Made by a program: the position numbers and the translations under genes
Shown: positions 1 to 64,000 of the stretch, piece by piece
Position numbering within the stretch: position 1 is the stretch's first letter
How the letters are laid out: every line of letters starts with the position of its first letter
Notes under the pieces: model-generated
The model's database searches: none
Told to the model about the DNA's origin: nothing
The model's input: the letters and a program-made list of their open reading frames with translations, nothing else
Assembly (NCBI GenBank): GCA_963741515.1
Contig: CAVUIA010000004.1
Location: 67-64,066 of the forward strand
Origin: an uncultured bacterium
GTDB taxonomy: Bacteria > Desulfobacterota > Deferrimicrobia > Deferrimicrobiales > Deferrimicrobiaceae
Reading direction: 5' to 3'
DNA: 64,000 nt

Positions 1-2500
1 AGCTTCTTCGTGATTTCCGTGGCGATGATGTAGAGCGCCACAATCCCTCCCAGCAGCATGAAGAATGAAATCGGCAAGGGTCGGAAATCGAAGAGACGGC
101 CGACCGGGGTGAAAGGCAATGCCAGCGTTGCGACGACGACCAGGAACGTCGCCAGCATCAGGTACTTCCCCGGCCGGCTTCTGAAGAAAGGCTTCCGGCT
201 TCGGATGACGAGCACGATCAGCGAGGCGGAAACCACGGACTCCAGGAACCAGCCGGTGCGGAATTGTTCCGGCGTGGCGTGCAAGACGAACAGCAAGCAC
301 GGCCGAATGTGAGGTAGTCGAACACGGAACTCAGGATGCCGAACGTCAACATGAATTTCCGGATGGCACCGATGTCCCAACGCCGGGGGCGCGCCACCAT
401 TTCGCTGTCCACGTCGTCGGTGGCGATGGTCATCTCCGGGAAATCGGTCATCAGGTTGGTGAGCAGGATCTGCTTCGGCAGCAGCGGGAGAAACGGGAGG
501 AACAGGGATGCGCCGGCCATGCTGAACATGTTTCCGAAATTGGCGCTCGTTGCCATGAACACGTATTTCAGCGTATTGGCGAAGGTGGTTCTGCCCTCCC
601 GCACGCCCTGCACGAGGACCCCGAGGTCCTTTTCGAGCAGGACGATATCCGCCGCCTCCTTGGCGACATCCACGGCGCTTTCCACGGATATGCCGACATC
701 GGCGGCATGAAGCGCTGAAGCGTCGTTGATCCCGTCCCCCATGTAGCCGACGACGTTGCCGGCCTTCTTGAGAGCAAGGATGATGCGCTCTTTCTGATTG
801 GGTTCCACCTCGGCGAAGACATCCACATCGGTCACCTGCCCGAGCAACGCCTCGTCGCTCGTCTCCCGAAGGCGGGGCCCCGTAAGGATTCGCGGTTCCG
901 GGAATCCCACTTCCTTCAGGACATGGGAGGCGACGAGACTGTTGTCTCCGGTGATCATTTTCAGGGAAACTCCCAGGCCCTTCAGGCGGTCGATCGTCTC
1001 GACGATGCCGGGCTTGGGGGGATCGAAGAGCACCAGGAATCCCATAAACGTCATGCCGGCTTCGCTGTCCTTGCCGAGAGGCGCATCGGTAGCCGCCTCC
1101 CTGCAGGCGATCCCCAGCGTGCGAAACCCATTCCCGCTGAACTCTTCGAACCGATGCGAGATCTGTTCCCGGACCGTGGCGATGTCGACGACGGCCTCAC
1201 CGGTGACTTCCGCCGACGAACAGACGGCGAGCACTCCGGGCACCGTGCCCTTGGTCACCATCAGGCCCGCACCGTCGTGGGAGACCAGGATGCTCAATCG
1301 TTTGCGGAGAAAATCGTAAGGGATCTCGTCCCGCTTTTCGTACCCGGCCAGGTCGAACGAACGATGGGTGCGGATGGCTTCGTCGATCGGATTCGTAAAG
1401 CCGGTTTCGTAAAACGCATTGAGATATGCGTGGAAAAGAACCTTCTCGCTGGGAACGCCCTCCACATCGACGGCGGAATGCAAACGCACGGTCCCTTCGG
1501 TGAGGGTGCCGGTCTTGTCGGAACAGAGGATATTCATGCTGCCGAAGTTTTCGATGGAGGCAAGGCGTTTGACGATCACCTTCTCGTTCGCCATGCGTTT
1601 GGCTCCATGGGCCAGATTGATGCTGATGATCGCCGGCAGCAGCTGCGGAGTGAGCCCGACGGCGAGCGCAAGGGAAAAGAGAAAAGAGTCCAGGACCGGG
1701 CGTGCCAGGTAAACGTTGGCGGCAAAGATGGCGATCACCAGCAGCAGCGTCACTTCCATTAGGAAATACCCGAATCGCCGGACGCCGCGCTCGAATTCGG
1801 TTTCCTGCGGCCTGAGGGTCAGCCGGTCGGACACTTTGCCGAACTCGGTCTCCTTTCCCGTCAGGACGACAATCGCCTTTCCGCTGCCGCTGATCACGTG
1901 CGTCCCCATCCATAAAGCGTTTGTACGCTTCGCGAGAGGCGTTTCCGCGGCCACTGCCGCATCGGATTTATCCACGGGGTAGGTCTCGCCCGTCAGGGTT
2001 GCCTCGTCGATGAAGAGATCCCTGGAATCCAGGATCAGGCAGTCTCCCGGGATGACGTCTCCCGCGTTCAGGACGACCACGTCCCCCGGGACGATCCGTT
2101 CGACAGGGATCTCCACCGGGGACTTATCCCGGATTGCCATGGCCTTGATCTGCACGATCGCCAGCAGCCTAGCAACCGCATTCGCCGCGCCTCTCTCCTG
2201 CCAGAACCCGAGTAGGCCGCTTGCGAGGACAATGGCAAGAATGATCGAGGCGTCGACGGGATCGTGGAGGAAGAACGACATTCCCGTTGCGAAGAGAAGG
2301 ATGAGGATGATCGGACTCTTGAATTGGGAAACCAAAAGCGTAAACGGATCGGACTTCTTCCCAGGCTTCAGAAGATTCGCCCCGTAGCGTGCGAGTCGCT
2401 GCAGGGCTTCCTCGCCGGACAAACCTTCCGGTGTCGACCGGAGCTGCAGAAGCAGCTCGGAGGCGGGAACGCTCCAAAACCCGGGCGGCTGCCGACTCAT
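1..2500 (-). CDS. cation-transporting P-type ATPase (MgtA-like); 3' end runs off the window edge; frame breaks near 300-330
   Basis: DKTGTLT phosphorylation motif and GDGINDASAL hinge motif in ORF 218-2530. The expected C-terminal TM segments (LHATPEQFRTGWFLESVVSASLIVLVIR...) are encoded in a different frame in 1-300. ATG at 2500; the ORF-table start at 2530 is TTG. Confidence 0.85.
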
Positions 2501-2587
2501 GCCGTTATTATCCGTCCGAACTACCGGCAACGTATACTGTCATCAGGACGCGCTACATGGAAGAATCTTTACCTCCGGAGGGCAAAA

Positions 2588-4060
2588 ATGGACGCACGCC
2601 GCCAACGCGCCACGCTGCAACGGATTGCCCGCCTTGCGATGCTCGAACGCGGCATGCTGCCGGATTTCTCCGCCGGGGCGCTGGAAGAACTTGCCCGGAT
2701 GACGGACCCTCAGAAGGGCGGGAACGGCAAGGTCGCGGATCTTCGGAACCTCCCTTGGGCTTCGATCGACAACGACGACTCCCGCGACCTGGACCAGCTC
2801 ACCGTCGCGGAGACTCTTCCGGGCGGTCGAGATCGAAGATCCGCGTCGCCGTCGCCGACGTGGACGCCCTCGTGAAAAAAGGCTCGGCGATCGACGAGCA
2901 CGCGCGGCAGAACACCACCTCGGTCTATACCGCGGCGGAGATCTTCCCGATGCTCCCCGAGAAGCTGTCGACCGATCTCACGTCGCTGGACTTCCAGGAA
3001 GACCGCCCGGCCATCGTCATCGAGATGCTGATCGGCGAGGACGGCTCGCTTCGCGGGTCGGACATCTACGGGGCGACGGTCCGCAACCAGGCGAAGCTGG
3101 CCTACAACGGCGTGGCGGCCTGGCTGGAGGGGACAGGGGCCGATGCCGGAGCCGATCGCGGCTGTCGAGGGGCTCGACGATGAACCTCAGGGCCCAGGAC
3201 CTCGTCGGCGCAGAAGCTGCAAGTTGTTCCGGCACGAGCACGGGGCGCTGGACCTGGAAACGATCGAGGCGCGTCCGGTATTCGACGACGACGAGATCCG
3301 GGATCTCCAGGTCGAAAGGAAAAACCGGGCCAAGGACCTCATCGAGGATTTCATGATCGCGGCGAACGGGGTGACGGCGCGCTTCCTCATGGCGCCGGAA
3401 ATTTCCCTCCCTGCGGCGGGTGGTCCGTTCCCCGGAACGATGGGAGCGGATCGTCGAGGTGGCCTCCCAGTACGATGTTCATCTTCCGGCGGAGCCCGAC
3501 GCGGTGGCGCTGGCGAATTTCCTGGCTCTCCGCAAGGCCGCCGACCCTCTCCGCTTCCCCGATCTCTCCCTCACGTCATCAAGCTGCTGGGGCGCGGGGA
3601 ATACGTCGTCGAATTTCCGGAAGAGGTCGCCCTCGGGCACTTCGGGCTCGCGGTCCGGGACTACACGCACTCCACCGCCCCGAACCGCCGCTACCCCGAC
3701 CTCATCACCCAACGGCTGCTGAAGGCCGCGCTGTCGGGATCCTCTCAGCCCTACGGAAGGGAGGAACTTGCGGAGCTGGCCCGCCACTGCACCTTGAAGG
3801 AAAACGACGCGGACAAGGTGGAACGGCAGGTCGGGAAGTCGGCGGCGGCCATGCTGCTCGAATCGAGGATCGGGGAACAGTTCGACGCGATCGTCACCGG
3901 CGCCTCGGAAAAAGGGACATGGGTCCGTCTTCTGCACCCCCCCGTGGAGGGAAAGCTGATCCACGGGTTCGAAGGCGCCGACGTGGGCCACCAGGTCCGC
4001 GTGCAGCTGGTCCACACGAACGTCGATCGGGGGTACATCGACTTCAAGAAGGTCGGCTGA
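2588..4060 (+). CDS. RNase II/R-family 3'-5' exoribonuclease (RNB + S1 domains); frame broken at least 4 times
   Basis: RNB catalytic motif IDNDDSRDLDQ and HFGLAVRDYTHSTAPNRRYPDLITQRLLKA, plus a C-terminal S1-like domain. The protein is spread over ORFs 2264-2875, 2389-3183, 3143-4060 and 3420-3722 in different frames. Confidence 0.6.
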
Positions 4061-4261
4061 CCGGTCCACCCGGAACTTGATCGCTTCGACCGGATCGGGC
4101 AGGTCGAGCGGATAGTGTTTCCGCTCGTAGGCCTCGAGCAGCGTGACGAGAACATCGAGCCGATCGCCTTTAGCGGTGTTCGGAGCGGCGTCTATGAGGG
4201 ACTCGATTTCCTTCAGCGTCCGGCGGTAGTCCGTCTTGGTCCGGACGGGTTTGATTTTCAT
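4059..4261 (-). pseudogene. higA: higA-like antitoxin, N-terminal part only; the HTH domain is missing
   Basis: MKIKPVRTKTDYRRTLKEIESLIDAAPNTAKGDRLDVLVTLLEAYERKHYPLDLPDPVEAIKF matches the HigA-family N-terminal region. A GGGAGG RBS sits 13 nt after the higB stop. HigA similarity ends exactly where the convergent RNase II gene stops (TGA at 4058-4060). Confidence 0.55.
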
Positions 4262-4275
4262 GGCTTTTCCTCCCT

Positions 4276-4578
4276 TCACACCGTTTGCGCGTCGATCTCG
4301 TCGTACTCCGCATATGTCCCGATGAACCGGATAAAGACGACCCGGTACGGGTAATTGATCCATGCGACGATCCGAAACTTGTTCCCGGCGATGTTGAAGA
4401 CCACCCTTCCGCCCTTAAGAAAACTGGCTTTCGCGAAGTCGGCCTTCACGTCCGCCGGGGAGGCCTAGTCCGCCTTCAATACATGCCGGTACCACGACAG
4501 GGTCGGTTCGCGGGCATCCATGTTCGACGAGTCATCCTCCCAGACCTTTTTCAGCGTTGAAAGGGCGATGACCCGCAT
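4276..4578 (-). pseudogene. higB: HigB/RelE-family toxin with an in-frame TAG at a conserved Trp codon
   Basis: Translation MRVIALSTLKKVWEDDSSNMDAREPTLSWYRHVLKAD*ASPADVKADFAKASFLKGGRVVFNIAGNKFRIVAWINYPYRVVFIRFIGTYAEYDEIDAQTV. The amber codon is plus-strand cta at 4465-4467. Homologues have W (AEW) at this position. Confidence 0.65.
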
Positions 4579-4688
4579 GAGAGGAGTTAGGTCCCATTTG
4601 GGGACTAACGCAAGTTTTGGGGGAGGCGGTGGGAATCGGGTTCCTCCGGGTTCCATCTTTCCTTCATTGCTGTGGATAAAAATAGCGA

Positions 4689-4719
4689 TTGACTGCAAGT
4701 GAGAACTATTCCTATATTG
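4689..4719 (+). promoter_or_regulatory. putative sigma70-type promoter (TTGACT ... TATATT) with flanking GAACTAT direct repeats, upstream of the Fur-family gene
   Basis: ttgact at 4689-4694 and tatatt at 4714-4719. gaactat occurs at 4703 and 4719. Spacing implies a short or leaderless transcript. Confidence 0.35.
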
Positions 4720-4724
4720 GAACT

Positions 4725-5159
4725 ATGCCGATGGAACGGGGAGAAGCGGAAAAGATCCTGCGCGAGCAGGGAACGAGGGTCACCCCGCAGCGGGTGGCGA
4801 TCCTCCGGGCCGTGGAGAGTTCCGGCAGCCATCCCGACGCCGATGCCGTCTACAGGCAGGTTGCCATGGAGCATCCGCACATCTCGCGGGATACGGTCTA
4901 CCGGACCCTTTCCATGATGGAAGAGAAAAAGATCATCGGGTCGGTCCTGTCCGTCGGGCACTCGAAAAGGTACGACCCGATCACCTCCAGGCACCACCAC
5001 CTGGTCTGCATCCGGTGCAGGAAAATACTGGATTTCAACTCGAAGGAGTTCGACCGCCTGGATCCTCCGGCAAGCATGGTCTCCCGGTTCCAGGTGCTGC
5101 GAACGACCGTGCAGGTGGAAGGATTGTGCGAGGAATGCCGGAACGGAAAGAAGCCGTAG
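4725..5159 (+). CDS. Fur-family transcriptional regulator, likely peroxide-responsive (PerR-like) given the adjacent katG
   Basis: Fur-family fold. HHHLVCIRCRKILDF ... C-x-x-C (CEEC) metal sites. Confidence 0.8.
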   Translation: MPMERGEAEKILREQGTRVTPQRVAILRAVESSGSHPDADAVYRQVAMEHPHISRDTVYRTLSMMEEKKIIGSVLSVGHSKRYDPITSRHHHLVCIRCRKILDFNSKEFDRLDPPASMVSRFQVLRTTVQVEGLCEECRNGKKP

Positions 5160-5249
5160 GAAGGCATATTTTTTTCTTTGCATATAGGAAAGGGTCCGAT
5201 TTAGGTAGGTATCCGATATCCGTTCAAGGAGGTGATTTCGATAAAATGA

Positions 5250-7517
<2,268 letters not shown>

Positions 7518-7567
7518 GCGCAAGGCGTAAACCCCGCCGCAACGAGCTAAGGCGGGGCGTGGCAACA

Positions 7568-7602
7568 GCCGCCGGGGCGTGCGTCCCGGCGGCTTTTTCT
7601 TT
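7568..7602 (+). terminator. rho-independent terminator after katG
   Basis: Perfect 9-bp stem gccgccggg/cccggcggc with an 8-nt loop, followed by tttttcttt. Confidence 0.6.
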
Positions 7603-7707
7603 GGTCCGGAGGGCAGGGCAGTGCTAAAATAATAGTCTAGTAATTCGCTTTACTTACTAAAGTGTACGGTGTTAATCACTCCCTTCAGGCGGATTGGGAG
7701 CTGGAAG

Positions 7708-8148
7708 ATGAAGATGTCGACCAAAGGAAGGTACGGGCTTCGCGTGATGGCGGAGCTTGCCGGCCGCTACGGCCAAGGTCCGATCTCCGCCGATGTCATC
7801 GCCAGGAACCAGGACATTTCAGGAAAGTATATCCACCTGCTCGTGGTGGTTCTTCGGTCCGCGGGGCTCGTTCGCAGCGTGCGCGGGCCGGGCGGTGGAT
7901 ACGAGCTGGCCAGGAAACCCTCATCGATAACGGCGCTCGATGTGGTCTCGGCGCTCGAAGGAAGCAGCGCGCCGGCCGAATGCGTCACCGACGCAACGTA
8001 TTGCCCGCGGGCAGGCCGCTGCGCGACCCGCGACGTCTGGCGCGATGTCTCCTCCGCGATCGACGGCGTGTTGTCCGGAATCACGCTCGAGCAACTCTCG
8101 GCCAGGCAGCGCGCCAAGTCGGATGAGCGGAGGAACCGTTGTTCCTGA
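7708..8148 (+). CDS. Rrf2-family transcriptional regulator with an Fe-S-type Cys triad
   Basis: MSTKGRYGLRVMAELA ... GGGYELARKP. Cys cluster C-x7-C-x5-C. Confidence 0.85.
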   Translation: MKMSTKGRYGLRVMAELAGRYGQGPISADVIARNQDISGKYIHLLVVVLRSAGLVRSVRGPGGGYELARKPSSITALDVVSALEGSSAPAECVTDATYCPRAGRCATRDVWRDVSSAIDGVLSGITLEQLSARQRAKSDERRNRCS

Positions 8149-8161
8149 GGAGGAGAATACG

Positions 8162-9079
8162 ATGATTTCCGTTGCAGACGCCGATATTTGGGACCGGATC
8201 CGGGAGGAAGCCGAGCGGGATGTTCAGTGCGAGCCGGCGCTCGCGAGCTTTCTCCACACGGTTATCCTCAGCCATCCCCGGCTCGAGGATTCGCTCAGCT
8301 ACATCCTGGCCAGCAAGCTTGGCAGCCCCACGGTCACCTCTCTCACGTTGCGCAACTTCATGGATAACGTGTTTTCCTCGGACCCCGCGGTCGGGGCCGC
8401 GGTTCGCGCGGATCTCCAGGCGGTGGTGACCCGGGATCCGGCGTGCCGCGGGTATTCGGTCCCCCTTCTCTACTTCAAGGGTTTCCACGCGCTGCAGGCA
8501 TACCGCGTGGCTCACCACTACTGGGCGAACGATCGCAAGCCGCTCGCGCTCTACATGCAAAGCAGGATCTCGGAGGTCTTCGCCGTCGACATCCACCCCG
8601 GCGCGCGGATCGGCAAGGGTATCCTCTTCGACCACGCAACCAGCATCGTGGTCGGAGAGACCGCCGTGATCGACGACGATTTCTCGATGCTTCACGAGGT
8701 GACGCTCGGCGGGACGGGCAAGGAATCCGGAGACAGGCACCCCAAAATCCGCCGGGGCGTGATGATCGGCGCCGGGGCAAAGGTCCTGGGGAACATCATC
8801 ATCGGGGAAGGCGCCAAGATCGGCGCGGGCAGCGTCGTTCTGGAAGACGTGCCCCCGCATTGCACCGTCGCCGGCGTCCCCGCGAGGCGGGTCGGCCGCG
8901 CGCCGCATGACCTCCCGGCCCTGGAAATGGACCAGTCGCTCGGCCGCGCCCAGAGGAGCTGCGAGTTCGTCCCCATCTGCCCGAAGGAACGGCCGGACGG
9001 CGACGGCCCTCCGTGCGAATGCGACGAAGCGGGCAGCCGGGCCCTTGTTGGACAGGCCGGGGATTCCCGCCCCGGCTGA
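8162..9079 (+). CDS. cysE: serine O-acetyltransferase CysE with an unusual Cys-rich C-terminal extension
   Basis: Hexapeptide-repeat region DIHPGARIGKGILFDHATSIVVGETAVIDDD...GAGAKVLGNIIIGEGAKIGAGSVV. Roughly 55 extra C-terminal residues containing C-x5-C-x12-C-x-C. Confidence 0.85.
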   Translation: MISVADADIWDRIREEAERDVQCEPALASFLHTVILSHPRLEDSLSYILASKLGSPTVTSLTLRNFMDNVFSSDPAVGAAVRADLQAVVTRDPACRGYSVPLLYFKGFHALQAYRVAHHYWANDRKPLALYMQSRISEVFAVDIHPGARIGKGILFDHATSIVVGETAVIDDDFSMLHEVTLGGTGKESGDRHPKIRRGVMIGAGAKVLGNIIIGEGAKIGAGSVVLEDVPPHCTVAGVPARRVGRAPHDLPALEMDQSLGRAQRSCEFVPICPKERPDGDGPPCECDEAGSRALVGQAGDSRPG

Positions 9080-9102
9080 TGGAGCACGGAAAAGGGGGGC
9101 GC

Positions 9103-10281
9103 ATGAAAACGGACCGGAAGCTGGATACGATCATCGCGCAGGCGGGGGTGGGGGCGGACAAGGCGTACGGCGCCGTCAGCGCCCCGATCTACACGGCAGC
9201 CATCTACCGGTACGACCGTTTCGGGGAAAACCGCGGGTTCGATTACTCCCGGGGGGAGAACCCGACGCGCCAGGCGGCCGAAAAAGCGCTCGCCGAGCTC
9301 GAAGGAGGGATCCGCGCCGTCGCCTTCTCTTCCGGGATGGCGGCGATCTCCGCCCTGATGACCCTCTTCCGGACGGGAGACCACATCCTCTGTTCCGACG
9401 ATCTCTACGGCGGCACGTACCGGCTGTTCGAAAAGCTCCTGCGCCCCTACGGCCTCTCCTTCGATTATGTGGATATGGGGAATCCGGCCGCGGTGACGGA
9501 AAAAATCGGCGCAACCACGAAGGCGCTGTTCGTCGAGACGCCGACGAACCCGCTGATGAAGATCGCCGACCTGAAGGAAACCGCGCGGATCGGCCGCGGG
9601 AAAGGGCTTCTGACCGTCGTGGACAACACGTTCATGTCCCCCCTTCTCCAGCGTCCTCTGGAACTGGGGATCGACGTCGTGGTCCACAGCGCCACCAAGT
9701 TCCTGGGGGGGCACAACGACCTGATCGGCGGAACGGTCGTCACGACGAACGCGGCGGCGGCGGAAAAAATCGCCTTCGCCCAGAAGGCCATCGGGGCGAT
9801 CCCCTCCCCGTTCGACTGCTGGCTCCTCCTCCGGGGGATCAAGACGCTCGCCGTCCGGGCGACACGCGCCCAGGAGAGCGCGGGGATCCTTGCGAATTTC
9901 CTGTCGGGACACCCCGGCGTCGGGAAAATATATTATCCGGGCCTTCCGGACCACCCCCGGAGGGAACTGCATTTCTCGCAGGCCTCGGGCGCCGGCTCGA
10001 TCATCTCGTTCGAGCTGAAACGGGAAAAAGCCGTCCCGGCCTTCCTGAGCGCGTTGAAAACCATCCTGCTCGCGGAGAGCCTCGGCGGGGTCGAATCGCT
10101 CATCACGCACCCTTCCACGATGACCCATGCCGATATTCCCCTCGAGGAGCAGGCCGCGGTCGGGCTCACCCCCGCCCTGGTCCGTCTCTCCGTGGGGCTC
10201 GAAGACCCGGGCGACCTGCGGGACGATCTTTCCCAGGCATTCGAGGCAATTCCGGAAGGTGCGGATCCCGTCGGGAGCTGA
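9103..10281 (+). CDS. PLP-dependent cystathionine gamma-synthase/beta-lyase family enzyme (trans-sulfuration)
   Basis: Cys/Met-metabolism PLP fold. HSATKFLGGHND PLP-lysine motif. About 393 aa. Confidence 0.85.
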   Translation: MKTDRKLDTIIAQAGVGADKAYGAVSAPIYTAAIYRYDRFGENRGFDYSRGENPTRQAAEKALAELEGGIRAVAFSSGMAAISALMTLFRTGDHILCSDDLYGGTYRLFEKLLRPYGLSFDYVDMGNPAAVTEKIGATTKALFVETPTNPLMKIADLKETARIGRGKGLLTVVDNTFMSPLLQRPLELGIDVVVHSATKFLGGHNDLIGGTVVTTNAAAAEKIAFAQKAIGAIPSPFDCWLLLRGIKTLAVRATRAQESAGILANFLSGHPGVGKIYYPGLPDHPRRELHFSQASGAGSIISFELKREKAVPAFLSALKTILLAESLGGVESLITHPSTMTHADIPLEEQAAVGLTPALVRLSVGLEDPGDLRDDLSQAFEAIPEGADPVGS

Positions 10282-10307
10282 CCCGTTGCCGGCAGGGCGG
10301 ATTACAT

Positions 10308-10332
10308 ATATCCTATATGAGTAGTAGGATAT
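10308..10332. promoter_or_regulatory. perfect 8-9-8 palindrome ATATCCTA-N9-TAGGATAT; candidate Rrf2 operator
   Basis: Read directly from the sequence. Located 26 bp upstream of the Rrf2 start at 10358. Confidence 0.55.
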
Positions 10333-10357
10333 CTAAAAAGCCTTTACCGGAGAGCGA

Positions 10358-10810
10358 ATGCGACTGTCGAAGAAGACCGAGTACGCGCTTCGCGCCCTGA
10401 TCTTCGCCGCCCGGTTCCCCGCCGGGACCACCCTCCAGACCCGGGACCTTGCGGAGAAGAACGGAATCCCGAAGAAGTTCCTCGAACTCATCCTCCTCGA
10501 GCTGAAGAACGCCGGAATTCTCTCGAGCCGGCGCGGAGTCGGAGGAGGGTACTTCCTCGCGCGGCCGCCGGAGACGATCCGGACCGTGGAGGTCCTTGAG
10601 GTATTCGAGGAACCTATCGTGGCCGTCGAGCCGAAGAAACGCTCCGGGAAAACGATCCCCGAAGACGTTTCCCCGGCATTGACGCGGCTGTCCGCGGAGG
10701 CGTCCGGGGCGGCGGCCGAGGTGCTTTCGCGCTGGACCCTTCAGGACCTCGTCCGGGAGGAGGACGAGGCGATGGAGAGGCGGCGCGGCGACACGATGTA
10801 CTTCATCTGA
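10358..10810 (+). CDS. Rrf2-family transcriptional regulator without Cys ligands (CymR-like apo type)
   Basis: MRLSKKTEYALRALIFAA ... GVGGGYFLARPPE. The C-terminal half has no cysteine triad. Confidence 0.85.
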   Translation: MRLSKKTEYALRALIFAARFPAGTTLQTRDLAEKNGIPKKFLELILLELKNAGILSSRRGVGGGYFLARPPETIRTVEVLEVFEEPIVAVEPKKRSGKTIPEDVSPALTRLSAEASGAAAEVLSRWTLQDLVREEDEAMERRRGDTMYFI

Positions 10811-10823
10811 ACGACCCGCCGTC

Positions 10824-12113
10824 TTAGAGGGAAGCCAGGCTCTTGTCGATGTCGGCGAGGATGTCCTCGATGTTCTCGAGGCCGATCGACAGGCGGACCA
10901 GGTCGGGGGAGAGCCCTCCTTCCAGCTGCTGCTCCTCGGAGAGCTGCGAATGGGAGGTCGAGGCCGGATGGAGCGCCAGCGACTTGGCGTCCCCGACGTT
11001 CGCCAGGTGGGAGAACAGGGTCAGCCCCTCGATGAACTTCTCCCCCGCGGCGCGCCCTCCCTTGGGCCCGAAGACCACCATGCCGCCGAACCCCTTCTTG
11101 AGGTACCTGGAGGCCACGGGATAGGTCGGGTCGCCCGGCAGGCCGGGATAGCGCACCCAGGCCACCTTGGGGTGCCTGGAGAGGTGCTCGGCCACCTTCA
11201 GCGCGTTGGCCGAGTGCAGCGGCATGCGGACGTGCAGGGTCTCCGCTCCCTGAAGGAAGATCCAGGCGTTGTCCGGCGAAAGGCAGGCGCCCAGGTTCCG
11301 CAGCGGCACCGTGCGGAAGCGCAGCGCGAAGGCGATCTTCCGCAGCTCGGGCGGCAGGTCGATGGCCCAGCGAAGGCCGTGGTAGTTCTTGTCCGGTTTC
11401 GTGAACAGCGCGAACTTGGGATCCGACCAGTCGAAGGTGCCCGCGTCCGTGACGATGCCGCCGATGGCCGCCCCGTGGCCGCCCAGCCACTTGGTCAGGG
11501 AGTTGACGACGATGTCGGCCCCGTGCTCGATGGCGCGGAACAGGTAGGGCGTGGTGAAGGTGGCGTCCACGATGAGCGGGACCTTGTGCTTCCTGGCGAT
11601 CCTGGAAATGGCGTCGATGTCCGTGAAGTCCAGCACGGGATTGCCGATGGTCTCGATGTAGATGCCCCGGGTCCTCTCGTTGATGAGCTTCTCGAAGCTG
11701 GAGGGGTCCTTGTGGTCGGCGAAGCTCACCGTGATCCCCAGATCCGGCAGGATGGCGTCGAACATCGTGTAGGAGCCGCCGTACAGGTTGGCGGCGGACA
11801 CGATCTCGTCCCCGGCCTTGGCGATGGTGATGATCGTGTTGAAGATGGCCGCCGTGCCCGAGGCGACGGCCACGGAGGCCGCCCCGCCCTCCATCTCGGT
11901 GATCCGGTTCTCCAGGATCTCGTTGGTCGGGTTCATCATCCGGCTGTAGATGTTGCCGAACTCCTTCAGGGCGAAGAGGTCGGCCGCATGCTTGGCGCTC
12001 TTGAACACGAAGGACGAGGTCCGGTAGACGGGCACCCCGCGGGAGAGCGTGGTGGGATCGGGGCTGTGGCCGCCTTGTACCGCCTGCGTCTCGATGTGTT
12101 TGCTGCTTGCCAT
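10824..12113 (-). CDS. metY: O-acetylhomoserine sulfhydrylase (MetY/OAH sulfhydrylase)
   Basis: [20 protein letters not shown]...[19 protein letters not shown]-lysine motif. About 429 aa. This is the in-frame C-terminal part of ORF 10824-13082. Confidence 0.85.
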
Positions 12114-12144
12114 GATGCGCTCCTTGGTCCGCTTGATTGTGGGT

Positions 12145-13075
12145 CTATATGGCGTCGTCGAAGAGCCAGGTGGAGAGGTACCGTCTCCCCGTTGGACGGC
12201 AGGATCACGACGATGTTCTTTCCCTCGTTCTCCGGGCGTTTGGAGAGCTCCAGCGCCGCCCAGAGGGCCGCGCCCGAGGAGATGCCCACCAGGATGCCTT
12301 CCTCCCGCGCCACGCGGCGGGCAATGTCGCCGGCGCTCGGGGCCGAGACCTTGATGATCTCGTCGATGATGCCCGTATTGAGCACGGAGGGCACGAACCC
12401 GGCCCCGATGCCCTGAAGCTTGTGCGGTCCCGGCGGTCCGCCGGAAAGCACCGGAGAGCTGTCGGGCTCCACCGCCACCACCTTGAACCCCGGCTTTCTC
12501 TTCTTGAGGACCTCGCCGACGCCGGTCAGGGTGCCGCCGGTGCCGACTCCGGACACCAGGATGTCCGCCGTGCCGTCGGTGTCGGCCCAGATCTCCTCCG
12601 CCGTCGTCGCGCGATGGGCCGCCGGGTTGGCGGGGTTGTCGAACTGCATGGGAAAGAACCAGTCGGGGTTGGCCAGGGCCAATTCCTCGGCCTTGGCGAT
12701 GGCGCCCTTCATGCCCTTGGCGCCTTCGGTGAGCACGAGCTTCGCCCCATAGGCGGCCAGCAGCTTGCGCCGCTCGACGCTCATCGTCTCGGGCATGGTG
12801 AACACCGCATGGTATCCCTTGGCGGCGGCGACCGCGGCCAGGGCGATGCCGGTGTTGCCCGAGGTCGGCTCCACGAGGGTGGAGCCGGCTTTGAGCTTCC
12901 CTTCCTTTTCGGCCGCCTCGATCATCGACAGCGCGATGCGGTCCTTCACCGAGCCGAAGGGATTTTGTCCCTCCAGCTTCGCGTAGATATTCGCCTTGCC
13001 TTCCGCGTTCAGCTTCCGGATCCGGACCAGCGGGGTCCCGCCGATCGTTTCCGTGATCCTCTCGTACACCTTCAT
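12145..13075 (-). CDS. cysK: cysteine synthase A (O-acetylserine sulfhydrylase) CysK; 1-nt frame shift near 12183
   Basis: [17 protein letters not shown] ... GSVKDR PLP-lysine motif ... GTGGT. The expected C-terminus [12 protein letters not shown] is found in a neighbouring frame, ending TAG at 12145-12147. Confidence 0.85.
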
Positions 13076-13551
13076 GCCCCATCCTCCTCTTTCCCGGTCC
13101 TCCGGCCGCGCCGGACAGGCTTGACCAACCTCAGCGGAACCCGCGGCGACCCCCTGCGGACGATCTCGTCCAGGCTCAAGGCTTCACAGTAATCCATCAT
13201 CGCCTTTTCGAGGCCGCCCCACACCTCCCGCGCCACGCAAGCCGGGGAGGCCGGACAGCTGCCGGGGTTGTTCGCGCATTTGATGATGTATTGCCCGCCT
13301 TCCAGGGAATCGATGATCTCGCGAAGGGTGATCTCCCCGGGCGAACGGGCCAGGACATATCCGCCGTGCGACCCGCGCGTGGACCGGATCAGGCCGGCGC
13401 CCCGAAGAGGGATGACCAGCTTGGAGAGATATTTCTCCGAAATGTTCTGGTTCCTGGCGATCTCGTTCAAAAAGACCGGCTTCCCGTCGGTATGCTTCGC
13501 CAATTCGATGAGAAGGCGGAGCCCGTACCGGCTGCGCGTCGATATCTTCAT
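13072..13551 (-). CDS. Rrf2-family transcriptional regulator (IscR-like, C-x6-C-x5-C), embedded in the metA-cysK-metY operon
   Basis: [19 protein letters not shown] ... [14 protein letters not shown]. The stop overlaps the cysK start as ATGA. Confidence 0.85.
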
Positions 13552-14516
13552 GACCTGTCGTTTCTCGGCGCGCGCCGACGCTCCAGCTTGGCGTTCGACA
13601 CGGGAATCTGGCTCAGGTCGAAGGGCGTCTTCTGGTACACCGAATAATTGAGCCAGTTCGAATACAGGAGATGCGCGTGGGAGCGCCAGCCCATCTCCGG
13701 CTCCTTCGAGGGGTCGTCGCCCGGGAAATAACCGGCCGGCGGGGCGATCGGGAGGCCCTTGCCCCTGTCCCGGTCGAATTCCGACTTGAGGGTGAGGCGG
13801 TCGTATTCCGGGTGGCCGAACACGAAGATCATCCTCTCGTCCGTCGACGAAACCATGTACACCCCGGCCGTATCCGAAACGGCCAGCATCTTGAGCCCCG
13901 GATTCCTGCGGATATCGCTTTCCAATACCTCCGTGTTCCGCGAATGCGGCGCCAGGAAGGAATCGTCGAATCCGCGCAGGATCGGCTCGAGCGGCTCGAG
14001 CACCTTGTGGCGGAACAGGCCGGACATCTTGGCTTCCAGCGGCCGCTTGGGAATCCCGTAATGATGGTAAAGACCGGCCTGGGCGCCCCAGCAGATGTGG
14101 AGCGTCGACCAGACGTTGGTCCGGCTCCAGTCCATGAGGCGGACGAGTTCCGGCCAGTAATCCACCTCCTCGAAGGGAAGGGTCTCCACCGGCGCCCCGG
14201 TGACGATCAGGCCGTCGAAACGCTCGTCCAGGACCTGTTCGAAGGGGGCGTAGAAGGCTTCCAGGTGCGCGGCCGAGGTGTTCTTCGACGCATGGCTGCC
14301 CATGCGGATCAGGCGGATTTCCACCTGCAGCGGGGTGTTTCCAAGGAGGCGGAGCAGCTGGGTCTCGGTGGCGATCTTGGTGGGCATGAGGTTGAGCACG
14401 GCGATCCGCAGCGGCCGGATGTCCTGGTGGACCGCGCGTTCGTCGATCATCACGAAGATATTCTCTTCTTCGAGCGTCCTGCGGGCGGGAAGGTCGTTCG
14501 GAATGCGTACGGGCAT
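13548..14516 (-). CDS. metA: homoserine O-acyltransferase MetA
   Basis: [23 protein letters not shown]... is the classic MetA N-terminus. GGAGGA RBS. The stop overlaps the Rrf2 start. Confidence 0.85.
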
Positions 14517-14701
14517 TTTGTCCTCCTCGCGATACACTACCAAAACGGTTGCAATAGTGTCAAGCCGCGACATCCTCTCGCGGCGGCGATTCGCTCCCTG
14601 CTCGATGGTGCGAAACACCCGGCGCTCGCCGGCGTCGCTCTTGCGGGGTTGCCCTGCCCGGGCGAGGCGGCCGACGCGTAATTCATACTTAATATATAGA
14701 G

Positions 14702-14730
14702 TATATAGTTTATTGCTTTTGAGATGTCAA
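14702..14730 (-). promoter_or_regulatory. strong sigma70-type promoter (TTGACA-17-TATATA) for the metA-rrf2-cysK-metY operon
   Basis: RC of 14725-14730 is TTGACA and RC of 14702-14707 is TATATA. Lies in an AT-rich patch and is followed by a GC-rich leader of about 190 nt. Confidence 0.55.
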
Positions 14731-14737
14731 CCTTTTA

Positions 14738-14863
14738 TTAACCCCATTCTCTCGGGTATATCCGGACGATTATTTTTTCATTAAAAACAGGAGCTTCTGT
14801 TTCGACGTGCGACGAGTCATCCTCCCAGAACTTCTTCAGCGTTGAAAGGGCGATGACCGGCAT
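14738..14863 (-). pseudogene. higB-like toxin 5' fragment; the first ~19 codons are homologous to higB at 4578, then the ORF runs into AT-rich DNA
   Basis: MPVIALSTLKKFWEDDSSHVETEAP... compared with MRVIALSTLKKVWEDDSSNMDAREP. About 60 nt are about 85% identical at DNA level to 4522-4586. Confidence 0.55.
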
Positions 14864-14929
14864 GAGAAGCTGTAAGGTTTTTGTCGGTATGGCGACGAAT
14901 CAGAAAACGCACTCCTGGAGGTCACGAAA

Positions 14930-15322
14930 ATGAAATATCGCATCCACTTTACCGGGTTAATCTTCGCAGGATTGTTGCTTTTCGCCGGACAGGCTCAGGC
15001 TCTCGACATCCAGTCCTACACTGCCACGGCAATGCAACAGGCGCAGGCTTCCGGAAAGCCGGTTGCCGTTCATTTTCACGCCGATTGGTGTCCGACCTGC
15101 AAGGCGCAGGAGAAGGTCTTCAAGAACCTGCAAGGCGATCCGCAGCTCGAGGGCATCACCCTGCTGGTCGCGAACTACGACGACGAACGGGACCTCAAGA
15201 AGGCCTTGAACGTGCGTGCCCAGTCGGTGGTCGTGATTTTCAAAGGCAGCAAGGAAACCGCCCGCATCGGCGGCGAAACCAAACCAGAGATAATCAAGGC
15301 CGCCCTGCTGACGGCGCTGTAA
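14930..15322 (+). CDS. secreted thioredoxin-family protein (WCPTC active site)
   Basis: Signal-peptide-like N-terminus MKYRIHFTGLIFAGLLLFAGQAQA. HADWCPTCK. Strong RBS. GC is noticeably lower than in the surrounding DNA. Confidence 0.8.
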   Translation: MKYRIHFTGLIFAGLLLFAGQAQALDIQSYTATAMQQAQASGKPVAVHFHADWCPTCKAQEKVFKNLQGDPQLEGITLLVANYDDERDLKKALNVRAQSVVVIFKGSKETARIGGETKPEIIKAALLTAL

Positions 15323-15325
15323 ACC

Positions 15326-16063
15326 ATGGAAGCTGCCTCCTTCGGCCACCTGCTCCTCGCGCTCGCCGCGGGCGGATTGTCGACCCTGAACCCTTGCGTC
15401 TTTCCGCTGTTGCCGCTGGTGGTCGGCGGCAGCTTGCAGGCGCATCGCGCCGGGCCGGTGTTCATGGGGCTGGGCATGATTGCCTCGTTCGCCATGGATC
15501 GGCCTGCTGGTCGGCGTTGCCGGTCCGGCGCTGGGGATCGATAACGACAGCATCCGCACAACCGGGGGTGTGCTCTTGTTGCTGCTCGGGGCCGTTATGG
15601 TTCTGGTCCCCGGCGCTGAGAATGAACACTTTACCCGCCTCATGACGCCGCTAGCGAGTACCGCCGATGGTTTGTCGAGTCGAATCAGCGCCACCTCGCT
15701 TGGTGGTTCATCCTGCTGGGCGGGCTTCTCGGTCTGGTGTGGAGCCCGTGTTCCGGGCCCTTGCTGATATCGGCGTTGACCTTGGTGGCCAGCAAAGGGG
15801 GGGCCCTGCGCGGCACCTTGATCCTGGGTGCCTTTGGTCTTGGTGCTGCGGTGCCGTTGATCGCCGCGTCTTATGCGTCGCGCGCCGGCTTTGCCCGGAT
15901 GCGCGGCTGGGTGTTGGGCCATATCAGGGCGCTCAAAACCGGGTTCGGTGTCCTGCTCGTCGGCCTGGGCATCGCCATCCTGATGAACTGGGACAAGCGC
16001 TTGGAGGCCTTGTTAATTCCGTTCTTGCCCGATTGGTGGGTGAACCTGACTGTGGCGATTTGA
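15326..16063 (+). CDS. ccdA: cytochrome c-type biogenesis / DsbD-family transmembrane protein CcdA; frame broken twice
   Basis: LSTLNPCVFPLLPLVVG and SPCSGPLL motifs. The protein is split over ORFs 15326-15544, 15480-15767 and 15737-16063. Confidence 0.75.
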
Positions 16064-16232
16064 GCGGTTGGTGATCTGGGCATTACGGACTGGCAGCATG
16101 AGGTCTTTCGCCGGTTTCAGAGTGAACCGGCCACGCAGCATCGCGGGAGCTGTCATCATCGGTTTGACCTGGCTTTCTATCGCTGCACTCACCATCCGAT
16201 GGATGGTGAAATGAAGGGATGGGAATAGCCGA

Positions 16233-16293
16233 ATACCGGAATATTACCCGCAAAACCGGAATTTTGGTGCCACGAATCGTCAGATACCGGAAC
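16233..16293. repeat. three direct repeats A(A/T)ACCGGAA(T/C) spaced 21 and 30 bp apart in an intergenic region
   Basis: ataccggaat at 16233, aaaccggaatt at 16254, ataccggaac at 16284. Confidence 0.5.
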
Positions 16294-16380
16294 CTGACAG
16301 AGGCATTCTGACGGACGGGGTTCGACAGAGCGGATGCAGTCGGCCTCGCGGAATCGAGTCCCCACGGAAACCGGGACGAT

Positions 16381-17625
16381 TCACCCCGGGCGGGCGTAGA
16401 GAAGCTGCAGCAGGCCGGTGTGCCGCTCGGCGAAGCCCCCTTCGCAGAAGGACAGGTAGCAATCCCACATCCTGACGAAGCGGTCGTCGTAGCCCAGCTC
16501 GCGGACCTCGGGGAGGCGGGCGTGGAAGTTTTTGCGCCATTCCCGCAAGGTCCGGGCGTAATGGGGGGTGAAGTCCTCCAGCCGGACCAGCCGGAAGTCG
16601 GTATGCACGGCCGCGGCCGCAGTCATCGCGCCCAGCGACGGGCAGCAGCCGCCGGGAAAGATGTACCGATTGATGAAATCGGGGTTCCTGACGTACCACG
16701 CGTATTCCCGGTCCGGCACGGTGATGGCCTGGATCAGCGCCAGGCCGTCGGCCTTGAGATGGCGGCAGCAGGCCTCGAAGAAGGCTGGCAGGTGGCGGTC
16801 GCCGACCGCCTCGATCATCTCGATCGCGGCCAGCCGGTCGTACTCGCCCTCGAGCTTCCGGTAATCCTCCTTGAGCAGCGTGATCCGCCCTTCCAGGCCG
16901 GCGGCCCGGACCCGCTCCCGCGCGAGGCAGTACTGCTCCTCAGAGATGGTGGTCGTCGTGACGCGGCAGCCGTAATTCCGGGCGGCGTGGATGGCGAACC
17001 CGCCCCAGCCCGTGCCGATCTCCAGCAGGCGCGTATCCGGCCCAAGCCGCAGGGCCCGGCAGACGCTGTCGAACTTGGCGATGGACGCCTCCTCCATGGT
17101 GCTGTCTTCCCGCTCGAAGATGCCGCAGGAATACGCCATCGTCGGGTCGAGGAACAGCCGGAAGAGATCGTTGCCCAGGTCGTAGTGGGCCTTGATGTTG
17201 CGCCGGCTGCCGAGCAGCGTGTTGTCGTTCAGCCAGTGCAGCACGCGGTGGACCGCCAGGGCACCCCACGCCGCGCCGCCTTCCATCCGCACCTGGGCCT
17301 CCCGGTTCCGAACCAGGATCCGGGCCAGGGCGGGCAGGTCGTCGCAGTCCCAGAGCCCCTCCATGTAAGCCTCACCGCCGCCGATGCTGCCGCCGAAGGC
17401 CACCTTGCGGTAGAACCGTGGATCGTGGACATGAATCGTGGCCCGCAGCGATGCGTCGGGTTCCCCGAAGTCCGCAGGCTGCCCCGCGTCGACCAGCGTC
17501 AACCGGCCGGACCGGATCCGGGACAGCGATTCCAGGACCAGCGACCGGGCCAGGCGCCCCATCGCCCCGACCCGGGCCGGCACTGCACCCGAATACCCGG
17601 CGCACTCCTGTCTTCCGTTTCTCAT
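16381..17625 (-). CDS. cfa: cyclopropane-fatty-acyl-phospholipid synthase family SAM-dependent methyltransferase
   Basis: LLEIGTGWGGFAIHAARNYGCRVTTTTIS SAM-binding motif and a CFA-synthase C-terminal domain. The ATG overlaps the upstream stop as ATGA. Confidence 0.85.
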   Translation of the reverse strand: MRNGRQECAGYSGAVPARVGAMGRLARSLVLESLSRIRSGRLTLVDAGQPADFGEPDASLRATIHVHDPRFYRKVAFGGSIGGGEAYMEGLWDCDDLPALARILVRNREAQVRMEGGAAWGALAVHRVLHWLNDNTLLGSRRNIKAHYDLGNDLFRLFLDPTMAYSCGIFEREDSTMEEASIAKFDSVCRALRLGPDTRLLEIGTGWGGFAIHAARNYGCRVTTTTISEEQYCLARERVRAAGLEGRITLLKEDYRKLEGEYDRLAAIEMIEAVGDRHLPAFFEACCRHLKADGLALIQAITVPDREYAWYVRNPDFINRYIFPGGCCPSLGAMTAAAAVHTDFRLVRLEDFTPHYARTLREWRKNFHARLPEVRELGYDDRFVRMWDCYLSFCEGGFAERHTGLLQLLYARPG

Positions 17626-18398
17626 CGGTGGTATGCCCCCTTGGTCACGTCCAGCTCCCCCGGGTGCGGGTGATACGGCACCCCTTTCCGCTTCAGCAGA
17701 AGAGCCTGCCAGTAGATTCCCCATACCACCATGCCGGTCATGAAGGGCCATCGCACCAGGACCCGCGCCAGGTTCCCCCCCGTGAGGGGGCGCCGCTCGA
17801 GGTCCAGCCCGGCCTCGAAGATCTTGTTCCCCTCCCGGAAGTTTTCGATCCGGGCGGTCAGGCGCTCTCCCGGCGCGGAGAAATGCCATTGATAGGCGAT
17901 GTCCATCGGCATGAACGGCGACACGTGGAATTCCTTGTCCACCGGGTACGAATACCGGCCGCCGAGGTCCGGTCCTCCCCGGGCGTCCAGCGCCCGGACA
18001 TACTCCTCCCCCCAGGGGGTGTTGTGCACCTCGGCCACGATCGCCTCGAGCCTCTGCCCGCCTTCCCCGAAGCAGTAATAGACGCTGATCGGATTGAAAC
18101 AGTAGCCCAGGTACCGCAGGTGCGTCAGGAGGCGGATCGGGCCGCCGAGGCGGAAGCCGAGCTGCTCCCGCACCAGGTCGCGGACCGTCGCGTCGAGGGG
18201 ACCGGGCCTCCGGATGTGATCGGAGCGCCGGAAGCTGGCCCAGTTCGGCTTCTCGATCGACCAGAACCAGCGGCCGTCGAAGACGCGGTCCAGCTCCGCC
18301 AGGTCGAGATAGAGCATAAAGAGGTTGTACCGGAACCGGTGGTCGGCACGGACCTCACGCCGGTGCTCGACGGTCCCCGCGTAGACGCAGCTCTCCAT
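17622..18398 (-). CDS. DUF1365-family protein (cfa-cluster associated)
   Basis: MESCVYAGTVEHRR...YLGYCFNPISVYYCF...; the start shares 1 nt with the upstream stop (TGATG). Confidence 0.75.
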   Translation of the reverse strand: MESCVYAGTVEHRREVRADHRFRYNLFMLYLDLAELDRVFDGRWFWSIEKPNWASFRRSDHIRRPGPLDATVRDLVREQLGFRLGGPIRLLTHLRYLGYCFNPISVYYCFGEGGQRLEAIVAEVHNTPWGEEYVRALDARGGPDLGGRYSYPVDKEFHVSPFMPMDIAYQWHFSAPGERLTARIENFREGNKIFEAGLDLERRPLTGGNLARVLVRWPFMTGMVVWGIYWQALLLKRKGVPYHPHPGELDVTKGAYHR

Positions 18399-19642
18399 CA
18401 GAGCCCCTTTCCGAAGCGCCCGCATACCGCGAGGGCGCTGTTCACGCCGTCTTCGTGGAAACCGTATCCCCACCAGGCGCCGCAATACCATGTGCGGTTG
18501 ACCCCGCTGATCTCGTCCCGGCGCTTCTGGGCCACGAAGGCCGCCTCCGAATAGACCGGGTGGTGGTAGACCATGCGTCGGATGACCCTCTCCGGGGAGA
18601 TGGCTTCCGGATCGTTGAGCGTCACGCAGAAATCCACCGGGGCGTCGAGTCCCTGCAGCTTGTTCATCCAGTAGGTCAGCGAGACGGCGCCCCGCTCTTC
18701 CCGGGGGATATGCACGTTCCAGCTGGCCCGGGCCCGGGGCAGCTTCGGGAGCAGGCGGCCGTCCGTGTGCAGCACCGTGTCGTTCCTTTGATACGGGATG
18801 GCGGAGAGGATCTCGCGTTCCGTGTCCGTGGCGTCGGCCAGCATCGCCAAAGCCTGGTCGCTGTGGCACGCCAAGACGACCTGGTCGAACCGTTCCGGAC
18901 GCTCTCCCCGCGCGGTCACCTCGACCCGGTCCGGGGCGCGGCGCACTTCCTCCACCGGCGACGACAGCCGGACCTTGTCGCGGAACGGCCTCGCCAGCGG
19001 CTCCACATATTGCCGCGACCCTCCCTCGACCACCCGCCATTTCGGCTGGCCGACCAGGTCGAGGATGCCGTGGTTGACGAAGAACCGGGCGAAGGCCGCC
19101 GCCGGGAACCGAAGGAATTTCTTCGGGTCGGCCGACCAGATGGCGCTCCCGATGGGAACGAGGAACTCGTCGACGAACCGGGCCGAGTAGCCCTGCCCCG
19201 TAAGGTACGATCCGAGGGTCAGCGACATGTCGCCGCGCTCGCAGAGCGGGCGAAGCCCGCGGTTGAAGCGGACGATCTCCAGAAGCATCCGCCAGAACGA
19301 GGGGCGGGCCAGATTTCCCCGCTGGGCGAACAGGGTGTCCGGAGTCGCGGAGCAATATTCCATCCCGGTCCGCTCGCTGGAGACGGAGAAGCTCATCACG
19401 CTCTCCCGGGACCCCACGCCAAGCCGGTCGAGCAGCCGGATGAAGTTGGGGTAGGTCCGCTCGTTGAAGACGATGAACCCGGTGTCCACGGCCCAGGTCC
19501 CTCCCTCCAGCGATACGTCCAGCGTGTTGGTGTGGCCCCCCAGGTAGTCTCCGGCCTCGAACAGGGTGATCTCGTGATCCCTGCAGAGAAGGTGGGCGGC
19601 CGTCAGCCCGGAAATGCCGCCCCCGACGATGGCGATCTTCAT
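18398..19642 (-). CDS. FAD-dependent oxidoreductase, amine-oxidase/desaturase-like
   Basis: MKIAIVGGGISGLTAAHLL dinucleotide-binding motif. About 415 aa. Same conserved context as cfa and DUF1365. Confidence 0.8.
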   Translation of the reverse strand: MKIAIVGGGISGLTAAHLLCRDHEITLFEAGDYLGGHTNTLDVSLEGGTWAVDTGFIVFNERTYPNFIRLLDRLGVGSRESVMSFSVSSERTGMEYCSATPDTLFAQRGNLARPSFWRMLLEIVRFNRGLRPLCERGDMSLTLGSYLTGQGYSARFVDEFLVPIGSAIWSADPKKFLRFPAAAFARFFVNHGILDLVGQPKWRVVEGGSRQYVEPLARPFRDKVRLSSPVEEVRRAPDRVEVTARGERPERFDQVVLACHSDQALAMLADATDTEREILSAIPYQRNDTVLHTDGRLLPKLPRARASWNVHIPREERGAVSLTYWMNKLQGLDAPVDFCVTLNDPEAISPERVIRRMVYHHPVYSEAAFVAQKRRDEISGVNRTWYCGAWWGYGFHEDGVNSALAVCGRFGKGL

Positions 19643-19658
19643 CGATTCCCCCTCTTTT

Positions 19659-20075
19659 TCACCCAAGCCACAGCCCGGCCTGGTACGCGAAGGCCGTCGT
19701 GGCGGCGCAGAGGAAGCAGCCCCAGCAGACGTCCACCCACACCATCCGGACCGGCCAGCGTTCCAGGGTGGCCATGTTCGTGAAGTCGTACACCCCGTAG
19801 AGGACCAATCCGTACAGGCCGCCCCAGCCGATCGACGAAAGCAGCGCGGCCCCCGGGTTCACCCGCGGGAGGGCGAAAACGACCGCCCCCAGGGGGATCA
19901 GCAGGTAGACCAGCCCGGCGGCCCAGTAGACCGGGACGATCGAATCGCCGCGTCGGCGGACGTACGGCCCCAGCTCGGACATGTAAAACCGTTTCATCAG
20001 GAGCCCCAGCCAGAGGTAATCCAGAAAGATGGCGAACGGGATGGAGAGTGCGAAGGCAATCGCGGCGCGGCGCAT
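19659..20075 (-). CDS. small integral membrane protein (DUF2177-like), cfa-cluster associated
   Basis: 138 aa with four predicted TM segments, ...YDFTNMATLERWP... Confidence 0.6.
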   Translation of the reverse strand: MRRAAIAFALSIPFAIFLDYLWLGLLMKRFYMSELGPYVRRRGDSIVPVYWAAGLVYLLIPLGAVVFALPRVNPGAALLSSIGWGGLYGLVLYGVYDFTNMATLERWPVRMVWVDVCWGCFLCAATTAFAYQAGLWLG

Positions 20076-20086
20076 GGACGGCTCCT

Positions 20087-20857
20087 TCAGGTACGGGGTG
20101 GCAGCGGGAAAAACGCGCTGGTGCAGCGCTTGTACTCCTGGAAGTCGGCCCGCCCTTCATATCGTTCCTCGAGCATGGGGACTCCGGATACCTTCAGGAT
20201 CAGGAAGGTGATGGCCAGCGGCCCGATCACCGTCATCCAGCCTCGGGGGACGGCGGCCGCGATGAGCCAGATTCCCCACCAGAGGGTCACTTCGCCGAAG
20301 TAGTTCGGGTGGCGGCTGTAGCGCCACAGGCCGCCGGTCATCAGCTTCCCCCGGTTCGCGGGGTCGCGAAGGAAGCGCGCCAGCTGGAGGTCCCCCGCCG
20401 CCTCGAACACGAACCCGACGAGCCAGACCAGGGCGCCGAGGGCGTCGAGCGCGATGAAAGGGGCGGCCGGGGAGGCGTTGACGAAGACCACCGGCGCCGC
20501 CACAAGCACCAGGAGAACCCCCTGCAGCATGAAGACCTGCAGGAAGGAGCGGAGCACGAACCAGCGTCCCCATTCTTCGCGCCATTTCCGGTAGCGCGGA
20601 TCCTCGCCCTTGCCCCGGTTCCGTAAATGGATATGGAGGGCCAGCCGCATGCCCCAGAAAATGACGAGCACGGTGACCAACAGGCCGCGCGCCGAATATT
20701 CCCCGGCGGCCACCAGCGAGACCAGCGCCGCCAGGATGAACCCGAGGCCCCAGGCCACGTCGGCGATATCGTTGCGCCCGCGGACCTGGGAGACGATGAA
20801 CCACCCCGTCATGTACAGCAGGACGGCTCCGGTGACGACAAGGTAGATCCGGGTCAT
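20087..20857 (-). CDS. DUF1295 / steroid-5-alpha-reductase-like membrane protein
   Basis: GLWRYSRHPNYFGEVTLWWGIWL is the characteristic C-terminal motif of this family. Confidence 0.75.
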   Translation of the reverse strand: MTRIYLVVTGAVLLYMTGWFIVSQVRGRNDIADVAWGLGFILAALVSLVAAGEYSARGLLVTVLVIFWGMRLALHIHLRNRGKGEDPRYRKWREEWGRWFVLRSFLQVFMLQGVLLVLVAAPVVFVNASPAAPFIALDALGALVWLVGFVFEAAGDLQLARFLRDPANRGKLMTGGLWRYSRHPNYFGEVTLWWGIWLIAAAVPRGWMTVIGPLAITFLILKVSGVPMLEERYEGRADFQEYKRCTSAFFPLPPRT

Positions 20858-21000
20858 GTGGGCGCTCTTTTCGACCTCAGCAACCTGGGTGCCAGCTGTC
20901 TGCCGAAACCGTTGTCAAAGCGATGAATGATAACCCCTATTATAAACGGCCGAGGGGTCCCGGACTTCCGCCGTTTTCTAATGGAAAGGCATTCGATGCG

Positions 21001-21549
21001 TCATTTGCCGCCCGGTTCCGGCCATTTCTGCGGGACCTTCCGGAGCTTGCCGGTCTCGTATCCCACGGAGGCCAGCCAGTCGGAGATCCTGAGGTACTCC
21101 TCTTCCGGGATGGAGGGAGTCCGGGCCATGACCCAGACATAATCCCGCTTGCTCCGCCCAATGACGGTCCGTGTGTATTCGTCGTCCAGGTGAATGACCA
21201 GGTACTCGGCCTTGATCGGCCACACGAACTGCATTCCCCACACGGCGTTGGTTTCGGTGTCCCGGATGAACCCCCTGGGCCGGTATTCCTTGCGGGGGCC
21301 GTCGAAGCCGCCCTTGCGGAAGGTGAACGTGGTCGCGATCGTGCCGTCCGGGTCCAGCCGGTACGACTCCACGGCGTTGTGCGCCCCCTCCTCGATCCAG
21401 GTCGGGATGCTGGCGATCACGTACCAGTCGCCCATGAAGCGGGGGATGTCGACGCGACGGACTACCGCAAGCGGAGGGTTTGAAGCCGCGCACCCCCCGA
21501 GGATCGTTCCCAGGCTCAACGCCGCCGCCCAGCCAATGATCGTTCTCAC
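21001..21549 (-). CDS. lipocalin-family outer-membrane lipoprotein (Blc-like)
   Basis: Lipobox LGTILGGC. FMGDWYVIASIP lipocalin signature. Confidence 0.8.
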   Translation of the reverse strand: MRTIIGWAAALSLGTILGGCAASNPPLAVVRRVDIPRFMGDWYVIASIPTWIEEGAHNAVESYRLDPDGTIATTFTFRKGGFDGPRKEYRPRGFIRDTETNAVWGMQFVWPIKAEYLVIHLDDEYTRTVIGRSKRDYVWVMARTPSIPEEEYLRISDWLASVGYETGKLRKVPQKWPEPGGK

Positions 21550-22170
21550 GCCGGCACCTCGCCTTTCCGGAGCAGGTCCTCCTTAAGACCCGGGTCGAGC
21601 GGCTGCTTCCCCAGCCAGATGGAGAAATAGGCCGAAGCGAAATCGTCCCCCTGGATGACCACCAGGGTCGTTCCGTTGAAGGAGAGCTCGGTTCCCGATC
21701 CGGGCCGGTATGTCAGGGCATACCGGTCGCCCGGCTTTACGTCCCGGTAGGCGGCGCGGATCCGGTCGAGACGGTCCCGGAGGGAAGAAAGGGTGGACGC
21801 GGAGACGTTCCGTGACAGCACCTCTTCCCCCGCCTTTCGCGATCTCCGCGGCGGATATCGCCCAGAAATATTGGATTTCCAGGCGCTTTGGAACTTCGCC
21901 GAGGACGGAGGCGGGATCCGCACCTTCCGGCAAATAGAGCCCGGCGACGTACGCGCGAAAGATCACTTTGTACCGCAGGAGCGCCGCGTTGTGGAGGCGC
22001 AGGGAAACCCAGGCATCCTGGTACGTTTCGACAAAGGGGACGCCTTCGACGATCCGTACGCTTCCCGGAGCCTTTCCGTTTTCCGCCGCGGCGTGGAGCG
22101 GCATCATCGCCGCGAAAGCCGAAAGCAGAAGAGCGAGGAGGATGGACCTTTCAGCGGACCGGGCAGCCAT
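21546..22170 (-). CDS. chalcone-isomerase-like family protein with signal peptide; 1 frame shift near 21840
   Basis: N-terminal part MAARSAERSILLALLLSAFAA...LLRYKVIFRAYVAGLYLPEGAD is in frame 21583-22473. The C-terminal part ...GDRYALTYRPGSGTELSFNGTTLVVIQGDDFASAYFSIWLG is in frame 21546-21923. Confidence 0.6.
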
Positions 22171-22279
22171 GATCGGATTCTCTCCCTTCGGTGTCCTTTC
22201 TTGCATTTGGATTCGGCGGTGCGGGATCGGATTCAATTCCCAAGGCGAACTCCCCCCGGGTTTTTCGCATCCAATCCGC

Positions 22280-23320
22280 ATGAAAACCTTCATCGACTGG
22301 GTGGAGCGCGGGTGGGTTCCGGACCTCCTCGTACGCATGGGCGTCCAAGCCGTATGCCGGCGTCGCCTGGCCGGGGAGTCCCGGGGCGGCCCGGAGGAGC
22401 AGGGACGACGCCGGCAGGAACTGGTCGAAATGCTTGGCGAAAGCCCCTTGGCCGTCGCGACGGAAGAGGCCAACGCGCAGCATTACGAAGTGCCCACGGA
22501 GCTGTTCCGGAAGGTCCTCGGGCCGCGTATGAAGTACAGCTGCTGTTTTTTCCCTCCCGGCGTTTCCTCGCTGAGGGAAGCGGAGGAAGCGATGCTCGCG
22601 CTCACCTGCGAGCGGGCGCGGTTGAGGGACGGGATGACGGTCCTCGACCTGGGCTGCGGCTGGGGTTCCCTCTCCCTCTGGATCGCGGAGAAATACCCCG
22701 GATGCCGGATCCTCTCGGTGTCCAATTCGAGAACGCAACGGGACCACATCCTCGCGCGGTGCGCCGAGCGGGGGTTGCGGAACCTGGAGGTCGTCACCGC
22801 GGACGCCAACGCATTCGAGCCGGGGCGCACCTTCGATCGCGTCGTCTCCGTCGAGATGTTCGAGCACATGCGGAACTACCGGCTGCTGATGCGCAGGATC
22901 GCCTCCTGGCTGGCCCCCGGGGGAAAGCTGTTCGTCCACATCTTCGCCCACCGGACGCTGGCCTACCTTTTCCGGGACGAAACGGGGGACGACTGGATGG
23001 CGCGGACCTTCTTCACCGGCGGCATCATGCCGTCGGACGACCTCCTCCTGTACTTCCAGGAAGACCTGTCTATAGAGAGCCACTGGCGCCTGTCTGGACT
23101 GCACTACCGCGAGACCCTCGAGCGGTGGCTGCGAAACCTGGACGACCGGAAGGAGGAGATCCTGCCGGTCCTCGCGGAGGCGTACGGCGAGGGGGAACCC
23201 GACCGGTGGTTCCACCGGTGGCGTCTCTTTTTCCTGGCCTGCTCGGAGGTGTGGGGGTTCCGGGGCGGCGGGGAGTGGATCGTCTCCCATTACCTCTTCC
23301 GCAGGAGGGAAGACGGCTGA
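22280..23320 (+). CDS. class I SAM-dependent methyltransferase, CFA/mycolic-acid cyclopropane synthase family (second copy)
   Basis: VLDLGCGWGSLSLWIAEKY SAM motif and a CFA-synthase-like C-terminus WRLFFLACSEVWGFRGGGEWIVSHYLF. Confidence 0.8.
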   Translation: MKTFIDWVERGWVPDLLVRMGVQAVCRRRLAGESRGGPEEQGRRRQELVEMLGESPLAVATEEANAQHYEVPTELFRKVLGPRMKYSCCFFPPGVSSLREAEEAMLALTCERARLRDGMTVLDLGCGWGSLSLWIAEKYPGCRILSVSNSRTQRDHILARCAERGLRNLEVVTADANAFEPGRTFDRVVSVEMFEHMRNYRLLMRRIASWLAPGGKLFVHIFAHRTLAYLFRDETGDDWMARTFFTGGIMPSDDLLLYFQEDLSIESHWRLSGLHYRETLERWLRNLDDRKEEILPVLAEAYGEGEPDRWFHRWRLFFLACSEVWGFRGGGEWIVSHYLFRRREDG

Positions 23321-23829
23321 AGGTCATGCCCCGCCAGCATCGACAGCGCGGGCATCGCGATCCCCCAAACGACGGCCACAGCGGCCAGTCCCGCCCACGC
23401 CGGCCCGGGGATCGAGGCGGCCCCCAGCCGAACCCCCGCGAAGTACGCCATCGGGCCCCCCAGGGCGCCGAAAACTGCCGACAGGGCAGGCCGTCCCTTC
23501 AGGAACGCCGTGGAGACGTTCAAGGTCGTCCCGAAGTTGACCCACATGGCGACCATCCAGAACGGAGACCATGGTGCCGGGAAGGATCCACGAACGGGAA
23601 GGAAGAGCCCGAGGGCGATCAACGCCGTGTCCGCCGCAAACCCGATGACCCCGCAGGACAGCAGCAGGAGCCCTTCTTTCCGCCGATCCTCCGCTTGGAG
23701 AAGGCGGACCGTCGCGGCCAGGCAGGCCGCGGCGGGGCCGGCCCAGTAATGTCCCCGCGCCGCGCCGAGGACGGACGCGAACCAGGCGGCCTGGAACAGG
23801 ACGATGTTCAGGACGAACCGCATCGGCAC
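23290..23829 (-). CDS. hypothetical polytopic membrane protein at the end of the cfa cluster
   Basis: 179 aa with 4-5 predicted TM helices and no recognisable catalytic motif. Confidence 0.5.
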   Translation of the reverse strand: MPMRFVLNIVLFQAAWFASVLGAARGHYWAGPAAACLAATVRLLQAEDRRKEGLLLLSCGVIGFAADTALIALGLFLPVRGSFPAPWSPFWMVAMWVNFGTTLNVSTAFLKGRPALSAVFGALGGPMAYFAGVRLGAASIPGPAWAGLAAVAVVWGIAMPALSMLAGHDLQPSSLLRKR

Positions 23830-23979
23830 CCCGAGTCGTACAATTCCATATTGATCTACAGTACCATGTCCCTTATCAGCTGCAGTGAATCGTCCCGGGT
23901 TTGCTGGAGACTCCGTTCTGTGAGTCTGACTGCACCCATTCTGCCGGACCCGCTCCAGTAGAGCATTTTGTATTCGGAC

Positions 23980-23991
23980 GGCGGGGGGAGT
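23980..23991. repeat. copy of the ssrA 3'-end core (GGCGGGGGGAGT; 15/16 match with ggacggcggggggagt) inside an AT-rich intergenic region
   Basis: Compare plus-strand 33671-33685 ggaggcggggggagt. Same orientation as ssrA. Confidence 0.4.
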
Positions 23992-24132
23992 GGGGCTAAT
24001 GTATAACTCATTTAATTACTTGATTGATTATGCGATATAATTCCGACTGCCCCCAAATCGTACCCCCTGGAATCGCGAATACCGGACATGCGCGCTCTCC
24101 CCCGAGGATTTTTCACAGGATCCGGTTGACGC

Positions 24133-24609
24133 CTACCTGGCCTCCTTCTTCCTTTGCGTGATCTCGCTGATGTTATCGATCGCGGACTTCAACTCCCGGT
24201 TTTCTTTTTCCAGCCCGGCATTCCGTCCTTTCAGGTCATCCAACTTGGTCTGGAGCCCTTGCAGGTCGGCTGCCCGCTTTTCCGCATCGGTTTTCCCGGT
24301 TCTCAACTCCACCAGGGAACGTTCCAGCCCCGCCTTTTCCTGAAGAGCGCCCTCCAGCTGCCCCTTCAGTTCCCGGTTCTCCTTCCGGACCGTTTCCGCC
24401 GCCTGTATCTCGGTCCTGGCCGCCTCGATCGATGCGACAAGATCCTTGTCCCGCTTTTCGATCCGGGCCACTTCTTCCCCCAGCGTATGCAACAGCTGTT
24501 TGATATCGACCTTTCCTTCGCCCTTGGTTCCCCAGATCAGGTATCCCCCGAGCAGTCCCGCCGCAAGGCTCAATGAAATGACAGCGATGACGACCTTATA
24601 GCTCTTCAT
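24133..24609 (-). CDS. membrane-anchored coiled-coil protein, function unknown
   Basis: N-terminal TM segment, then a heptad-rich, E/K/L-rich sequence of 158 aa. Confidence 0.55.
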   Translation of the reverse strand: MKSYKVVIAVISLSLAAGLLGGYLIWGTKGEGKVDIKQLLHTLGEEVARIEKRDKDLVASIEAARTEIQAAETVRKENRELKGQLEGALQEKAGLERSLVELRTGKTDAEKRAADLQGLQTKLDDLKGRNAGLEKENRELKSAIDNISEITQRKKEAR

Positions 24610-24633
24610 TTCCTCACCCCCGTGGAATCGTGC

Positions 24634-25740
24634 TCAGCTGCGCGGCTTGTCCGCATGCCCTCGAGCGGCCGATTCGTGAACATGATCTTCCAGGCCCAAC
24701 TCGCCGGATTTTTGTTCCAGGACCTCGAGACGCTTACGGGCTTCCTCGATCCGTTTTCTGATCCGCTCCTCCTCTTCTCCGGACGCTTCCTTGAGCGAAC
24801 GCTCCATCTCCTCGATCTTGCCCAACAATTCCCGATTTTCGCTATAGATCTGTTCCGCCTGTTCGGCCTTGTCGAACACGATGTCTTCCACGACAACCTG
24901 CTTCTCCTGCGACATTTCCTGAACCATTACGGGCACGATCTTCCTGTCTTCCGGCAACATGCGCAGATTCCTGAAATCCGGGGACATGATTTCGACGCCA
25001 TCCCGATGCAACACGTCCAGAACGCTCCGGTAGAGATTCGTTCGTGCGGTGATCAGCCATTTCACCTCGGTCAAAACTCCGGAGATGCGGTACGTGATCG
25101 TGAAATTTCCCATCTCCAGGATTTGAACGAACGGCTCATCGAGACCGCTCTCCTTTGCCGCCGTGACGAGAAGCCCTTCCACCCGGGAGTGGTGCACGTC
25201 ATAGCCCAAAGACAGCGTGGCCGAAACGATGGCTCCCGAGCCGCGGATTGCGGTGACGGGGTTGCTGATCAGGAACGAGTTCGGGATGGCGATGAGCTCC
25301 CGGGTTTCGGATTGAATCTCCGTATCGAACAGCCCCCGTTCCGATACGCGCCCGAAATAATCGCCGACGCGGACGAAATCCCCGATCCCGAACGGTTTCG
25401 TCACGCGGAGGAGGATACCGGCCATGAGATTCGAGACGACCGTCGTCGACGAGAACGCAAGGATTCCCGAAGCCAGAAGACCTATCAGCCCTAACAGCCG
25501 GTTGCGGGAGCTCTCGTCTATCGGCAGGGAAAGGATCAGCGCCACCAGGCCGACAAGCGCCAGTCCGATCATCACGATTTGTCGGGGAAACTTGCGTTCG
25601 TCGCCCAGGTTGGCGTGCCGCCCTATGAGAAACCAATGCACACCCCATAGAACCGCGACCACCCCGACCACGACGACCAGGGGTGGGAGAACCGGAATCA
25701 TCGCCTCCAAAACCTTATTCCCGTCCGGCATGGGCTGCAT
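24634..25740 (-). CDS. mechanosensitive ion channel, MscS family
   Basis: TM helices followed by the MscS beta-domain ...GDFVRVGDYFGRVSERGLFDTEIQSETRELIAIPNS... The gene lies 47 nt downstream of atpG and may be co-transcribed with it. Confidence 0.8.
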   Translation of the reverse strand: MQPMPDGNKVLEAMIPVLPPLVVVVGVVAVLWGVHWFLIGRHANLGDERKFPRQIVMIGLALVGLVALILSLPIDESSRNRLLGLIGLLASGILAFSSTTVVSNLMAGILLRVTKPFGIGDFVRVGDYFGRVSERGLFDTEIQSETRELIAIPNSFLISNPVTAIRGSGAIVSATLSLGYDVHHSRVEGLLVTAAKESGLDEPFVQILEMGNFTITYRISGVLTEVKWLITARTNLYRSVLDVLHRDGVEIMSPDFRNLRMLPEDRKIVPVMVQEMSQEKQVVVEDIVFDKAEQAEQIYSENRELLGKIEEMERSLKEASGEEEERIRKRIEEARKRLEVLEQKSGELGLEDHVHESAARGHADKPRS

Positions 25741-25787
25741 CCTTCCTTTCCGCCCCGGAATGTCAGAAATAGTACTGGATGCCGCGT

Positions 25788-26684
25788 TTACTCGGAAAGA
25801 CCCTCACCTATCGCCTCGAAGCCGGCGATCACGTCGAACAGTTCCGCGTCGATGTCGCTCTGGCGCAACCGGTGAAACGTCCCGTTGAGGTCTTCCAGCA
25901 GTTCGTCGATGTTCTTGTCGGCGCGTTGCATCGCCGCCAGGCGGCTTGCGTTCTCGCTGGCGAGCGATTCGGCGCACGCCCGGAACATCGAGACGAAGAG
26001 GTACTCGCGGATGAGCGCCCGCAATGTCTCAAGGTCGCTGCCCATGACCTCGGGCAGTCTCTTCGTCGGCCAGGGAAGCCCGGCCCGCTCACGCAGCCAG
26101 GTGTCGTCCAGCGGCAGCAGCCGCTGATCGACTGTTTCATAACCCGCGGCGGAGACGGGGCGGTTATAGAAGAGATGAAGCTCCAAGACATCCCCCCGGG
26201 TCCGGCGCGAATCGTTTTCCACAAGGATCCTGCCGACGAGCGGGGTGACGGCCTTGACGGAATTCGGCACCGTGAAGAGACCGGCCAGCGGCAATCCGGC
26301 GTCTTTCAGGCGAGCGTGGACGCGCTCCCCCACCGCCCAGACCCGGAGTATCCCGGGCTGACCGGAGAGAGCCTTGACCGCCTCATCCGCCACCGCGTCG
26401 TTGAACCGCCCCACCAATCCCTGGTCGGAACCGAACACGACCGCGTTGACCGCGCCGGCCGCCCCCCGGCTTGCGTTTCCCGTCGACAGGGCATCCGAAC
26501 CGGCGCCGCGGAAACAGACCCCCAACCCGAGTTCCACGGCGCGATAGTAGTCTCCCAAAGCGCGCACCGATTGCTCGTATTGGCTGATGCTCGAGGCCGC
26601 CAGGGCCTTCATCGTGCGGACCACGGACTGGAGATCGCCGGCGCTGTCGATCTTGCGGCGCAGACTCGCGATATTGCTGCTCAT
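25788..26684 (-). CDS. atpG: N-ATPase (F-type) gamma subunit
   Basis: [31 protein letters not shown]... is a gamma-subunit signature. ATGA overlap with atpA. Confidence 0.85.
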
Positions 26685-28227
26685 GGCTTGCCGTCCTCCG
26701 GGGGCAGGAGCGCTTCGAGCGCCTGGCGTGCGATTCCCACGATCGCCTCGCGGTCCTCGTCGCTCAACGTGTCGGCCGATTCCAATCGTTCCCTTACCTC
26801 GCCGGAAATCTTCCCTGCCGCCTGGCGGACGGCCCCCTCGGCCTCCTTCATGCGGTCCAGCGGAATCCCGTCGAATAGCCCGGCGGTCAGCGCCAGCAGC
26901 ACGGCGATCTGCGCCGGCATGGGTACCGGGGAGGATTCCGACTGGATGAGGCAGGCGCGGATGCGCCGACCGTGCTCTATGATGCGCTGGGCTTCCTCGT
27001 CCATGCGGGCGCCGAACCGGGAAAAGGTCTCGCGCTCCTCGAATTGCGCATAGCCGAGCTTCAGGTCTCCCGCCGCCGCCCTGTACGGTGCGCGCTGCGC
27101 CTTCCCGCCGACCCTCGATACGGATTTCCCGACATCGACCGCGGGCAGCACACCCAATCCGAACAGCGACGGCGAGAGGAAGACCTGCCCGTCGGTGATG
27201 GAAATCAGGTTGGTGGGGATGTAGGCGGATATGTTCTGGGCCTCGGTTTCGACGATGGGCAGCGCCGTGAGCGAGCCGCCGCCGAGTTCCTTGCGCAGAT
27301 GCGTAGCGCGCTCCAGCAGCCGCGAGTGGATATAGAAGATGTCGCCGGGGAATGCTTCCCGGCCGGGCGGACGGCGCAGCAGCAGGGAAAGCTCCCGGTA
27401 GGCGCGGGCGTGGTGGGTAAGATCGTCGTAAACGATCAGTACGTCGCGCCCCCGCTCCATGAAATGCTCCGCGACGCTGGTGGCGGCGTACGGGGCGATG
27501 TAGGCGAGACCCGGCGGGTCGTTGCCCTCGGTCACGACGACCACGGTGTGGCCCATCGCGTCTTTTTCCCGCAAGGTCGCAACGACCTTCGCCAGGGCGG
27601 ACGACCGCTGACCGATGGCGCAATAGACGCACAGGACATCCTGGCCGCGCTGATTGAGGATGGTGTCGATAGCGATGGCGGTCTTGCCCGTTTGCCGGTC
27701 GCCGAGGATCAGCTCCCGCTGGCCGCGCCCGATCGGAATCAGCGCGTCGATGACTTTCAGCCCGGTCTGGAGCGGCACGGTGACGGGGGCGCGGTCCATG
27801 ATGTGCGGGGCGGGCCGTTCGATGGGCAGGCGCCCGTCCGCGGCGACCGGTCCATGGTCGTCGAGCGGCCGCCCGAGCGGATCGATGACGCGTCCCAGCA
27901 GGCCATCGCCCACGGGCACGTCCATTACCCTGCCCGTGCGCTCGACTTCATCGCCCGCGTTCAGGCGCCAGTATCCACCCAGCAGCACGACCCCGATTTC
28001 GTCCTCGTCCACGTTGAAGGCGATGCCGAACACATCTCCGGGGAATTTCAGCAATTCGTCGGAGCCCACGCCGGGAAGGCCGGAGACGCGGGCGATCCCG
28101 GTGGAAACACTCGTCACCGTTCCCGCCTCGCGCGGCGTTATCCGCGGCATGACCGCTTCGCGCCCCCGGCGAATGCCTTCGAACGCGCGGTCGAACGCCC
28201 CTCGCAGGATTTCGGGCGGCTGCGTCA
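26681..28227 (-). CDS. atpA: N-ATPase (F-type) alpha subunit
   Basis: Walker A GDRQTGKT. Alpha-subunit-specific regions. Confidence 0.9.
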
Positions 28228-29025
28228 TTTGGCCTGTCCGGATGACGCCGGATCGTTCCCGGGTTGCGGTTGTGCCTTTATCAGGTCCCCCACGCTTTTT
28301 TCCAGGGACGCAAGGTAACCCGCGATGCTCCAGGCGACTTTCCGCCCGTTCGCGGACAGTTCGATCCCGCCGATCACCTCCGGCGTCGTCTCGAACCGGG
28401 CGCGGATCCCCTCCGGGAAGATTTGGCCGATCGCCTGTTGGATCGCCTCCTGCTGCTTCGCCGGCAGGCCGAAGGCGCTGCGCACGATCACCGGCTCCTC
28501 CGCCGCGCGAAACCCCTCGACGAGATCCTTCTTCGCCGCTTCGTCCAGTTCCCGCAGGCGGCGCACGAACACATCGCACATGCTCTCTTCCAGGCCCGCC
28601 CCGGCGAGATCGTTCAGCGTCTTTCGCGCGATGGCGAAAACCTCCTCGCGGGTCCTGCGTGCGATTTCCTCTTCCAGGCCCTGTTGCTCGCGCAGCAATG
28701 CTTCCTGCCGCCTGGCCCGTAGGGCATTCGCGTCCTTCCGCGCCTCCTCGACGAGGCGCTCCCTTACGGCCCGGGCCTCGTCCCTCGCCTTGTCTAACAG
28801 GTCCTCGCGCTGCCGGTCGAACTCCCTGCTCTTTTCCCGGAACGCGTCGCGCTCTTTTCCCGCTTCGGCTTTCCTCGAGTCGGCGTCCGCCAGCTCTCCG
28901 GCGATCTTCTTTTCCCGCGCGTCCAGGGCATCGAGGACGCGCTTGTAGAGAAAACGCTTCAACAGCCACACCAGGACGATGAAATTGAGCGCCTGGGCAC
29001 CGACGGTGAACCAGTCGATGAGCAT
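28225..29025 (-). CDS. atpF: N-ATPase subunit b with a delta-like C-terminal domain (b-delta fusion)
   Basis: N-terminal TM and coiled coil [30 protein letters not shown]... The C-terminus ...[30 protein letters not shown] resembles the delta C-terminal domain. No separate atpH gene is present. Confidence 0.75.
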
Positions 29026-29029
29026 GAGC

Positions 29030-29311
29030 CTACTTCCCTCCGGTTTGCGCGATGACGTGATTCCAGAACGGATTTGCGAATATGAGTATCAGCGAGACCA
29101 CGAAACAGTAGATGGCCACGGATTCGATCATCGCCAGGCCGATGAACAGCGTACGGGTAACGGTGGCGGAGGCGTCGGGCTGCTGGGCCAGCGAGGTCAG
29201 AGCCGTCGATACCGCGCGCCCTTCGCCCAGCGCCGGGCCGATGCAGCCGATGGATATGGTGAAGCCGGCGGTGACAATGGAGGCTACCGCGATGAATGTC
29301 ATGCTGTCCAT
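29030..29311 (-). CDS. atpE: N-ATPase c subunit with the complete Na+-ligand set (Q...ES..Y)
   Basis: LAQQPDAS in helix 1 and AMIESVAIYCF in helix 2. Aligns with the I. tartaricus Q32/E65/S66/Y70 positions. Confidence 0.8.
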   Translation of the reverse strand: MDSMTFIAVASIVTAGFTISIGCIGPALGEGRAVSTALTSLAQQPDASATVTRTLFIGLAMIESVAIYCFVVSLILIFANPFWNHVIAQTGGK

Positions 29312-29342
29312 GAGATCTCCTTCGGATGTTGATGTCGTGGTT

Positions 29343-30038
29343 TCAACCGTCGCTCCCGGGTTTCGATTTTGTCTTTTCGACGCGCGTGGCGGCCGCGATG
29401 TAAACCGTGGCCAGGATGAAGATGATATAGGCCTGCACCATTCCGGTGAGCAGGCCGAGCGCCGTCATGACGATCGGAAATACGAACGGCGTTATGGCCA
29501 GCAGGATCCCGATGATCATCGCCCCGCTCATCATGTTTCCGAACAGACGCACGGCCAGCGCCAGCGTGCGGGAGAATTCGCTGATGATATGGAACGGCAG
29601 CATGATGAACGTCGGACGTATATAGGACTTGAGGTAGTTGCCCAGACCGCCTTCCGAGATGCCGAACAGCGGCACGGCAACGAACACGCACAGCGCCAAT
29701 GCCGCCGTGGTCGAGAGCGATCCCGTCGGAGGCTCGTAGCCGGGAAAGATGGTGCAGAGGGCCGCAAGGGCGACGAACAGGAAGAGCGTACCCAAAAAGG
29801 GGATAAATTTCCTCGGGTGGCGGAGACCCACTTCCGCGGTTTGCTCCTCGATCATGGAGACGATGACTTCCAGCAGGTTCTGCCAGCGGGAACGCTTGAG
29901 ACCGGTGGACAGTTTTCTCGTAATGAGCATCGAGCCGACGACCAGGACGAGCATCAGCGCCCAGGTGAAGACGATGGTGGCGTTGATCTTGAAAAACCCG
30001 TGTTGCCAGAAGATGATCTCGTCTGGGCTAAGGCGCAC
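29343..30038 (-). CDS. atpB: N-ATPase a subunit
   Basis: Five or six TM helices with the conserved Arg in ...ALAVRLFGNMMSG... Confidence 0.85.
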   Translation of the reverse strand: MRLSPDEIIFWQHGFFKINATIVFTWALMLVLVVGSMLITRKLSTGLKRSRWQNLLEVIVSMIEEQTAEVGLRHPRKFIPFLGTLFLFVALAALCTIFPGYEPPTGSLSTTAALALCVFVAVPLFGISEGGLGNYLKSYIRPTFIMLPFHIISEFSRTLALAVRLFGNMMSGAMIIGILLAITPFVFPIVMTALGLLTGMVQAYIIFILATVYIAAATRVEKTKSKPGSDG

Positions 30039-30354
30039 AACCGACCCCCTTCTCCGGGAGGTTACGGCGTCCGACCGGCGGTCCGGTCAGCCGCGTCACG
30101 AGGACACGCGCGATGGCGAACCCCACCAGACACGCCAGCAGGCGCGTCCAATGTCCGCGCCCGACGTAATAGAAACCGGCCAGGGCGATTCCCATCCGCA
30201 GCAACAGGCTGCAGGAGAACCAGACCGCCGGCTGCCTGGACGAAACGCCTTTCCGCACCGTCCACCACAGTCCGCCGAAGAACATTGCGCCGAGCAGAAG
30301 GCCCGCCGCCAGGACCGCCGCCAGGATCACCGTCTCACTCATCTCCCGCGTCAT
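30028..30354 (-). CDS. atpR: N-ATPase accessory membrane protein AtpR
   Basis: About 100 aa, 3 TM, GGLWWTV motif and an intramembrane Arg. Its position between atpQ and atpB is diagnostic of N-ATPase operons. Confidence 0.7.
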   Translation of the reverse strand: MTREMSETVILAAVLAAGLLLGAMFFGGLWWTVRKGVSSRQPAVWFSCSLLLRMGIALAGFYYVGRGHWTRLLACLVGFAIARVLVTRLTGPPVGRRNLPEKGVGCAP

Positions 30355-30671
30355 CCTCCCGTTCGTCCCGCATGGCCTTGTCTTCCCGGGTCACCCAATA
30401 CCACGCATTCCAGCACCCGATCGCGAGGCCGGCGATCAGCAGCGCCAGCGTCCAGGAGCGGGCCCCCGGGTAGCGCCGGTCCAGCCAGACCCCGAGCGCC
30501 GTCCCAAGAAGCGCCGGAACCGCCACCGACCAGCCGACCAGGCCGATCATGCCCAGGCCGAACCAGACGGTCCGCGTGACATGCCGGCGCGCGCGAATCT
30601 TGCGCGCCGCCTTTTTCCCGACCTCCTTGCCGAGAAGCGGCCCCGGCATCCCCGGCTTTTTTTCGGGTCCG

Positions 30672-30679
<8 letters not shown>
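30335..30679 (-). CDS. atpQ: N-ATPase accessory membrane protein AtpQ (AtpZ/AtpI-like)
   Basis: 114 aa, 2 TM, basic N-terminus. Follows epsilon. Confidence 0.65.
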
Positions 30680-32712
<2,033 letters not shown>

Positions 32713-32734
32713 TCACGTGCAGGTCATTCCCCGC

Positions 32735-33187
32735 TCAGGTGACCGCTTCCTGTTTCACGAGCAGGATGGAGCAAGGCATCCTGCGGATGATGGTTTCGTT
32801 GATACGCCCGAAGAGGAAGTGCTCGAGCCGGTTCTCCTCGTGGGCCGGCATGAGGAGAAGGTCGATCCTTTCCTCCTCCACCACTTTCCGGATTACGCCG
32901 ATCGGCTCCCCCTTCCGAATCAACTCCTTCACCGGCAACCCTCTCACCGACTCGGCGCGGAGGATCTCTTCCAGGTTTTTCTTCGCTTCCTTGAGCAATT
33001 CCTTGTATTCCTCTCCGACGGACAGAAACGGCAGATTCCAGCCATCCGCCCCGAAGGGGTCATCGTGTACGTGGAGTACCACCAGCTCAGCATCGTACTT
33101 CCTCGCCAGGGAAACTCCGTAACGCACCGTTTCCTGGCTATGCTTGATATCCATGGCCAACACCATAATCCGCCGGATGTCGTTCAT
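32735..33187 (-). CDS. universal stress protein UspA family
   Basis: MNDIRRIMVLAMD...ELVVLHV...; ATP-binding G-x2-G-x9-G(S/T)-like C-terminus. AAGGAGG RBS 7 nt upstream of the ATG at 33187. Confidence 0.8.
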   Translation of the reverse strand: MNDIRRIMVLAMDIKHSQETVRYGVSLARKYDAELVVLHVHDDPFGADGWNLPFLSVGEEYKELLKEAKKNLEEILRAESVRGLPVKELIRKGEPIGVIRKVVEEERIDLLLMPAHEENRLEHFLFGRINETIIRRMPCSILLVKQEAVT

Positions 33188-33404
33188 GTCAGCCTCCTTG
33201 CGATGCAAAGAGTGTCTTCCACTGCACTGTTTCCGTTTTCAAGGAACCTGCACGCGGTGATCGGTCCACCTCCATCTTAATGTGAAAAGCCACTGACCTG
33301 CCCCCGTTTTTCAACCAACAGGATGCGTGGTCGTCAGCGGCCATCCCTGGCCGCTCATCCTCGCTCTTCGCTTGGCGGCGCCCTTGTCGTAATTACCCGG
33401 GTGA

Positions 33405-33421
33405 GCGGGGGGAGTCGAACC
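33405..33421. repeat. 17-nt direct repeat of the ssrA T-arm/acceptor core (gcggggggagtcgaacc), 270 bp downstream of ssrA; att-like scar
   Basis: Identical to 33675-33691. The flanks diverge. The copy does not fold into a tRNA-like T-arm (CAUGG compared with GGGGG). Confidence 0.55.
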
Positions 33422-33594
33422 ATGAGCCTACGCCCAGCCAGGGCTTGCCCCAAGGTATTTCGTCGCGGGGTACCCCAGGGAGCGCAGTTCGTCGGGGAGT
33501 GGGGCCGGCCGATGGGGCGGGGCTCGGGGCTGACGCGCTCCCGTGCGTCGCGCTTTTCCTCCCTATCCGGTCGGCGCCCCTCGCCCGTTCGCCT

Positions 33595-33682
33595 CCCCCC
33601 GCCTCCACCAAGCGCAAAAAAAAGCCGACCATCTCGAATTGAGAGGTCGGCTTACTCGACTGCGCTTGGTGGAGGCGGGGGG
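33595..33682. repeat. perfect 21-bp inverted repeat (CCCCCCGCCTCCACCAAGCGC) formed by the ssrA 3' end and an inverted copy, flanking the ssrA terminator hairpin
   Basis: 33595-33615 is the exact reverse complement of 33662-33682. The 46-bp spacer contains the terminator. Confidence 0.7.
33616..33661 (-). terminator. rho-independent terminator of ssrA
   Basis: Minus strand reads GCCGACC-loop-GGUCGGC followed by U8. Confidence 0.7.
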
Positions 33683-34017
33683 AGTCGAACCCCCGTCCGA
33701 GAATTCTAGCTAAGGGCTACTACGTGCGTTTCCGGTCATTTGGATCTCGTCGTCGGGGACCCCGGCCGGCAGGGTTCCCGTCTGACCATCCCGGCTTGAA
33801 TTTCGCCTTACGGCCCCCCGGGAGGGAGCTTGGGGCTATCCCGTAACGGTGACCCCCTTGCGCTTATACGGGCATTCAGCGGTCGGAGGCAGGCAGCTAA
33901 GCTGCCTGAGCTAACGGATAGTCGTTGGCGACTATTGGTTTCCCGTTTTTACGAGGTTCAGGGCCTCGGCACGCAACCCAGAAGCGTCGACATCCCCGTC
34001 GAAACCGTTTCGCCCCC
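33667..34017 (-). ncRNA. ssrA: tmRNA (SsrA); predicted tag peptide ANDYPLAQAA
   Basis: 5' end GGGGGCGAAACGGTTTCGACGGGG. 3' end GGACGGGGGTTCGACTCCCCCCGCCTCCACCA. Tag reading frame gcc aac gac tat ccg tta gct cag gca gct tag. smpB is adjacent. Confidence 0.85.
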
Positions 34018-34027
34018 TTATTTTTTC

Positions 34028-34055
34028 ATTATAGCATTTTGTCGGCCCCAAAAAA
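34028..34055 (-). promoter_or_regulatory. putative ssrA promoter (extended -10 TGcTATAAT)
   Basis: RC of 34028-34036 is tgctataat, about 10 nt upstream of the mature 5' end. The -35 is weak. Confidence 0.4.
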
Positions 34056-34188
34056 CGGTTTGGCGGGCCCCCGGGAACCACCCGGATGACCCGCCAAACA
34101 TCTCGGAGGGGGAGAAGAGCATCTCAGCTCTCTCACCTATTGGACACAGGCCCCCCGGAAAAGGTTCCCTGCCGCGTAAAAAAAAGTT

Positions 34189-34683
34189 TTAGTCCCGGGC
34201 GACGTCCCGTTTCCCGCGGCCGCGGACGACCCGCTCGATGTCCCGCTGGGCGTCCCGTTCCGCGATGTCGTGCCGCTTGTCGTACAGTTTCTTCCCCCGC
34301 GCCAGCCCCACCTCCAGCTTGACGCGGGGCCCCTTGAAATACATCTTCAGCGGGATGACGGTGAAGCCACGCTCCTTGACTTTCGCGTGCATGTAGCTGA
34401 TTTCCTTGCGATTCAGCAGAAGTTTGCGGACCCGCAGCGGGTCGATGACCCGCAGGTCGCCGTGGGAATACGGGGTGATGTGTACGTTTTCCACGAACAC
34501 CTCGTTCTCGCGGAAGGAGGCGAAGCCGTCGGCGATGTTGACCCGCCCTTCCCGGATCGACTTCACCTCATACCCCTGTAGCGCCAGCCCGCACTCGAAG
34601 GTCTCGATAATCTCGTATTCGTGCCGGGCGCGACGGTTCGTGGCGACCACCTTCACCCCGGCTGTTTCGGTCTTTTCGGCCAT
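34189..34683 (-). CDS. smpB: SsrA-binding protein SmpB
   Basis: ...NRRARHEYEIIETFECGLALQGYEVKSIR...; C-terminal basic tail. Adjacent to ssrA. Confidence 0.9.
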   Translation of the reverse strand: MAEKTETAGVKVVATNRRARHEYEIIETFECGLALQGYEVKSIREGRVNIADGFASFRENEVFVENVHITPYSHGDLRVIDPLRVRKLLLNRKEISYMHAKVKERGFTVIPLKMYFKGPRVKLEVGLARGKKLYDKRHDIAERDAQRDIERVVRGRGKRDVARD

Positions 34684-34702
34684 CCGCTAGCCCGGTTCCC
34701 TT

Positions 34703-36016
34703 CTATGCGGCATCCCCGTGCGCGACCCGCCCCGCGACGACGGTGAGACGCACGTTCGACCTGCCCGTCCGTTCGACCAGCTTCCTGAAGAAATCGCCGC
34801 CCTCGCCGCCGGGATCGTCCACGGCGGTGAAATCCGCCGGGGCGCCCCGGTCCAGCGTCCCGCCGGGAAGCGACAGCGCCGCGGCCCCGTTGGCCGTGGC
34901 GGACCGCACGAGCTCCCTGCACAGTGCAGAGTCGTCCTTTTTCCCTTTGTACAGCGACCGCGTGCAGCGGACCTCTTCCCATAGGTCGAGGGTCGGCACG
35001 GAGCCCAGGCTGTCCGTCCCCAGGGCGAACGGGATACCGGCGTCGACGAAGTGCGTCACGTCGGGGGCGCCGTTCCCGTGCGCCGCGTTGCTCCGGGGGC
35101 ACAGGACGAACCGGGCGCCGCCTTCGCGCAGCGCGTCGATCGTCGATGGCGCCAGGTGGACATTATGCGCCAGCAGCAGCCCATCGCGCAAAAGGCCCGC
35201 TTCCGCGAGATATTCGGGGATCGGGCGGCCGATCCCTTTGAACCCGGAGACGTCCTGCCCCACGGCGGGATAGAGGCGGGTCGCGATATCCCCTTTCCCG
35301 CTCTCGAGGAACTCGGTCTCCGCGGGCGATTCGGCCAGGTGGAGGCAGGCGGGAAGGCCCTTCGACGCGGCGAGGCCCCCCAGGAAGCGCAGCAGCTCCA
35401 TCCCAACGGTGTACAGCGTATGGGGCGAAACGCCGGGGGCGACGAGCGGGTTCCCGGCGGAGATCTCTTCCAGCCGGCGGATCGATTCGCTCACGACCTC
35501 GCGGATGATCGGGGCGGATTCCGGGGCGAAGCCGATCCCTTCCGCGTAGACCCTCGCACGCAAGGGGCAGGAGGCGTACACGGAAAGATCGGGGCCGGCG
35601 ATCTCCCCCACCGTCGTGGTGCCGAAGGAGAGGGCCTCTTCCGCAGCCGACGCGAAGACGCCGGGAAACGCGGACGGGTCCGCCTGAAACCTCCAGGCGA
35701 TCATCCGGAGGAGCCAGTCGACAAAGGGGGGATGGGCCGAAGGCGGCTCCCCCGTCGCACCGGCAAACCGGGGAATCTGCAGGTGGGTGTGCGCGTTGAC
35801 CTGCCCCGGCAGAATCGCGGCGCCGGGGAGTTCCCGAATGGGATAGGCGGCGGGGGCCGAACGGAGGACCTCCGCCTTCGGGCCGACGAGAAGCACAACG
35901 CCGTCCGCCACGGCGACGCCCCCGGGGGCGTACACCCGGTCGGCGTCGACGACCAGCCGCGAGGCGGTATAAACGGCCCCGCCCGATGTCTGTCCCTGTT
36001 TTGCGGAAGAACTCAT
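34703..36016 (-). CDS. amidohydrolase-superfamily deaminase (MTA/SAH-deaminase / chlorohydrolase-like)
   Basis: Metal-binding HxH (NAHTHLQ) near the N-terminus and HLAES...; about 437 aa. Confidence 0.7.
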   Translation of the reverse strand: MSSSAKQGQTSGGAVYTASRLVVDADRVYAPGGVAVADGVVLLVGPKAEVLRSAPAAYPIRELPGAAILPGQVNAHTHLQIPRFAGATGEPPSAHPPFVDWLLRMIAWRFQADPSAFPGVFASAAEEALSFGTTTVGEIAGPDLSVYASCPLRARVYAEGIGFAPESAPIIREVVSESIRRLEEISAGNPLVAPGVSPHTLYTVGMELLRFLGGLAASKGLPACLHLAESPAETEFLESGKGDIATRLYPAVGQDVSGFKGIGRPIPEYLAEAGLLRDGLLLAHNVHLAPSTIDALREGGARFVLCPRSNAAHGNGAPDVTHFVDAGIPFALGTDSLGSVPTLDLWEEVRCTRSLYKGKKDDSALCRELVRSATANGAAALSLPGGTLDRGAPADFTAVDDPGGEGGDFFRKLVERTGRSNVRLTVVAGRVAHGDAA

Positions 36017-36415
36017 CTACGTCCCGGTTTTGTGGTCGGTTTTGTGGTCGGTTTTGCGGTCCGGTTTTTCGATCTGGCGGTTCCCCCCGTCCACGTACAC
36101 CAGCTTCGGATGGAAGTCGGCCAGCTCCTTTTCCTCATACGCTGCATAGCAGGCGATGATGACGAGGTCGCCCTTCGCAACCATCCGGGCGGCGGCGCCA
36201 TTCAGGCAGATGACGCCGGAGCCGGGCTCCCCCTCGATGGCATAGGTGGAGAACCGGTTGCCGTTGTCGATATCGTAGATGTGCACCTGCTCGTACTCCA
36301 TCAACCCCGCCGCGTCCATCAATGCCCGGTCGATGGTGATGCTTCCCTCGTAATGGAGGTTCGCCTCCGTCACCGTCGCCCGGTGGATCTTGCACTTCAA
36401 CATCGTCCTCAACAT
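36017..36415 (-). CDS. panD: aspartate 1-decarboxylase PanD, with a repetitive [13 protein letters not shown]-terminal tail
   Basis: [29 protein letters not shown] (pyruvoyl-forming G-S site). The tail is encoded by 12-bp tandem units. Confidence 0.85.
36025..36070. repeat. tandem repeat of 12 bp (cggttttgtggt), about 3.8 copies, inside the 3' end of panD
   Basis: Read directly from the sequence. Confidence 0.7.
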
Positions 36416-36417
36416 GG

Positions 36418-37299
36418 TTACCTCAGCGTAACGTTGTCTATAAGACGCGCCGGCCCGACTTTGGCGGCCACCAGGATCGTTATCTTTTCAACGCGTCCCG
36501 CAAGCGGCGCAAGCGTTTCCGGGTCGCGGCCTTCCGCGTAGTCGAGCGTCGCGCGCGGCTCCTGCTCGATCTCCCGGCGGGCGGCGGCGACGAGCACCCC
36601 GGCGTCCCGATCGCCCCCGTCGAAGAGCGCCTTCGCCCGGAACAGCCCCCGCGAGAGGCACAGGGCGGCGGTCCGGTCCTCCCCTTTCAGGTACGCGTTG
36701 CGCGAGCTCATCGCCAGCCCGTCGTCCTCCCGAACGATCGGGGCGCCGACGATCTCGATGCCGAAATCGAGGTCCCGCGCCATCGCCCGCAGGACCGACA
36801 GCTGCTGGTAGTCCTTCTCCCCGAACACCGCCACGTGCGGCTTGGCCGCCAGGAACAGCTTCGCCACCACCGTGGCCACCCCGCGGAAATGGCCGGGGCG
36901 CCGGTCGCCGCACAAGCCCCGCGAGACGCCCTCCACCTCGACGTAGGTCTGGTACCCGTCCGGGTACATGTCCTCGACGCCCGGCAGGTAGACGGTGGAG
37001 ACGCCCGCATCCTTGAACATCGCCAGGTCGCGCGCCTCGTCGCGCGGGTACTTCTCGTAGTCCTCGCCGGGGGTGAACTGCGTCGGGTTGACGAAGATCG
37101 ACGCGACGATCGCGTCGCAGCCATGCCCCGCGGCGACCCGAACCAGGCTGATGTGCCCCCGGTGAAGGTACCCCATCGTGGGGACCAGCCCGATCCGCGC
37201 GCCGGCCGCCCTGCGCGCGTCGGACCAGGCGCGCATCTCCTCGGGGGTCCGCAGCAGCTCCATCGGCGCGGGAGGCGCCATCGGCCCTGACCGGTTCAT
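36418..37299 (-). CDS. panC: pantoate--beta-alanine ligase PanC
   Basis: [16 protein letters not shown] (HIGH-type motif). Start overlaps the panB stop. Confidence 0.85.
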
Positions 37300-38093
37300 C
37301 AGAAAGAGTGCTCCGTGTCGGGGAACGTCCCTTCGCGGACCTCGCGGGCGAAGGCGTTGGCCGCGTCCGCTATGGGCTTGCGCAGCTCGCCGAACCGCTT
37401 GACGAACTTCGGCTTGAATTCGTCGTACATTCCCAGGAAGTCCTGCATCACGAGGACCTGGCCGTCGCAGTGGACGCCCGCGCCGATGCCGACGGTGGGG
37501 ATCGAAAGCGCCGCCGTGATCTCGGCGGCGAGCGCCGCGGGGATCCCCTCGAGGATCACCGAGAACGCCCCCGCCTCCTGCACGGCCATCGCGTCGTCCA
37601 GCAGCCGCTCCCGCTGCGGGTCGGTCTTCCCCTGCACCTTGTAGCCGCCCATCCGGTGGACCGATTGCGGGGTGAGGCCGATGTGCCCCATTACCGGGAT
37701 GTCGCACTGCGCGACCGCCCGGATCGTCGCCTCCAGGGTGCGGCCGCCCTCCATCTTCACGGCTTCCGCCCCGGCCTGGAGCAGCCGGCCGGCGTTGCGG
37801 ATCGCGTCGGGGATGCCCGTCTGGTACGACAAAAACGGCATGTCCGCCACCAGGAGCGACCGCTTCCGCCCGCGGGCCACGGCCTCCGTGTGCCGGATCA
37901 TGTCCTCCATCGTCACGTTGAGGGTGTCGGGATAGCCGAGGACGACCATGCCCAGCGAGTCGCCGACCAGGATCGCGTCGACGTCCGACGCGTCGAAGAT
38001 CCCCGCGAAGAGCGCGTCGTACGCCGTGACCATCACGATCTTCCGCCCCTCGGCCTTCATCGCGCCCATGTCGAGGATGGTTACCTTTTTCAT
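37299..38093 (-). CDS. panB: 3-methyl-2-oxobutanoate hydroxymethyltransferase PanB
   Basis: MKKVTILDMGAMKAEGRKIVMVTAYD...GGYKVQGK. Confidence 0.85.
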   Translation of the reverse strand: MKKVTILDMGAMKAEGRKIVMVTAYDALFAGIFDASDVDAILVGDSLGMVVLGYPDTLNVTMEDMIRHTEAVARGRKRSLLVADMPFLSYQTGIPDAIRNAGRLLQAGAEAVKMEGGRTLEATIRAVAQCDIPVMGHIGLTPQSVHRMGGYKVQGKTDPQRERLLDDAMAVQEAGAFSVILEGIPAALAAEITAALSIPTVGIGAGVHCDGQVLVMQDFLGMYDEFKPKFVKRFGELRKPIADAANAFAREVREGTFPDTEHSF

Positions 38094-38198
38094 CGCCGCC
38101 CCTCCTTCGATAAAAACAAAAGGCCTTCCGGAACCGGTCCCGGAAGGCCGAAAGGCGCAATGGCCAAGCGTCGCAATCGATTCCGTCTCGGTCCGGTC

Positions 38199-38849
38199 CT
38201 ACCTGGATCCCAGCGGTATGTAGTGGTGCATCCCGCGTTTCACACTCTTGACTTCCCTTACGAGATGTTCAAGGTCGCGGGCACTTTCCACGAAGTCGAT
38301 CTCGCTCGTGTTCACGATCAGGAGCGGGGTCTCGTTATAGTGGAAAAAATACTCGTTGTAAGCATCACTTAGGGTCTTCAAATAGTCAAGGGAGATGTTC
38401 CGCTCGTAGCCGATCCCGCGCTTGCGGACCCGCGACAGCAGGACCTCGGGGCGCGCCTGCAGGTAGATGACCAGGTCGGGCTTGGCCAGCGTGGGGACGA
38501 GCAGCTTGTAGATCGATTCGTACAGGGAAACCTCGTCGTCCTCGAGGTTGATGAGGGCGAAGATCTTGTCCTTGGCCATGATGTAGTCGCACACCACCCC
38601 TTCCTCGAAGAGGTCCCCCTGGGCCAGCTCCTTCTGCTGGCGGTAGCGCGACAAAAGGAAGAAGAGCTGGGTCTGGAAGGCGTATTTCTTGGGGTTTTCG
38701 TAGAACCGTTCGAGGAACGGGTTGTGGGCCACCTCTTCCTTGACGAGGCGGGAACCGAACTGCTGGGCGAGGAGCTTGGCCAGGGAGGATTTCCCCACCC
38801 CGATGGGCCCCTCGATCGCGATATAGCGGGGAGTCTTGGGCTCGGTCAT
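38199..38849 (-). CDS. deoxynucleoside kinase (dNK family)
   Basis: P-loop GPIGVGKSS. Conserved ...YESIY... and the RVRKRGIGYERNISLDYL Arg-rich lid motif. Confidence 0.75.
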   Translation of the reverse strand: MTEPKTPRYIAIEGPIGVGKSSLAKLLAQQFGSRLVKEEVAHNPFLERFYENPKKYAFQTQLFFLLSRYRQQKELAQGDLFEEGVVCDYIMAKDKIFALINLEDDEVSLYESIYKLLVPTLAKPDLVIYLQARPEVLLSRVRKRGIGYERNISLDYLKTLSDAYNEYFFHYNETPLLIVNTSEIDFVESARDLEHLVREVKSVKRGMHHYIPLGSR

Positions 38850-38886
38850 TTCGGTTGATTGTATTCGGGCACCGCCCTTTTTTCCA

Positions 38887-39738
38887 CTACATTCGGGCGG
38901 CGGGCGGCAGCCGCCGGGCGATCGCCAGCCACGCCGCGGGAGACAGCTCCTCCGCCCGGGCTCCCGGGTCGATCCCTTCCGCGCGAAGCATCCCGCACCA
39001 CTGCTCCGTTCCCCCGGGGAGGAACGGGACGGGCGCGTTCCGCAAGGTCTTGCGGCGGTGCGCGAAGCCCGCTCGGACCACGGACCGGAGGGCGTGCAGC
39101 AGCTCGTCGGAGAAATCGCCGAAGAAACGGATGGTTATCACCGCCGAATCCACGTCGGGGGCGGGATGGAAGCAGCTCGGCTTGACGTGGAACTCCCGCC
39201 GCGTCTCGGACAGCACCGACAGGTAGACCGACAGGATGCCGTACTCCTTGCAGCCGGGGGGGGCGCACAGCCGCTCCGCCATCTCTTTCTGAAGCATGAG
39301 GACCGCCCGGGGGAAGAGCTCCCGGAGCTCGATCAGCCGCAGGATCACGGGGGAGGATATGGAATACGGCAGGTTTCCCGCAACCGTTCCCCCGGCGGGG
39401 AAGCGCGCCCGCCATTCGTCGTCGGTCACGGCCAGGAAATCCGCCTCCAGGACGTCCACCGATGTGCCGGCGAACTCCCGCCGCAGGTGGGCTGCAAGCC
39501 CGCGGTCCACCTCGACGGCGACGACCCGCGCTCCCGTTTCGGCCAGCGGCCGCGTCAGCGCCCCCAGGCCCGGTCCGATCTCCAGGTACGGCGGGGGGAA
39601 GGAGCTCGCCAGGTCGACGATCTTCCGCGCGATGTTCCCGTCGTGAAGGAAGTTCTGCCCGAACGACTTGCGGGGCGACAGCCCCAGCGCCGAGAGCGTC
39701 TTCTTGGGGTGGTCAGCGGGAGAATCGGGAGGCGGCAT
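38887..39738 (-). CDS. rsmA: 16S rRNA (adenine1518/1519-N6)-dimethyltransferase RsmA/KsgA
   Basis: KSFGQNFLHD and NLPYSISSP motifs. Confidence 0.85.
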   Translation of the reverse strand: MPPPDSPADHPKKTLSALGLSPRKSFGQNFLHDGNIARKIVDLASSFPPPYLEIGPGLGALTRPLAETGARVVAVEVDRGLAAHLRREFAGTSVDVLEADFLAVTDDEWRARFPAGGTVAGNLPYSISSPVILRLIELRELFPRAVLMLQKEMAERLCAPPGCKEYGILSVYLSVLSETRREFHVKPSCFHPAPDVDSAVITIRFFGDFSDELLHALRSVVRAGFAHRRKTLRNAPVPFLPGGTEQWCGMLRAEGIDPGARAEELSPAAWLAIARRLPPAARM

Positions 39739-40711
39739 AGGCGTTGAGATCCGGCCCGGAGAAGATCCCTTCGGACATCCGGCGCTCCCCGATCAGCGCC
39801 ACCATGGCGGCGTTGTCCGTGCACAGCGCCTTGGACGGGAGGGACACCTCGACGCCCGCCGCCGCGCCGCGCGAAACCGCCTGCGCGCGAAGGCGCGAAT
39901 TCGCCGAAACGCCTCCCGAAAGCACGAGCCGCGGGATCCCCTCCCGCCGCGAGGCGTCGATCCCCTTCGAGACGAGGACGTCGACGATGGCCTCCTGGAA
40001 CGAGGCGGACACGTCCTCGATCCGCGCCGCCGCGCCTTCGGGAGAGGCGAGGAAGGTCCGCAGCGCCGTCTTCAATCCCGAGAAGGAGAAGTCCGCCGAA
40101 TCGGCGGAGAGGCGCGCACGGGGGAACGGGTACCGCCCCGGGTCCCCTTCCTTGGCCAGACGGTCGATGACCACCCCGCCGGGATACCCGAGCCCCATCA
40201 TCTTGGCCGCCTTGTCGAACGCCTCCCCCGCCGCGTCGTCGAGGGTCCCGCCGAGCTGCCGCACGTCCCCCCAGCCGGAGACCCGGAACAGGGAGGTGTG
40301 CCCGCCGGACACCAGGAGCGCGATGTAGGGGAACTCGACCCGCCGTTCGAGGAAGACCGCGTAGATGTGGCTCTCGAGGTGGTCCGCCCCGTAGATGGGC
40401 TTCTCCCAGGCGAAGGAGAGCGACTTCGCGAAGCACAAGCCCACCAGGAGGGAGCCGATCAGCCCGGGGCCCGACGTGACGGCGATGCCGTCGACGGCGT
40501 CGCGGCCCGAGGACGCGTCGGCCAGCGCCTTCTCGACCACGGGGACGATCGATTTCAGGTGCTCCCGGGAGGCCAGCTCCGGGACCACGCCGCCGTAAGC
40601 GCCGTGGATGGACACCTGGGAGGACACCACGCTGGACAGGAGCCCCGAGGAGCCGTCGTAGACGGCCGCGGCGGTTTCGTCGCAGGAGCTTTCGATGCCG
40701 AGGACGCGCAT
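39713..40711 (-). CDS. tsaD: tRNA N6-adenosine threonylcarbamoyltransferase TsaD
   Basis: MRVLGIESSCDETAAAVYD...GGHTSL...; Kae1/TsaD family. Confidence 0.85.
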   Translation of the reverse strand: MRVLGIESSCDETAAAVYDGSSGLLSSVVSSQVSIHGAYGGVVPELASREHLKSIVPVVEKALADASSGRDAVDGIAVTSGPGLIGSLLVGLCFAKSLSFAWEKPIYGADHLESHIYAVFLERRVEFPYIALLVSGGHTSLFRVSGWGDVRQLGGTLDDAAGEAFDKAAKMMGLGYPGGVVIDRLAKEGDPGRYPFPRARLSADSADFSFSGLKTALRTFLASPEGAAARIEDVSASFQEAIVDVLVSKGIDASRREGIPRLVLSGGVSANSRLRAQAVSRGAAAGVEVSLPSKALCTDNAAMVALIGERRMSEGIFSGPDLNAYAASRFSR

Positions 40712-40714
40712 CCG

Positions 40715-41035
40715 CTACTTGATGAGCTCGGCGCTCCCGATGACCGGCAGCGGCTTCATCTCGCCGCGCGAGGCGTTCAGGACCCCGATGACCACCAGCA
40801 CGAGCAGGGCGATGGCGCCGACCGGGAGGATCAGGAACCACCCGACGACAGGGATGAACGACCCCACGACGTTCACCGCGATCGCAACGAGCAGCAGCAC
40901 CAGCTGCTGGTTGGCGTGGAACTTGGCGAAGGGGCTGTCCTTCGCGTCGGTGATCAGGGGGACGAAAAACAGGATCGGGACGATGTAGCCGATGATGGCC
41001 ATGAGCTTGTTCTTCTCGACGTCGGGATCCGCCAT
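40715..41035 (-). CDS. small membrane protein (DUF4870-like)
   Basis: 106 aa with 2-3 TM helices, ...FAKFHANQQL... Confidence 0.55.
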   Translation of the reverse strand: MADPDVEKNKLMAIIGYIVPILFFVPLITDAKDSPFAKFHANQQLVLLLVAIAVNVVGSFIPVVGWFLILPVGAIALLVLVVIGVLNASRGEMKPLPVIGSAELIK

Positions 41036-41059
41036 GCCCTTGTCTCCTCTCGTTTCGCC

Positions 41060-42382
41060 CTACAGGATGTTCGCCGCGAGCTCCGCCAGCGGGGAGCGCT
41101 CCCCCTTGACGAGCAGCACGTGCCCGGCCATCGATTCCCCCTTGAACTTCTCCACCGCGTGGGAGAGGCCGTTGCTCGCCGAGTCGACGAAGGGGTTGTC
41201 GATCTGGTACGGGTCGCCCGTCAGGACCACCTTGCTGTTCTCCCCCGCCCGCGTGAGGATCGTCTTCACCTCGTGGGGCGAGAGGTTCTGCGCCTCGTCG
41301 ACGATGATGAACTGGTTCGGGATGGAGCGGCCGCGGATGTAGGTGAGCGGCTCGATCTCGAGGATCCCCATGTTCATCAGCTCCTGGTAGCCGCGCACGC
41401 CGCCCTGCCGCTTCTTCTTGTTGAACCCGAAGAGGTATTCCACGTTGTCGAAGATCGGCTGCATCCAGGGCTTGAGCTTCTCCTCGACGTCGCCGGGGAG
41501 GAACCCCAGGTCCTTCCCCATCGGCAGGACCGGGCGGGACACGAGCATCCTCTGGTACACCTCGTCGTCGGAGGTCTTCCGCAGCCCCGCCGCGATCGCG
41601 AGCAGCGTCTTGCCCGTTCCCGCCTTCCCCGCGAGGGTGACGAGCTTGACCGAGTCGTCGAGCAGGATGTCGAGGGCGAAGTGCTGCTCCTTGTTCCGGG
41701 GGCGGATCCCCCACACGTCCTCCTTCATCGTGGGGAGCAGGCGGATCTTCCTGGAGGCGAATTCGTGGCGCGCCAGGGCGGAAGAGCCGGTGGAGGCGTC
41801 GCGGAACACGACGTACTCGTTGGGGAACAGATCCTCCGCCCCGGGAGGCGGGGCGCACTCGCCGGCGGAGTAGAAGCGGTCGATGAAATCCTTGCCCACC
41901 GGCACCTCGCGGACGCCGCGGTAGAGCTCGTCGATGTCGACCCGGTCGCTTTCGAAGTCCTCGGCGTGGATCCCGAGGGCGTCGGCCTTGATCCGGAGGT
42001 TCGTGTCCTTGGTGATCACGACGATGGGGACGTCCATCTCCCGGCCGCGCACGGCCAGCGCCACGCCCAGGAGCTGGTTGTCCGCCAGGTCCCCCCTCAG
42101 CTCCGGCGGAAGGTGCCTGCCGCCCTCCTCGACGAACGCGATCCGCAGCATGCCCCCGTGATCGAGCGGCACCCCTTCGGACAGGTTCCCCTTCTCCCGG
42201 AGGCGGTCGATGTACTTCGACACCGTCCGGGCGTTGCGCCCGAGCATGTTGAGGTCTTTCTTGAAGTGATCGAGCTCCTCGATCACCGTGATGGGGATGA
42301 AAACGCGGTTGTCCTCGAACTTGAAGAGCGCGTTGGGGTCGTGGAGCAGGACGTTCGTGTCCAGGACGAAGTTCTTGATCAT
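41060..42382 (-). CDS. PhoH2-type protein: N-terminal PIN domain fused to a PhoH-like ATPase
   Basis: PIN MIKNFVLDTNVLLHDP...; Walker A LAGKAGTGKT. Confidence 0.8.
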   Translation of the reverse strand: MIKNFVLDTNVLLHDPNALFKFEDNRVFIPITVIEELDHFKKDLNMLGRNARTVSKYIDRLREKGNLSEGVPLDHGGMLRIAFVEEGGRHLPPELRGDLADNQLLGVALAVRGREMDVPIVVITKDTNLRIKADALGIHAEDFESDRVDIDELYRGVREVPVGKDFIDRFYSAGECAPPPGAEDLFPNEYVVFRDASTGSSALARHEFASRKIRLLPTMKEDVWGIRPRNKEQHFALDILLDDSVKLVTLAGKAGTGKTLLAIAAGLRKTSDDEVYQRMLVSRPVLPMGKDLGFLPGDVEEKLKPWMQPIFDNVEYLFGFNKKKRQGGVRGYQELMNMGILEIEPLTYIRGRSIPNQFIIVDEAQNLSPHEVKTILTRAGENSKVVLTGDPYQIDNPFVDSASNGLSHAVEKFKGESMAGHVLLVKGERSPLAELAANIL

Positions 42383-42411
42383 CCGCCCACCCTCGCGAGG
42401 CAGCAACGCGC

Positions 42412-43260
42412 CTATTTGATTTCGGTCAGCTTCTTCTTGGCCATCCCCGCGGCGGACGATTTCGGGTATTTCGACACGACGAGGTTGAAGAGGATCTTCG
42501 CGTTCTTCTTGTCCTTCAAGGCCAGGAACGACATCCCCTGCTTGTACACCGCGTCGGGGGCCTTTTCCCCGGCGGGATGCTTGTCGACCACGTCCTGGAA
42601 GGAGAGGATCGCGTTCTCGTAGTCCTTCTCCGCGTAGTACGACTCGCCTTTCCAGTAGAGGGCGTTCGGCACGAGCTTGTGGCCGGGGTACTGCGCCACG
42701 AAGGCGGCCAGCGTCTCGCGCCCCTTCTTCGGGCTGCCGGCCTTCACCTGCCCGACGGAGTATTCGTACATCTCCTCCGGGCTCTTCCAGGCCGACGGCT
42801 TCTCCGGGGCGGCCGCGGGGTCGGCCGCCGGGGCCCCCGCGATCGGGGCCCCGCCGGCCGTTCCCGCCTTCCCTTCGAGGGCGGCCATGCGCTTGTCGAC
42901 GTCCTGCACGCTCTTGCGGGTCTCCTGGAGCGTCTTCTCCTGCTCCGCCTGACGGTCCGCGACCCGCTTCACCTCGGCCTGCGTCTCGTCGAGACGCGAG
43001 CTGACGGCGAGCTGTTCGGACTTCTGCCGGTCCGAGTCGCTTCCGAGGTCGGCCACGGTCTTGCGCAGCCCCGCGACCTCCTCGCTTCCGGCCTGCGAGG
43101 AAGACGCGCTCTTCAAGGCCGCGACTTCCTTCTTGAGAACCCCCACCTCCTCGCTGAGCCGGCTGAACGAGCCGGTGTCGGCGAGCGCGCAACCCATGGC
43201 GCCGGCGGCTAGGGAACCGAGAAGCAGTAGGCGGACGGCATGGCGCATGGTCATCGTCAC
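42412..43260 (-). CDS. cpoB: tol-pal system protein CpoB/YbgF (coiled coil + TPR)
   Basis: Signal peptide, Q/E-rich coiled coil, C-terminal TPR region YAEKDYENAILSF. Last gene of the tol-pal cluster. Confidence 0.75.
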   Translation of the reverse strand: MTMTMRHAVRLLLLGSLAAGAMGCALADTGSFSRLSEEVGVLKKEVAALKSASSSQAGSEEVAGLRKTVADLGSDSDRQKSEQLAVSSRLDETQAEVKRVADRQAEQEKTLQETRKSVQDVDKRMAALEGKAGTAGGAPIAGAPAADPAAAPEKPSAWKSPEEMYEYSVGQVKAGSPKKGRETLAAFVAQYPGHKLVPNALYWKGESYYAEKDYENAILSFQDVVDKHPAGEKAPDAVYKQGMSFLALKDKKNAKILFNLVVSKYPKSSAAGMAKKKLTEIK

Positions 43261-43261
43261 C

Positions 43262-43828
43262 TCACTTCAGGACGAAATGTGCGCGGCGGTTTTTCGCCCA
43301 CGCATCCTCCGTATTGCCCGGGTCGAGCGGCCGCTCTTTCCCGAAACTCACCGTGGAAAGGGCCGTCGTCGGAACGCCGAGCGATACGAGGTAATTCTTT
43401 ACGGACGTGGCCCGGCGGTCGCCGAGGGCCATGTTGTATTCCGCCGTGCCCCTCTCGTCGCAATGACCCTCGACCAGGAGCTTCTTGCCGGCGTTCTTCT
43501 TCATGTACGCGGCGACTTCCTGGCAGGTCTTCTTCGCGTCGTCGCGAAGGTCCGACTTGTCGAAGTCGAACCGGACGTCGGCGAAGGGGGAGGCCTTCTC
43601 CTCGGTGACGGCCACGCCCTGGGCCGCTTCGGCCTGCTTCGCGGTCATGACGGGCTGGGCGGGGGCTTCCTTCACCGGCGCTTCCTTCGCGGCGGCCTCT
43701 CCCGCGGGGGGAGCGGCGGCGCCTGCGCCGGCGTCGGACTTCACGGTCTGCTTCTTGGAGCATCCCGTTGCGATCATCGCGACGACCAGGAACGCGAGCG
43801 CCGCGTACTTCCATGAGCTACTACACAT
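43262..43828 (-). CDS. pal: peptidoglycan-associated lipoprotein Pal
   Basis: Lipobox IATGC. OmpA-like domain ...EGHCDERGTAEYNMALGDRRA... Confidence 0.85.
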   Translation of the reverse strand: MCSSSWKYAALAFLVVAMIATGCSKKQTVKSDAGAGAAAPPAGEAAAKEAPVKEAPAQPVMTAKQAEAAQGVAVTEEKASPFADVRFDFDKSDLRDDAKKTCQEVAAYMKKNAGKKLLVEGHCDERGTAEYNMALGDRRATSVKNYLVSLGVPTTALSTVSFGKERPLDPGNTEDAWAKNRRAHFVLK

Positions 43829-43878
43829 AAAAGACCTGACCTTTCCGGACGTGGCCGGTGGCCCGGTATGAATGGCCG

Positions 43879-45186
43879 TCAGCGCATCGGGGACCATGCA
43901 GGTGATCCTACATCCCCGAGCCCGGAGACCAAGGTCCGTTCCCGCCGACCGTCCAATGAGATGATTTTCAATACAGAGTAGCCCCTTTTTCGCACGGTGT
44001 AAACCAACTGCCTCCCGTCGGGGGAAAAGGACGGGTCCTCGCAATCGCCGTCGGGCAAGGCGGCGACGAGCCGGAGGTCCGACCCGTCCGGCGCGACCGT
44101 GTAGACCACGAACCGCCCTCCCGCGCGGGCGGTGTAGGCGATCCGGTTCCCGGCGGGGGACCAGCACGGCGACGTGGCGTACACGCCCGCCTGCGAGACG
44201 CGCCTTTCCCCGTCGGACCCGACGTCCTTCACGTAGACATGCGGCGCCCCCCCGCGGTCGGACACGAAGGCGAGCCGTTTCCCGTCGGGCGACACCGTCG
44301 GGGAAACCTCGAGCCCCCACCCTCCCTCGATATTCTCCGCGGCGCCGCCGGTCACCCGCACGCGCCGGATGTCGGAGTTCCCGCCCGTGCTGACGGAGTA
44401 GTAGAGCCAGTCCCCGTCGGGCGAAAATCCGCCCGGGGCCTTCGTGTCGCCGGCCCGGACGACCTCCTTCTCGACGCCGGTTTCCGGATTGCGCAGGTAA
44501 ATGATGGGCAGCCCGGTGCGGAAGGACGTGAACGACAGCCAGCGGCCGTCCGGGGACCAGCGGGGAAAGAGGTTGTAGCTGCGGTTGCTCGTCACTTTCC
44601 GGAGGTCCTGGCCGTCCATCCCCACGATGTAGATCTCCTTCCCGCGGCCGTCGCGCGCCGAGAAGGCGATCTCCGTCCCGAAGATGCCGTGCACGCCGGT
44701 GAAGATGAACACGATCTCGTTGGCGAACTTGTGCACGATCTGGGGCACCTGCCGCGGCGTGCCCGAGTACCGCTTCCCGGCGATCAGCGTCCCCTGCGTG
44801 GCGTCGTAGACCCGCATCTCGATGGCGAGCTGGTCTCCCCGCCCCTCCACCTGCCCGATGACCACCGCCTCGGCGCCCACCGCCTTCCACGCGGGGAAAT
44901 CGAGGCCCTGGCCGGAGAAATGCGCGGACTTCACCGTCTCGAGGTGCGCCTCCCGGGGAACCAGGTCGAACAGCCCGGTGAGCTCGAGGTCTTTTTCCAG
45001 CATCTTCGGGATCCCCTGGGAAAGCGACGCGCCCCCCGAGATCACGACGAAGTTCCCGACGGCCAGCGGCAGCCGCTTCCCGCCGGGAGCGTTGATGTCG
45101 ATGTAGAGGACCGCGCCCGCGGCGGGCGGGAACAGCACGAGGGCGAGGAGGATCGCGACGGCCGCCCTCCCGATCGATCTTCTCAT
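43879..45186 (-). CDS. tolB: TolB periplasmic beta-propeller protein
   Basis: N-terminal TolB domain and WD-like repeats (SPDG...). Position in the cluster. Confidence 0.85.
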   Translation of the reverse strand: MRRSIGRAAVAILLALVLFPPAAGAVLYIDINAPGGKRLPLAVGNFVVISGGASLSQGIPKMLEKDLELTGLFDLVPREAHLETVKSAHFSGQGLDFPAWKAVGAEAVVIGQVEGRGDQLAIEMRVYDATQGTLIAGKRYSGTPRQVPQIVHKFANEIVFIFTGVHGIFGTEIAFSARDGRGKEIYIVGMDGQDLRKVTSNRSYNLFPRWSPDGRWLSFTSFRTGLPIIYLRNPETGVEKEVVRAGDTKAPGGFSPDGDWLYYSVSTGGNSDIRRVRVTGGAAENIEGGWGLEVSPTVSPDGKRLAFVSDRGGAPHVYVKDVGSDGERRVSQAGVYATSPCWSPAGNRIAYTARAGGRFVVYTVAPDGSDLRLVAALPDGDCEDPSFSPDGRQLVYTVRKRGYSVLKIISLDGRRERTLVSGLGDVGSPAWSPMR

Positions 45187-46016
45187 CCATCGCCTCCCGT
45201 CCCGTGGAATCGGAACCCCACCTCGTAATGGTCCTCGCCGCCCCGCAGCCGTTCCGGGGGAACGGGCAGGGGGCTCGCCTTCCGTATGGCCCGACGGACG
45301 GACTCGTCGAAATAGACATTCCCGGACCCTTTTTCGATCCGGGCATCGGATACCCGCCCGTCCTTTTCGATGACGATCCGCATTTCCACCATGAGGTTCT
45401 TGGCGTTCCGCGCCAGCGCCTCGGGCAGCACCCAGCTTTCCCGGACCTTCTCCTCGAGCTTCCGGAAAAACTCGAGGAGCTCCGGCGACACCCTCACCGT
45501 TCCCTGCGACCCGCCGCCGATCCCTCCCCCCGCGCCGGGGGTACGGCTGACGGGCGGGCCCTCGATCCGGCGGGCGACGCGTTCCCCGACCCCCCGCACC
45601 GCGGCGCGCGCGGCCGCCTCGCTCCTGCGCTCTTCCACCGCGCTCCGCACGGAGTCGGAATCGGCCCGGGCCTCGCGCATCCTGCGCACCCGCTCCGAGA
45701 CCGAGGTCGTGTCCGGGATTTCGGCGGCCGTCGCCTTCTTCTTCGCGGATGCCTTCGCGTCGGCCTTCGCGTCGGCCTTCGCGTCGGGCTTCGACGGCGG
45801 TGTGGTCTTGACGGGCACGCCCTCCTTGCGGGCGGGCGGCGCCGGCACCTCCCCGGCCGGAGGGGCCGCCTTTTCCTGTTCGGGCTGGAAATCGCCGCCG
45901 CCGACCAGGTTCACCACGGCCACCGGCTCGAGCCGGGGCGGCCTCTTCTGGTATGCGGTGACCGTCAGCGAGACCATCCCCAGGAGGAGATGGAACACCA
46001 CGGAGAGGGCGAGCAT
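45183..46016 (-). CDS. tolA: TolA-like protein with a (DAKA)n repeat linker and a TonB/TolA C-terminal domain
   Basis: N-terminal TM, P/A/K-rich linker KPDAKADAKADAKASAKKK, C-terminal domain. ATG at 46016; the ORF-table start at 46103 is TTG. Confidence 0.7.
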   Translation of the reverse strand: MLALSVVFHLLLGMVSLTVTAYQKRPPRLEPVAVVNLVGGGDFQPEQEKAAPPAGEVPAPPARKEGVPVKTTPPSKPDAKADAKADAKASAKKKATAAEIPDTTSVSERVRRMREARADSDSVRSAVEERRSEAAARAAVRGVGERVARRIEGPPVSRTPGAGGGIGGGSQGTVRVSPELLEFFRKLEEKVRESWVLPEALARNAKNLMVEMRIVIEKDGRVSDARIEKGSGNVYFDESVRRAIRKASPLPVPPERLRGGEDHYEVGFRFHGTGGDG

Positions 46017-46071
46017 CCACCTCAAGCGAAGATGCGGAGTGCCGGGGAGAGACGGAGGGATCCCCGTTCCC

Positions 46072-46494
46072 CTACCGTTCGAGAGGTTCGGTGACCATGC
46101 CAAGTTTTTCGATCCCGGAGTTCCTGACCTCCGCGATGACCTTCACCACGAAGCCGTAAGGGACGGAACGGTCGGCGCGGAAATACACCTGGCGGTCCTC
46201 CCGTTGGGAAACGATCCGTTTGAGCACCGGGCTCAGCCGGTTGAATTCGACCGGCTGCTTGCCGATGAAGATGCGGCTGTTCGCGTCGACCGTGAGGACG
46301 AGGCGCTCCTCGTCGCTGCGCAGCGCCTTCGCGCTGGCCTGCGGCAGGTTCACGTCGACCCCCTGGGTGAGCATGGGCGCGGTGACCATGAAGATGATGA
46401 GGAGCACGAGCATGACGTCGACCATCGGCGTGACGTTGATGTCCGCCATCATCCTTTTGTCCCCGGCGCGGCTGGAAGAGCTCATCATCGCCAT
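46072..46494 (-). CDS. tolR: TolR/ExbD
   Basis: INVTPMVDVMLVLLIIFMV single TM. ExbD fold. Confidence 0.85.
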   Translation of the reverse strand: MAMMSSSSRAGDKRMMADINVTPMVDVMLVLLIIFMVTAPMLTQGVDVNLPQASAKALRSDEERLVLTVDANSRIFIGKQPVEFNRLSPVLKRIVSQREDRQVYFRADRSVPYGFVVKVIAEVRNSGIEKLGMVTEPLER

Positions 46495-46498
46495 GGCG

Positions 46499-47227
46499 TC
46501 ACGCCTTCTCGATCTTCCGTTCGAGGAAGTTGATGAATTCCGTCGTGAAGCCGTCGACCCGGGTGTGGATCGACCGGATGCGGTTCAAAAAATAGTTATA
46601 GGCGATGACCGCCGGGATGGCCGCCATCAGCCCCGCCGCCGTCGCGACGAGCGCCTCGGCGATGCCCGGGGCCACGGTGGCGAGGGTGGCGTTCCCCGTG
46701 GTGGCGATGCCCGAGAAGGCGTTCATGATGCCCCACACCGTCCCGAACAGCCCGATGAACGGCGTCGCGCTGCCGGTGGTGGCGAGGAACGGGAGGAGCT
46801 CCTCCATGATGCTCACCTGCTCGTGGGTCGTCTTGTACATCGCCCGCTGAACGTTTTCCACGGGAAAGCGGCTGCCCGGAGGCGGCGCATCGCCCCGCTC
46901 CCGGTGGATCCGCGTCAGCTCGATGTATCCCGCGCGGAACACCTCGGTCATCGGGGCCTTCTTCCCCTTCTCCGCCATTTCATAGAGGGCGGGGAGTCCC
47001 TTCCCCTCGGCGAAGGCGCGGGCGAAATCGGCCTGGATCCTGTCGATCCCCTTGAACAGTTTTATTTTCATGAAAATGATGGCCCAGGAAACCACGGAGA
47101 AACCGATCAGGAGGACCAGGACCAGCTTGACGATTGGTCCGGCCAGCAGGACATGCTGCAATACCTGCGTGTCGAGCAGCCCGGTCGCGGGAACCACCGG
47201 CAACGTCACCTCCAAAAGAAACATCAA
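46499..47227 (-). CDS. tolQ: TolQ/ExbB
   Basis: Three TM helices, MotA/TolQ/ExbB family. Confidence 0.85.
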   Translation of the reverse strand: MMFLLEVTLPVVPATGLLDTQVLQHVLLAGPIVKLVLVLLIGFSVVSWAIIFMKIKLFKGIDRIQADFARAFAEGKGLPALYEMAEKGKKAPMTEVFRAGYIELTRIHRERGDAPPPGSRFPVENVQRAMYKTTHEQVSIMEELLPFLATTGSATPFIGLFGTVWGIMNAFSGIATTGNATLATVAPGIAEALVATAAGLMAAIPAVIAYNYFLNRIRSIHTRVDGFTTEFINFLERKIEKA

Positions 47228-47354
47228 TTATGCCTCCTTTTAACTGAAATGGATATTTTTTTTATTAAGCTGTTTTCAACCCCCATTCTAATATCTTGAC
47301 AAACAATTCTGTATTAATAATATTGATGTTCATGTCTAACTAAAGGAGCGGTAG

Positions 47355-47762
47355 ATGAAAAAAACACGTAACACACGCCAGCGGGGGGTGATCCTCGACA
47401 TCCTCCAGGAGACGAGGGAGCACCCCACCGCCGAAAAGATCTACCAGGACGCCCGAAGAGTCATCCCCAACATCAGCCTGGGAACCGTCTACCGGAACCT
47501 GAACTTCCTTCAGGATCAGGGGCTGGTACGCGAGATCCGCCCCTGCGACGGAGGTTCGACCCGGTTCGACGGGGTCCTGGACTCCCATGCCCACTTCCAC
47601 TGCACCCGCTGCGGCGCGCTGCTGGACATCTCCCTGCCGCAGGGCTTCGAGCAGCTTCAGCTCAACAAGATGGATGGGATTTCGATGATATCATCGATTG
47701 ACCTGCACATCATAGGGGAGTGCTCGAACTGCGTGGGGGAGGGGTCGGGGTCGACGCACTGA
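47355..47762 (+). CDS. Fur-family transcriptional regulator (second copy), divergent from tolQ
   Basis: Fur fold with HFHCTRCG...ECSNC metal sites. AT-rich upstream region containing tattaataatattgat, which resembles a Fur box. Confidence 0.8.
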   Translation: MKKTRNTRQRGVILDILQETREHPTAEKIYQDARRVIPNISLGTVYRNLNFLQDQGLVREIRPCDGGSTRFDGVLDSHAHFHCTRCGALLDISLPQGFEQLQLNKMDGISMISSIDLHIIGECSNCVGEGSGSTH

Positions 47763-48594
47763 CAGCGTCTTCGCCCGCGTCCGACTCCGGATACTGGATG
47801 ATGATGCTGATTCTCCGGTTCCGGGGATCGTTCGGGTTTTCCCGGATCAGCGGCAGGGTGGCGGCGTAACCCGCAACCAGTGCAAGGCTGTCCGGATTCA
47901 GGCCAAACGTCTCGAGTTGCTTTCGAGCCGCTGATGCTCTTTCTGTCGACAATTCCCAATTCGTGTAGCGATTCGAGGAATAGCTGAGGGCGTCGGTGTG
48001 CCCTTCGATGGCGATCTTGTTCGGGACGTCCTTGATGCTCCCGGCGACGGCTTCGAGCATCTTCTTCCCGACCGCCGTCGGGGCGGACCCGCCCAGGGGG
48101 AAGATGGGCTGCCCGGCCTTGTCCACGAGCTGGATGCGCACGCCCCCGGGGAACACCTCGATCATGATCTGGTCTTCCAGCCCTTTCAGCTTGGCCTGTA
48201 TCTCGCCTTTCAGTTTTTCCTGAAGCATCTGCGGGGTCACCGCGTTGTGATCGCCTCCCTTTCCTTTTTCCTTTTCCTTTTCCTTTTTGCTCTTTTCGCC
48301 TTTTTCGAAATATTCCTTGGGGATCGACATCTCCCCGCCGGACTCGCTCAGGATCGACGTCTTTTGCGACATGATGGACGATCCGCTCTGCTCGAAGATG
48401 CTGAAGTGCTTGAAGTAGGTGGCGACCCGCGCGCGCTTCTCCGGGGCCGTCATCGACAGGAGCCACATCAGCAGGAAGAACGCCATCATGCCGGTGACGA
48501 AGTCCGCGTAGGCCACCTTCCAGGCGCCGCCGTGGTGCCCGCCGGCGATGTTCTTCTTCACCTGCTTGATGATGATGTTCTTCTGGTTGTTCAT
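47710..48594 (-). CDS. motB: flagellar stator MotB/OmpA-family protein (set 1)
   Basis: Plug and TM with the conserved Asp (YADFVT). C-terminal OmpA-like peptidoglycan-binding domain NRRISIII. Confidence 0.8.
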   Translation of the reverse strand: MNNQKNIIIKQVKKNIAGGHHGGAWKVAYADFVTGMMAFFLLMWLLSMTAPEKRARVATYFKHFSIFEQSGSSIMSQKTSILSESGGEMSIPKEYFEKGEKSKKEKEKEKGKGGDHNAVTPQMLQEKLKGEIQAKLKGLEDQIMIEVFPGGVRIQLVDKAGQPIFPLGGSAPTAVGKKMLEAVAGSIKDVPNKIAIEGHTDALSYSSNRYTNWELSTERASAARKQLETFGLNPDSLALVAGYAATLPLIRENPNDPRNRRISIIIQYPESDAGEDAVSASTPTPPPRSSSTPL

Positions 48595-48597
48595 TTG

Positions 48598-49449
48598 GGC
48601 GCCGAGCGAACGGCCTGCTCCAGTTCGGAGAAGGTGGGCTTGTCGTCGCCGGGAATGGCGCGCCGGCCGAACTCGACGGCGATCTGGGGAGCGGATCCGC
48701 CGACGAACGCGACGATGGCCAGCTTGATGACCTGGTAGGACGACCTCTTCCTCCTTCGCCTTGTAGGCGAGGTTCGCCGCCATCGGGCCGACGAACCCGT
48801 AGCAGAGGAGGATGCCGAGGAACGTCCCGACGAGCGCCGCCCCGATGCTGTGGCCGAGCACGGCGGGAGGCTGGTCGATCTTCCCCATCGTGAGGACGAT
48901 GCCGAGGACCGCCGCGACGATGCCGAGGCCCGGGAGACTGTCGGCGATGGTGGTGAGGGCGTGGGACGGGACCTGCGCCTCGTGGGTGCCCGTCTCGATC
49001 TCGATGTCGAGCAGGCCGTCGAGCTCGTGCGGCGGGATGCTCGTCGTGATGATGACCTTGAGGTTGTCGCAGATGAAGTTCAGGAGGTGCTTCTCCTTCG
49101 CGATGGACGGGAACCTCTTGAACAGCGGGCTCTGGTCGGGATGCTCGATGTCCGCCTCGATGGAGATGAGCCCCTCCTTGCGGATCTTGGAGAACACCTG
49201 GTACAGGAGCGACAGGAGCTCGACGTAATGGGCCTTGCCGTGGGTCCGGGTGCTGAAGACGGTCCCGATGCTGCGGCCGACCTGGGAGACGACCTTGGAC
49301 GGCGAGCCGATGAGGAAGGCGCCGACGGCCGATCCGACGATGATCACCCACTCCGCCGGCACTAGGAGTATGTGGAGGTTCCCGCCCTCCATCAGGAAGC
49401 CGCCGATGACGGCGACCAGGACCACCGCGAAACCGATGATGGTCATCAT
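48598..49449 (-). CDS. motA: flagellar stator MotA/PomA (set 1); frame shift near the C-terminus
   Basis: MMTIIGFAVVLVAVIGGFLMEGGNLH... with four TM helices. The frame reads through into motB. Confidence 0.75.
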
Positions 49450-50141
49450 GGGCGGTTCCCCCCGGCCCCGTCGAGAAGCAGGACGACGTCGACCCGGCGG
49501 TTCCGGACGCGCCCCTCCGGCGTCGCGTTGGTGGCGATCGGCCGGAACTCGGCGTACCCGGCCGCGGAAACGCGCTCGGGAAGCACGCCGTGGACCCCGA
49601 GGAGCTGCGCGAGGACGCTCGTCGCCCGCGCGGTGGACAGCTCCCAGTTGGAGGCGAACCGGGCGTTCGAGATCGGAAGGCTGTCCGTGTGCCCCTCGAC
49701 GATCGCCTTGCACCCCGATTTCCTCAAGATGGCGGCCACGGCGGCCAGCGCGACCTCGGACGACGGCTTCACGTGCGCCTGGCCCGCGTCGAACAGGGCG
49801 TGCTCGCCCATCGAGAGGACGAGCCCCCGGTCGTCCGGGCGGACGGAGACCACCCCCGCCGCGCCGGACATCTCGATCATGCGGACCGCGTCCCGCTTCA
49901 CCTGCTCCGCCGCCGGGAACACCGGGGCGATCCCCTCGATGACCGGCTTCCCCTTGTCGGGAACGCGCGGGCCGAACGCCGCCCGCGTCGATCCGACGAA
50001 CTCGCCGAGCTTGGCGTTGTCGACGCGGCTGATCGCGTACATCACGGTGAAGAACGCGAACAGCAGCGTGATGAAGTCGGCGTAGGACACGACCCAGCGG
50101 TCCGGGTTCTCCTGCTCTTCGAACCGCGCGCGCCGCCTCAT
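49446..50141 (-). CDS. motB: flagellar stator MotB (set 2)
   Basis: WVVSYADFITLLFAFF TM with Asp. OmpA-like C-terminus. ATGA overlap with motA2. Confidence 0.8.
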   Translation of the reverse strand: MRRRARFEEQENPDRWVVSYADFITLLFAFFTVMYAISRVDNAKLGEFVGSTRAAFGPRVPDKGKPVIEGIAPVFPAAEQVKRDAVRMIEMSGAAGVVSVRPDDRGLVLSMGEHALFDAGQAHVKPSSEVALAAVAAILRKSGCKAIVEGHTDSLPISNARFASNWELSTARATSVLAQLLGVHGVLPERVSAAGYAEFRPIATNATPEGRVRNRRVDVVLLLDGAGGNRP

Positions 50142-50887
50142 GCCGCGCTCTCCACGAACGATCTCAGCCTCTGCTCGAGGTAGTAGGGGTTCACCCCCGA
50201 CTGGATCCCGAGCACCCCCTCCAGGATCATCTCCCGCAGGCACAGGTCGTCGTTCAGCCGGTTGTTGAGCTTCTTCGACAACGGGAGCAGCACGAGGTTG
50301 GCGGAGCCGACGCCGTAGATCGTCGCGACGAAGGCGACCGCGATCCCCGCGCCGAGCTTCGAGGGGTCGGTCAGGTTCTCCATCACGTGGATGAGCCCCA
50401 GGACCGCGCCCAGGATCCCCACCGTCGGGGCGAACCCGCCGGCCGTTTCGTACACCTTCGCCACCCTCCTCCTCTCGTCCTCGTACGTCGCGATCTCCCG
50501 CTCCAGCGTCTCCCGCAGCATCTTCGGGTTCATCCCGTCGATCGACAGCCGGATCGCCCTCCGGAAGAAGACGTCCTCGATCCCCTCCACTTCGGGCTCG
50601 AGCGCGACGAGCCCGTTCCTTCTCCCGGTGACCGCGAAATCGACGATCCGCCGGATGACCGGGTCGAAATCGGGCCGCTCCCCGAAGAAGACGTCCTTCA
50701 GCGACGCGGCCGCCCGGCGCACGTCGGAAAAGGGAAAGCTGACGAGGGTGGCGCCCAGCGTCCCGCCGAGGACGATCGCGGCGGCCGTCCCCTGGAGGAT
50801 GGACCCCACGCCCCCGCCCTCGAGGACGTTCCCGGCGACGATCGCCGTGACGCCGAGGGTGATCCCGATGATGCTCGAACGGTCCAA
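50138..50887 (-). CDS. motA: flagellar stator MotA (set 2)
   Basis: MotA/TolQ/ExbB family with four TM helices. Probable TTG start with a GAGGGA RBS. Confidence 0.8.
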   Translation of the reverse strand: MDRSSIIGITLGVTAIVAGNVLEGGGVGSILQGTAAAIVLGGTLGATLVSFPFSDVRRAAASLKDVFFGERPDFDPVIRRIVDFAVTGRRNGLVALEPEVEGIEDVFFRRAIRLSIDGMNPKMLRETLEREIATYEDERRRVAKVYETAGGFAPTVGILGAVLGLIHVMENLTDPSKLGAGIAVAFVATIYGVGSANLVLLPLSKKLNNRLNDDLCLREMILEGVLGIQSGVNPYYLEQRLRSFVESAA

Positions 50888-50902
50888 GCGTCCCTCGCTC
50901 CG

Positions 50903-51649
50903 CTACTCCCGGGAACTCCGGATGATTTCCCTCTGGCGCATCAATGAGTACTGGACGATCTCGTTCCGGAGCTCCTCGCTCATCTCGGTGAAATGCAGCG
51001 CGATCTCGGTCTCCCCGTCCCCCGCGTCGTCGGCGCGTATGACGTTCCCGTAGACGATCACGCCGAGGGGCGGCCGGGCCGGGAGGAGCATCTTCACCTC
51101 GAGGATGTCCCCGGCCTCGAACCGGTCCTTCGTCCGGAACGCCATCCCGGTGGCGCTCATGTTCACGTGCGTCTTCTCCGCGTGCAGGAACCCCTCGGTC
51201 TCCATGTCGAGACGCTCCAGGATCATCCCGAGCATCGTGTGGATGTTGATGAGCATCTGCCACACCCGGGGGTTCACGTCCAGGGTGTTCGCCTCCCCCG
51301 TGACGGGAGCGACGACCTCGCTGAACGGGAACGACCGCGACACGCACATGGCCTCATGCTGCGGCACCTTCCTCGCCACGAGCGGGACCACGTCGTCGAC
51401 CCGGAAATAGCCCCGGCTGTTGGACCAGGTCTTCCGCGCCCTGACGTTGCCCTTCTCGAAGGAAACGACCTCCGCGAAATACTGCCCCCCGTTTGCGGAG
51501 ATCATGAGCTGCTGGCCGGCGGCGATGTCCTTTTTCCCCTCCACGTCGAGGACGATGGTCTCCCCGTCCGTCGAGACCACGGTGGCCTGCTGGAGGATGA
51601 CCTCCGGCATGGTCTTGAAGAAAACCTTCTTACCGGTTTCCAGTTGCAT
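50903..51649 (-). CDS. PilZ-domain c-di-GMP receptor, YcgR-like (flagellar brake candidate)
   Basis: RxxxR (RGYFR) and N-x-S-x-x-G (NMSATG) motifs. N-terminal PilZN-like domain. Position between the HD-GYP gene and motA. Confidence 0.75.
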   Translation of the reverse strand: MQLETGKKVFFKTMPEVILQQATVVSTDGETIVLDVEGKKDIAAGQQLMISANGGQYFAEVVSFEKGNVRARKTWSNSRGYFRVDDVVPLVARKVPQHEAMCVSRSFPFSEVVAPVTGEANTLDVNPRVWQMLINIHTMLGMILERLDMETEGFLHAEKTHVNMSATGMAFRTKDRFEAGDILEVKMLLPARPPLGVIVYGNVIRADDAGDGETEIALHFTEMSEELRNEIVQYSLMRQREIIRSSRE

Positions 51650-53137
51650 TGGAGCACTCCTCTTCCTTGAGCGTTTCCATGAAGACCCGGACCATCTCCG
51701 GGTCGAACTGGCTTCCCGCGCAGCGGTTCAGCTCCGCGATCGCATCCTCGCAGGTGCGCGCTTTCCTGTAGGGGCGGTGCGACGTCATGGCGTCGTACGT
51801 GTCGGCGACGGCGAGGATCCGCGCGATGGGCGGGATCTCCTCCCGCGCGATGCCGTCGGGATAGCCCGTGCCGTCGAACCGCTCGTGGTGGTGCCGGATC
51901 ACCTTCCGTTCCTTGTCGAAGAAGCGGATCGGCTTGACGATCTCGTCGCCGATGGACGAGTGGAGCCGGATCTCCTGCATCTCCCCGTCCGTCAGGCCGC
52001 CCGGCTTGAGGAGCACCGTGTCGCGGACCCCGATCTTCCCGATGTCGTGCAGGTACCCGCCGAACCGGAGCGTGTCGATCTCGTCGGAGGCCAGGCCCAT
52101 CGTCTCCGCGATCCGGAGCGCGTACATCGTGACCCTCTCGGAGTGCTCCTTGGTGTAGGAGTCCCGCACCCCGATCGTCGTGATCAGGCTTTTGAGCGTC
52201 GCGACGATGTTGTTGAAGAAGACCTCGTACAGCGCGTTGTTCTCGATCTTGGAGGAGATCTTCTTGGCCAGGTTGATCGCGATGAAGACCTCTTCCTCGG
52301 TGAAGGCGGTGCCGTCGGCCTTGCCGGAGAGGTTCAGGATGCCGAACACGTCGTTCCCGACCAGGAAGGGGATCGCCAGGAGCTGGGACATCAGCGGGAT
52401 GCCGGTGTACGGGTTCGGCTTCCCCACGTCGATGACGTGGTGCTTCCTCCCGCCGAGGACGGCGTCGAAGAAGGGACCCGTCGACCTGGAAGGACGCCTG
52501 CCCGATGCCGACGGCCGACCGGACCGTCAGCCGCCCCCCCTCGATGATGCCGAAGGACACCTCCTGGACCGCGAGCAGCTTCGCGGCCATCTCGGCGACC
52601 CGCGCGTAGATCTCCTTGTTGTCGTGGCACCGGTCCACTTCGGGCTGATCGAGTGGAGGGACGCCGATCTCCTGCAGCCTCTTGAACAGCTCGGCGTTCA
52701 GTCTCTTCAGGGAGTCGTCGGACCCCTGCGTCGACGCGAGCCGGCCGTACAGCTTCCATTCCCCGAGGACCCGCTCCGTGGTGGAAACGATCTTGTCCAG
52801 CGTGAACGGCTTGGTGATGAAATCGGACGCCCCTTTCCGCATCGCGCGACACGGCGATCTCCATCGAGGAGACGCCCGTGAGGACGATGACGGGCACGGA
52901 CGAATCCATTTCCTTGCTCTTCCGGAGGAAATCCATCCCGTTCATGCGGGGCATCGTCAAATCGGTGAAGATGACGTCGTACCGGTTGGACCGGATCTTC
53001 TCGAGCCCTTCCATGCCGTCGGCGGCCACGTCCGTGTCGTAATTCCCGATCTCGGTCAGCACCTGGGAAAGAAGCTCCCTGACGCCCGGATCGTCGTCGA
53101 CGATGAGGATCCGGCCTTTCCTTTCCGTTTCAAACAT
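51630..53137 (-). CDS. response regulator with REC - GAF-like - HD-GYP phosphodiesterase domains; frame broken twice (near 52850 and 52470)
   Basis: REC ILIVDDDPGVRELL...DVIFTDLTMPRMNG. HD-GYP HHERFDGTGYP. The pieces lie in ORFs 52391-53137, 51502-52842 and 51630-52427. Confidence 0.7.
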
Positions 53138-53194
53138 CTACCTGCCCCCGCGCGCCGTCCGGAAATATGTCAAATCACCTTCATTACTTCGGAA

Positions 53195-53252
53195 GAAAAC
53201 GGGGAAAACATTAGGGGATTGTTGCGATCGGAAACGGGAAAACAAGGGGAGG
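53195..53252. repeat. two purine-rich direct repeats (GAAAACGGGGAAAACAttAGGGGA / GAAACGGGAAAACAAGGGGAGG) in the leader of the HD-GYP operon
   Basis: Read directly from the sequence. Pyrimidine-rich on the coding strand. Confidence 0.5.
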
Positions 53253-53333
53253 TGCGAACCGCGGATACACCTTTACTGTCCGCCGGATAACCGGCGTTTT
53301 CGAACCGGAGCGGGGAACGACCCGGACCTGTCC

Positions 53334-53564
53334 CTAGGTCCCGGTCTTGATGCGGCTCAGGACGGCGTTCTTCGTCTCTTCCATGATCTTCTGGCGTTTC
53401 GCTTCCGCCGAAAGAGTCACGACGTCCTTGAGGTCCGCGGTTTCCGGCTCCGTCTCCACCGACAGGTCCCTGCTCTTCAGGACCCTGTGGTAAAGATTGG
53501 TTACCTCCCCGATTTGAAAGGGGAATACCGTCATCTGCCTAACCTCCGTGTTCGGCAGCACCAA
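53334..53564 (-). CDS. hypothetical 76-aa protein (weak FlgM-like V-x-L-S-x-x-A motif)
   Basis: ...DVVTLSAEAKRQKIMEE... Too short and too divergent for a firm call. Confidence 0.3.
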   Translation of the reverse strand: MVLPNTEVRQMTVFPFQIGEVTNLYHRVLKSRDLSVETEPETADLKDVVTLSAEAKRQKIMEETKNAVLSRIKTGT

Positions 53565-53639
53565 CTTGCCTTGACTGTACTTATCGGATGGTTCTGCGAA
53601 TACTTAAGCGGGGGGGGGCTTTTAACCGGGAGGAAGCGA

Positions 53640-54115
53640 TTTTTTTCAGCCGGAGGCGAGGCGGTCCCGGACGGCCTCGAACTCCTTCTTCCCTTCCCCG
53701 AGGAGGGGGGAGAGCTCGTACTGGATCAGGTCGGCCAGGGAGATCCAGTCCTTCCTTTCCATGGCCGCCTGCATTTCCCGGAACAGGTCGAGTGGACTTG
53801 TCGAGGGAGGAGAAGGCCTCCGCGGGAACGGGCTGGGACGCCAGGTGGGCGATTCCTTTCCGGATCTCCTGCACGAGGGCGATGAGGTCGCCGAGATTGG
53901 TGACCCCCACCGAGAGCACCGAGAAGGTTTCGTTCGACGGGTCGACCCGGAGCCGCTTCGAGCAGTCGAGGAGCCCGGCGTCGATTTCCCCGACGACCGA
54001 GATCGCGGCTATCGACCCCTTCCCGGATCCTTGCAAGCAGCTCGACCTGTCGCGGATCGTCGTTCCCCATCGCGTCCCTCCCGGTAATGGATGGATCAAG
54101 TATTGCACGAACCAT
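53640..54115 (-). CDS. hypothetical protein of about 150 aa spread over three frames
   Basis: Protein-like segments MVRAILDPSITGRDAMGNDDPRQVELLARIREG / IDAGLLDCSKRLRVDPSNETFSVLSVGVTNLGDLIALVQEIRKGIAHLA / LDLFREMQAAMERKDWISLADLIQYELSPLLGEGKKEFEAVRDRLASG*. Confidence 0.35.
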
Positions 54116-55808
54116 GCTGCGCTTTCACCTGCTTTTCGACCAGGCGTTCGATCGTTTCCGCCAGCATGGAAAAATGGCTTTTCAGGTCGGAGTAGAGCCC
54201 GAGGGCGGTTTCCGCCATCGGCGCGAGCTCCTTCCCCTCGAGCGCCTCCTTCCCGAACCCGAACAGGACGACCGGAGGCATCAGCGGGGGGTGGGTGCGC
54301 CCCAGCGTCTCGATCTCCCGGTCGATGACGGGGACGTCCTTCCACGTCCGGCGGATCCATTCCGCGTCCGGGGAGGGCTTCGCGGCCTCGCGGGCGATCA
54401 GGGAAACCCTCGTGAGGGCCTCCCCCGCGAGCGCCTCCATCCTCCGCAGGGTCGCGAGGTCGTCGCCGATCTCCCCGAGGATCCTTTCCAGCTCCCCCTC
54501 CCCGTGCCAGGCGGCCGCCTTGGCCTCGATCGTCCCGCACGCCTCTCCGACCGAAAATCCCGACTCCCCGTCCAGAATGCGCGGCCACGTCTCCCGGTAA
54601 AGGTACGTGTAGAACGTCTCCCGGGACAGGGAGCGGCGGATGAGGGGAACGTAGTCCTGCAGGCCGTCCCGCGCGAACCCGGAGCGGAAGACCCGGACCC
54701 CGCTCCATACCGGGCCGTCGTCGAGAGCGTCGACGCCGCCCTTCTCCAGGATCCGGCACCCGAGCTCGAACACGCTGTCGGCCGTGATCATCTCCTTGCA
54801 ACGCGGGTCCGTGCACTTCACGTGGAACCCGCACGGGCCGCAGGGGATGTCCGCCTCGATCACGTAGTGCCCCTCCCCGTACGGCCCGGTCTCCCGGAAG
54901 CAGACGTGTCCCAGCGACACGTCGATGGCGGGCGTGCCGACCGCCGTCGCGATGTGCAGGGGCCCCGTATCGTTCGTGACGAGGAGCGCGCACCGGTTCA
55001 GGAGCGCGGCGGCCCCCCGCAGGTCGGTCTTCCCGATGAGGTTGACCGCCTTCGTTCGGCGGCCAGCGATTCGAACTTCTTCCCGAGCTCCGCCTCCGAC
55101 CCGGATCCCGTTGAGCACGATGCGGGCGCCCAGGTCTTTCGCGAACCGGTCCGCGAGCCGCGCGAAGGAGGCCGCCGGCCAGGTCTTCACGTCGTCGCTC
55201 GCCCCGAGCTGGAAGCCGATGACCAGGTCGTCCCCGGCGACCCCGTGTTCCGCGAGAACCGCGTGCGCCTTCCCGCGTTCCTCGTCCGATACCGACAGGT
55301 GGAGCCCCTCGCCCGAAGGCGGGATGCCCGCGGCCTTGACCATCATGTCGCAGAGGTGGAAGGGGTTGTACCGGCGGGACGGGATCACGTTCATGAAGTA
55401 CCGCTGCCAGGGATGCTTGATGATCCGGGACCCGTCGGCGCCCGCGGTCACGCCCCGGATCTCCCGCGCGCGGAACAGCGAGGTCAGGAGCGCGCTCTCC
55501 CCCGACGGCGTGAAGTTGATCGCGAGGTCGTATTCGGTGTCGTTCACGCCGTCGATGAACGCTTCAAGGCGCCGGTAGCAGTCGACGAGGGAGTGCTCCT
55601 CCTCCCGGAACATTTTCCGGAACGCGACCTTGTCGTACGTCAGGAGCCGGTCGATGAACGGAAGGTCCTTGCAGATCTCCTTGAATTCCGAGCTCACGAG
55701 GAGGGTGATCCTGGCCGCGGGATACGACTTTTTCAGCCCCGCCATCACCGGTGTCGTCTGGATGAGGTCCCCCATCCGGGTCAGGTTGACGAGCAGGATC
55801 TCCTTCAT
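54096..55808 (-). CDS. glycosyltransferase family 9 (heptosyltransferase-like) with a C-terminal extension of about 220 aa
   Basis: MKEILLVNLTRMGDLIQTTPVMAGLKK GT9 N-terminus ...LLVTNDTGPLHIATAVGTPAI... The ORF reads in-frame from the upstream CgeB-like gene, so a fusion or a missed shift is possible. Confidence 0.7.
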   Translation of the reverse strand: MKEILLVNLTRMGDLIQTTPVMAGLKKSYPAARITLLVSSEFKEICKDLPFIDRLLTYDKVAFRKMFREEEHSLVDCYRRLEAFIDGVNDTEYDLAINFTPSGESALLTSLFRAREIRGVTAGADGSRIIKHPWQRYFMNVIPSRRYNPFHLCDMMVKAAGIPPSGEGLHLSVSDEERGKAHAVLAEHGVAGDDLVIGFQLGASDDVKTWPAASFARLADRFAKDLGARIVLNGIRVGGGAREEVRIAGRRTKAVNLIGKTDLRGAAALLNRCALLVTNDTGPLHIATAVGTPAIDVSLGHVCFRETGPYGEGHYVIEADIPCGPCGFHVKCTDPRCKEMITADSVFELGCRILEKGGVDALDDGPVWSGVRVFRSGFARDGLQDYVPLIRRSLSRETFYTYLYRETWPRILDGESGFSVGEACGTIEAKAAAWHGEGELERILGEIGDDLATLRRMEALAGEALTRVSLIAREAAKPSPDAEWIRRTWKDVPVIDREIETLGRTHPPLMPPVVLFGFGKEALEGKELAPMAETALGLYSDLKSHFSMLAETIERLVEKQVKAQHGSCNT

Positions 55809-55949
55809 CTCCCCGCCGCTCATCCGCCGATCGCCTTCATCGCGAGGAAGATCCTCTCGACGCGGGTGAGGTCTCCGCTGCCCGACCCGATCTCCCGGGT
55901 GATGTCCGCGAGCTTCAAGCTCCGCGCGCCCGCGAAGCGCGAAAGGTAT

Positions 55950-57580
55950 TTCCCGAGCTCCGTGTCCGGTCCCGCCTGCCCGACGAGGCGACCGGGGTCT
56001 TCCCGTTCCCGCATCTCCTGCCACGGAGGCCGGAATCCGGATCCGGATCAGGAAACCGATCATCTCCTCCATCCGGCGCTCGTAGGTGTGGTCCCGAAGG
56101 ACCCGCTGCCGCCCCCTCTCGGCGACCGCCTTCCTCTCCTCCGGGTCCGCGAGGTAACGGGCGATCTTGGCGCGAAGGTCGGCGAGGCTGTCGAAGCACG
56201 CAACCTCTTCCCCGATCCGGAAGAAATCGGACAGCCCCGAGCCGGAGGTCCACGAGCTGGAACCCGCCGCACGCCGCGATCTCGAACGTCCGGGGGTTCA
56301 CGAAATCGCCGTCGGGGTTCACCCCCTCGTGGTAGCTCGAGGAGTGGAGGTTGATGTTGATCCGGGAGGCGTTGAAGATCTTCACGATGTCGTCCGTGTC
56401 GACCCGGGCGCCGTCGCGCTGGAGGAACCCGCGGAGGGCGGGGCACGACCCCCACTCGTTCCCCCAGATCCGGAAGTCGAGGTCGACCAACCCCTCGAAG
56501 AGCCGGCGCCGGTTGTAGTACCCCGCGCCGACGAAGGAGACGTCGCCGCCGAATTCCTCGAGCTCGCCGGGGGACAGCTCCGACCTTCCGGTGGACCTCG
56601 GGAGATGCGGCCATCGGGAGGAAGGCGACGTTCCTCGCGCCGGCCTCCCGGAGCCGTTCGAGGAAACCGCCCTCCTGGATCGCGAAGAAATAATCGTATT
56701 TCGAGGCGGTGTCCCGCCAGTACCCCATGTGCCGGAAATCCTCCACGAACCAGAAAACGGTGGCGATCCGCCGCTCCCGCAGGACGGCGAGGGCCGACTC
56801 CAGGAACGGCGCCTGGGCCAGGACCAGGACGATGTCGGGGCGGAACGGGACGATCCGCGCCATCGCGGCCTCGGAGGCGAACTCGCCGAACTTCATCCTC
56901 AGGATGTCCCGGTGCGGCGCGCTATCCGTGATCTTGTCGATCGAGAGGAACGTCTCCCCGAAGACGCCGTTGTCGATGAATTCCACCTCGTGCCCCAGGT
57001 TCCGCAGGGCGGAGGCGCAGTAGCCGGCGACGGGAAGCGACCCGCCGTGGAACGGACCGACCACGGCGATCCTCAAGCCCCGCGCCGCGGCGTGGAGGGC
57101 TTCCAGCCGGAGAGCGGCTTTTTCGAAGACGGCCGGGTCGAGCCGGACCGACGGCGCGTGGCGCAGGATCCCGAACGGACCGGCGGGCGCCGGGGCCGCA
57201 AGGTCGTCGCAGTCGGCGGCGATCCGCGCCCTGGCAAGGATCGGCGACAGGTCCCGGGCCTCCAGGGCGGTCCGGAGGATGTCGACCCTGGGCTCGAACA
57301 CCGTCGACCGGCTTGTCCGTTTCGCGCAGAAGCTCCTCGACGTGGTACCCGAGCCCGAACCCGAAGACCGCGATCGACGACGAGGATTCGATGTCGTCGC
57401 GGTAGTGCTCCACCCAATCCCGCGCTTCCCGCACCGGGTCGTAGACGCTGTGGAGCGCCGCGTCGCCGACTTTAAGGGACGGGGGCCCCGCCTTCGAAGG
57501 GACGACGCAAGGCCGGCGCCGCGTTCCGCGTTCCGGACGCGTTCCGCCAGCCGCCCGTCGACGGCCTCGAGCCCCCTCAT
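55950..57580 (-). CDS. CgeB-like (DUF3880 + GT1-like) glycosyltransferase with a Maf-like N-terminal domain (copy 1); at least 3 frame shifts
   Basis: N-terminus MRGLEAVDG...LHSVYDPVREARDWVEHYRDDIESSSSIAVFGFGLGYHVEEL. Middle ...RIAVVGPFHGGSLPVAGYCASALRNLGHEVEFID... C-terminus IVKIFNASRININLH...VNPRTFEIAACGGFQLVD...RVLRDHTYERRMEEM. Confidence 0.6.
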
Positions 57581-57603
57581 GTTCCGTTCGAGAAACACCA
57601 ACG

Positions 57604-60514
57604 TCACTTCCCCGGGAGGCCGGCGCTTTCGATGGCCGCCTTCCGCCGGAGCGCGTCCTCGCGCCCCGGCTCGAACAGCAGGATCTTCTCGAGGTCTTCC
57701 AGGGCAGCTTCCCTCATGCCGAGCCGGAAAACAACGTCGGAATGGGCCAATAAGGCGGCCGCGTCGAGGGGATGCTCCATGAGGCGCCTCTCGAGGACGG
57801 CGCGCGCGCCTTCGAGGTCCCCGGACGCCAGGGCGGCTTCCACTCCCGCGCTCAAAGACCGCGCCGCGGAATCCGCCTTCCGGGCCCGGAACAGGTACTG
57901 GAAGACGAACAGGTCCTTCACCTCTTCCCGCGTCTGGCCGCGGAGCGTGACCCGGCCGAACGAGACGTCCCCCGCGTGGGCGGAAGGAAGGGAATCGTAC
58001 CCGGGAGACAGGTTCTCCGAGATCCCTTCCGGTTCGAAGCCCGCCTCGAGGAAGAGGATCTCCATCTCCTTCTTCGTGAAAAAGCGCAGGTGGGTCCGGT
58101 CGAGAATCCCGAAATCCTTGTATTCCCACCGCCCCTCGGCGAGCCGGTCGATGACCCCCAGGAACCGGACGTTCGGTATGCTCGCAACGACCGTCCCCGA
58201 ATCGGCCAGATGCCGCTTCAGCTTTTTCAACGCCGACAGCGGGTCCCGGAGATGCTCCAGGACGTCCGCCAGGACGATGCAGTCGAAATATCCGTCGTCG
58301 AAGGGAAGGTCCAGGGCCTCCACGTCCCCCCGGAAGACCCGCGACAACACCTTCCGCGCGGCATCCGCCGTCGCCGGGTCCGTTTCGATCCCCACGACTT
58401 CGGAGGCGCCCATCTCGAGAAGGGCCCGTCCGAGGGCCCCCTCGCCGCAGCCGACGTCGAGGATCCGCGACGCCCCCACGGGAATCATCGCCATGACCTC
58501 CCTGCGCTCCTGGCGGTAATAGGAGCGGTCCTCCGCGGCCGGCGCCGTGATCGACGCCTTCCCGGCGGAAACCGGCACGGCGGCCTGGACCGGCGCGGCG
58601 GCCTGGACCGGCGCGGCGGCCTGGACCGGCGCGGTAGCCTGAACCGGCGCGGCGAAACGTACCGACGCGGCGGCCTGGACCGGCGCGGCGGCCGCCCGGT
58701 TGCCCTCCCGGAGGACCCTTTCGAACACCTTGCCCACCTGTTCCGCCACCACCTTCGAATCGTACTTTCGTACGGCCCGCGCCCTGCCCTTCCTTCCCAG
58801 CTCCGCCCTCAAGTCTTCGGAGAGGCACAGCGACGCGATCGCGCCCGCGAGCTCCCCCGGATCGTTCGCCGGCACGAGGATCCCGGCGTCCCCGACCACC
58901 TCGGGGATCGAGCCGGAAGAGGTGGAGACGACGGGGGTGCCGCACGCCATCGCCTCGACGAGCACCATCCCGAACTGCTCCTTCCACATCCGCATGGAGA
59001 TGCTCGGCAGGACGAACAGGTCGGCCGCGTTGTAGAGGTCGCGCATCCGGTCGTAGGGGTGGCTCTCGACGAAGAGGAACGATTCCCCGAGGCCGATCTC
59101 CCCGGCCCGGGCCATCACCGCTTCCCGCTCCGGGCCCTTCCCGACCATCACGTAGCGGACGGGGCGCCCCCCCGGCTCGGCCTTCACGAGCTTCGCGGCG
59201 TGGACGAGGTCGTACACGCCCTTTTCCCAGACCATCCGGCCGGTAAAGAGGACGACGATCTCGCCGGAAGAGATCCCGAGCGCCGTCCGGCAGGAATCCC
59301 GCAGCGCCGCGTCCGGGCGGAACCCCTCCGTGTCGATCCCCATCGGGATGACCGTGATCCGCCCCGGGTCGACCCCCTCGAGCACGAGGGCCTCTTTCGC
59401 CCGTTCCGTCACGGCGATGAAATGGTCCGCTCCCGGCGCGCACGGCGGACTTGAGGGTCCTTCATCTCCCCGTGTTCCTCGTAGGCGAACGGGATGTTCT
59501 CCCACTGGAGGCACACGAGCTTCTTCCCGAATTTTTCCCGTATCCCCGCCGCCTGGAACGAGAACATCCAGGTCGTGTCCGCGGAAAAGACGAGGTCCTC
59601 GTCGAACAGCGCGAACTCCAGCCCCTGCATGTAGCCGCCGATGCTGGGGATGTGGGGGCAGTTTGACGACGGGGAGCCGCACCTTGGAGCCGATGTCGAA
59701 GCTCGGGTTCGTCGTGGTGTACGCCGTCAAGTCGTACGACCCCGACAGCGGCTCGTAGTTCTGCATCTCCCACGGGTTCAGGTTCGGGCCCCGGACGATC
59801 CCGACGCGGGGACGGCCGGACTCGCCGCCCTTCCCGGACGGGTACGGGGGCACGCGGCTCCCCACGGCCGCCGACGCCGGTCTCGGCTGGATGTCGTATT
59901 CCCGGTACACCAGGTCCGCCGGACTTTCGAAACCGCTGCCGGGGATCGCGGCGTAGGACGCCCCCTTTTCGGAGTAACGGGCGCGATCGAGGAAACCGTA
60001 ATGGACGACGTAGGCCTGGATCGGGACGACCTTCCCTTCGATCCCCGCCAGGCGCTCGTGCACCTGGCCCTCCCAACGGATTCCCGGGCGGTTCCGCCAG
60101 ATCCGCGGGATCGCCTCGTAATCGTCGTATGCCTTCGAATAAAACGATTCGCTGCCGACGAGGTTGCACTGCCGGATGGTGCAGCCCCCCGCCTCCGGCG
60201 GAAGCTGCTCGAGGAAAGCGCGGATGCCGCGCTCGAACTCGTCCGAGAACGCCTCGTCGGCGTCGAGGCGGACGATCCAGTCGCCCGTGCACCGCTCGAG
60301 GCAGGCCTGGCGCTGGTCGCCGAAATGCCCGGTCCACGGGTTCGCCACCACGACGACGCGGGGGTCCTTCCGGAGGATCTCCACCGTGCGGTCCGGTGCT
60401 GCCGCCATCGACCACCACGATCTCGTCGGAGAACGAGCACGAGGCGAGGGCCCTGCCGATGTTGCGCTCCTCGTTCATGGTGATCATCGAGACGGATATC
60501 TTCATCGTTTCCAC
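57604..60514 (-). CDS. large multidomain protein: GT2 - GT4 - (AAPVQA)n linker - class I SAM methyltransferase - TPR-like tail; several frame shifts
   Basis: GT2 ISVSMITMNEERNIGRALASC...DWIVRLDADE. GT4 ...EQFGMVLVEAMACGTPVVSTSSGSIPEVV. MT ILDVGCGEGALGRAL...FDCIVLADVLEHL. The pieces lie in ORFs 59462-60514, 57604-60408 and 59409-59630. Confidence 0.6.
58573..58698. repeat. tandem repeat of 18 bp x 7 (cggcgcggcggcctggac), encoding the (AAPVQA)n linker
   Basis: Read directly from the sequence. The first units are perfect and the last are degenerate. Confidence 0.8.
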
Positions 60515-60539
60515 CTTCCCTGTTTTTCCCGCGCGGCGG

Positions 60540-62210
60540 TCACCCGTAGAGCTCGCGGAGCCGCCGGACGATCGCGTCGACCCGGTGCCGGTACGTGTGC
60601 TCCCGGAGGACCCGGCTCCTCCCCTTCGCCGCGACGGCTTCCCTCGCGGCGTCGTTGCGCAGGTAGAACCTCGCGAGATCGTCGATCTCGTCGAGGTTCC
60701 CGTAGGTGATCACCTCTTCCCCGACGTCGAAGAGCGCCTCGAGCGACGGCTGGTGGTCGGTGAGGAGGAACGCGCCGCAGGCGGGGACGTCGAACACCCG
60801 CTGGTTCACGGCCGTCCCCATCTGGACGCTGGTCGCGTTGAAGTTGACCTTGCAGGCGTTGAAGAAGAGCGGCAGCTCCTTGTAGTAGTTGAGCTGGGAG
60901 CCCAGCCGGAACTTCCCGTTGAGGAGCCCCTTCCAGCCGGCGTCGCCGCGGACGAAGGGCCGGAACTCCTCGAGGGCCCGCAGCCGGGAGAGCCGGTAGA
61001 GAAGCGTGGCGCGCCACAGGACGGCCGCCTCGAACGCGGATTTCTCCCTTGCCGTCAACGCATCGAACGCTTCCCGCTCGCCGTCGTGCATCGCGCTTTC
61101 CGCCGCTTCCGGGAACCGCATGTCCCGCGAGACGCCCAGGCGCTGCGCGGTGCGCTCGACGGCGGGGCGAAGTTCCCGCCGCACCTTGAGGAGCCCTTCC
61201 CGCGACGGGGCGACCATCGAGTTCCCCACGAACCCGACGTCGGAGCCGATCTTCCTCTTTTCCGCGAACGACAGGCCGCGGGGCCGGAAGGTCGTCTCGT
61301 CCGCCCCGAGGGGGAGGTACGCGACGTTCTCGAAGCCGACGGCCTTCAGCGATTTCATGTAGCTCTCGTCCCAGACGAAGACGCAGCAGAGCGGGGACGC
61401 GTTCTTCGGGAAAGCCCTCACCACGAGGTCGGGGCTGTCCACGTACCAGATCGCGGCCGGCATCTCGATCGACCGGAACAGGTCCGCCAGGGCGCCATCC
61501 TCGTCGAACCCGAAGTGGTTGACGGTCAGGAAGAAGTCGGGGCGGTCGGAGGCGATGGTCTCGACGGCGCGCCCCAGGATGTCGCCGACCGTCTCGTCCT
61601 TCCTGCCGCGGACCCGGACCACCGCGTGCCCGAGCGCCTCGAGCGCGCGGACGATCTCCTCGGTCAGGAAGTAGCCGAAGTCGAACAGGGCGACCGTCAG
61701 CCGGTCGGAGCGGAACTTGGGGTACCGGAGCCGTTCCCAGAGCCGGAAGGATATCGTCCGTTCGAGCGCATCGCGGACCGGGCCGTAATACCCCAGGAAA
61801 GCCGCCGTTTCGGACGAAAGGGAGAAGACGGCGAGCGACGGCAGCCCCGCCTCCAGATGGAGACGGGAGATCCCGGCGACCGCTTCGGCGGGCGTCTTTC
61901 CCACGAGGAAGCGGACCTTGTCCGACGGTTCCGTGCCCTTCCCGTGCTCCCGGCAGAGGTCGAGGATCTCCTGCGACGACTCGACGACCACGATTTGGGC
62001 TCGGGGTGCCGCCGCCTCAATTCGTCGAGGTGGTAGCCGAGCCCCAGCCCCAGGATGACGATCATCCCCTCGCCGCCGAAGGCAAAGGCGTCGACCATCC
62101 CCGACGGCCTCGCCGACGGGATCGTAGAGGCTGTGAATGGTTTTTTCGGAGCCGTCGGAACCGGCGACTCGCAGCGAATAGTTTCCTTGTCGGGTCCGCA
62201 CCAGGTTCAT
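60540..62210 (-). CDS. CgeB-like (DUF3880 + GT1-like) glycosyltransferase with a Maf-like N-terminal domain (copy 2); 1 frame shift near the N-terminus
   Basis: ...GLGLGYHLDEL...; RLTVALFDFGYFLTEEIVRALEALGHAVVRV. C-terminus NACKVNFNATSVQMGTAVNQRVFDVPACGAFLLTDH...VLREHTYRHRVDAIVRRLRELYG*. Confidence 0.7.
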   Translation of the reverse strand: MNLVRTRQGNYSLRVAGSDGSEKTIHSLYDPVGEAVGDGRRLCLRRRGDDRHPGAGARLPPRRIEAAAPRAQIVVVESSQEILDLCREHGKGTEPSDKVRFLVGKTPAEAVAGISRLHLEAGLPSLAVFSLSSETAAFLGYYGPVRDALERTISFRLWERLRYPKFRSDRLTVALFDFGYFLTEEIVRALEALGHAVVRVRGRKDETVGDILGRAVETIASDRPDFFLTVNHFGFDEDGALADLFRSIEMPAAIWYVDSPDLVVRAFPKNASPLCCVFVWDESYMKSLKAVGFENVAYLPLGADETTFRPRGLSFAEKRKIGSDVGFVGNSMVAPSREGLLKVRRELRPAVERTAQRLGVSRDMRFPEAAESAMHDGEREAFDALTAREKSAFEAAVLWRATLLYRLSRLRALEEFRPFVRGDAGWKGLLNGKFRLGSQLNYYKELPLFFNACKVNFNATSVQMGTAVNQRVFDVPACGAFLLTDHQPSLEALFDVGEEVITYGNLDEIDDLARFYLRNDAAREAVAAKGRSRVLREHTYRHRVDAIVRRLRELYG

Positions 62211-63805
62211 CGCGTTAGAAGTAGCAGACGCCCTTGGCCAGCAGGTGGTCCATCCGCTTCTGCTCTTCCGTCAGATCGTCCCCCGGGTTTCCGATTCGAG
62301 ATAGTACGACCCCGCCGCCTCGCCGACCACCGAAGCGAGGATCTTGCGGATGCAGGCCTCGAACTCCTTTTCCCTGCCCTGGTAGGACAACCGCTTTCCG
62401 GCGAGGAACCCGGTGAATTTTTCGACGCTCGCTCAGGAAATGGGGCACCAGGAAGTTCTTCCGGAACCTGTGCCGTTCTCCGGGAAGGAGGACCACGCTT
62501 CCGAAGACGCCGGGGCAGGCGGCCTCCAGGCGATCCTCGCAGGACCCCCCGGCTTTCCCAAGGGCCGCCGATACGTCTTCCGGCGACGCATCGAAGTACC
62601 GCCTGAAGGAGGACACGAACGCGGCCGCCGCGTTCACGGGCCCGGGATCCAACGCTCCCGGTTCCGGAAGCGCCAGCATCACCAGGTCGAGCAGGTCGGC
62701 GACGTTGGCGACGAAGGTCCGCCAGCCGATGTCCTGCACCTCGAAGAAACGGGGCAGGGAATTCTTCATGGTGTACAGGTTCGCCTTCGTCCCGATGTAA
62801 TGGCGTTTCAGGATGTAATCCGGCCCCCGGTCGTGCCAATGGTAGACCCCGGTCGACGACAGGAACCCGAGCCTCTTCCCCTTCTCGAGCATCCGGATCC
62901 CCAGGTCCATGTCTTCCGCGTTGATGAGGGGGCGGAACGGCACCTCTCCGTACACGCTTTTCGGGATGCAGGAGGAGACGTTGTCGAGGAACGATACCCG
63001 GCGCTTCGTCAACGGATCGAAATGCTTCCAGTCCGTGAAATCGAACGACGGGGACAAGCCGTAGACGGTATCCCCCTCGTACCCGAGGCATCGCGTTCAT
63101 CGCCTCGTTCGTCCACAGGCTGAACAGGTCCGCCTCCGGACGGGTGAACTGCCTCGAGGTGACGGCGCCCAGGTCGGGGACCGAGAAGAACGGGCTCACC
63201 ATGCCGTAGAGCCAGTAGTTGCTCACCGGCACCGCGTCCTGGACGGTGAACACCAGGTATTCCCCCTTCGCCTGCCCGGCCCCGATGTTCCGGGTCCCAC
63301 CGTGATTGAATTCCTTCTGGGGAATGCAGATCACCCGGCAGCCGAACGACTCGGCGACCGCGACGGAGTCGTCCGTCGATTCCGAGTCGAGGACGAGGAT
63401 CTCGACCTCCCCCACCTTTTTCTGGGACCGCACCCTGCGGAGCAGTTCCGCGAAGGTCTCCCCGCCGTTCTTCACGGGAATGATCACGGAGATGCCGCAG
63501 GCAAGCGTCGCGGGACGCGAACCGTCGGGCATCGGATCGACGCGGACCTGGGCATTGAGGAGCCGCGTGAGCGCCTCTTCCTTTTCGTGCAATTGCCGCC
63601 CGATCTCCCTGATTTTCCTTTCATCGGCCAGCAGCGCGCCGAGCTGCCGGTCCGAGATGACCTTCTTCGCCTTCAATATGCGGCTCGCGCATTCGAGGGC
63701 CCATTGCATTTCCTGAAGCCGGTCCCCGCTCCCGTCCGCGGTTTCGGCTCCGTTTCCCGACCGAAGATCGTCTTGCCGGCTTTCCGATCGTTCGAGACCT
63801 TTCAT
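62207..63805 (-). CDS. glycosyltransferase family 2 with an N-terminal coiled-coil region; frame shifted
   Basis: ISVIIPVKNGGETFAELL...ILVLDSESTDDS... (GT2 DxD region). The C-terminal half is in frame 62215-63057. Confidence 0.65.
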   Translation of the reverse strand: MKGLERSESRQDDLRSGNGAETADGSGDRLQEMQWALECASRILKAKKVISDRQLGALLADERKIREIGRQLHEKEEALTRLLNAQVRVDPMPDGSRPATLACGISVIIPVKNGGETFAELLRRVRSQKKVGEVEILVLDSESTDDSVAVAESFGCRVICIPQKEFNHGGTRNIGAGQAKGEYLVFTVQDAVPVSNYWLYGMVSPFFSVPDLGAVTSRQFTRPEADLFSLWTNEAMNAMPRVRGGYRLRLVPVVRFHGLEAFRSVDEAPGIVPRQRLLLHPEKRVRRGAVPPPHQRGRHGPGDPDAREGEEARVPVVDRGLPLARPGAGLHPETPLHRDEGEPVHHEEFPAPFLRGAGHRLADLRRQRRRPARPGDAGASGTGSVGSRARERGGRVRVLLQAVLRCVAGRRIGGPWESRGVLRGSPGGRLPRRLRKRGPPSRRTAQVPEELPGAPFPERASKNSPGSSPESGCPTRAGKRSSRPASARSSLRWSARRRGRTISNRKPGGRSDGRAEADGPPAGQGRLLLLTR

Positions 63806-63834
63806 CTCTCCTCCCGGTACCCGCGGTTCATACG

Positions 63835-64000
63835 AACGCCGAGTCGTCCATCATGGCCGCTTTGAGAAATTCATAATCGACTCCCTTGACCTTGGGAATC
63901 ATCGCTCCCCTGTCGTTCGGGTTCCCGCTGTATTCCTCGAGGATGAGCCCGTTGTCCTTGTAGAACGGGTAGAGCAGGCTCCCGGGAACGGGAGTGTACA
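63835..64000 (-). CDS. 3' end of an upstream gene (C-terminal ~55 aa ...PFYKDNGLILEEYSGNPNDRGAMIPKVKGVDYEFLKAAMMDDSAFV*); product not identifiable
   Basis: Open frame to the window edge, ending in a stop at 63835. Confidence 0.4.

Follow-up and report, generated by a model that had tools for sequence, protein, structure and literature searches.

A locus on the minus strand close to the start of the window (the whole 64,000-nt stretch of DNA analyzed here) is very probably the remnant of a chromosomal HigB-HigA operon (a type II toxin-antitoxin module) of the Escherichia coli K-12 YgjN/YgjM type, no longer functional and in decay. The evidence comes from the toxin gene, from what is left of the antitoxin gene, from the promoter upstream of both, and from an intact copy at the same place in a close relative.

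The toxin gene higB carries an amber codon and further substitutions

The higB pseudogene comprises 100 codons at positions 4276 to 4578 of the minus strand (ATG at 4578-4576 and TGA at 4278-4276) and belongs to the HigB_toxin family, PF09907. With W38 restored, its product matched the Pfam profile with E = 1.3e-28 and 99.5 bits (cut-off, 27) over profile positions 3 to 74 of 74, while an NCBIfam profile search returned no match for HigB. Translation of the minus strand gives MRVIALSTLKKVWEDDSSNMDAREPTLSWYRHVLKAD, a stop, and then ASPADVK and onward to IGTYAEYDEIDAQTV. This stop is the only one in frame, and no frameshift is present. It is a TAG that replaces TGG (Trp) at codon 38 (4467-4465, minus strand; CTA at 4465-4467 of the plus strand), which confirmed by translation the amber codon reported in an earlier annotation made from the DNA letters alone (here, the sequence-only reading).

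That reading had further held that the TAG sits at a conserved Trp and had called for an alignment of homologues to establish this. A search of approximately 5.8 billion proteins (clustered) returned 4112 HigB homologues at E ≤ 1e-5, and 109 close ones were aligned; Trp occupies position 38 in every one of the 109. The surrounding motif is KADW, not AEW as had been given. Codon 38 is TGG in 83 of 83 related loci readable in register (L086, which is out of register, was left out of this count) and also in L100 and L101, the two same-locus relatives described below. Since TGG was found in every related locus read, the TAG is a single G-to-A substitution, and the TGG-to-TAG change that had been proposed is upheld.

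The best HigB homologues are intact proteins of 100 aa that are 81 to 90% identical to the window HigB, and a full-length HigB more than 90% identical to the window allele was absent from the 5.8 billion clustered proteins. At the nucleotide level, window higB is 92% identical to that of L001. When changes were called against the nearest relatives (L001, L100, and P0121-P0124), seven proved specific to the window, namely, F12V, H19N, W38 to stop, V53F, Y68F, Y82F, and H89Y, four of which affect sites with conservation of at least 98%. On the sister branch, that of L001, three HigB changes are found, every one at a variable site.

The description of the reading frame as intact apart from the TAG is thus accurate with regard to other stops and frameshifts, of which there are none, but not with regard to near-invariant residues. 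Three of these are altered on the minus strand: Y68F at 4377-4375 (TAC to TTT; Tyr in 107 of 109 homologues), Y82F at 4335-4333 (TAT to TTT; Tyr in 108 of 109), and H89Y at 4314-4312 (CAT to TAT; His in 108 of 109). In alignment, the counterpart of HigB H89 in the E. coli K-12 protein is H88, which lies within the conserved C-terminal THxEYD strand. In HigB of Proteus vulgaris, which belongs to an unrelated family, His54, Asp90, Tyr91, and His92 are crucial to catalysis (PMC5027501). By analogy with this requirement for C-terminal His and Tyr residues, H89Y probably inactivates HigB by itself. The TAG, for its part, would yield a product of 37 residues, lacking entirely the beta-sheet core, which, as aligned to E. 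coli HigB, comes after this point.

A functional member of the family should have an uninterrupted open reading frame (ORF) of about 100 codons with the conserved residues, which in this subfamily are W38, Y68, Y82, and H89. The window copy has instead a TAG at codon 38 together with F68, F82, and Y89 and is therefore a pseudogene of the family rather than a functional member. The dN/dS ratio of higB against L100 is 0.21 (from small counts), which is not neutral and so places the inactivation in the recent past.

The antitoxin gene higA stops at a deletion junction

In the window, higB lies immediately upstream of its cognate higA, with the layout and spacing of the relatives: the higA start codon (ATG at 4261, minus strand) is 14 nt past the higB stop codon and is preceded by a Shine-Dalgarno sequence, AGGGAGG, at 4275-4269. 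Intact HigA in related loci is 124 aa long. Homology in the window ends at codon 67 of 124, at approximately position 4063, as the sequence-only reading had anticipated in calling the antitoxin truncated. The remnant at 4061 to 4261 (minus strand) comprises codons 1 to 67, corresponding to the N-terminal domain, and tblastn coverage is confined to residues 1 to 67; NCBIfam profiles gave a sub-threshold match only for HigA.

In intact relatives, the helix-turn-helix (HTH) is detected as a weak HTH_3 match over residues 61 to 112 (E = 3.6e-4, below the Pfam cut-off), and intact HigA aligns to E. coli HigA (PDB 5IFG and 5YCL) over residues 27 to 110, including the HTH region. The HTH of E. coli HigA is C-terminal (PMC7984235). 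Because homology stops at codon 67, the DNA-binding region is gone from the window save for its first few residues, and the retained residues 1 to 67 do not make up the HTH antitoxin of a HigBA operon.

The deletion junction was placed at 4058 to 4066, with blastn end points at 4063 and 4065, and is no more than about 5 nt from the point where a convergent RNase II-type gene ends (stop codon at 4058-4060, plus strand); the RNase_II_C_S1 domain of that gene is complete to one residue before the stop. Past the junction, the ORF of the higA remnant continues for approximately 190 codons antisense to the RNase II-type gene, an extension that we regard as an artifact of high GC content. Ahead of the junction, HigA residues 1 to 67 have acquired conservative changes only on the window branch (I6V, A10T, and M23I), and dN/dS of this N-terminal part against L100 is 0.68, above that of most neighboring genes.

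A conserved promoter and putative operator of the subfamily are degraded in the window

The window was first aligned with three close loci. For the survey of higB promoters, 83 loci from metagenomes and metagenome-assembled genomes (MAGs) were inspected, with position counts taken over 71, and 82 distinct upstream regions were drawn from 85 loci (L001-L003, L020-L099, L100, and L101). The subfamily has a near-invariant promoter with a putative operator, with the consensus TTGC-N3-tAGTCCCA-N3-TGGGACTAnnnT-N5-7-ATG. In this layout, a −35-like TTGC is followed by a 17-nt spacer that holds a 7-3-7 inverted repeat (AGTCCCA-N3-TGGGACT), and the −10 hexamer, TAnnnT, starts at the last base of the right arm of the repeat. 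Of the 82 upstream regions, 62 carry a perfect repeat, 15 a repeat with one mismatch, and 5 a repeat with two, and TAnnnT is present in all 82 (with one locus re-anchored). The higB start codon lies 5 to 7 nt past the −10 box in 77 of the 82, a gap too short for a ribosome-binding site; a leaderless mRNA is predicted from this spacing, and intact higB genes of the subfamily are probably transcribed in that form.

We considered and rejected an RNA hairpin as the role of the inverted repeat, as variants in its arms are non-compensatory; for the same reason, the repeat behaves as a binding site for a dimeric protein rather than as an RNA stem. By analogy with E. coli HigBA, the C-terminal HTH of HigA presumably binds the inverted repeat and thereby represses the higB promoter, and the consensus predicts a single HigA dimer site overlapping the −10 box.

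The corresponding promoter-operator in the window is located at 4584 to 4613 of the minus strand, with the −35 element TTGCGT at 4613-4608, the repeat at 4606-4590, and a remnant of the −10 box at 4590-4585. It reads TTGCGT-T-AGTCCCc-AAA-TGGGACcTAACT. Its inverted repeat, AGTCCCc-AAA-TGGGACc (mutated bases in lower case), has two arm mismatches, and TAnnnT is absent: the −10 remnant is cTAACT where relatives carry TATACT or TATGCT. Position A(−5), at the inner end of the left arm, is A in 68 of 71 loci and never C, and is C here; also broken are T(+5) and A(+6), the start of the −10 box, each of which is found in 71 of the 71 loci counted. Written out as operators, the intact type is AGTCCCAAAATGGGACT, as against the window variant, AGTCCCCAAATGGGACC.

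The sequence-only reading had pointed to a near-palindrome upstream of higB as a plausible autoregulatory operator. The palindrome is real, a judgment made from conservation across loci rather than from chance statistics, and its core recurs in 82 related loci; the 24-nt element itself (GTTAGGTCCCATTTGGGGACTAAC) occurs once in the window, at 4586-4609 (plus strand), 7 nt from the 4593-4616 to which it had been assigned. The operator idea was right in kind, but the conserved element is the 7-3-7 repeat fused to the −10 box, and the window holds a mutated copy of it. Mutational destruction of the −10 box accounts in part for the outer GTTAG/CTAAC complementarity of the 24-mer. A generic sigma-70 scan found no higB promoter in the window, although such a scan would also miss the TTGCnn −35 element of the intact relatives.

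An intact copy occupies the same locus in close relatives

Among the members of the protein cluster of the best match, P0001, we reached L100, a MAG labeled "Deltaproteobacteria bacterium" (GCA_014860285.1). It shares 93 to 95% nucleotide identity with the window over katG and the genes beyond and about 88% over fur-higBA (86 to 88% when L101, described below, is included), and its gene order is that of the window, katG-fur with higB-higA divergent. Its higB is intact, with TGG at codon 38 and with Y68, Y82, and H89, and is preceded by a perfect operator and a TATGCT −10 box. A second locus of this type, L101, a short Logan contig (SRR12686319), shows a complete higA of 124 aa.

The window therefore shares with L100 and L101 the genomic position, divergent from fur-katG, and the promoter layout, whereas the window alone has the seven HigB changes, the mutated operator and −10 box, the deletion of higA past codon 67, and a 52-nt insertion at 4620 to 4671 between the back-to-back fur and higB promoters. 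More distant relatives from a Fur-anchored genome scan (MAGs of the Candidatus Deferrimicrobia/CSP1-8 type) have no higBA beside fur. Given an intact copy at the same place in L100, the module was present in the common ancestor with the window, and decay took place in the window lineage only. The proposal that the module was disabled by toxin knockout, already made in the sequence-only reading, is reinforced by this copy as well as by the additional HigB substitutions and the losses from the −10 box and operator.

Relation to characterized HigB-HigA systems

The closest characterized system is HigB-HigA of E. coli K-12 (YgjN/YgjM; PDB 5IFG, 5YCL, and 6KML), in which the toxin likewise belongs to PF09907 and the toxin gene comes first. 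As in the present subfamily, its HigA consists of an N-terminal domain and a C-terminal HTH of the XRE type. The similarity between the two is distant only (phmmer E about 1e-4), E. coli HigB has Phe where the subfamily has Trp38, and the window copy, unlike the E. coli system, is a pseudogene. The E. coli higBA promoter is autoregulated, being repressed by HigA (PMC2814082). Its inverted repeat is of the 9-3-9 form (CCGTTGCCA-ATC-TGGCAACGG) and abuts the −10 box, compared with 7-3-7 in the subfamily; both have a 3-bp spacer, and the half-site sequences differ. In addition, E. coli higB has a 5' untranslated region that measures about 35 nt and holds a second imperfect repeat, whereas the subfamily has a single repeat and is apparently leaderless.

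HigB-HigA of P. vulgaris/Rts1 also has its toxin gene first and encodes a ribosome-dependent mRNase of the RelE superfamily, but its HigB falls in a Pfam family other than PF09907 and its HigA has an N-terminal HTH (PMC7984235). The searches run gave no sequence match between HigBA of the window and that of P. vulgaris/Rts1.

Could the amber codon be a sequencing or assembly error?

The TAG might have arisen by error in a noisy (probably long-read) metagenome assembly, in which case the true codon would be TGG and the toxin ORF would be open. We consider this unlikely. Base-level accuracy is not beyond doubt, as neighboring genes bear isolated single-nucleotide insertions that resemble consensus errors: compared with L100, L011, L013, and L006, three additional single nucleotides are present in katG, and yet its dN/dS is normal and its corrected frame is free of stops, while in the RNase II-type gene, the RNB domain is distributed over several frames. 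The locus of a related MAG, L015, is likewise frameshifted in katG. These nearby errors are, however, all indels, whereas an error at 4466 would be a substitution, and the stretch from higB through the N-terminal part of higA has zero indels against either L001 or L100.

A second source of sequence also argues against error. Downstream of the TAG, a 57-aa ORF with a GTG start runs from 4449 to 4276 (minus strand), and its product is recorded both from a 128-kb NCBI/ENA contig, presumably that of the window itself, and from a separate 930-nt Logan contig of run ERR12035938. The Logan contig carries exactly this C-terminal ORF, confirming F68, F82, and Y89, and shows it flanked, at the expected distances, by fur on the upstream side and by the start of higA on the downstream side. 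A gene caller would take the 100-codon ORF were codon 38 TGG, so the 57-aa call implies a stop upstream; most likely, then, the ERR12035938 contig carries the TAG too, as judged from the gene call and with the proviso that the run may not be independent of the window assembly. The N-terminal HigB fragment of 37 aa has no entry in the protein collection, and exact-sequence queries likewise gave no record of Fur (with any of three start codons), of a neighboring protein of 264 aa, or of the frameshifted fragment of KatG.

Restoring TGG would, moreover, leave the HTH of HigA missing, the −10 box broken, and H89Y, Y68F, and Y82F in place. With the HTH deletion, the promoter damage, and these three residue changes combined, the module would be non-functional whichever base stands at 4466.

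Could the remnant have been retained, or the amber codon be read?

The remnant might instead have been kept for a function, with the N-terminal part of HigA serving as an orphan, "anti-addiction" antitoxin against a paralogous or incoming HigB and with the toxin deliberately silenced. This seems to us highly unlikely. Little credence likewise attaches to its more detailed form, in which HigA residues 1 to 67 would not bind DNA and would be expressed by read-through or cryptic transcription, the amber codon and the active-site changes having silenced the toxin. Codons 1 to 67 of higA are indeed intact, with a strong Shine-Dalgarno sequence and conservative changes only, and if the HTH is C-terminal as in HigA of E. 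coli, the retained part would be the toxin-binding part. The genome also once held at least one more copy of higB, represented by a relic elsewhere in the window. This relic (MPVIALSTLKKFWEDDSSH; 14807 to 14867, minus strand) is 61 nt long, consists of 4 nt upstream of the start and codons 1 to 19, and is 96.7% identical to L001 and 93.4% identical to the first copy. Its operator/promoter and the rest of the gene are absent, and it lies just upstream of the AT-rich promoter region of a metA-like gene (13548-14618), which suggests a second higBA copy that was almost wholly deleted.

Against retention, the sole recognizable promoter is without its −10 box, the antisense extension of about 190 codons would give the HigA product an unnatural tail, the dN/dS of 0.68 for the N-terminal part of higA exceeds that of most neighboring genes, and the window holds no intact higB partner. 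A separate proposal, more likely to be true than an orphan antitoxin, is that members of this HigBA subfamily have in common a fixed architecture that had gone unremarked, namely, a single 7-3-7 operator fused to the −10 box and a leaderless higB.

Translation of the amber codon by a suppressor tRNA or by natural read-through, which the sequence-only reading had offered as its alternative and which would supply a low level of full-length HigB as a regulated or attenuated toxin, is extremely improbable: the higB ORF is free of further stops and frameshifts, higA retains both start codon and Shine-Dalgarno sequence, and the genome beyond the window might encode a suppressor tRNA, but TAG is an ordinary stop in the window, the invariant −10 bases of the higB promoter are mutated, the HTH of the cognate repressor HigA is deleted, and suppression would leave unrepaired the changes H89Y, Y68F, and Y82F at near-invariant sites. 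Of 41 coding-like ORFs in the window, about 10 (roughly a quarter) terminate in TAG, among them the adjacent fur, whose length matches that in L005 and L100, and suppression on a general scale is accordingly unlikely. The 64-kb window contains no tRNA genes. We know of no genetic code that assigns Trp to TAG, and genome-wide recoding of TAG was rejected on the stop-codon usage of the window. Translation through the TAG is needed by nothing at the locus.

Other features of the window

Several features lie beside the locus. The fur promoter (4689-4731, plus strand) has the form TTGACT-18-TATATT and ends 6 nt before the fur ATG (4725), and this spacing makes fur, too, appear leaderless. Overlapping the −10 box of fur is a short inverted repeat, TTCCTATATTGGAA, which is conserved in L100 and L101; it may be a candidate autoregulatory site of the Fur/PerR type. 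Between fur and katG, an AT-richer insertion of 166 nt is present at 5141-5306, at a junction where the genes of L100 overlap by 4 nt and those of L004 are separated by about 27 nt.

In the catalase-peroxidase gene katG (5322-7514, plus strand), single bases are inserted at 6272, 6814, and 7347, outside any long homopolymer. As the corrected frame has no stop in 731 codons and a dN/dS of 0.24 against L100, these insertions reflect either very recent pseudogenization or errors in the assembly consensus. In the RNase II-type gene (approximately 2636-4060, plus strand; RNB plus RNase_II_C_S1), the frame shifts about four times, near 2812, 3132, 3409, and 3574, through either error or decay. Further frameshifts are possible at 52400-57500 (minus strand), where, ahead of an HD-domain ORF, a response-regulator receiver domain breaks off at position 86 of the 111-position profile and, in a glycosyltransferase cluster, a DUF3880/Glyco_trans_1_2 pair is split over two frames.

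The idea that the whole window is riddled with frameshifts was rejected, since Pfam shows the ATPase, dNK/KsgA/TsaD, and other clusters as intact, separate genes; many "frameshift" calls of a codon-usage Viterbi analysis were dismissed as noise within continuous ORFs, and the middle of the window looks clean of frameshifts. An N-type ATPase operon (29343-31157, minus strand) encodes AtpR, ATPase_gene1, subunit a, and epsilon, and its genes appear intact. The sole Rfam match and the sole ARAGORN match in the window is a tmRNA gene (33667-34017, minus strand) with the tag ANDYPLAQAA.

Order of decay and implications

In an intact module of this subfamily, a sigma-70-type promoter (TTGC-N17-TAnnnT) would drive higB and then higA, and the N-terminal domain of HigA would neutralize HigB. 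In the window lineage, the TGG-to-TAG change at codon 38 would have knocked out the toxin, with Y68F, Y82F, and H89Y adding to the damage; a deletion reaching the stop codon of the RNase II-type gene would have removed the 3' half of higA, which encodes the HTH, and invariant bases would have been lost from the operator and the −10 box. Loss of antitoxin function from a type II module cannot precede the disabling of the toxin or of its expression. For this reason, we place the nonsense codon, H89Y, or the −10 mutation first, which would have been followed by the 3' deletion of higA and by drift. Toxin-antitoxin modules turn over fast, and knockout of the toxin followed by decay of antitoxin and promoter is the expected route.

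As an ordinary pseudogenized toxin-antitoxin module, the locus carries little weight in itself, and its in-frame TAG is not to be taken as a sign that this uncultured lineage has reassigned a stop codon or uses programmed suppression. Its analysis yielded two by-products. One is an example of decay by steps, datable by comparison with the intact copy that a relative of about 94% identity carries at this locus. The other is an operator-promoter consensus for a large HigBA subfamily, which predicts the HigA binding site and leaderless translation of the toxin.

Follow-up and report, generated by a model that had tools for sequence, protein, structure and literature searches.

The ssrA Locus and Its Terminator Palindrome

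The window, by which we mean the whole 64-kb stretch of DNA analyzed, carries on its minus strand the tmRNA gene ssrA, which lies directly downstream of smpB and just upstream of an N-type ATPase operon (28225-32541, minus strand; table 1). Four of the ATPase genes are assigned by Pfam, and the open reading frames after AtpR resemble the a, c and b subunits by translation only. In a SmpB search the window groups with Deferrimicrobium/Deferrimicrobiaceae-like metagenome-assembled genomes (SmpB identity 79-88%), and exact-protein look-ups with smpB and the Usp gene yielded no closer strains. Deferrimicrobium-like bacteria correspond to the MBNT15 lineage (PMC9386147).

Table 1. Features at and around the ssrA 3′ end in the window.
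Feature	Position	Strand	Basis
smpB, directly upstream of ssrA	34189-34683	minus	Pfam SmpB
ssrA (tmRNA gene), tag peptide ANDYPLAQAA	33667-34017	minus	ARAGORN; Rfam RF00023 tmRNA, 181.5 bits
P-left, final 24 nt of ssrA, T-loop G53 to CCA	33667-33690	minus	
Arm 1: ssrA T-loop, T-stem 3′ strand, acceptor 3′ strand, CCA and 6 nt of trailer (AGCGCA)	33661-33690	minus	repeat finder
Rest of trailer and intrinsic terminator	33616-33660	minus	read from sequence
Terminator stem; inner stem	33645-33651 x 33624-33630; 33641-33644 x 33632-33635	minus	
Terminator loop; T8	33636-33640; 33616-33623	minus	
Arm 2 (P′): reverse complement of trailer, CCA, acceptor 3′ strand, T-stem and T-loop; GAAC end	33587-33616	minus	repeat finder
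Body, first part: nested hairpins	33506-33590	minus	family profile, motif search, covariation
Invariant block GCGACGCACGGGAGC within body	33537-33551	minus	
Optional 60-nt internal module GCCCCACTCCCCGACGAACTGCGCTCCCTGGGGTACCCCGCGACGAAATACCTTGGGGCA, one copy in window	33446-33505	minus	
Last hairpin and right junction of body, AGCCCTGGCTGGGCGTAGGCTCATG	33422-33445	minus	alignment with family members
P-right: direct copy of ssrA 3′ end; GGTTCGACTCCCCCCGC exact, then decayed acceptor (TCACCC)	33399-33421	minus	
Candidate truncated variant second body copy (AAGGGCGCCGCCAAGCGAAGAGCGAGGATGAGCGGCCAGGGATGGCCGC), directly after P-right	33330-33392	minus	similarity by eye, unscored
ATPase beta subunit	31051-32541	minus	Pfam
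ATPase epsilon subunit	30672-31061	minus	Pfam
ATPase_gene1 protein	30335-30679	minus	Pfam
AtpR	30028-30354	minus	Pfam

The initial annotation of this locus described a 21-nt inverted copy of the ssrA 3′ end across a 46-nt spacer that holds the terminator. This structure is real, and it lies inside longer arms: the two inverted arms span 30 nt each, are 97% complementary and are separated by 44 nt (repeat finder), with a sole mismatch at 33592, in the T-loop part, which leaves a perfect run of 24 nt (33593-33616 with 33661-33684). The spacer holds the hairpin GCCGACC-TCTC-AATTC-GAGA-T-GGTCGGC followed by T8, that is, a G+C-rich hairpin and T-run directly 3′ of the gene (33616-33651), as expected of the intrinsic terminator of ssrA; a simple terminator scan missed it because its stem is bulged. 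The initial annotation had also proposed that the region be folded. The predicted RNA fold of 33575-33700 has a free energy of -90.9 kcal/mol, compared with -51.9 +/- 3.5 kcal/mol for shuffled sequences (z = -11.1), and the arm duplex far exceeds chance expectation. In both RNA and DNA folds the terminator hairpin forms the tip of one long stem.

A Direct Copy and a Conserved Body Downstream of the Inverted Arm

It had been assumed in the initial annotation that the locus lacks an ordinary direct att duplication. This premise does not hold, as the T-loop/T-stem sequence GGTTCGACTCCCCCCGC (17 nt) recurs with 100% identity and in direct orientation at 33405-33421, at a spacing of 270 nt (repeat finder). 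The copy to which it belongs, P-right, is also complementary to P′ (94%; repeat finder), and a heavily base-paired conserved stretch of ~190 nt separates the inverted from the direct copy of the ssrA 3′ end. We interpret P-right in the window as the displaced original 3′ end, similar to an attR. It consists of the 17-nt patch identical to ssrA beside a decayed acceptor, whereas L132, the closest relative, retains the family-typical junction, and the patch looks like a conversion patch.

The stretch between the two copies contains a body of nested hairpins. An nhmmer search with the family profile described below detects the body in the window at E = 5e-16, as the sole copy in the 64 kb, and in the alignment the right-junction consensus of the family ends in ...GGCTCAGGCGGGC. 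The optional 60-nt module has GCCCC...GGGGC ends and a central GGGGTACCCC palindrome in the window, L009, L085, L098 and others, and it may sit on either side of the last hairpin. The segment directly after P-right may be the remnant of a tandem array, judging by eye from its similarity to the body and to the arrays in L004 and L132. L132, L004, L090 and L097 contain longer arrays of the variant, which end in additional T-loop copies.

One Layout behind Six tRNA and tmRNA Genes

A motif search with the body retrieved more than 120 metagenome stretches, and the body profile gave 144 matches across 120 loci; labels of the form L001 denote the loci of relatives and of family members in genome and metagenome assemblies. 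Copies were assigned to a gene if an annotated gene lay no more than 130 nt upstream, which was the case for 64 of them: Leu-CAA (18), Met(CAT) (11), tmRNA (11), Leu-CAG (10), Ala-CGC (9) and Leu-GAG (5). The remaining copies are mostly tandem second copies, copies behind tRNA or tmRNA genes that ARAGORN did not call, or copies at contig edges. The same architecture is evident in at least 64 independent loci of Deferrimicrobium-like (MBNT15) genomes and metagenomes. Its order is constant: the gene, a trailer, the terminator hairpin, the complement of the trailer, the inverted 3′-end copy with its GAAC end, the body, P-right and then unrelated flanking sequence. In each gene type P-right spans from midway along the T-loop exactly to CCA, although it is often decayed or truncated, as in the window. 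The length of the unit is quantised at 110-120 nt or at ~60, 120 or 180 nt above this, in step with a body of 113-118 nt and zero to three modules of 60 nt, and both body sequence and quantised length are the same at six different genes. A derived variant without trailer and hairpin also exists.

The comparison of ssrA 3′ flanks among relatives, which the initial annotation had suggested, revealed the layout of the window (terminator, inverted arm, a sequence of ~115 nt and direct copy) in L004, L009 and L010. At ssrA the element is old and has been conserved among relatives at the species level, which a function maintained by the host could also explain. The inverted copy is a conserved internal part of a unit found behind six tRNA and tmRNA genes, not the one-off, strain-specific scar considered at first. 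Tandem arrays are present in L004, L081 and L098, with three units in tandem behind ssrA in L004. In other relatives islands lie directly after ssrA, among them one in L002 with a P4-type tyrosine integrase. Contigs of L001, L012, L006, L013 and L132 end at or inside the ssrA 3′ end or the terminator palindrome, and this structure systematically breaks short-read assemblies.

Several loci depart from the common layout. In L010 (5017-5241) the ssrA element ends in a right copy of the tRNA-Leu(CAG) type and the flank of the Leu locus L159. Either elements from two loci have recombined here, or repeats have caused a misassembly close to the end of the contig. At a site ~2.8 kb downstream of ssrA in L091, the customary run of trailer, terminator, inverted arm and body comes after an odd 3′-end-like GGTTCGAATTCTTTGCGACCGTGTCCACCA; together with L120, L149 and L082, this locus suggests another type of island, whose crossover close to the extreme 3′ end moved the unit away as a whole. 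L014, a family-level relative without the body, carries after its ssrA terminator (2340-2420) a sequence, CTGGTGCTCCATGTAGTCCGTCG, that resembles the tRNA-Leu-type inverted arm TGGTGCTCCATGGGGACTCGAAC and may be a remnant. A second, unrelated family of small palindromes (GCCTTCGCTCAAAAGCATG...GCGAAGGC, or CACCATCCTTCGCTCCTTCGGAGCTTCGGATGGTG) is inserted exactly after CCA, namely after that of ssrA in L003, L005 and L011 and after tRNA-Ala/Leu copies in L135, L152, L112 and L121. The open reading frame that follows it in L003 and L005 is GIY-YIG-like by eye, and L011 has the unit twice in tandem.

The Inverted Arm Follows the Adjacent Gene

All 64 copies assigned to an upstream gene possess a homolog of the inverted arm, and the arm's inner 11-13 nt (T-loop and T-stem strand) equal those of the adjacent gene in almost every case. 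In most copies a bubble of 4-6 mismatched nucleotides, often the recurrent CCATGG, lies over the acceptor strand, and past this bubble complementarity restarts and continues through CCA into the locus-specific trailer. No tRNA 3′ end matching CCATGG was found in the loci fetched. Complementarity between the trailer and its counter-trailer extends to 164 of 203 positions, compared with 85 +/- 8 after permutation, and there are at least eight different trailer sequences, each with its own complement. Because the complementarity runs past CCA into the trailer, the template was the gene or a precursor and not the mature tRNA.

Independent cases of a full match between the arms come from Leu-CAG (L138, L144), Met (L173, L181) and Leu-CAA (L196) and from the window, and other tmRNA lineages have mismatches over the acceptor or over CCA. 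The near-perfect arm of the window is one extreme of a continuum, and L132, from an independent assembly, bears the same arm variant. In L145, L081, L128 and L010 P-left and P-right differ, and there the inverted arm takes the sequence of the copy next to the gene; the T-loop of L145, for example, has GACC at the gene and AAGT at the far end. Such a pattern would follow from a joint arrival of the gene-side copy, the terminator and the arm, with the far copy as the original, now displaced. Moreover, trailer and terminator are homologous among the Leu-CAG, Leu-GAG and Met loci, and the left part has therefore moved with the body.

Evidence for Insertion

Empty sites can be recognized among relatives. 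The flank found after P-right in L166, L130, L156 and L094 joins ssrA directly in L007, and the flank after P-right in L189 resembles the flank directly after ssrA in L143. The two direct copies thus delimit a unit that is present or absent as a block. This falls short of proof of site-specific excision, because the 21-nt direct repeat also permits loss by homologous recombination. As at att sites of tRNA and tmRNA genes, a distal direct repeat is found (17 nt exact and 270 nt downstream in the window; T-loop to CCA throughout the family), and presence or absence changes exactly at the repeats, for which homologous recombination between them remains the alternative.

No recombinase, in contrast, was found encoded by or linked to the element, which contains no open reading frame. 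Clustering of the open reading frames near the elements gave only orthologous host genes upstream, with no integrase, transposase or recurrent protein, and the integrases at ssrA in relatives belong to other islands. Scans of viral contigs for the body and the right end gave no convincing copy, the 15-mer matches being consistent with chance and the one weak partial match coming from L201; nor was a circular or free form seen. Constant terminal inverted repeats together with short direct target-site duplications, which would define a MITE, were not found either: the terminal arms vary with the adjacent gene, and the sequences outside the arms are inverted rather than direct.

AT-rich foreign sequence abuts TTCGACTCCCCCC (ssrA T-loop) in L087 (~700-746) and L154 (~840-884). 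This junction is the distal end of a different island, at the same T-loop position and upstream of the mini-element. The tandem arrays and the T-loop junctions of unrelated islands show that the position is an active recombination site.

A Probable Miniature Element in the T-Loop

The anatomy of the locus, the existence of the family, its covariation and the presence or absence of the unit as a block are documented here. Going further, we favor on balance the view that the unit is a miniature, integrase-less, att-flanked element inserted in the T-loop. The inverted copy in the window is then probably, if with considerable doubt, the left terminal arm of a non-coding element of ~265 nt lodged in the T-loop of ssrA. 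The initial annotation had linked the inverted copy to att-type recombination at ssrA and had argued that simple integration would not produce it, and both points agree with this view.

Entry would have been by site-specific recombination in the T-loop, as practiced by the islands that target tRNA and tmRNA genes, and, because the element encodes no protein, by a tyrosine integrase supplied in trans. The element would supply a replacement 3′ end, the terminator and the inverted arm, pushing the original 3′ end to the far side, and the present ssrA 3′ end and terminator may hence be element-borne. P-left and P′ are predicted to form a long hairpin around the terminator, usually with a small mismatch bubble. 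This hairpin could be the attachment site of the element in folded form, comparable to attP(+) of the CTX phage and attC of integrons; by this analogy our leading, if speculative, idea is that the inverted arm makes up one half of such a folded site, and an integrase-recognised site at the palindrome is plausible and the leading inference. Short-patch conversion or quasi-palindrome correction may keep the arms matched to the adjacent gene, with the window copy as an almost fully matched extreme of this process, and conversion after retargeting could have produced the arms for six different genes. A circular or attP junction would read the body end GGCTCAGGCGGGC joined to GACTCCCCCCGCCTCCACCA-AGCGC, and an empty site would read the ssrA CCA joined to GGGTAATTACGAC.

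Alternative Explanations

The main rival, which we regard as rather unlikely, is a structured RNA maintained by the host, that is, a small RNA linked to tRNA genes. In read-through or co-transcripts P′ would pair with the gene 3′ end and trailer as a processing helix, in the mature RNA P′ and P-right would close a helix around the two-domain body, and the arms would match the gene because both helices must be kept. A secondary structure of the body is indeed conserved and backed by compensatory changes: RNAalifold recovers 33 pairs in eight helices, 12 of the 33 pairs have changes on both sides, 97.6% of the cells in the named structure are paired compared with 88.9% in shuffles, and the covariation score is 0.257 compared with 0.094 in shuffles and at most 0.052 with the partners slid. 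An invariant hairpin loop of 11 nt, the covariation between trailer and its complement, the conservation at orthologous loci across species, and the variant without terminator, which would be co-transcribed, also speak for an RNA. In 65 distinct copies, mismatches of the G-U type (16) are as rare as those of the A-C type (11), so that there is no RNA-strand signature and no overall excess of G-U; one single pair (columns 108/135), with nine G-U on the gene strand, counts in favor of RNA. Such counts would suit DNA palindromes in which the two arms are kept the same, or else an RNA very rich in G+C.

Further observations weigh against a structured RNA. Neither a strand signature, nor a promoter or terminator of its own, nor a curated family was found: Rfam at permissive thresholds, applied to the window region and five family loci, returned only tmRNA/tRNA and sub-threshold noise from microRNA-precursor hairpins, and the promoter scan detected no conserved promoter. 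In most copies, the window included, a strong terminator with its T-run stands between the gene and P′. Where P-left and P-right differ (L145, L010), P′ follows P-left, which breaks the closing helix, and P-right is frequently decayed or truncated, as in the window. The arrays and the exact duplication from T-loop to CCA would also be left unexplained.

It is improbable that the units are neutral scars of past island integrations in the T-loop, reshaped by palindrome extension and gene conversion around the terminator hairpin. Such a history would suit a lineage in which the T-loops of ssrA and tRNA genes are integration hot spots, as well as the visible conversion patches (the window P-right compared with the L132 junction) and the arm mismatches at different positions in different lineages. 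The decay of unrelated islands would not, however, yield the same quantised length and sequence at six genes, nor a trailer and terminator homologous between different tRNA loci.

We give still less credence to a safety or processing device for ssrA, in which read-through would create a ~30-bp duplex that sequesters CCA or makes an RNase III site. A read-through duplex, already raised in the initial annotation, is physically possible, given the very stable predicted hairpin (z = -11), and complementarity that extends into the locus-specific trailer would be in keeping with it. Yet P′ is absent from terminated transcripts, most family copies have the bubble over the acceptor strand, and the duplex explains neither the body, the direct copy (P-right) and the arrays nor the distribution over several genes.

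Very improbable is an invertible switch, in which a recombinase would flip the 44-nt terminator segment between inverted att-like cores. A pair of such cores does flank a short segment, but hairpin and T-run have the same orientation in all of the at least 64 loci, which leaves the inversion scar or invertase switch of the initial annotation without support; moreover, no invertase lies nearby, and inversion of a nearly palindromic segment would change little. Although contigs of relatives break at or inside the hairpin (L001, L012, L132), the fold-back assembly artefact suspected at first is refuted and can be given practically no weight, as unique sequence borders the repeat on either side in the middle of the 64-kb window, its spacer is asymmetric and one position is mismatched, and the layout recurs at no fewer than 64 independent loci, across dozens of genome and metagenome assemblies made independently, L132 with its identical arm variant among them.

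Comparison with Known Systems

Like the islands at tRNA and tmRNA genes, which are served by P4-like tyrosine or by serine integrases, the element would restore its target gene by an element-borne 3′ end. The ssrA islands of Dehalococcoides form tandem units with 20-bp direct repeats and insertion midway along the T-loop, and some of them, which lack integration genes, have been proposed to be cis-mobilizable (PMC3146451). The family shares with them a direct 3′-end repeat of ~20 nt at the far boundary, arrays after ssrA and units without integration genes. Unlike tRNA and tmRNA islands, its unit is ~190-400 bp long and non-coding, one body family occurs at six tRNA and tmRNA genes with arms tailored to each, and an internal inverted att-like copy accompanies a body of nested palindromes.

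A likeness to CIMEs and MITE-like derivatives of integrative elements lies in the attL- and attR-like repeats, the lack of a recombinase and the presumable dependence on a helper. CIMEs as described are products of decay that measure kilobases and belong to a single att site, whereas the present family is uniform, tiny, structured and multi-target.

In folded attachment sites, such as CTX attP(+), used via XerCD, and integron attC, two inverted target-like sites on either side of a short spacer can fold into a hairpin with a central bubble. After integration of the CTX phage, according to what Val and co-workers are said to have described in 2005, a hybrid-site junction lies next to a complete inverted copy, and tandem arrays are common. 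Inverted target-like sites and a stem with a central unpaired region are likewise found here, in predicted RNA and DNA hairpins, with a 4-6-nt bubble between two perfect segments in most copies and nearly none in the window. Unlike CTX attP(+) and attC, the family has no dif or attI target and no link to XerCD or IntI, its target being the tRNA T-arm, and the likeness is one of predicted folds.

The family also resembles REP, BIME and REPIN sequences in being non-coding nested palindromes after genes or terminators, with arms that evolve in concert and no G-U strand signature. REPINs differ in that they are not tied to tRNA 3′ ends, have no target duplication and number from tens to hundreds of copies. 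For the present family no transposase of the RAYT type was found. An IS200/IS605-type element or guide-RNA scaffold was dropped as a candidate for want of TnpA/TnpB and of an Rfam match, and a convergent tRNA-like gene for want of T-stem pairing upstream of the inverted arm. As in the primer-binding sites of retroviruses and LTR elements, the arm is the complement of the 3′ ~18-24 nt of a specific tRNA, CCA included; no reverse transcriptase, however, belongs to the family, and a primer-binding site was rejected since the complementarity runs into the trailer.

The family is a small non-coding palindromic element that seems to be undescribed: a literature search on tRNA-associated repeats in related bacteria found no description of it, and only the paper on Dehalococcoides ssrA islands was relevant (PMC3146451).

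Implications

Integration at tRNA and tmRNA genes is among the commonest routes of horizontal gene transfer. The integrators known from these genes are kilobase-sized islands with their own integrase and usually a single target. The unit described here is non-coding, measures ~200 bp and sits behind six tRNA and tmRNA genes, with arms fitted to each. It might represent a new class, either of protein-less integrators with a folded-hairpin attachment site and retargeting among T-arms, or of tRNA-linked structured RNAs that mimic the acceptor and T-arm of their neighbor, although we hold this possibility only tentatively. As integrators, the target 3′ end and its inverted copy around the terminator would act in the manner of attC or CTX attP(+), and retargeting would take place among tRNA genes with a shared T-arm, the arms being re-templated from the new target.

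For work on this uncultured phylum the practical consequence is that the hairpin interrupts assemblies at ssrA and tRNA genes, and that the additional 3′-end copies can pass for island boundaries. If the element is mobile, it would define the minimal cis-requirements for integration in the T-loop, show the retargeting of att sites, and point to a hairpin attachment site outside integrons and Xer-dependent phages.

Follow-up and report, generated by a model that had tools for sequence, protein, structure and literature searches.

Flagellin glycosylation islands have been described in Campylobacter, Aeromonas, Pseudomonas, Clostridioides difficile and Geobacillus, in which glycosyltransferase and methyltransferase genes occupy the late flagellar region beside fliC, fliD and fliS, and in which the accessory content differs between close relatives. 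GmaR of Listeria monocytogenes, a GT2 enzyme, transfers O-GlcNAc to flagellin; its GT domain runs straight into a long TPR and an anti-repressor domain (PMC9638930). The TPR domain of Caulobacter FlmG binds flagellin (PMC7591256). FlmG couples this domain to a GT-B enzyme, acts on small flagellins (∼275 aa) and transfers pseudaminic acid. Maf proteins, for example that of Magnetospirillum (PDB 5mu5), have a degenerate N-terminal Rossmann domain (PF20157) and a central sialyltransferase-like domain, MAF_flag10 (PF01973), and are also encoded in flagellar loci. Two further families are relevant: Bacillus subtilis CgeB/YkvP, built on a core of DUF3880 and Glyco_trans_1_2, and the TibC/AAH autotransporter heptosyltransferases (BAHT), which act on protein and have a heptosyltransferase-like GT-B fold, an N-terminal beta-barrel, a beta-hairpin thumb and, close to the C-lobe, a Cys4 iron finger.

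The locus analysed here lies at one end of a 64,000-nucleotide stretch of bacterial DNA (the window), the source of which is best read as an uncultured Thermodesulfobacteriota-like, sulfate-reducer-like bacterium. It resembles the known islands in gene content, in flagellar setting and in accessory genes that differ between close relatives, but the ±10 kb around it showed no nonulosonic-acid (pseudaminic/legionaminic) genes and neither a canonical Maf nor an FlmG. Its enzymes are also others, namely two paralogues joining a partly Maf-like N-terminal domain to a GT-B fold, a four-module fusion protein and a GT9 enzyme that ends in a helical tail, and its hosts are uncultured Thermodesulfobacteriota and Nitrospirota. 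Our reading, to which we give a probability of roughly 0.6, is that the region is part of a glycosylation island of the flagellar locus, that flagellin is its target and that its frame breaks are consensus errors. The features are as follows.

63828..64000, minus strand: B12-binding radical-SAM gene, C-terminal end only, truncated at the window edge
62215..63805, minus strand: GT2 glycosyltransferase gene, ∼528 aa
60540..62210, minus strand: CgeB-like paralogue A, 556 aa
57604..60505, minus strand: GT2-GT4-methyltransferase-TPR fusion gene, ∼966 aa
58567..58698, minus strand: 18-bp × 7 tandem repeat inside the GT4-methyltransferase linker of the fusion gene
55820..57601, minus strand: CgeB-like paralogue B, ∼590 aa
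54096..55823, minus strand: GT9 heptosyltransferase-family gene, 574 aa
53646..54115, minus strand: conserved DUF8042 gene, immediately next to the island on its downstream side
53334..53534, minus strand: gene for a conserved 66-aa protein, intact
51639-53137, minus strand: HD-GYP-type response regulator, two frame breaks
50906-51649, minus strand: PilZ
49467-50887, minus strand: motA1/motB1
47713-49449, minus strand: motA2/motB2, one frame break, in motA2

A GC3 frame plot and tblastn with intact orthologues placed six island genes between 54.1 and 64.0 kb, all on the minus strand, as had been expected from the original prediction of about 10 kb of co-directional genes. The truncated radical-SAM gene matches residues 398-453 of its orthologue in locus L001 at 91% identity (tblastn), with its stop codon at 63828-63830; the Pfam B12-binding and Radical_SAM domains were found on the orthologue. 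The flanking motility genes (47713..53137) are 84-92% identical to L001 proteins (tblastn), and their Pfam families were read from the L001 gene calls. The 66-aa protein is 92% identical to its L001 and L002 orthologues (tblastn) and has a weak NCBIfam match, under cut-off, to the DVU0524 FlgM-associated family (E = 9e-4), while PF26154 is on record for the DUF8042 orthologues of L001, L002 and L064.

The island had been placed next to motility genes, and this held for the window in so far as PilZ and two motAB pairs are present, but flagellin itself lies outside it. Because no flagellin gene occurs inside the window, adjacency to flagellin was inferred from orthologous loci. From 47.7 to 64 kb the window is colinear with L001/L003 (MAG UBA2219). 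There the island comes after fliC, flaG, fliD, fliS, fliT and the radical-SAM gene, and beyond it lie DUF8042, the response regulator, PilZ and two pairs of motAB. L008 and L009 share this arrangement on the flagellin side, with fliC-flaG-fliD-fliS-fliT directly upstream, and the Nitrospirota locus L064 shares it on the motAB side. Glycosyltransferase genes are thus contiguous with the filament genes in L001/L003, L008 and L009, and the window shows the motAB/PilZ side only. The flagellin side would be expected beyond base 64000.

The largest protein of the island consists of a GmaR-like GT2 domain (residues ∼1-180), a conserved junction, a GT4 domain (∼235-600), an Ala/Pro linker, a SAM methyltransferase (∼665-830) and a tail of two TPR-like repeats. 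All of the GT2, GT4 and methyltransferase modules that had been proposed for this "megaprotein" were recovered by a Pfam search of the uncorrected open frame (934 aa, 57604-60408), which found GT2, Glycos_transf_1/GT4 (E = 5e-37), Methyltransf_23/11/25 (E = 1e-20 for Methyltransf_23) and a weak TPR_14; frame reconstruction extended the true gene to 57604-60505. Judged by PF00534/PF13692 and PF13489/PF08241, respectively, the protein belongs to both the GT4 and the SAM methyltransferase families. PDB matches for these modules were 6tvp and 6kih, and 3cc8 for the methyltransferase (E = 2e-42); GT4 structural neighbours also include 7qsg, a mannosyltransferase that makes a cytoplasmic methylated polysaccharide, methylmannose polysaccharide. 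The best PDB relative of the N-terminal GT2 domain (∼175 aa) is GmaR (22ao; phmmer E = 2.3e-13, residues 3-174 against 11-180 of GmaR). There were only four PDB matches, and the significant ones, which include 7msk and SunS, are all enzymes that glycosylate proteins or peptides directly. TPR-type repeats are common to the fusion protein and GmaR; however, in the fusion protein the GT4 and methyltransferase modules intervene, the C-terminal tail is short (about two repeats, with weak Pfam matches under the cut-offs) and there is no anti-repressor domain. The likeness to FlmG is one of modular logic, that of a flagellin-binding repeat domain together with a soluble glycosyltransferase, and the L001 flagellin (278 aa) is of the size on which FlmG acts, but domain order and families differ and genes of the pseudaminic acid pathway were not seen here.

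As four indels fall within the gene in this window, it might be supposed that separate GT2, GT4 and methyltransferase genes had been joined by indel errors. We regard this as extremely improbable and rejected it, as the orthologues have intact single frames. After frame correction the protein aligns end to end with at least 26 clusters of orthologues (908-971 aa, 40-90% identity), drawn from independent NCBI, ENA, JGI and Logan assemblies of Thermodesulfobacteriota and Nitrospirota; the full-length orthologues P0001-P0015 are 65-88% identical over ∼100% of the length. In these single open frames the domain order is the same, catalytic-region columns are invariant, and the GT2-GT4 junction (27-30 aa) is kept in sequence and length. 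The megaprotein is not two or three stop-separated genes, because intact orthologues hold all four modules in one protein. On these comparative grounds, the fusion protein is genuine, as the original prediction had it.

By contrast with these conserved junctions, the GT4-methyltransferase linker is hypervariable, ranging from 14 to 69 aa across orthologues and measuring 60, 41 and ∼52 aa in three relatives that are ∼93% identical. Here it contains the predicted 18-bp repeat, which Tandem Repeats Finder scored as the top array of the window (6.8 copies, 58571-58693, score 176; the next array scored 79), and which in the coding register reads as seven units, AAAPVQ/AAASVR/FAAPVQ/ATAPVQ/AAAPVQ/AAAPVQ/AAVPVS, encoding (AAPVQA)n within Ala/Pro-rich sequence. 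Neither L002 (92.7% identical) nor L067 (93.5% identical) has the repeat. The suggestion that the length of the linker varies is therefore supported at the level of a comparison between orthologues. The linker, lengthened here by the repeat, would act as a flexible spacer of unconstrained length.

Both CgeB-like paralogues (55820-57601 and 60540-62210) have Pfam DUF3880 (YkvP_N) and Glyco_trans_1_2 above cut-offs on a GT-B fold, which places them in the CgeB/YkvP family; databases label the orthologues 'spore maturation protein CgeB'. They differ from CgeB/YkvP in having an additional N-terminal domain of ∼175 aa and, in paralogue B, which comprises the Maf N-domain-like region and the GT-B part, a helical tail of 70 aa; the context is flagellar rather than sporulation and the hosts are not known to form spores. 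An AF2 model of paralogue B (pLDDT 91.6) has a four-stranded Rossmann-like N-domain carrying the Maf_flag10_N motif, in agreement with the Maf N-domain as described (PMC11339370), followed by a GT4-like GT-B fold that Foldseek matched to the GT4 enzymes BshA, TreT and MshA (E∼1e-10). The label "Maf-like" given to the pair survives only in part. The GxGLGYH motif is present, and the Maf_flag10_N match spans it, in the region of the LGLGLGY...EP motif of Maf, but of the N-terminal domain of Maf it covers only ∼50 residues (PF20157 model positions 110-163 of 228). This match scored 32-36 bits in L002 paralogue B against a cut-off of 23.5, fell under the cut-off in L001 A and B, is present in the precomputed annotation of most family members, and is accompanied by a PDB profile match to the Maf structure 5mu5 of no better than E = 0.22. 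PF01973 (MAF_flag10/DUF115) gave no match at E ≤ 0.1 in either paralogue or in intact orthologues; with the central domain missing and a GT4-like GT-B fold as the catalytic part, the paralogues were rejected as canonical Maf proteins.

The stop codon of paralogue B overlaps the start of the GT9 gene as ATGA. Predicted to be heptosyltransferase-like with a long C-terminal extension, the GT9 product proved to have both PF01075 (E = 1e-26, 94 bits), which with its GT-B fold assigns it to the GT9 family, and a ∼230-aa extension to which no Pfam family could be matched. The GT9 domain, which matches PDB 3tov at E = 1e-29, is followed by an invariant Cys4 motif (∼54798-54842), a beta-hairpin and a helical bundle of ∼170 aa. 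Foldseek matched its AF2 model (pLDDT 89.3) to 3tov, WaaF and WaaC, with target-normalised TM-scores (TMt) of 0.85 to 3tov and 0.79 to WaaF; no NCBIfam heptosyltransferase equivalog reached its cut-off. The Cys4 motif is placed comparably to that of the BAHT enzymes, but the N-terminal beta-barrel is missing, the model starting at the GT9 N-lobe, LPS heptosyltransferases are its nearest relatives in fold, there is no sequence match to TibC, and TibC (4rap) ranks only 43rd by fold (TMt 0.49); assignment as a BAHT was rejected, the motif alone being reminiscent. The separate GT2 gene, also anticipated, matches Pfam Glycos_transf_2 (E = 5e-17) at 62215-63805 and is colinear, in two frames, with a 528-aa GT2 of L001 (tblastn).

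Comparison with intact orthologues bore out the claim that every island gene carries frame breaks. They amount to about 18 single-base indels, mostly insertions, mainly +1 outside homopolymers. In the separate GT2, a +1 insertion falls near 63089 and a stretch at ∼62275-62435 is garbled. In paralogue A, +1 at ∼62106 and −1 at ∼62007, both private to the window, put residues ∼35-72 out of frame, and its VVLGLGLGYH region is garbled in alignment with orthologues. The fusion gene has four +1 insertions (near 60395, 59640, 59458 and 59437), paralogue B has five indels (near 57511, 57307, 56584, 56242 and 56042; four frames by tblastn), and in GT9 a +1/+2 pair (∼55113 to ∼55057) restores the frame after ∼56 nt. 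Breaks also extend beyond the interval first noted, to DUF8042 (+1 insertions near 54012 and 53794; three frames by tblastn), the response regulator and motA2.

Were these breaks real, they would make pseudogenes of the island genes and of some adjoining ones, in a lineage losing flagellin glycosylation. In favour of this, no island gene is spared, and the 52-64 kb interval has ∼8 times the break density of the remaining window (∼1 against ∼0.13 per kb); a uniform error rate does not account for this clustering. We nevertheless think decay improbable, as ∼3300 codons contain no in-frame stops and no large deletions. Bacterial indels are usually deletion-biased, the opposite of the single-base, insertion-biased pattern here. 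Window-private substitutions (46 synonymous and 40 non-synonymous codon changes) still look to be under purifying selection; the indels were private to the window at all nine sites checked; L067, a related noisy contig with a long-read-style name and ∼93% identity, is broken at its own, different sites; and orthologues in short-read MAGs are intact. The breaks are thus most likely consensus errors of a noisy assembly and not biology.

The island is a conserved set of soluble enzymes that add sugars and, judged from sequence and context, it most likely decorates flagellin; the fliC-flaG-fliD-fliS-fliT genes upstream in relatives and the GmaR-like GT2 domain lend weight to the modification of flagellin that had been suggested. 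The glycan might instead be a methylated oligo- or polysaccharide of the cytoplasm, or belong to another flagellar or surface component, the location reflecting co-regulation or chance. GT9 enzymes are classically LPS-core heptosyltransferases, 7qsg is among the GT4 neighbours, a fusion of GT4 to a methyltransferase would fit methylated polysaccharide synthesis, and a literature search found no flagellin glycan reported for this module. We consider this unlikely, however, given that two phyla keep the island between fliC-fliT and motAB, that the GT2 domain groups with enzymes whose acceptors are proteins or peptides (GmaR, SunS), that both paralogues carry the Maf N-domain motif, and that membrane components are absent: no membrane-spanning segments were found in any island protein, and the ±10 kb around showed neither a flippase nor an enzyme that primes a lipid carrier.

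The comparisons establish the domain content, the fusion, the synteny, the solubility of the proteins, their predicted folds and the variability of the linker; the mechanism that follows is a proposal. If flagellin is the target, sugars would be O-linked to it in the cytoplasm, ahead of its export, by soluble enzymes whose genes lie between those of the filament and the stator genes motAB. The GmaR-like GT2 domain may add the first sugar to Ser/Thr, the GT4 domain would then lengthen the glycan and the SAM methyltransferase domain methylate it, with the short TPR-like tail helping to keep flagellin, or a partner protein, in place. Further residues may be added or modified by the CgeB-like paralogues, the B12/radical-SAM enzyme, GT9 and the separate GT2. 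The choice of priming enzyme is a guess, and this could be the Maf-N/GT-B paralogues or GT9 instead. Tentatively, the core of CgeB-like A, the fusion protein, CgeB-like B, GT9 and DUF8042 may represent a previously unrecognised flagellin O-glycosylation system without nonulosonic acids, common to Nitrospirota and Thermodesulfobacteriota, in which the Maf N-domain has been recombined with GT-B and a single four-module enzyme would prime, extend and methylate the glycan on a minimal flagellin of ∼278 aa.

In a GC3 frame plot the minus strand carried every real gene from 47.7 to 64 kb of the window, and no membrane-spanning segment was found in any protein of the island. Pfam searches, run on the raw, uncorrected open frames, gave the following domain content:

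54096-56072, minus strand: GT9
55.9-57.6 kb, minus strand: Glyco_trans_1_2 and DUF3880, in fragments (CgeB-like paralog B)
57604-60408, minus strand: a 934-aa frame with partial GT2, GT4, several SAM-methyltransferase models and a weak TPR_14 (fusion protein)
60540-62210, minus strand: DUF3880 and Glyco_trans_1_2 (CgeB-like paralog A)
62207-63805, minus strand: GT2

With these domains recovered, and with a tandem repeat that was both detected by Tandem Repeats Finder and in codon register, the original prediction proved accurate in its description of the island's domains and repeat.

The prediction had also placed GT2, GT4, methyltransferase and TPR-like modules in one open frame of ~2.9 kb. 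Reading the gene required all three minus frames, with corrections near 60395, 59640, 59458 and 59437, and gave a protein of ~966 aa that runs from MKISV at 60505 to a stop at 57604. Searched against 5.8 billion proteins, this corrected sequence returned full-length matches of 945-971 aa (65-88% identity, ~100% coverage) from Thermodesulfobacteriota, Desulfobacteria and Syntrophorhabdaceae MAGs, together with a second set from Nitrospirota (~908-938 aa, 40-57% identity). In an alignment of 27 sequences the GT2-GT4 junction was 27-30 aa long with conserved residues, and on this comparison it hides no gene boundary. The single large protein is therefore borne out: the separate, stop-separated genes that had been named as its refutation were not found, and the idea that the fusion is an artefact was rejected given the full-length orthologs elsewhere and the conserved junction. 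The only significant relatives of solved structure for the GT2 domain, whose DxD motif reads DADE, were GmaR (E=2e-13), 7msk and SunS. GmaR puts GlcNAc onto Listeria flagellin and itself has a TPR domain (PMC9638930), and SunS is annotated as a peptide S-glycosyltransferase. The methyltransferase domain matched 3cc8 (E=2e-42), and the TPR matches of the C-terminal tail were weak.

No other array in the window scored as high as the 18-bp repeat (58571-58693; 6.8 copies, score 176), the runner-up reaching 79. The seven units of the repeat read AAAPVQ/AAASVR/FAAPVQ/ATAPVQ/AAAPVQ/AAAPVQ/AAVPVS and lie between the GT4 and methyltransferase domains. Measured between the anchors ‘FERVL’ and ‘DRSYYRQ’, this linker was 41-68 aa, Ala/Pro-rich and non-alignable in orthologs of the deltaproteobacterial type and 14-23 aa in other fusion orthologs, and those of the Nitrospirota type had a distinct, conserved 69-aa segment at this position. 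Among three relatives that are ~93% identical at the DNA level, the window's linker had 60 aa, that of L002 41 aa and that of L067 ~52 aa (the last two being related loci), and of these only the window had a clean tandem repeat. On these sequence comparisons, therefore, the linker is a spacer under little constraint, with the repeat as a lineage-specific expansion. An exact-match search of metagenome_contigs found neither a double repeat unit nor a conserved 21-mer beside the linker.

The two CgeB-like paralogs had been described as Maf-like at the N-terminus and DUF3880/CgeB-like at the C-terminus. An AlphaFold model of P0121, an ortholog of paralog B (43 sequences, pLDDT 91.6), had three parts: an N-domain in which helices flank four parallel strands, an entire GT-B fold and, last, a tail of helices; the N-domain of Maf is a degenerate Rossmann fold of four strands (PMC11339370). 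Foldseek matched the model to retaining GT4 enzymes, among them BshA, TreT, MshA and PimA, its best 50 matches mostly reflecting the GT-B part. The N-domain of paralog B has a partial match to Pfam Maf_flag10_N at its motif, and a weak profile match to the Maf structure 5mu5 fell at this motif. The Maf catalytic domain (PF01973) was absent from the paralogs in Pfam searches; they fall outside the Maf family and, as judged from sequence and model, are apparently chimeras of a Maf-N-like module and a CgeB-type GT-B. With 3243 matches at E<=1e-5 the family is a large one, and its members are annotated solely as ‘CgeB’ or ‘glycosyltransferase’. The C-terminal extension of paralog B had no Pfam match even at E<=10, and a literature search gave nothing connecting CgeB or DUF3880 to flagellin.

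The model of the GT9 enzyme (pLDDT 89.3) was nearest in structure to 3tov, WaaF and WaaC. TibC ranked only 43rd by fold and gave no sequence match, and identification as a TibC-like protein heptosyltransferase was rejected on these grounds. Past the GT9 fold the chain continues with four invariant cysteines, then a beta-hairpin and lastly a ~170-aa helical bundle; no relatives of the bundle were detected, and the C-terminal extension had no Pfam matches even at E<=10. The cysteines form a motif, CxxC-x5-C-x4-C, directly past the GT9 C-lobe (54798-54842, minus strand; residues 327-341 of the ortholog P0241) and invariant in 43 orthologs, which suggests a metal-binding knuckle. Its position is reminiscent of the TibC iron finger, although without sequence homology.

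From 47.7 kb to its end the window was colinear with L001/L003, loci of the MAG ‘bacterium UBA2219’, in which the gene order is:

filament side: fliC (278 aa), flaG, fliD, fliS, fliT
island: B12/radical-SAM, GT2, CgeB-like A, fusion protein, CgeB-like B, GT9
stator side: DUF8042, 66-aa protein, HD-type response regulator, PilZ, motA/B, motA/B

Since the radical-SAM gene is cut by the end of the window, the flagellin gene of its organism would be expected just past base 64000. The flagellin-side arrangement was the same in L008 and L009, and the core (paralog A, fusion protein, paralog B and GT9) recurred in four Nitrospirota loci (L005, L006, L064 and L065), being followed in L064 by DUF8042, a response regulator, PilZ and motAB. 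L010 and L009 suggest that relatives in Thermodesulfovibrio or Syntrophorhabdus may carry the module. Accessory gene content differs between close relatives: from fliT to CgeB-like A, L067 (1139-6799; its contig ends within the island) carries a GT4-TPR gene, a GT2 fragment, an uncharacterised 311-aa protein and a SPASM radical-SAM-TPR gene, whereas the window and L001 have B12 radical-SAM and GT2.

DUF8042 lay downstream of the island in both phyla, and the gene for the 66-aa protein came next in the window, L001 and L002 (the stretch is 53334-54115, minus strand, in the window, 16387-17123 in L001 and 19550-19978 in L064). Neither had a Pfam match even at E<=10; the 66-aa protein gave a weak, sub-threshold match to an FlgM-associated family (DVU0524). 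Two consecutive motA/motB stator pairs, preceded by PilZ and the HD-type response regulator, occupy 47713-50887 (minus strand); the PilZ-plus-motAB context is also found in L064, where the fetched locus covers the first motAB pair only. Beyond motB2 come Tol-Pal and housekeeping genes: a Tol-Pal-type cluster (42412-47227, minus strand; TolQ-like, TolR-like, TonB/TolA-like and a YbgF/CpoB-like TPR lipoprotein), then TsaD, KsgA, a deoxynucleoside kinase and PanB. Elsewhere, a tmRNA gene (33667-34017, minus strand; tag peptide ANDYPLAQAA) was the window's sole Rfam match at gathering threshold. Gene-sized frame segments at 25810-32541 (minus strand) fit an N-ATPase-like operon in the order beta-epsilon-Q-R-a-c-b-alpha-gamma, the Pfam check (ATP-synt_ab) covering 31051-32541 only. 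Two genes with weaker GC3 bias at 24133-25740 (minus strand; GC 0.58, GC skew -0.14) encode a 158-aa membrane-anchored coiled-coil protein and a 368-aa membrane protein.

Global alignment of the window with L002 (92.7% nucleotide identity) confirmed that every island gene carries frame breaks. In nearly every case an uncompensated indel was one extra base in the window; most lay off homopolymer runs, and homopolymer-type errors were rejected for that reason. In paralog A a +1/-1 pair scrambles residues ~35-72, including the GLGLGYH motif, and in GT9 a +1/+2 pair scrambles ~20 residues; DUF8042, the response regulator and motA2 are also broken, and PilZ, motA1, motB1 and motB2 are clean. Gene decay of long standing was rejected, as the reference frame held no stop codon in ~3300 codons and the window-private codon changes (46 synonymous to 40 non-synonymous) were in a ratio similar to that of the intact L002 lineage (94:62). 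Differences between the two sequences were biased to third codon positions. At all nine sites checked the window's indel was absent from L001, L002 and L067; the last, 93.5% identical to the window and with a long-read-style contig name (contig_6086), has frame breaks of its own at other sites. Taken together, the private sites, the lack of stops, the codon-change ratios and the different breaks of L067 point to probable consensus errors and away from gene decay. Breaks called with a GC3 hidden Markov model numbered ~1 per kb in 52-64 kb against ~0.13 per kb in 0-52 kb; our guess would be that the consensus loses quality locally, where strains vary or a contig end is close. Frame-breaking single-base indels were ~8x denser at 52400-63100 (the last 12 kb) than at 1-52400, and the ATPase operon (25.8-32.5 kb) had none. 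In practice, the frame breaks of the window should not be taken for pseudogenes.

Flagellin glycosylation islands are well known, and most of what is understood of the process comes from pathogens, in which Maf or FlmG enzymes and sialic-acid-like sugars are used; no description of this island's enzyme set or hosts was found in the searchable literature. Its individual domains are ordinary, and the evidence on it is comparative. The solubility of the enzymes, the conserved place of their genes between those of filament and stator, a GT2 of the GmaR/SunS type and the TPR and Maf-N modules fit O-glycosylation of flagellin in the cytoplasm, before export. The fusion enzyme would prime, extend and methylate the glycan, and the other glycosyltransferases and the radical-SAM enzyme would elaborate it. 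The TPR domain of FlmG binds flagellin (PMC7591256). The main rival to these features' reading is that the product is a glycan not on flagellin, such as a methylated cytoplasmic polysaccharide, and GT4 neighbours do include 7qsg. If flagellin is indeed the substrate, anaerobes of two phyla, abundant in the environment, would share a conserved module whose enzyme set is different, and the island would add to the known routes to glycosylated flagella; it would also place the large ‘CgeB family’ annotation in a functional setting and provide a natural case of a multi-step glycan assembly line within one polypeptide.
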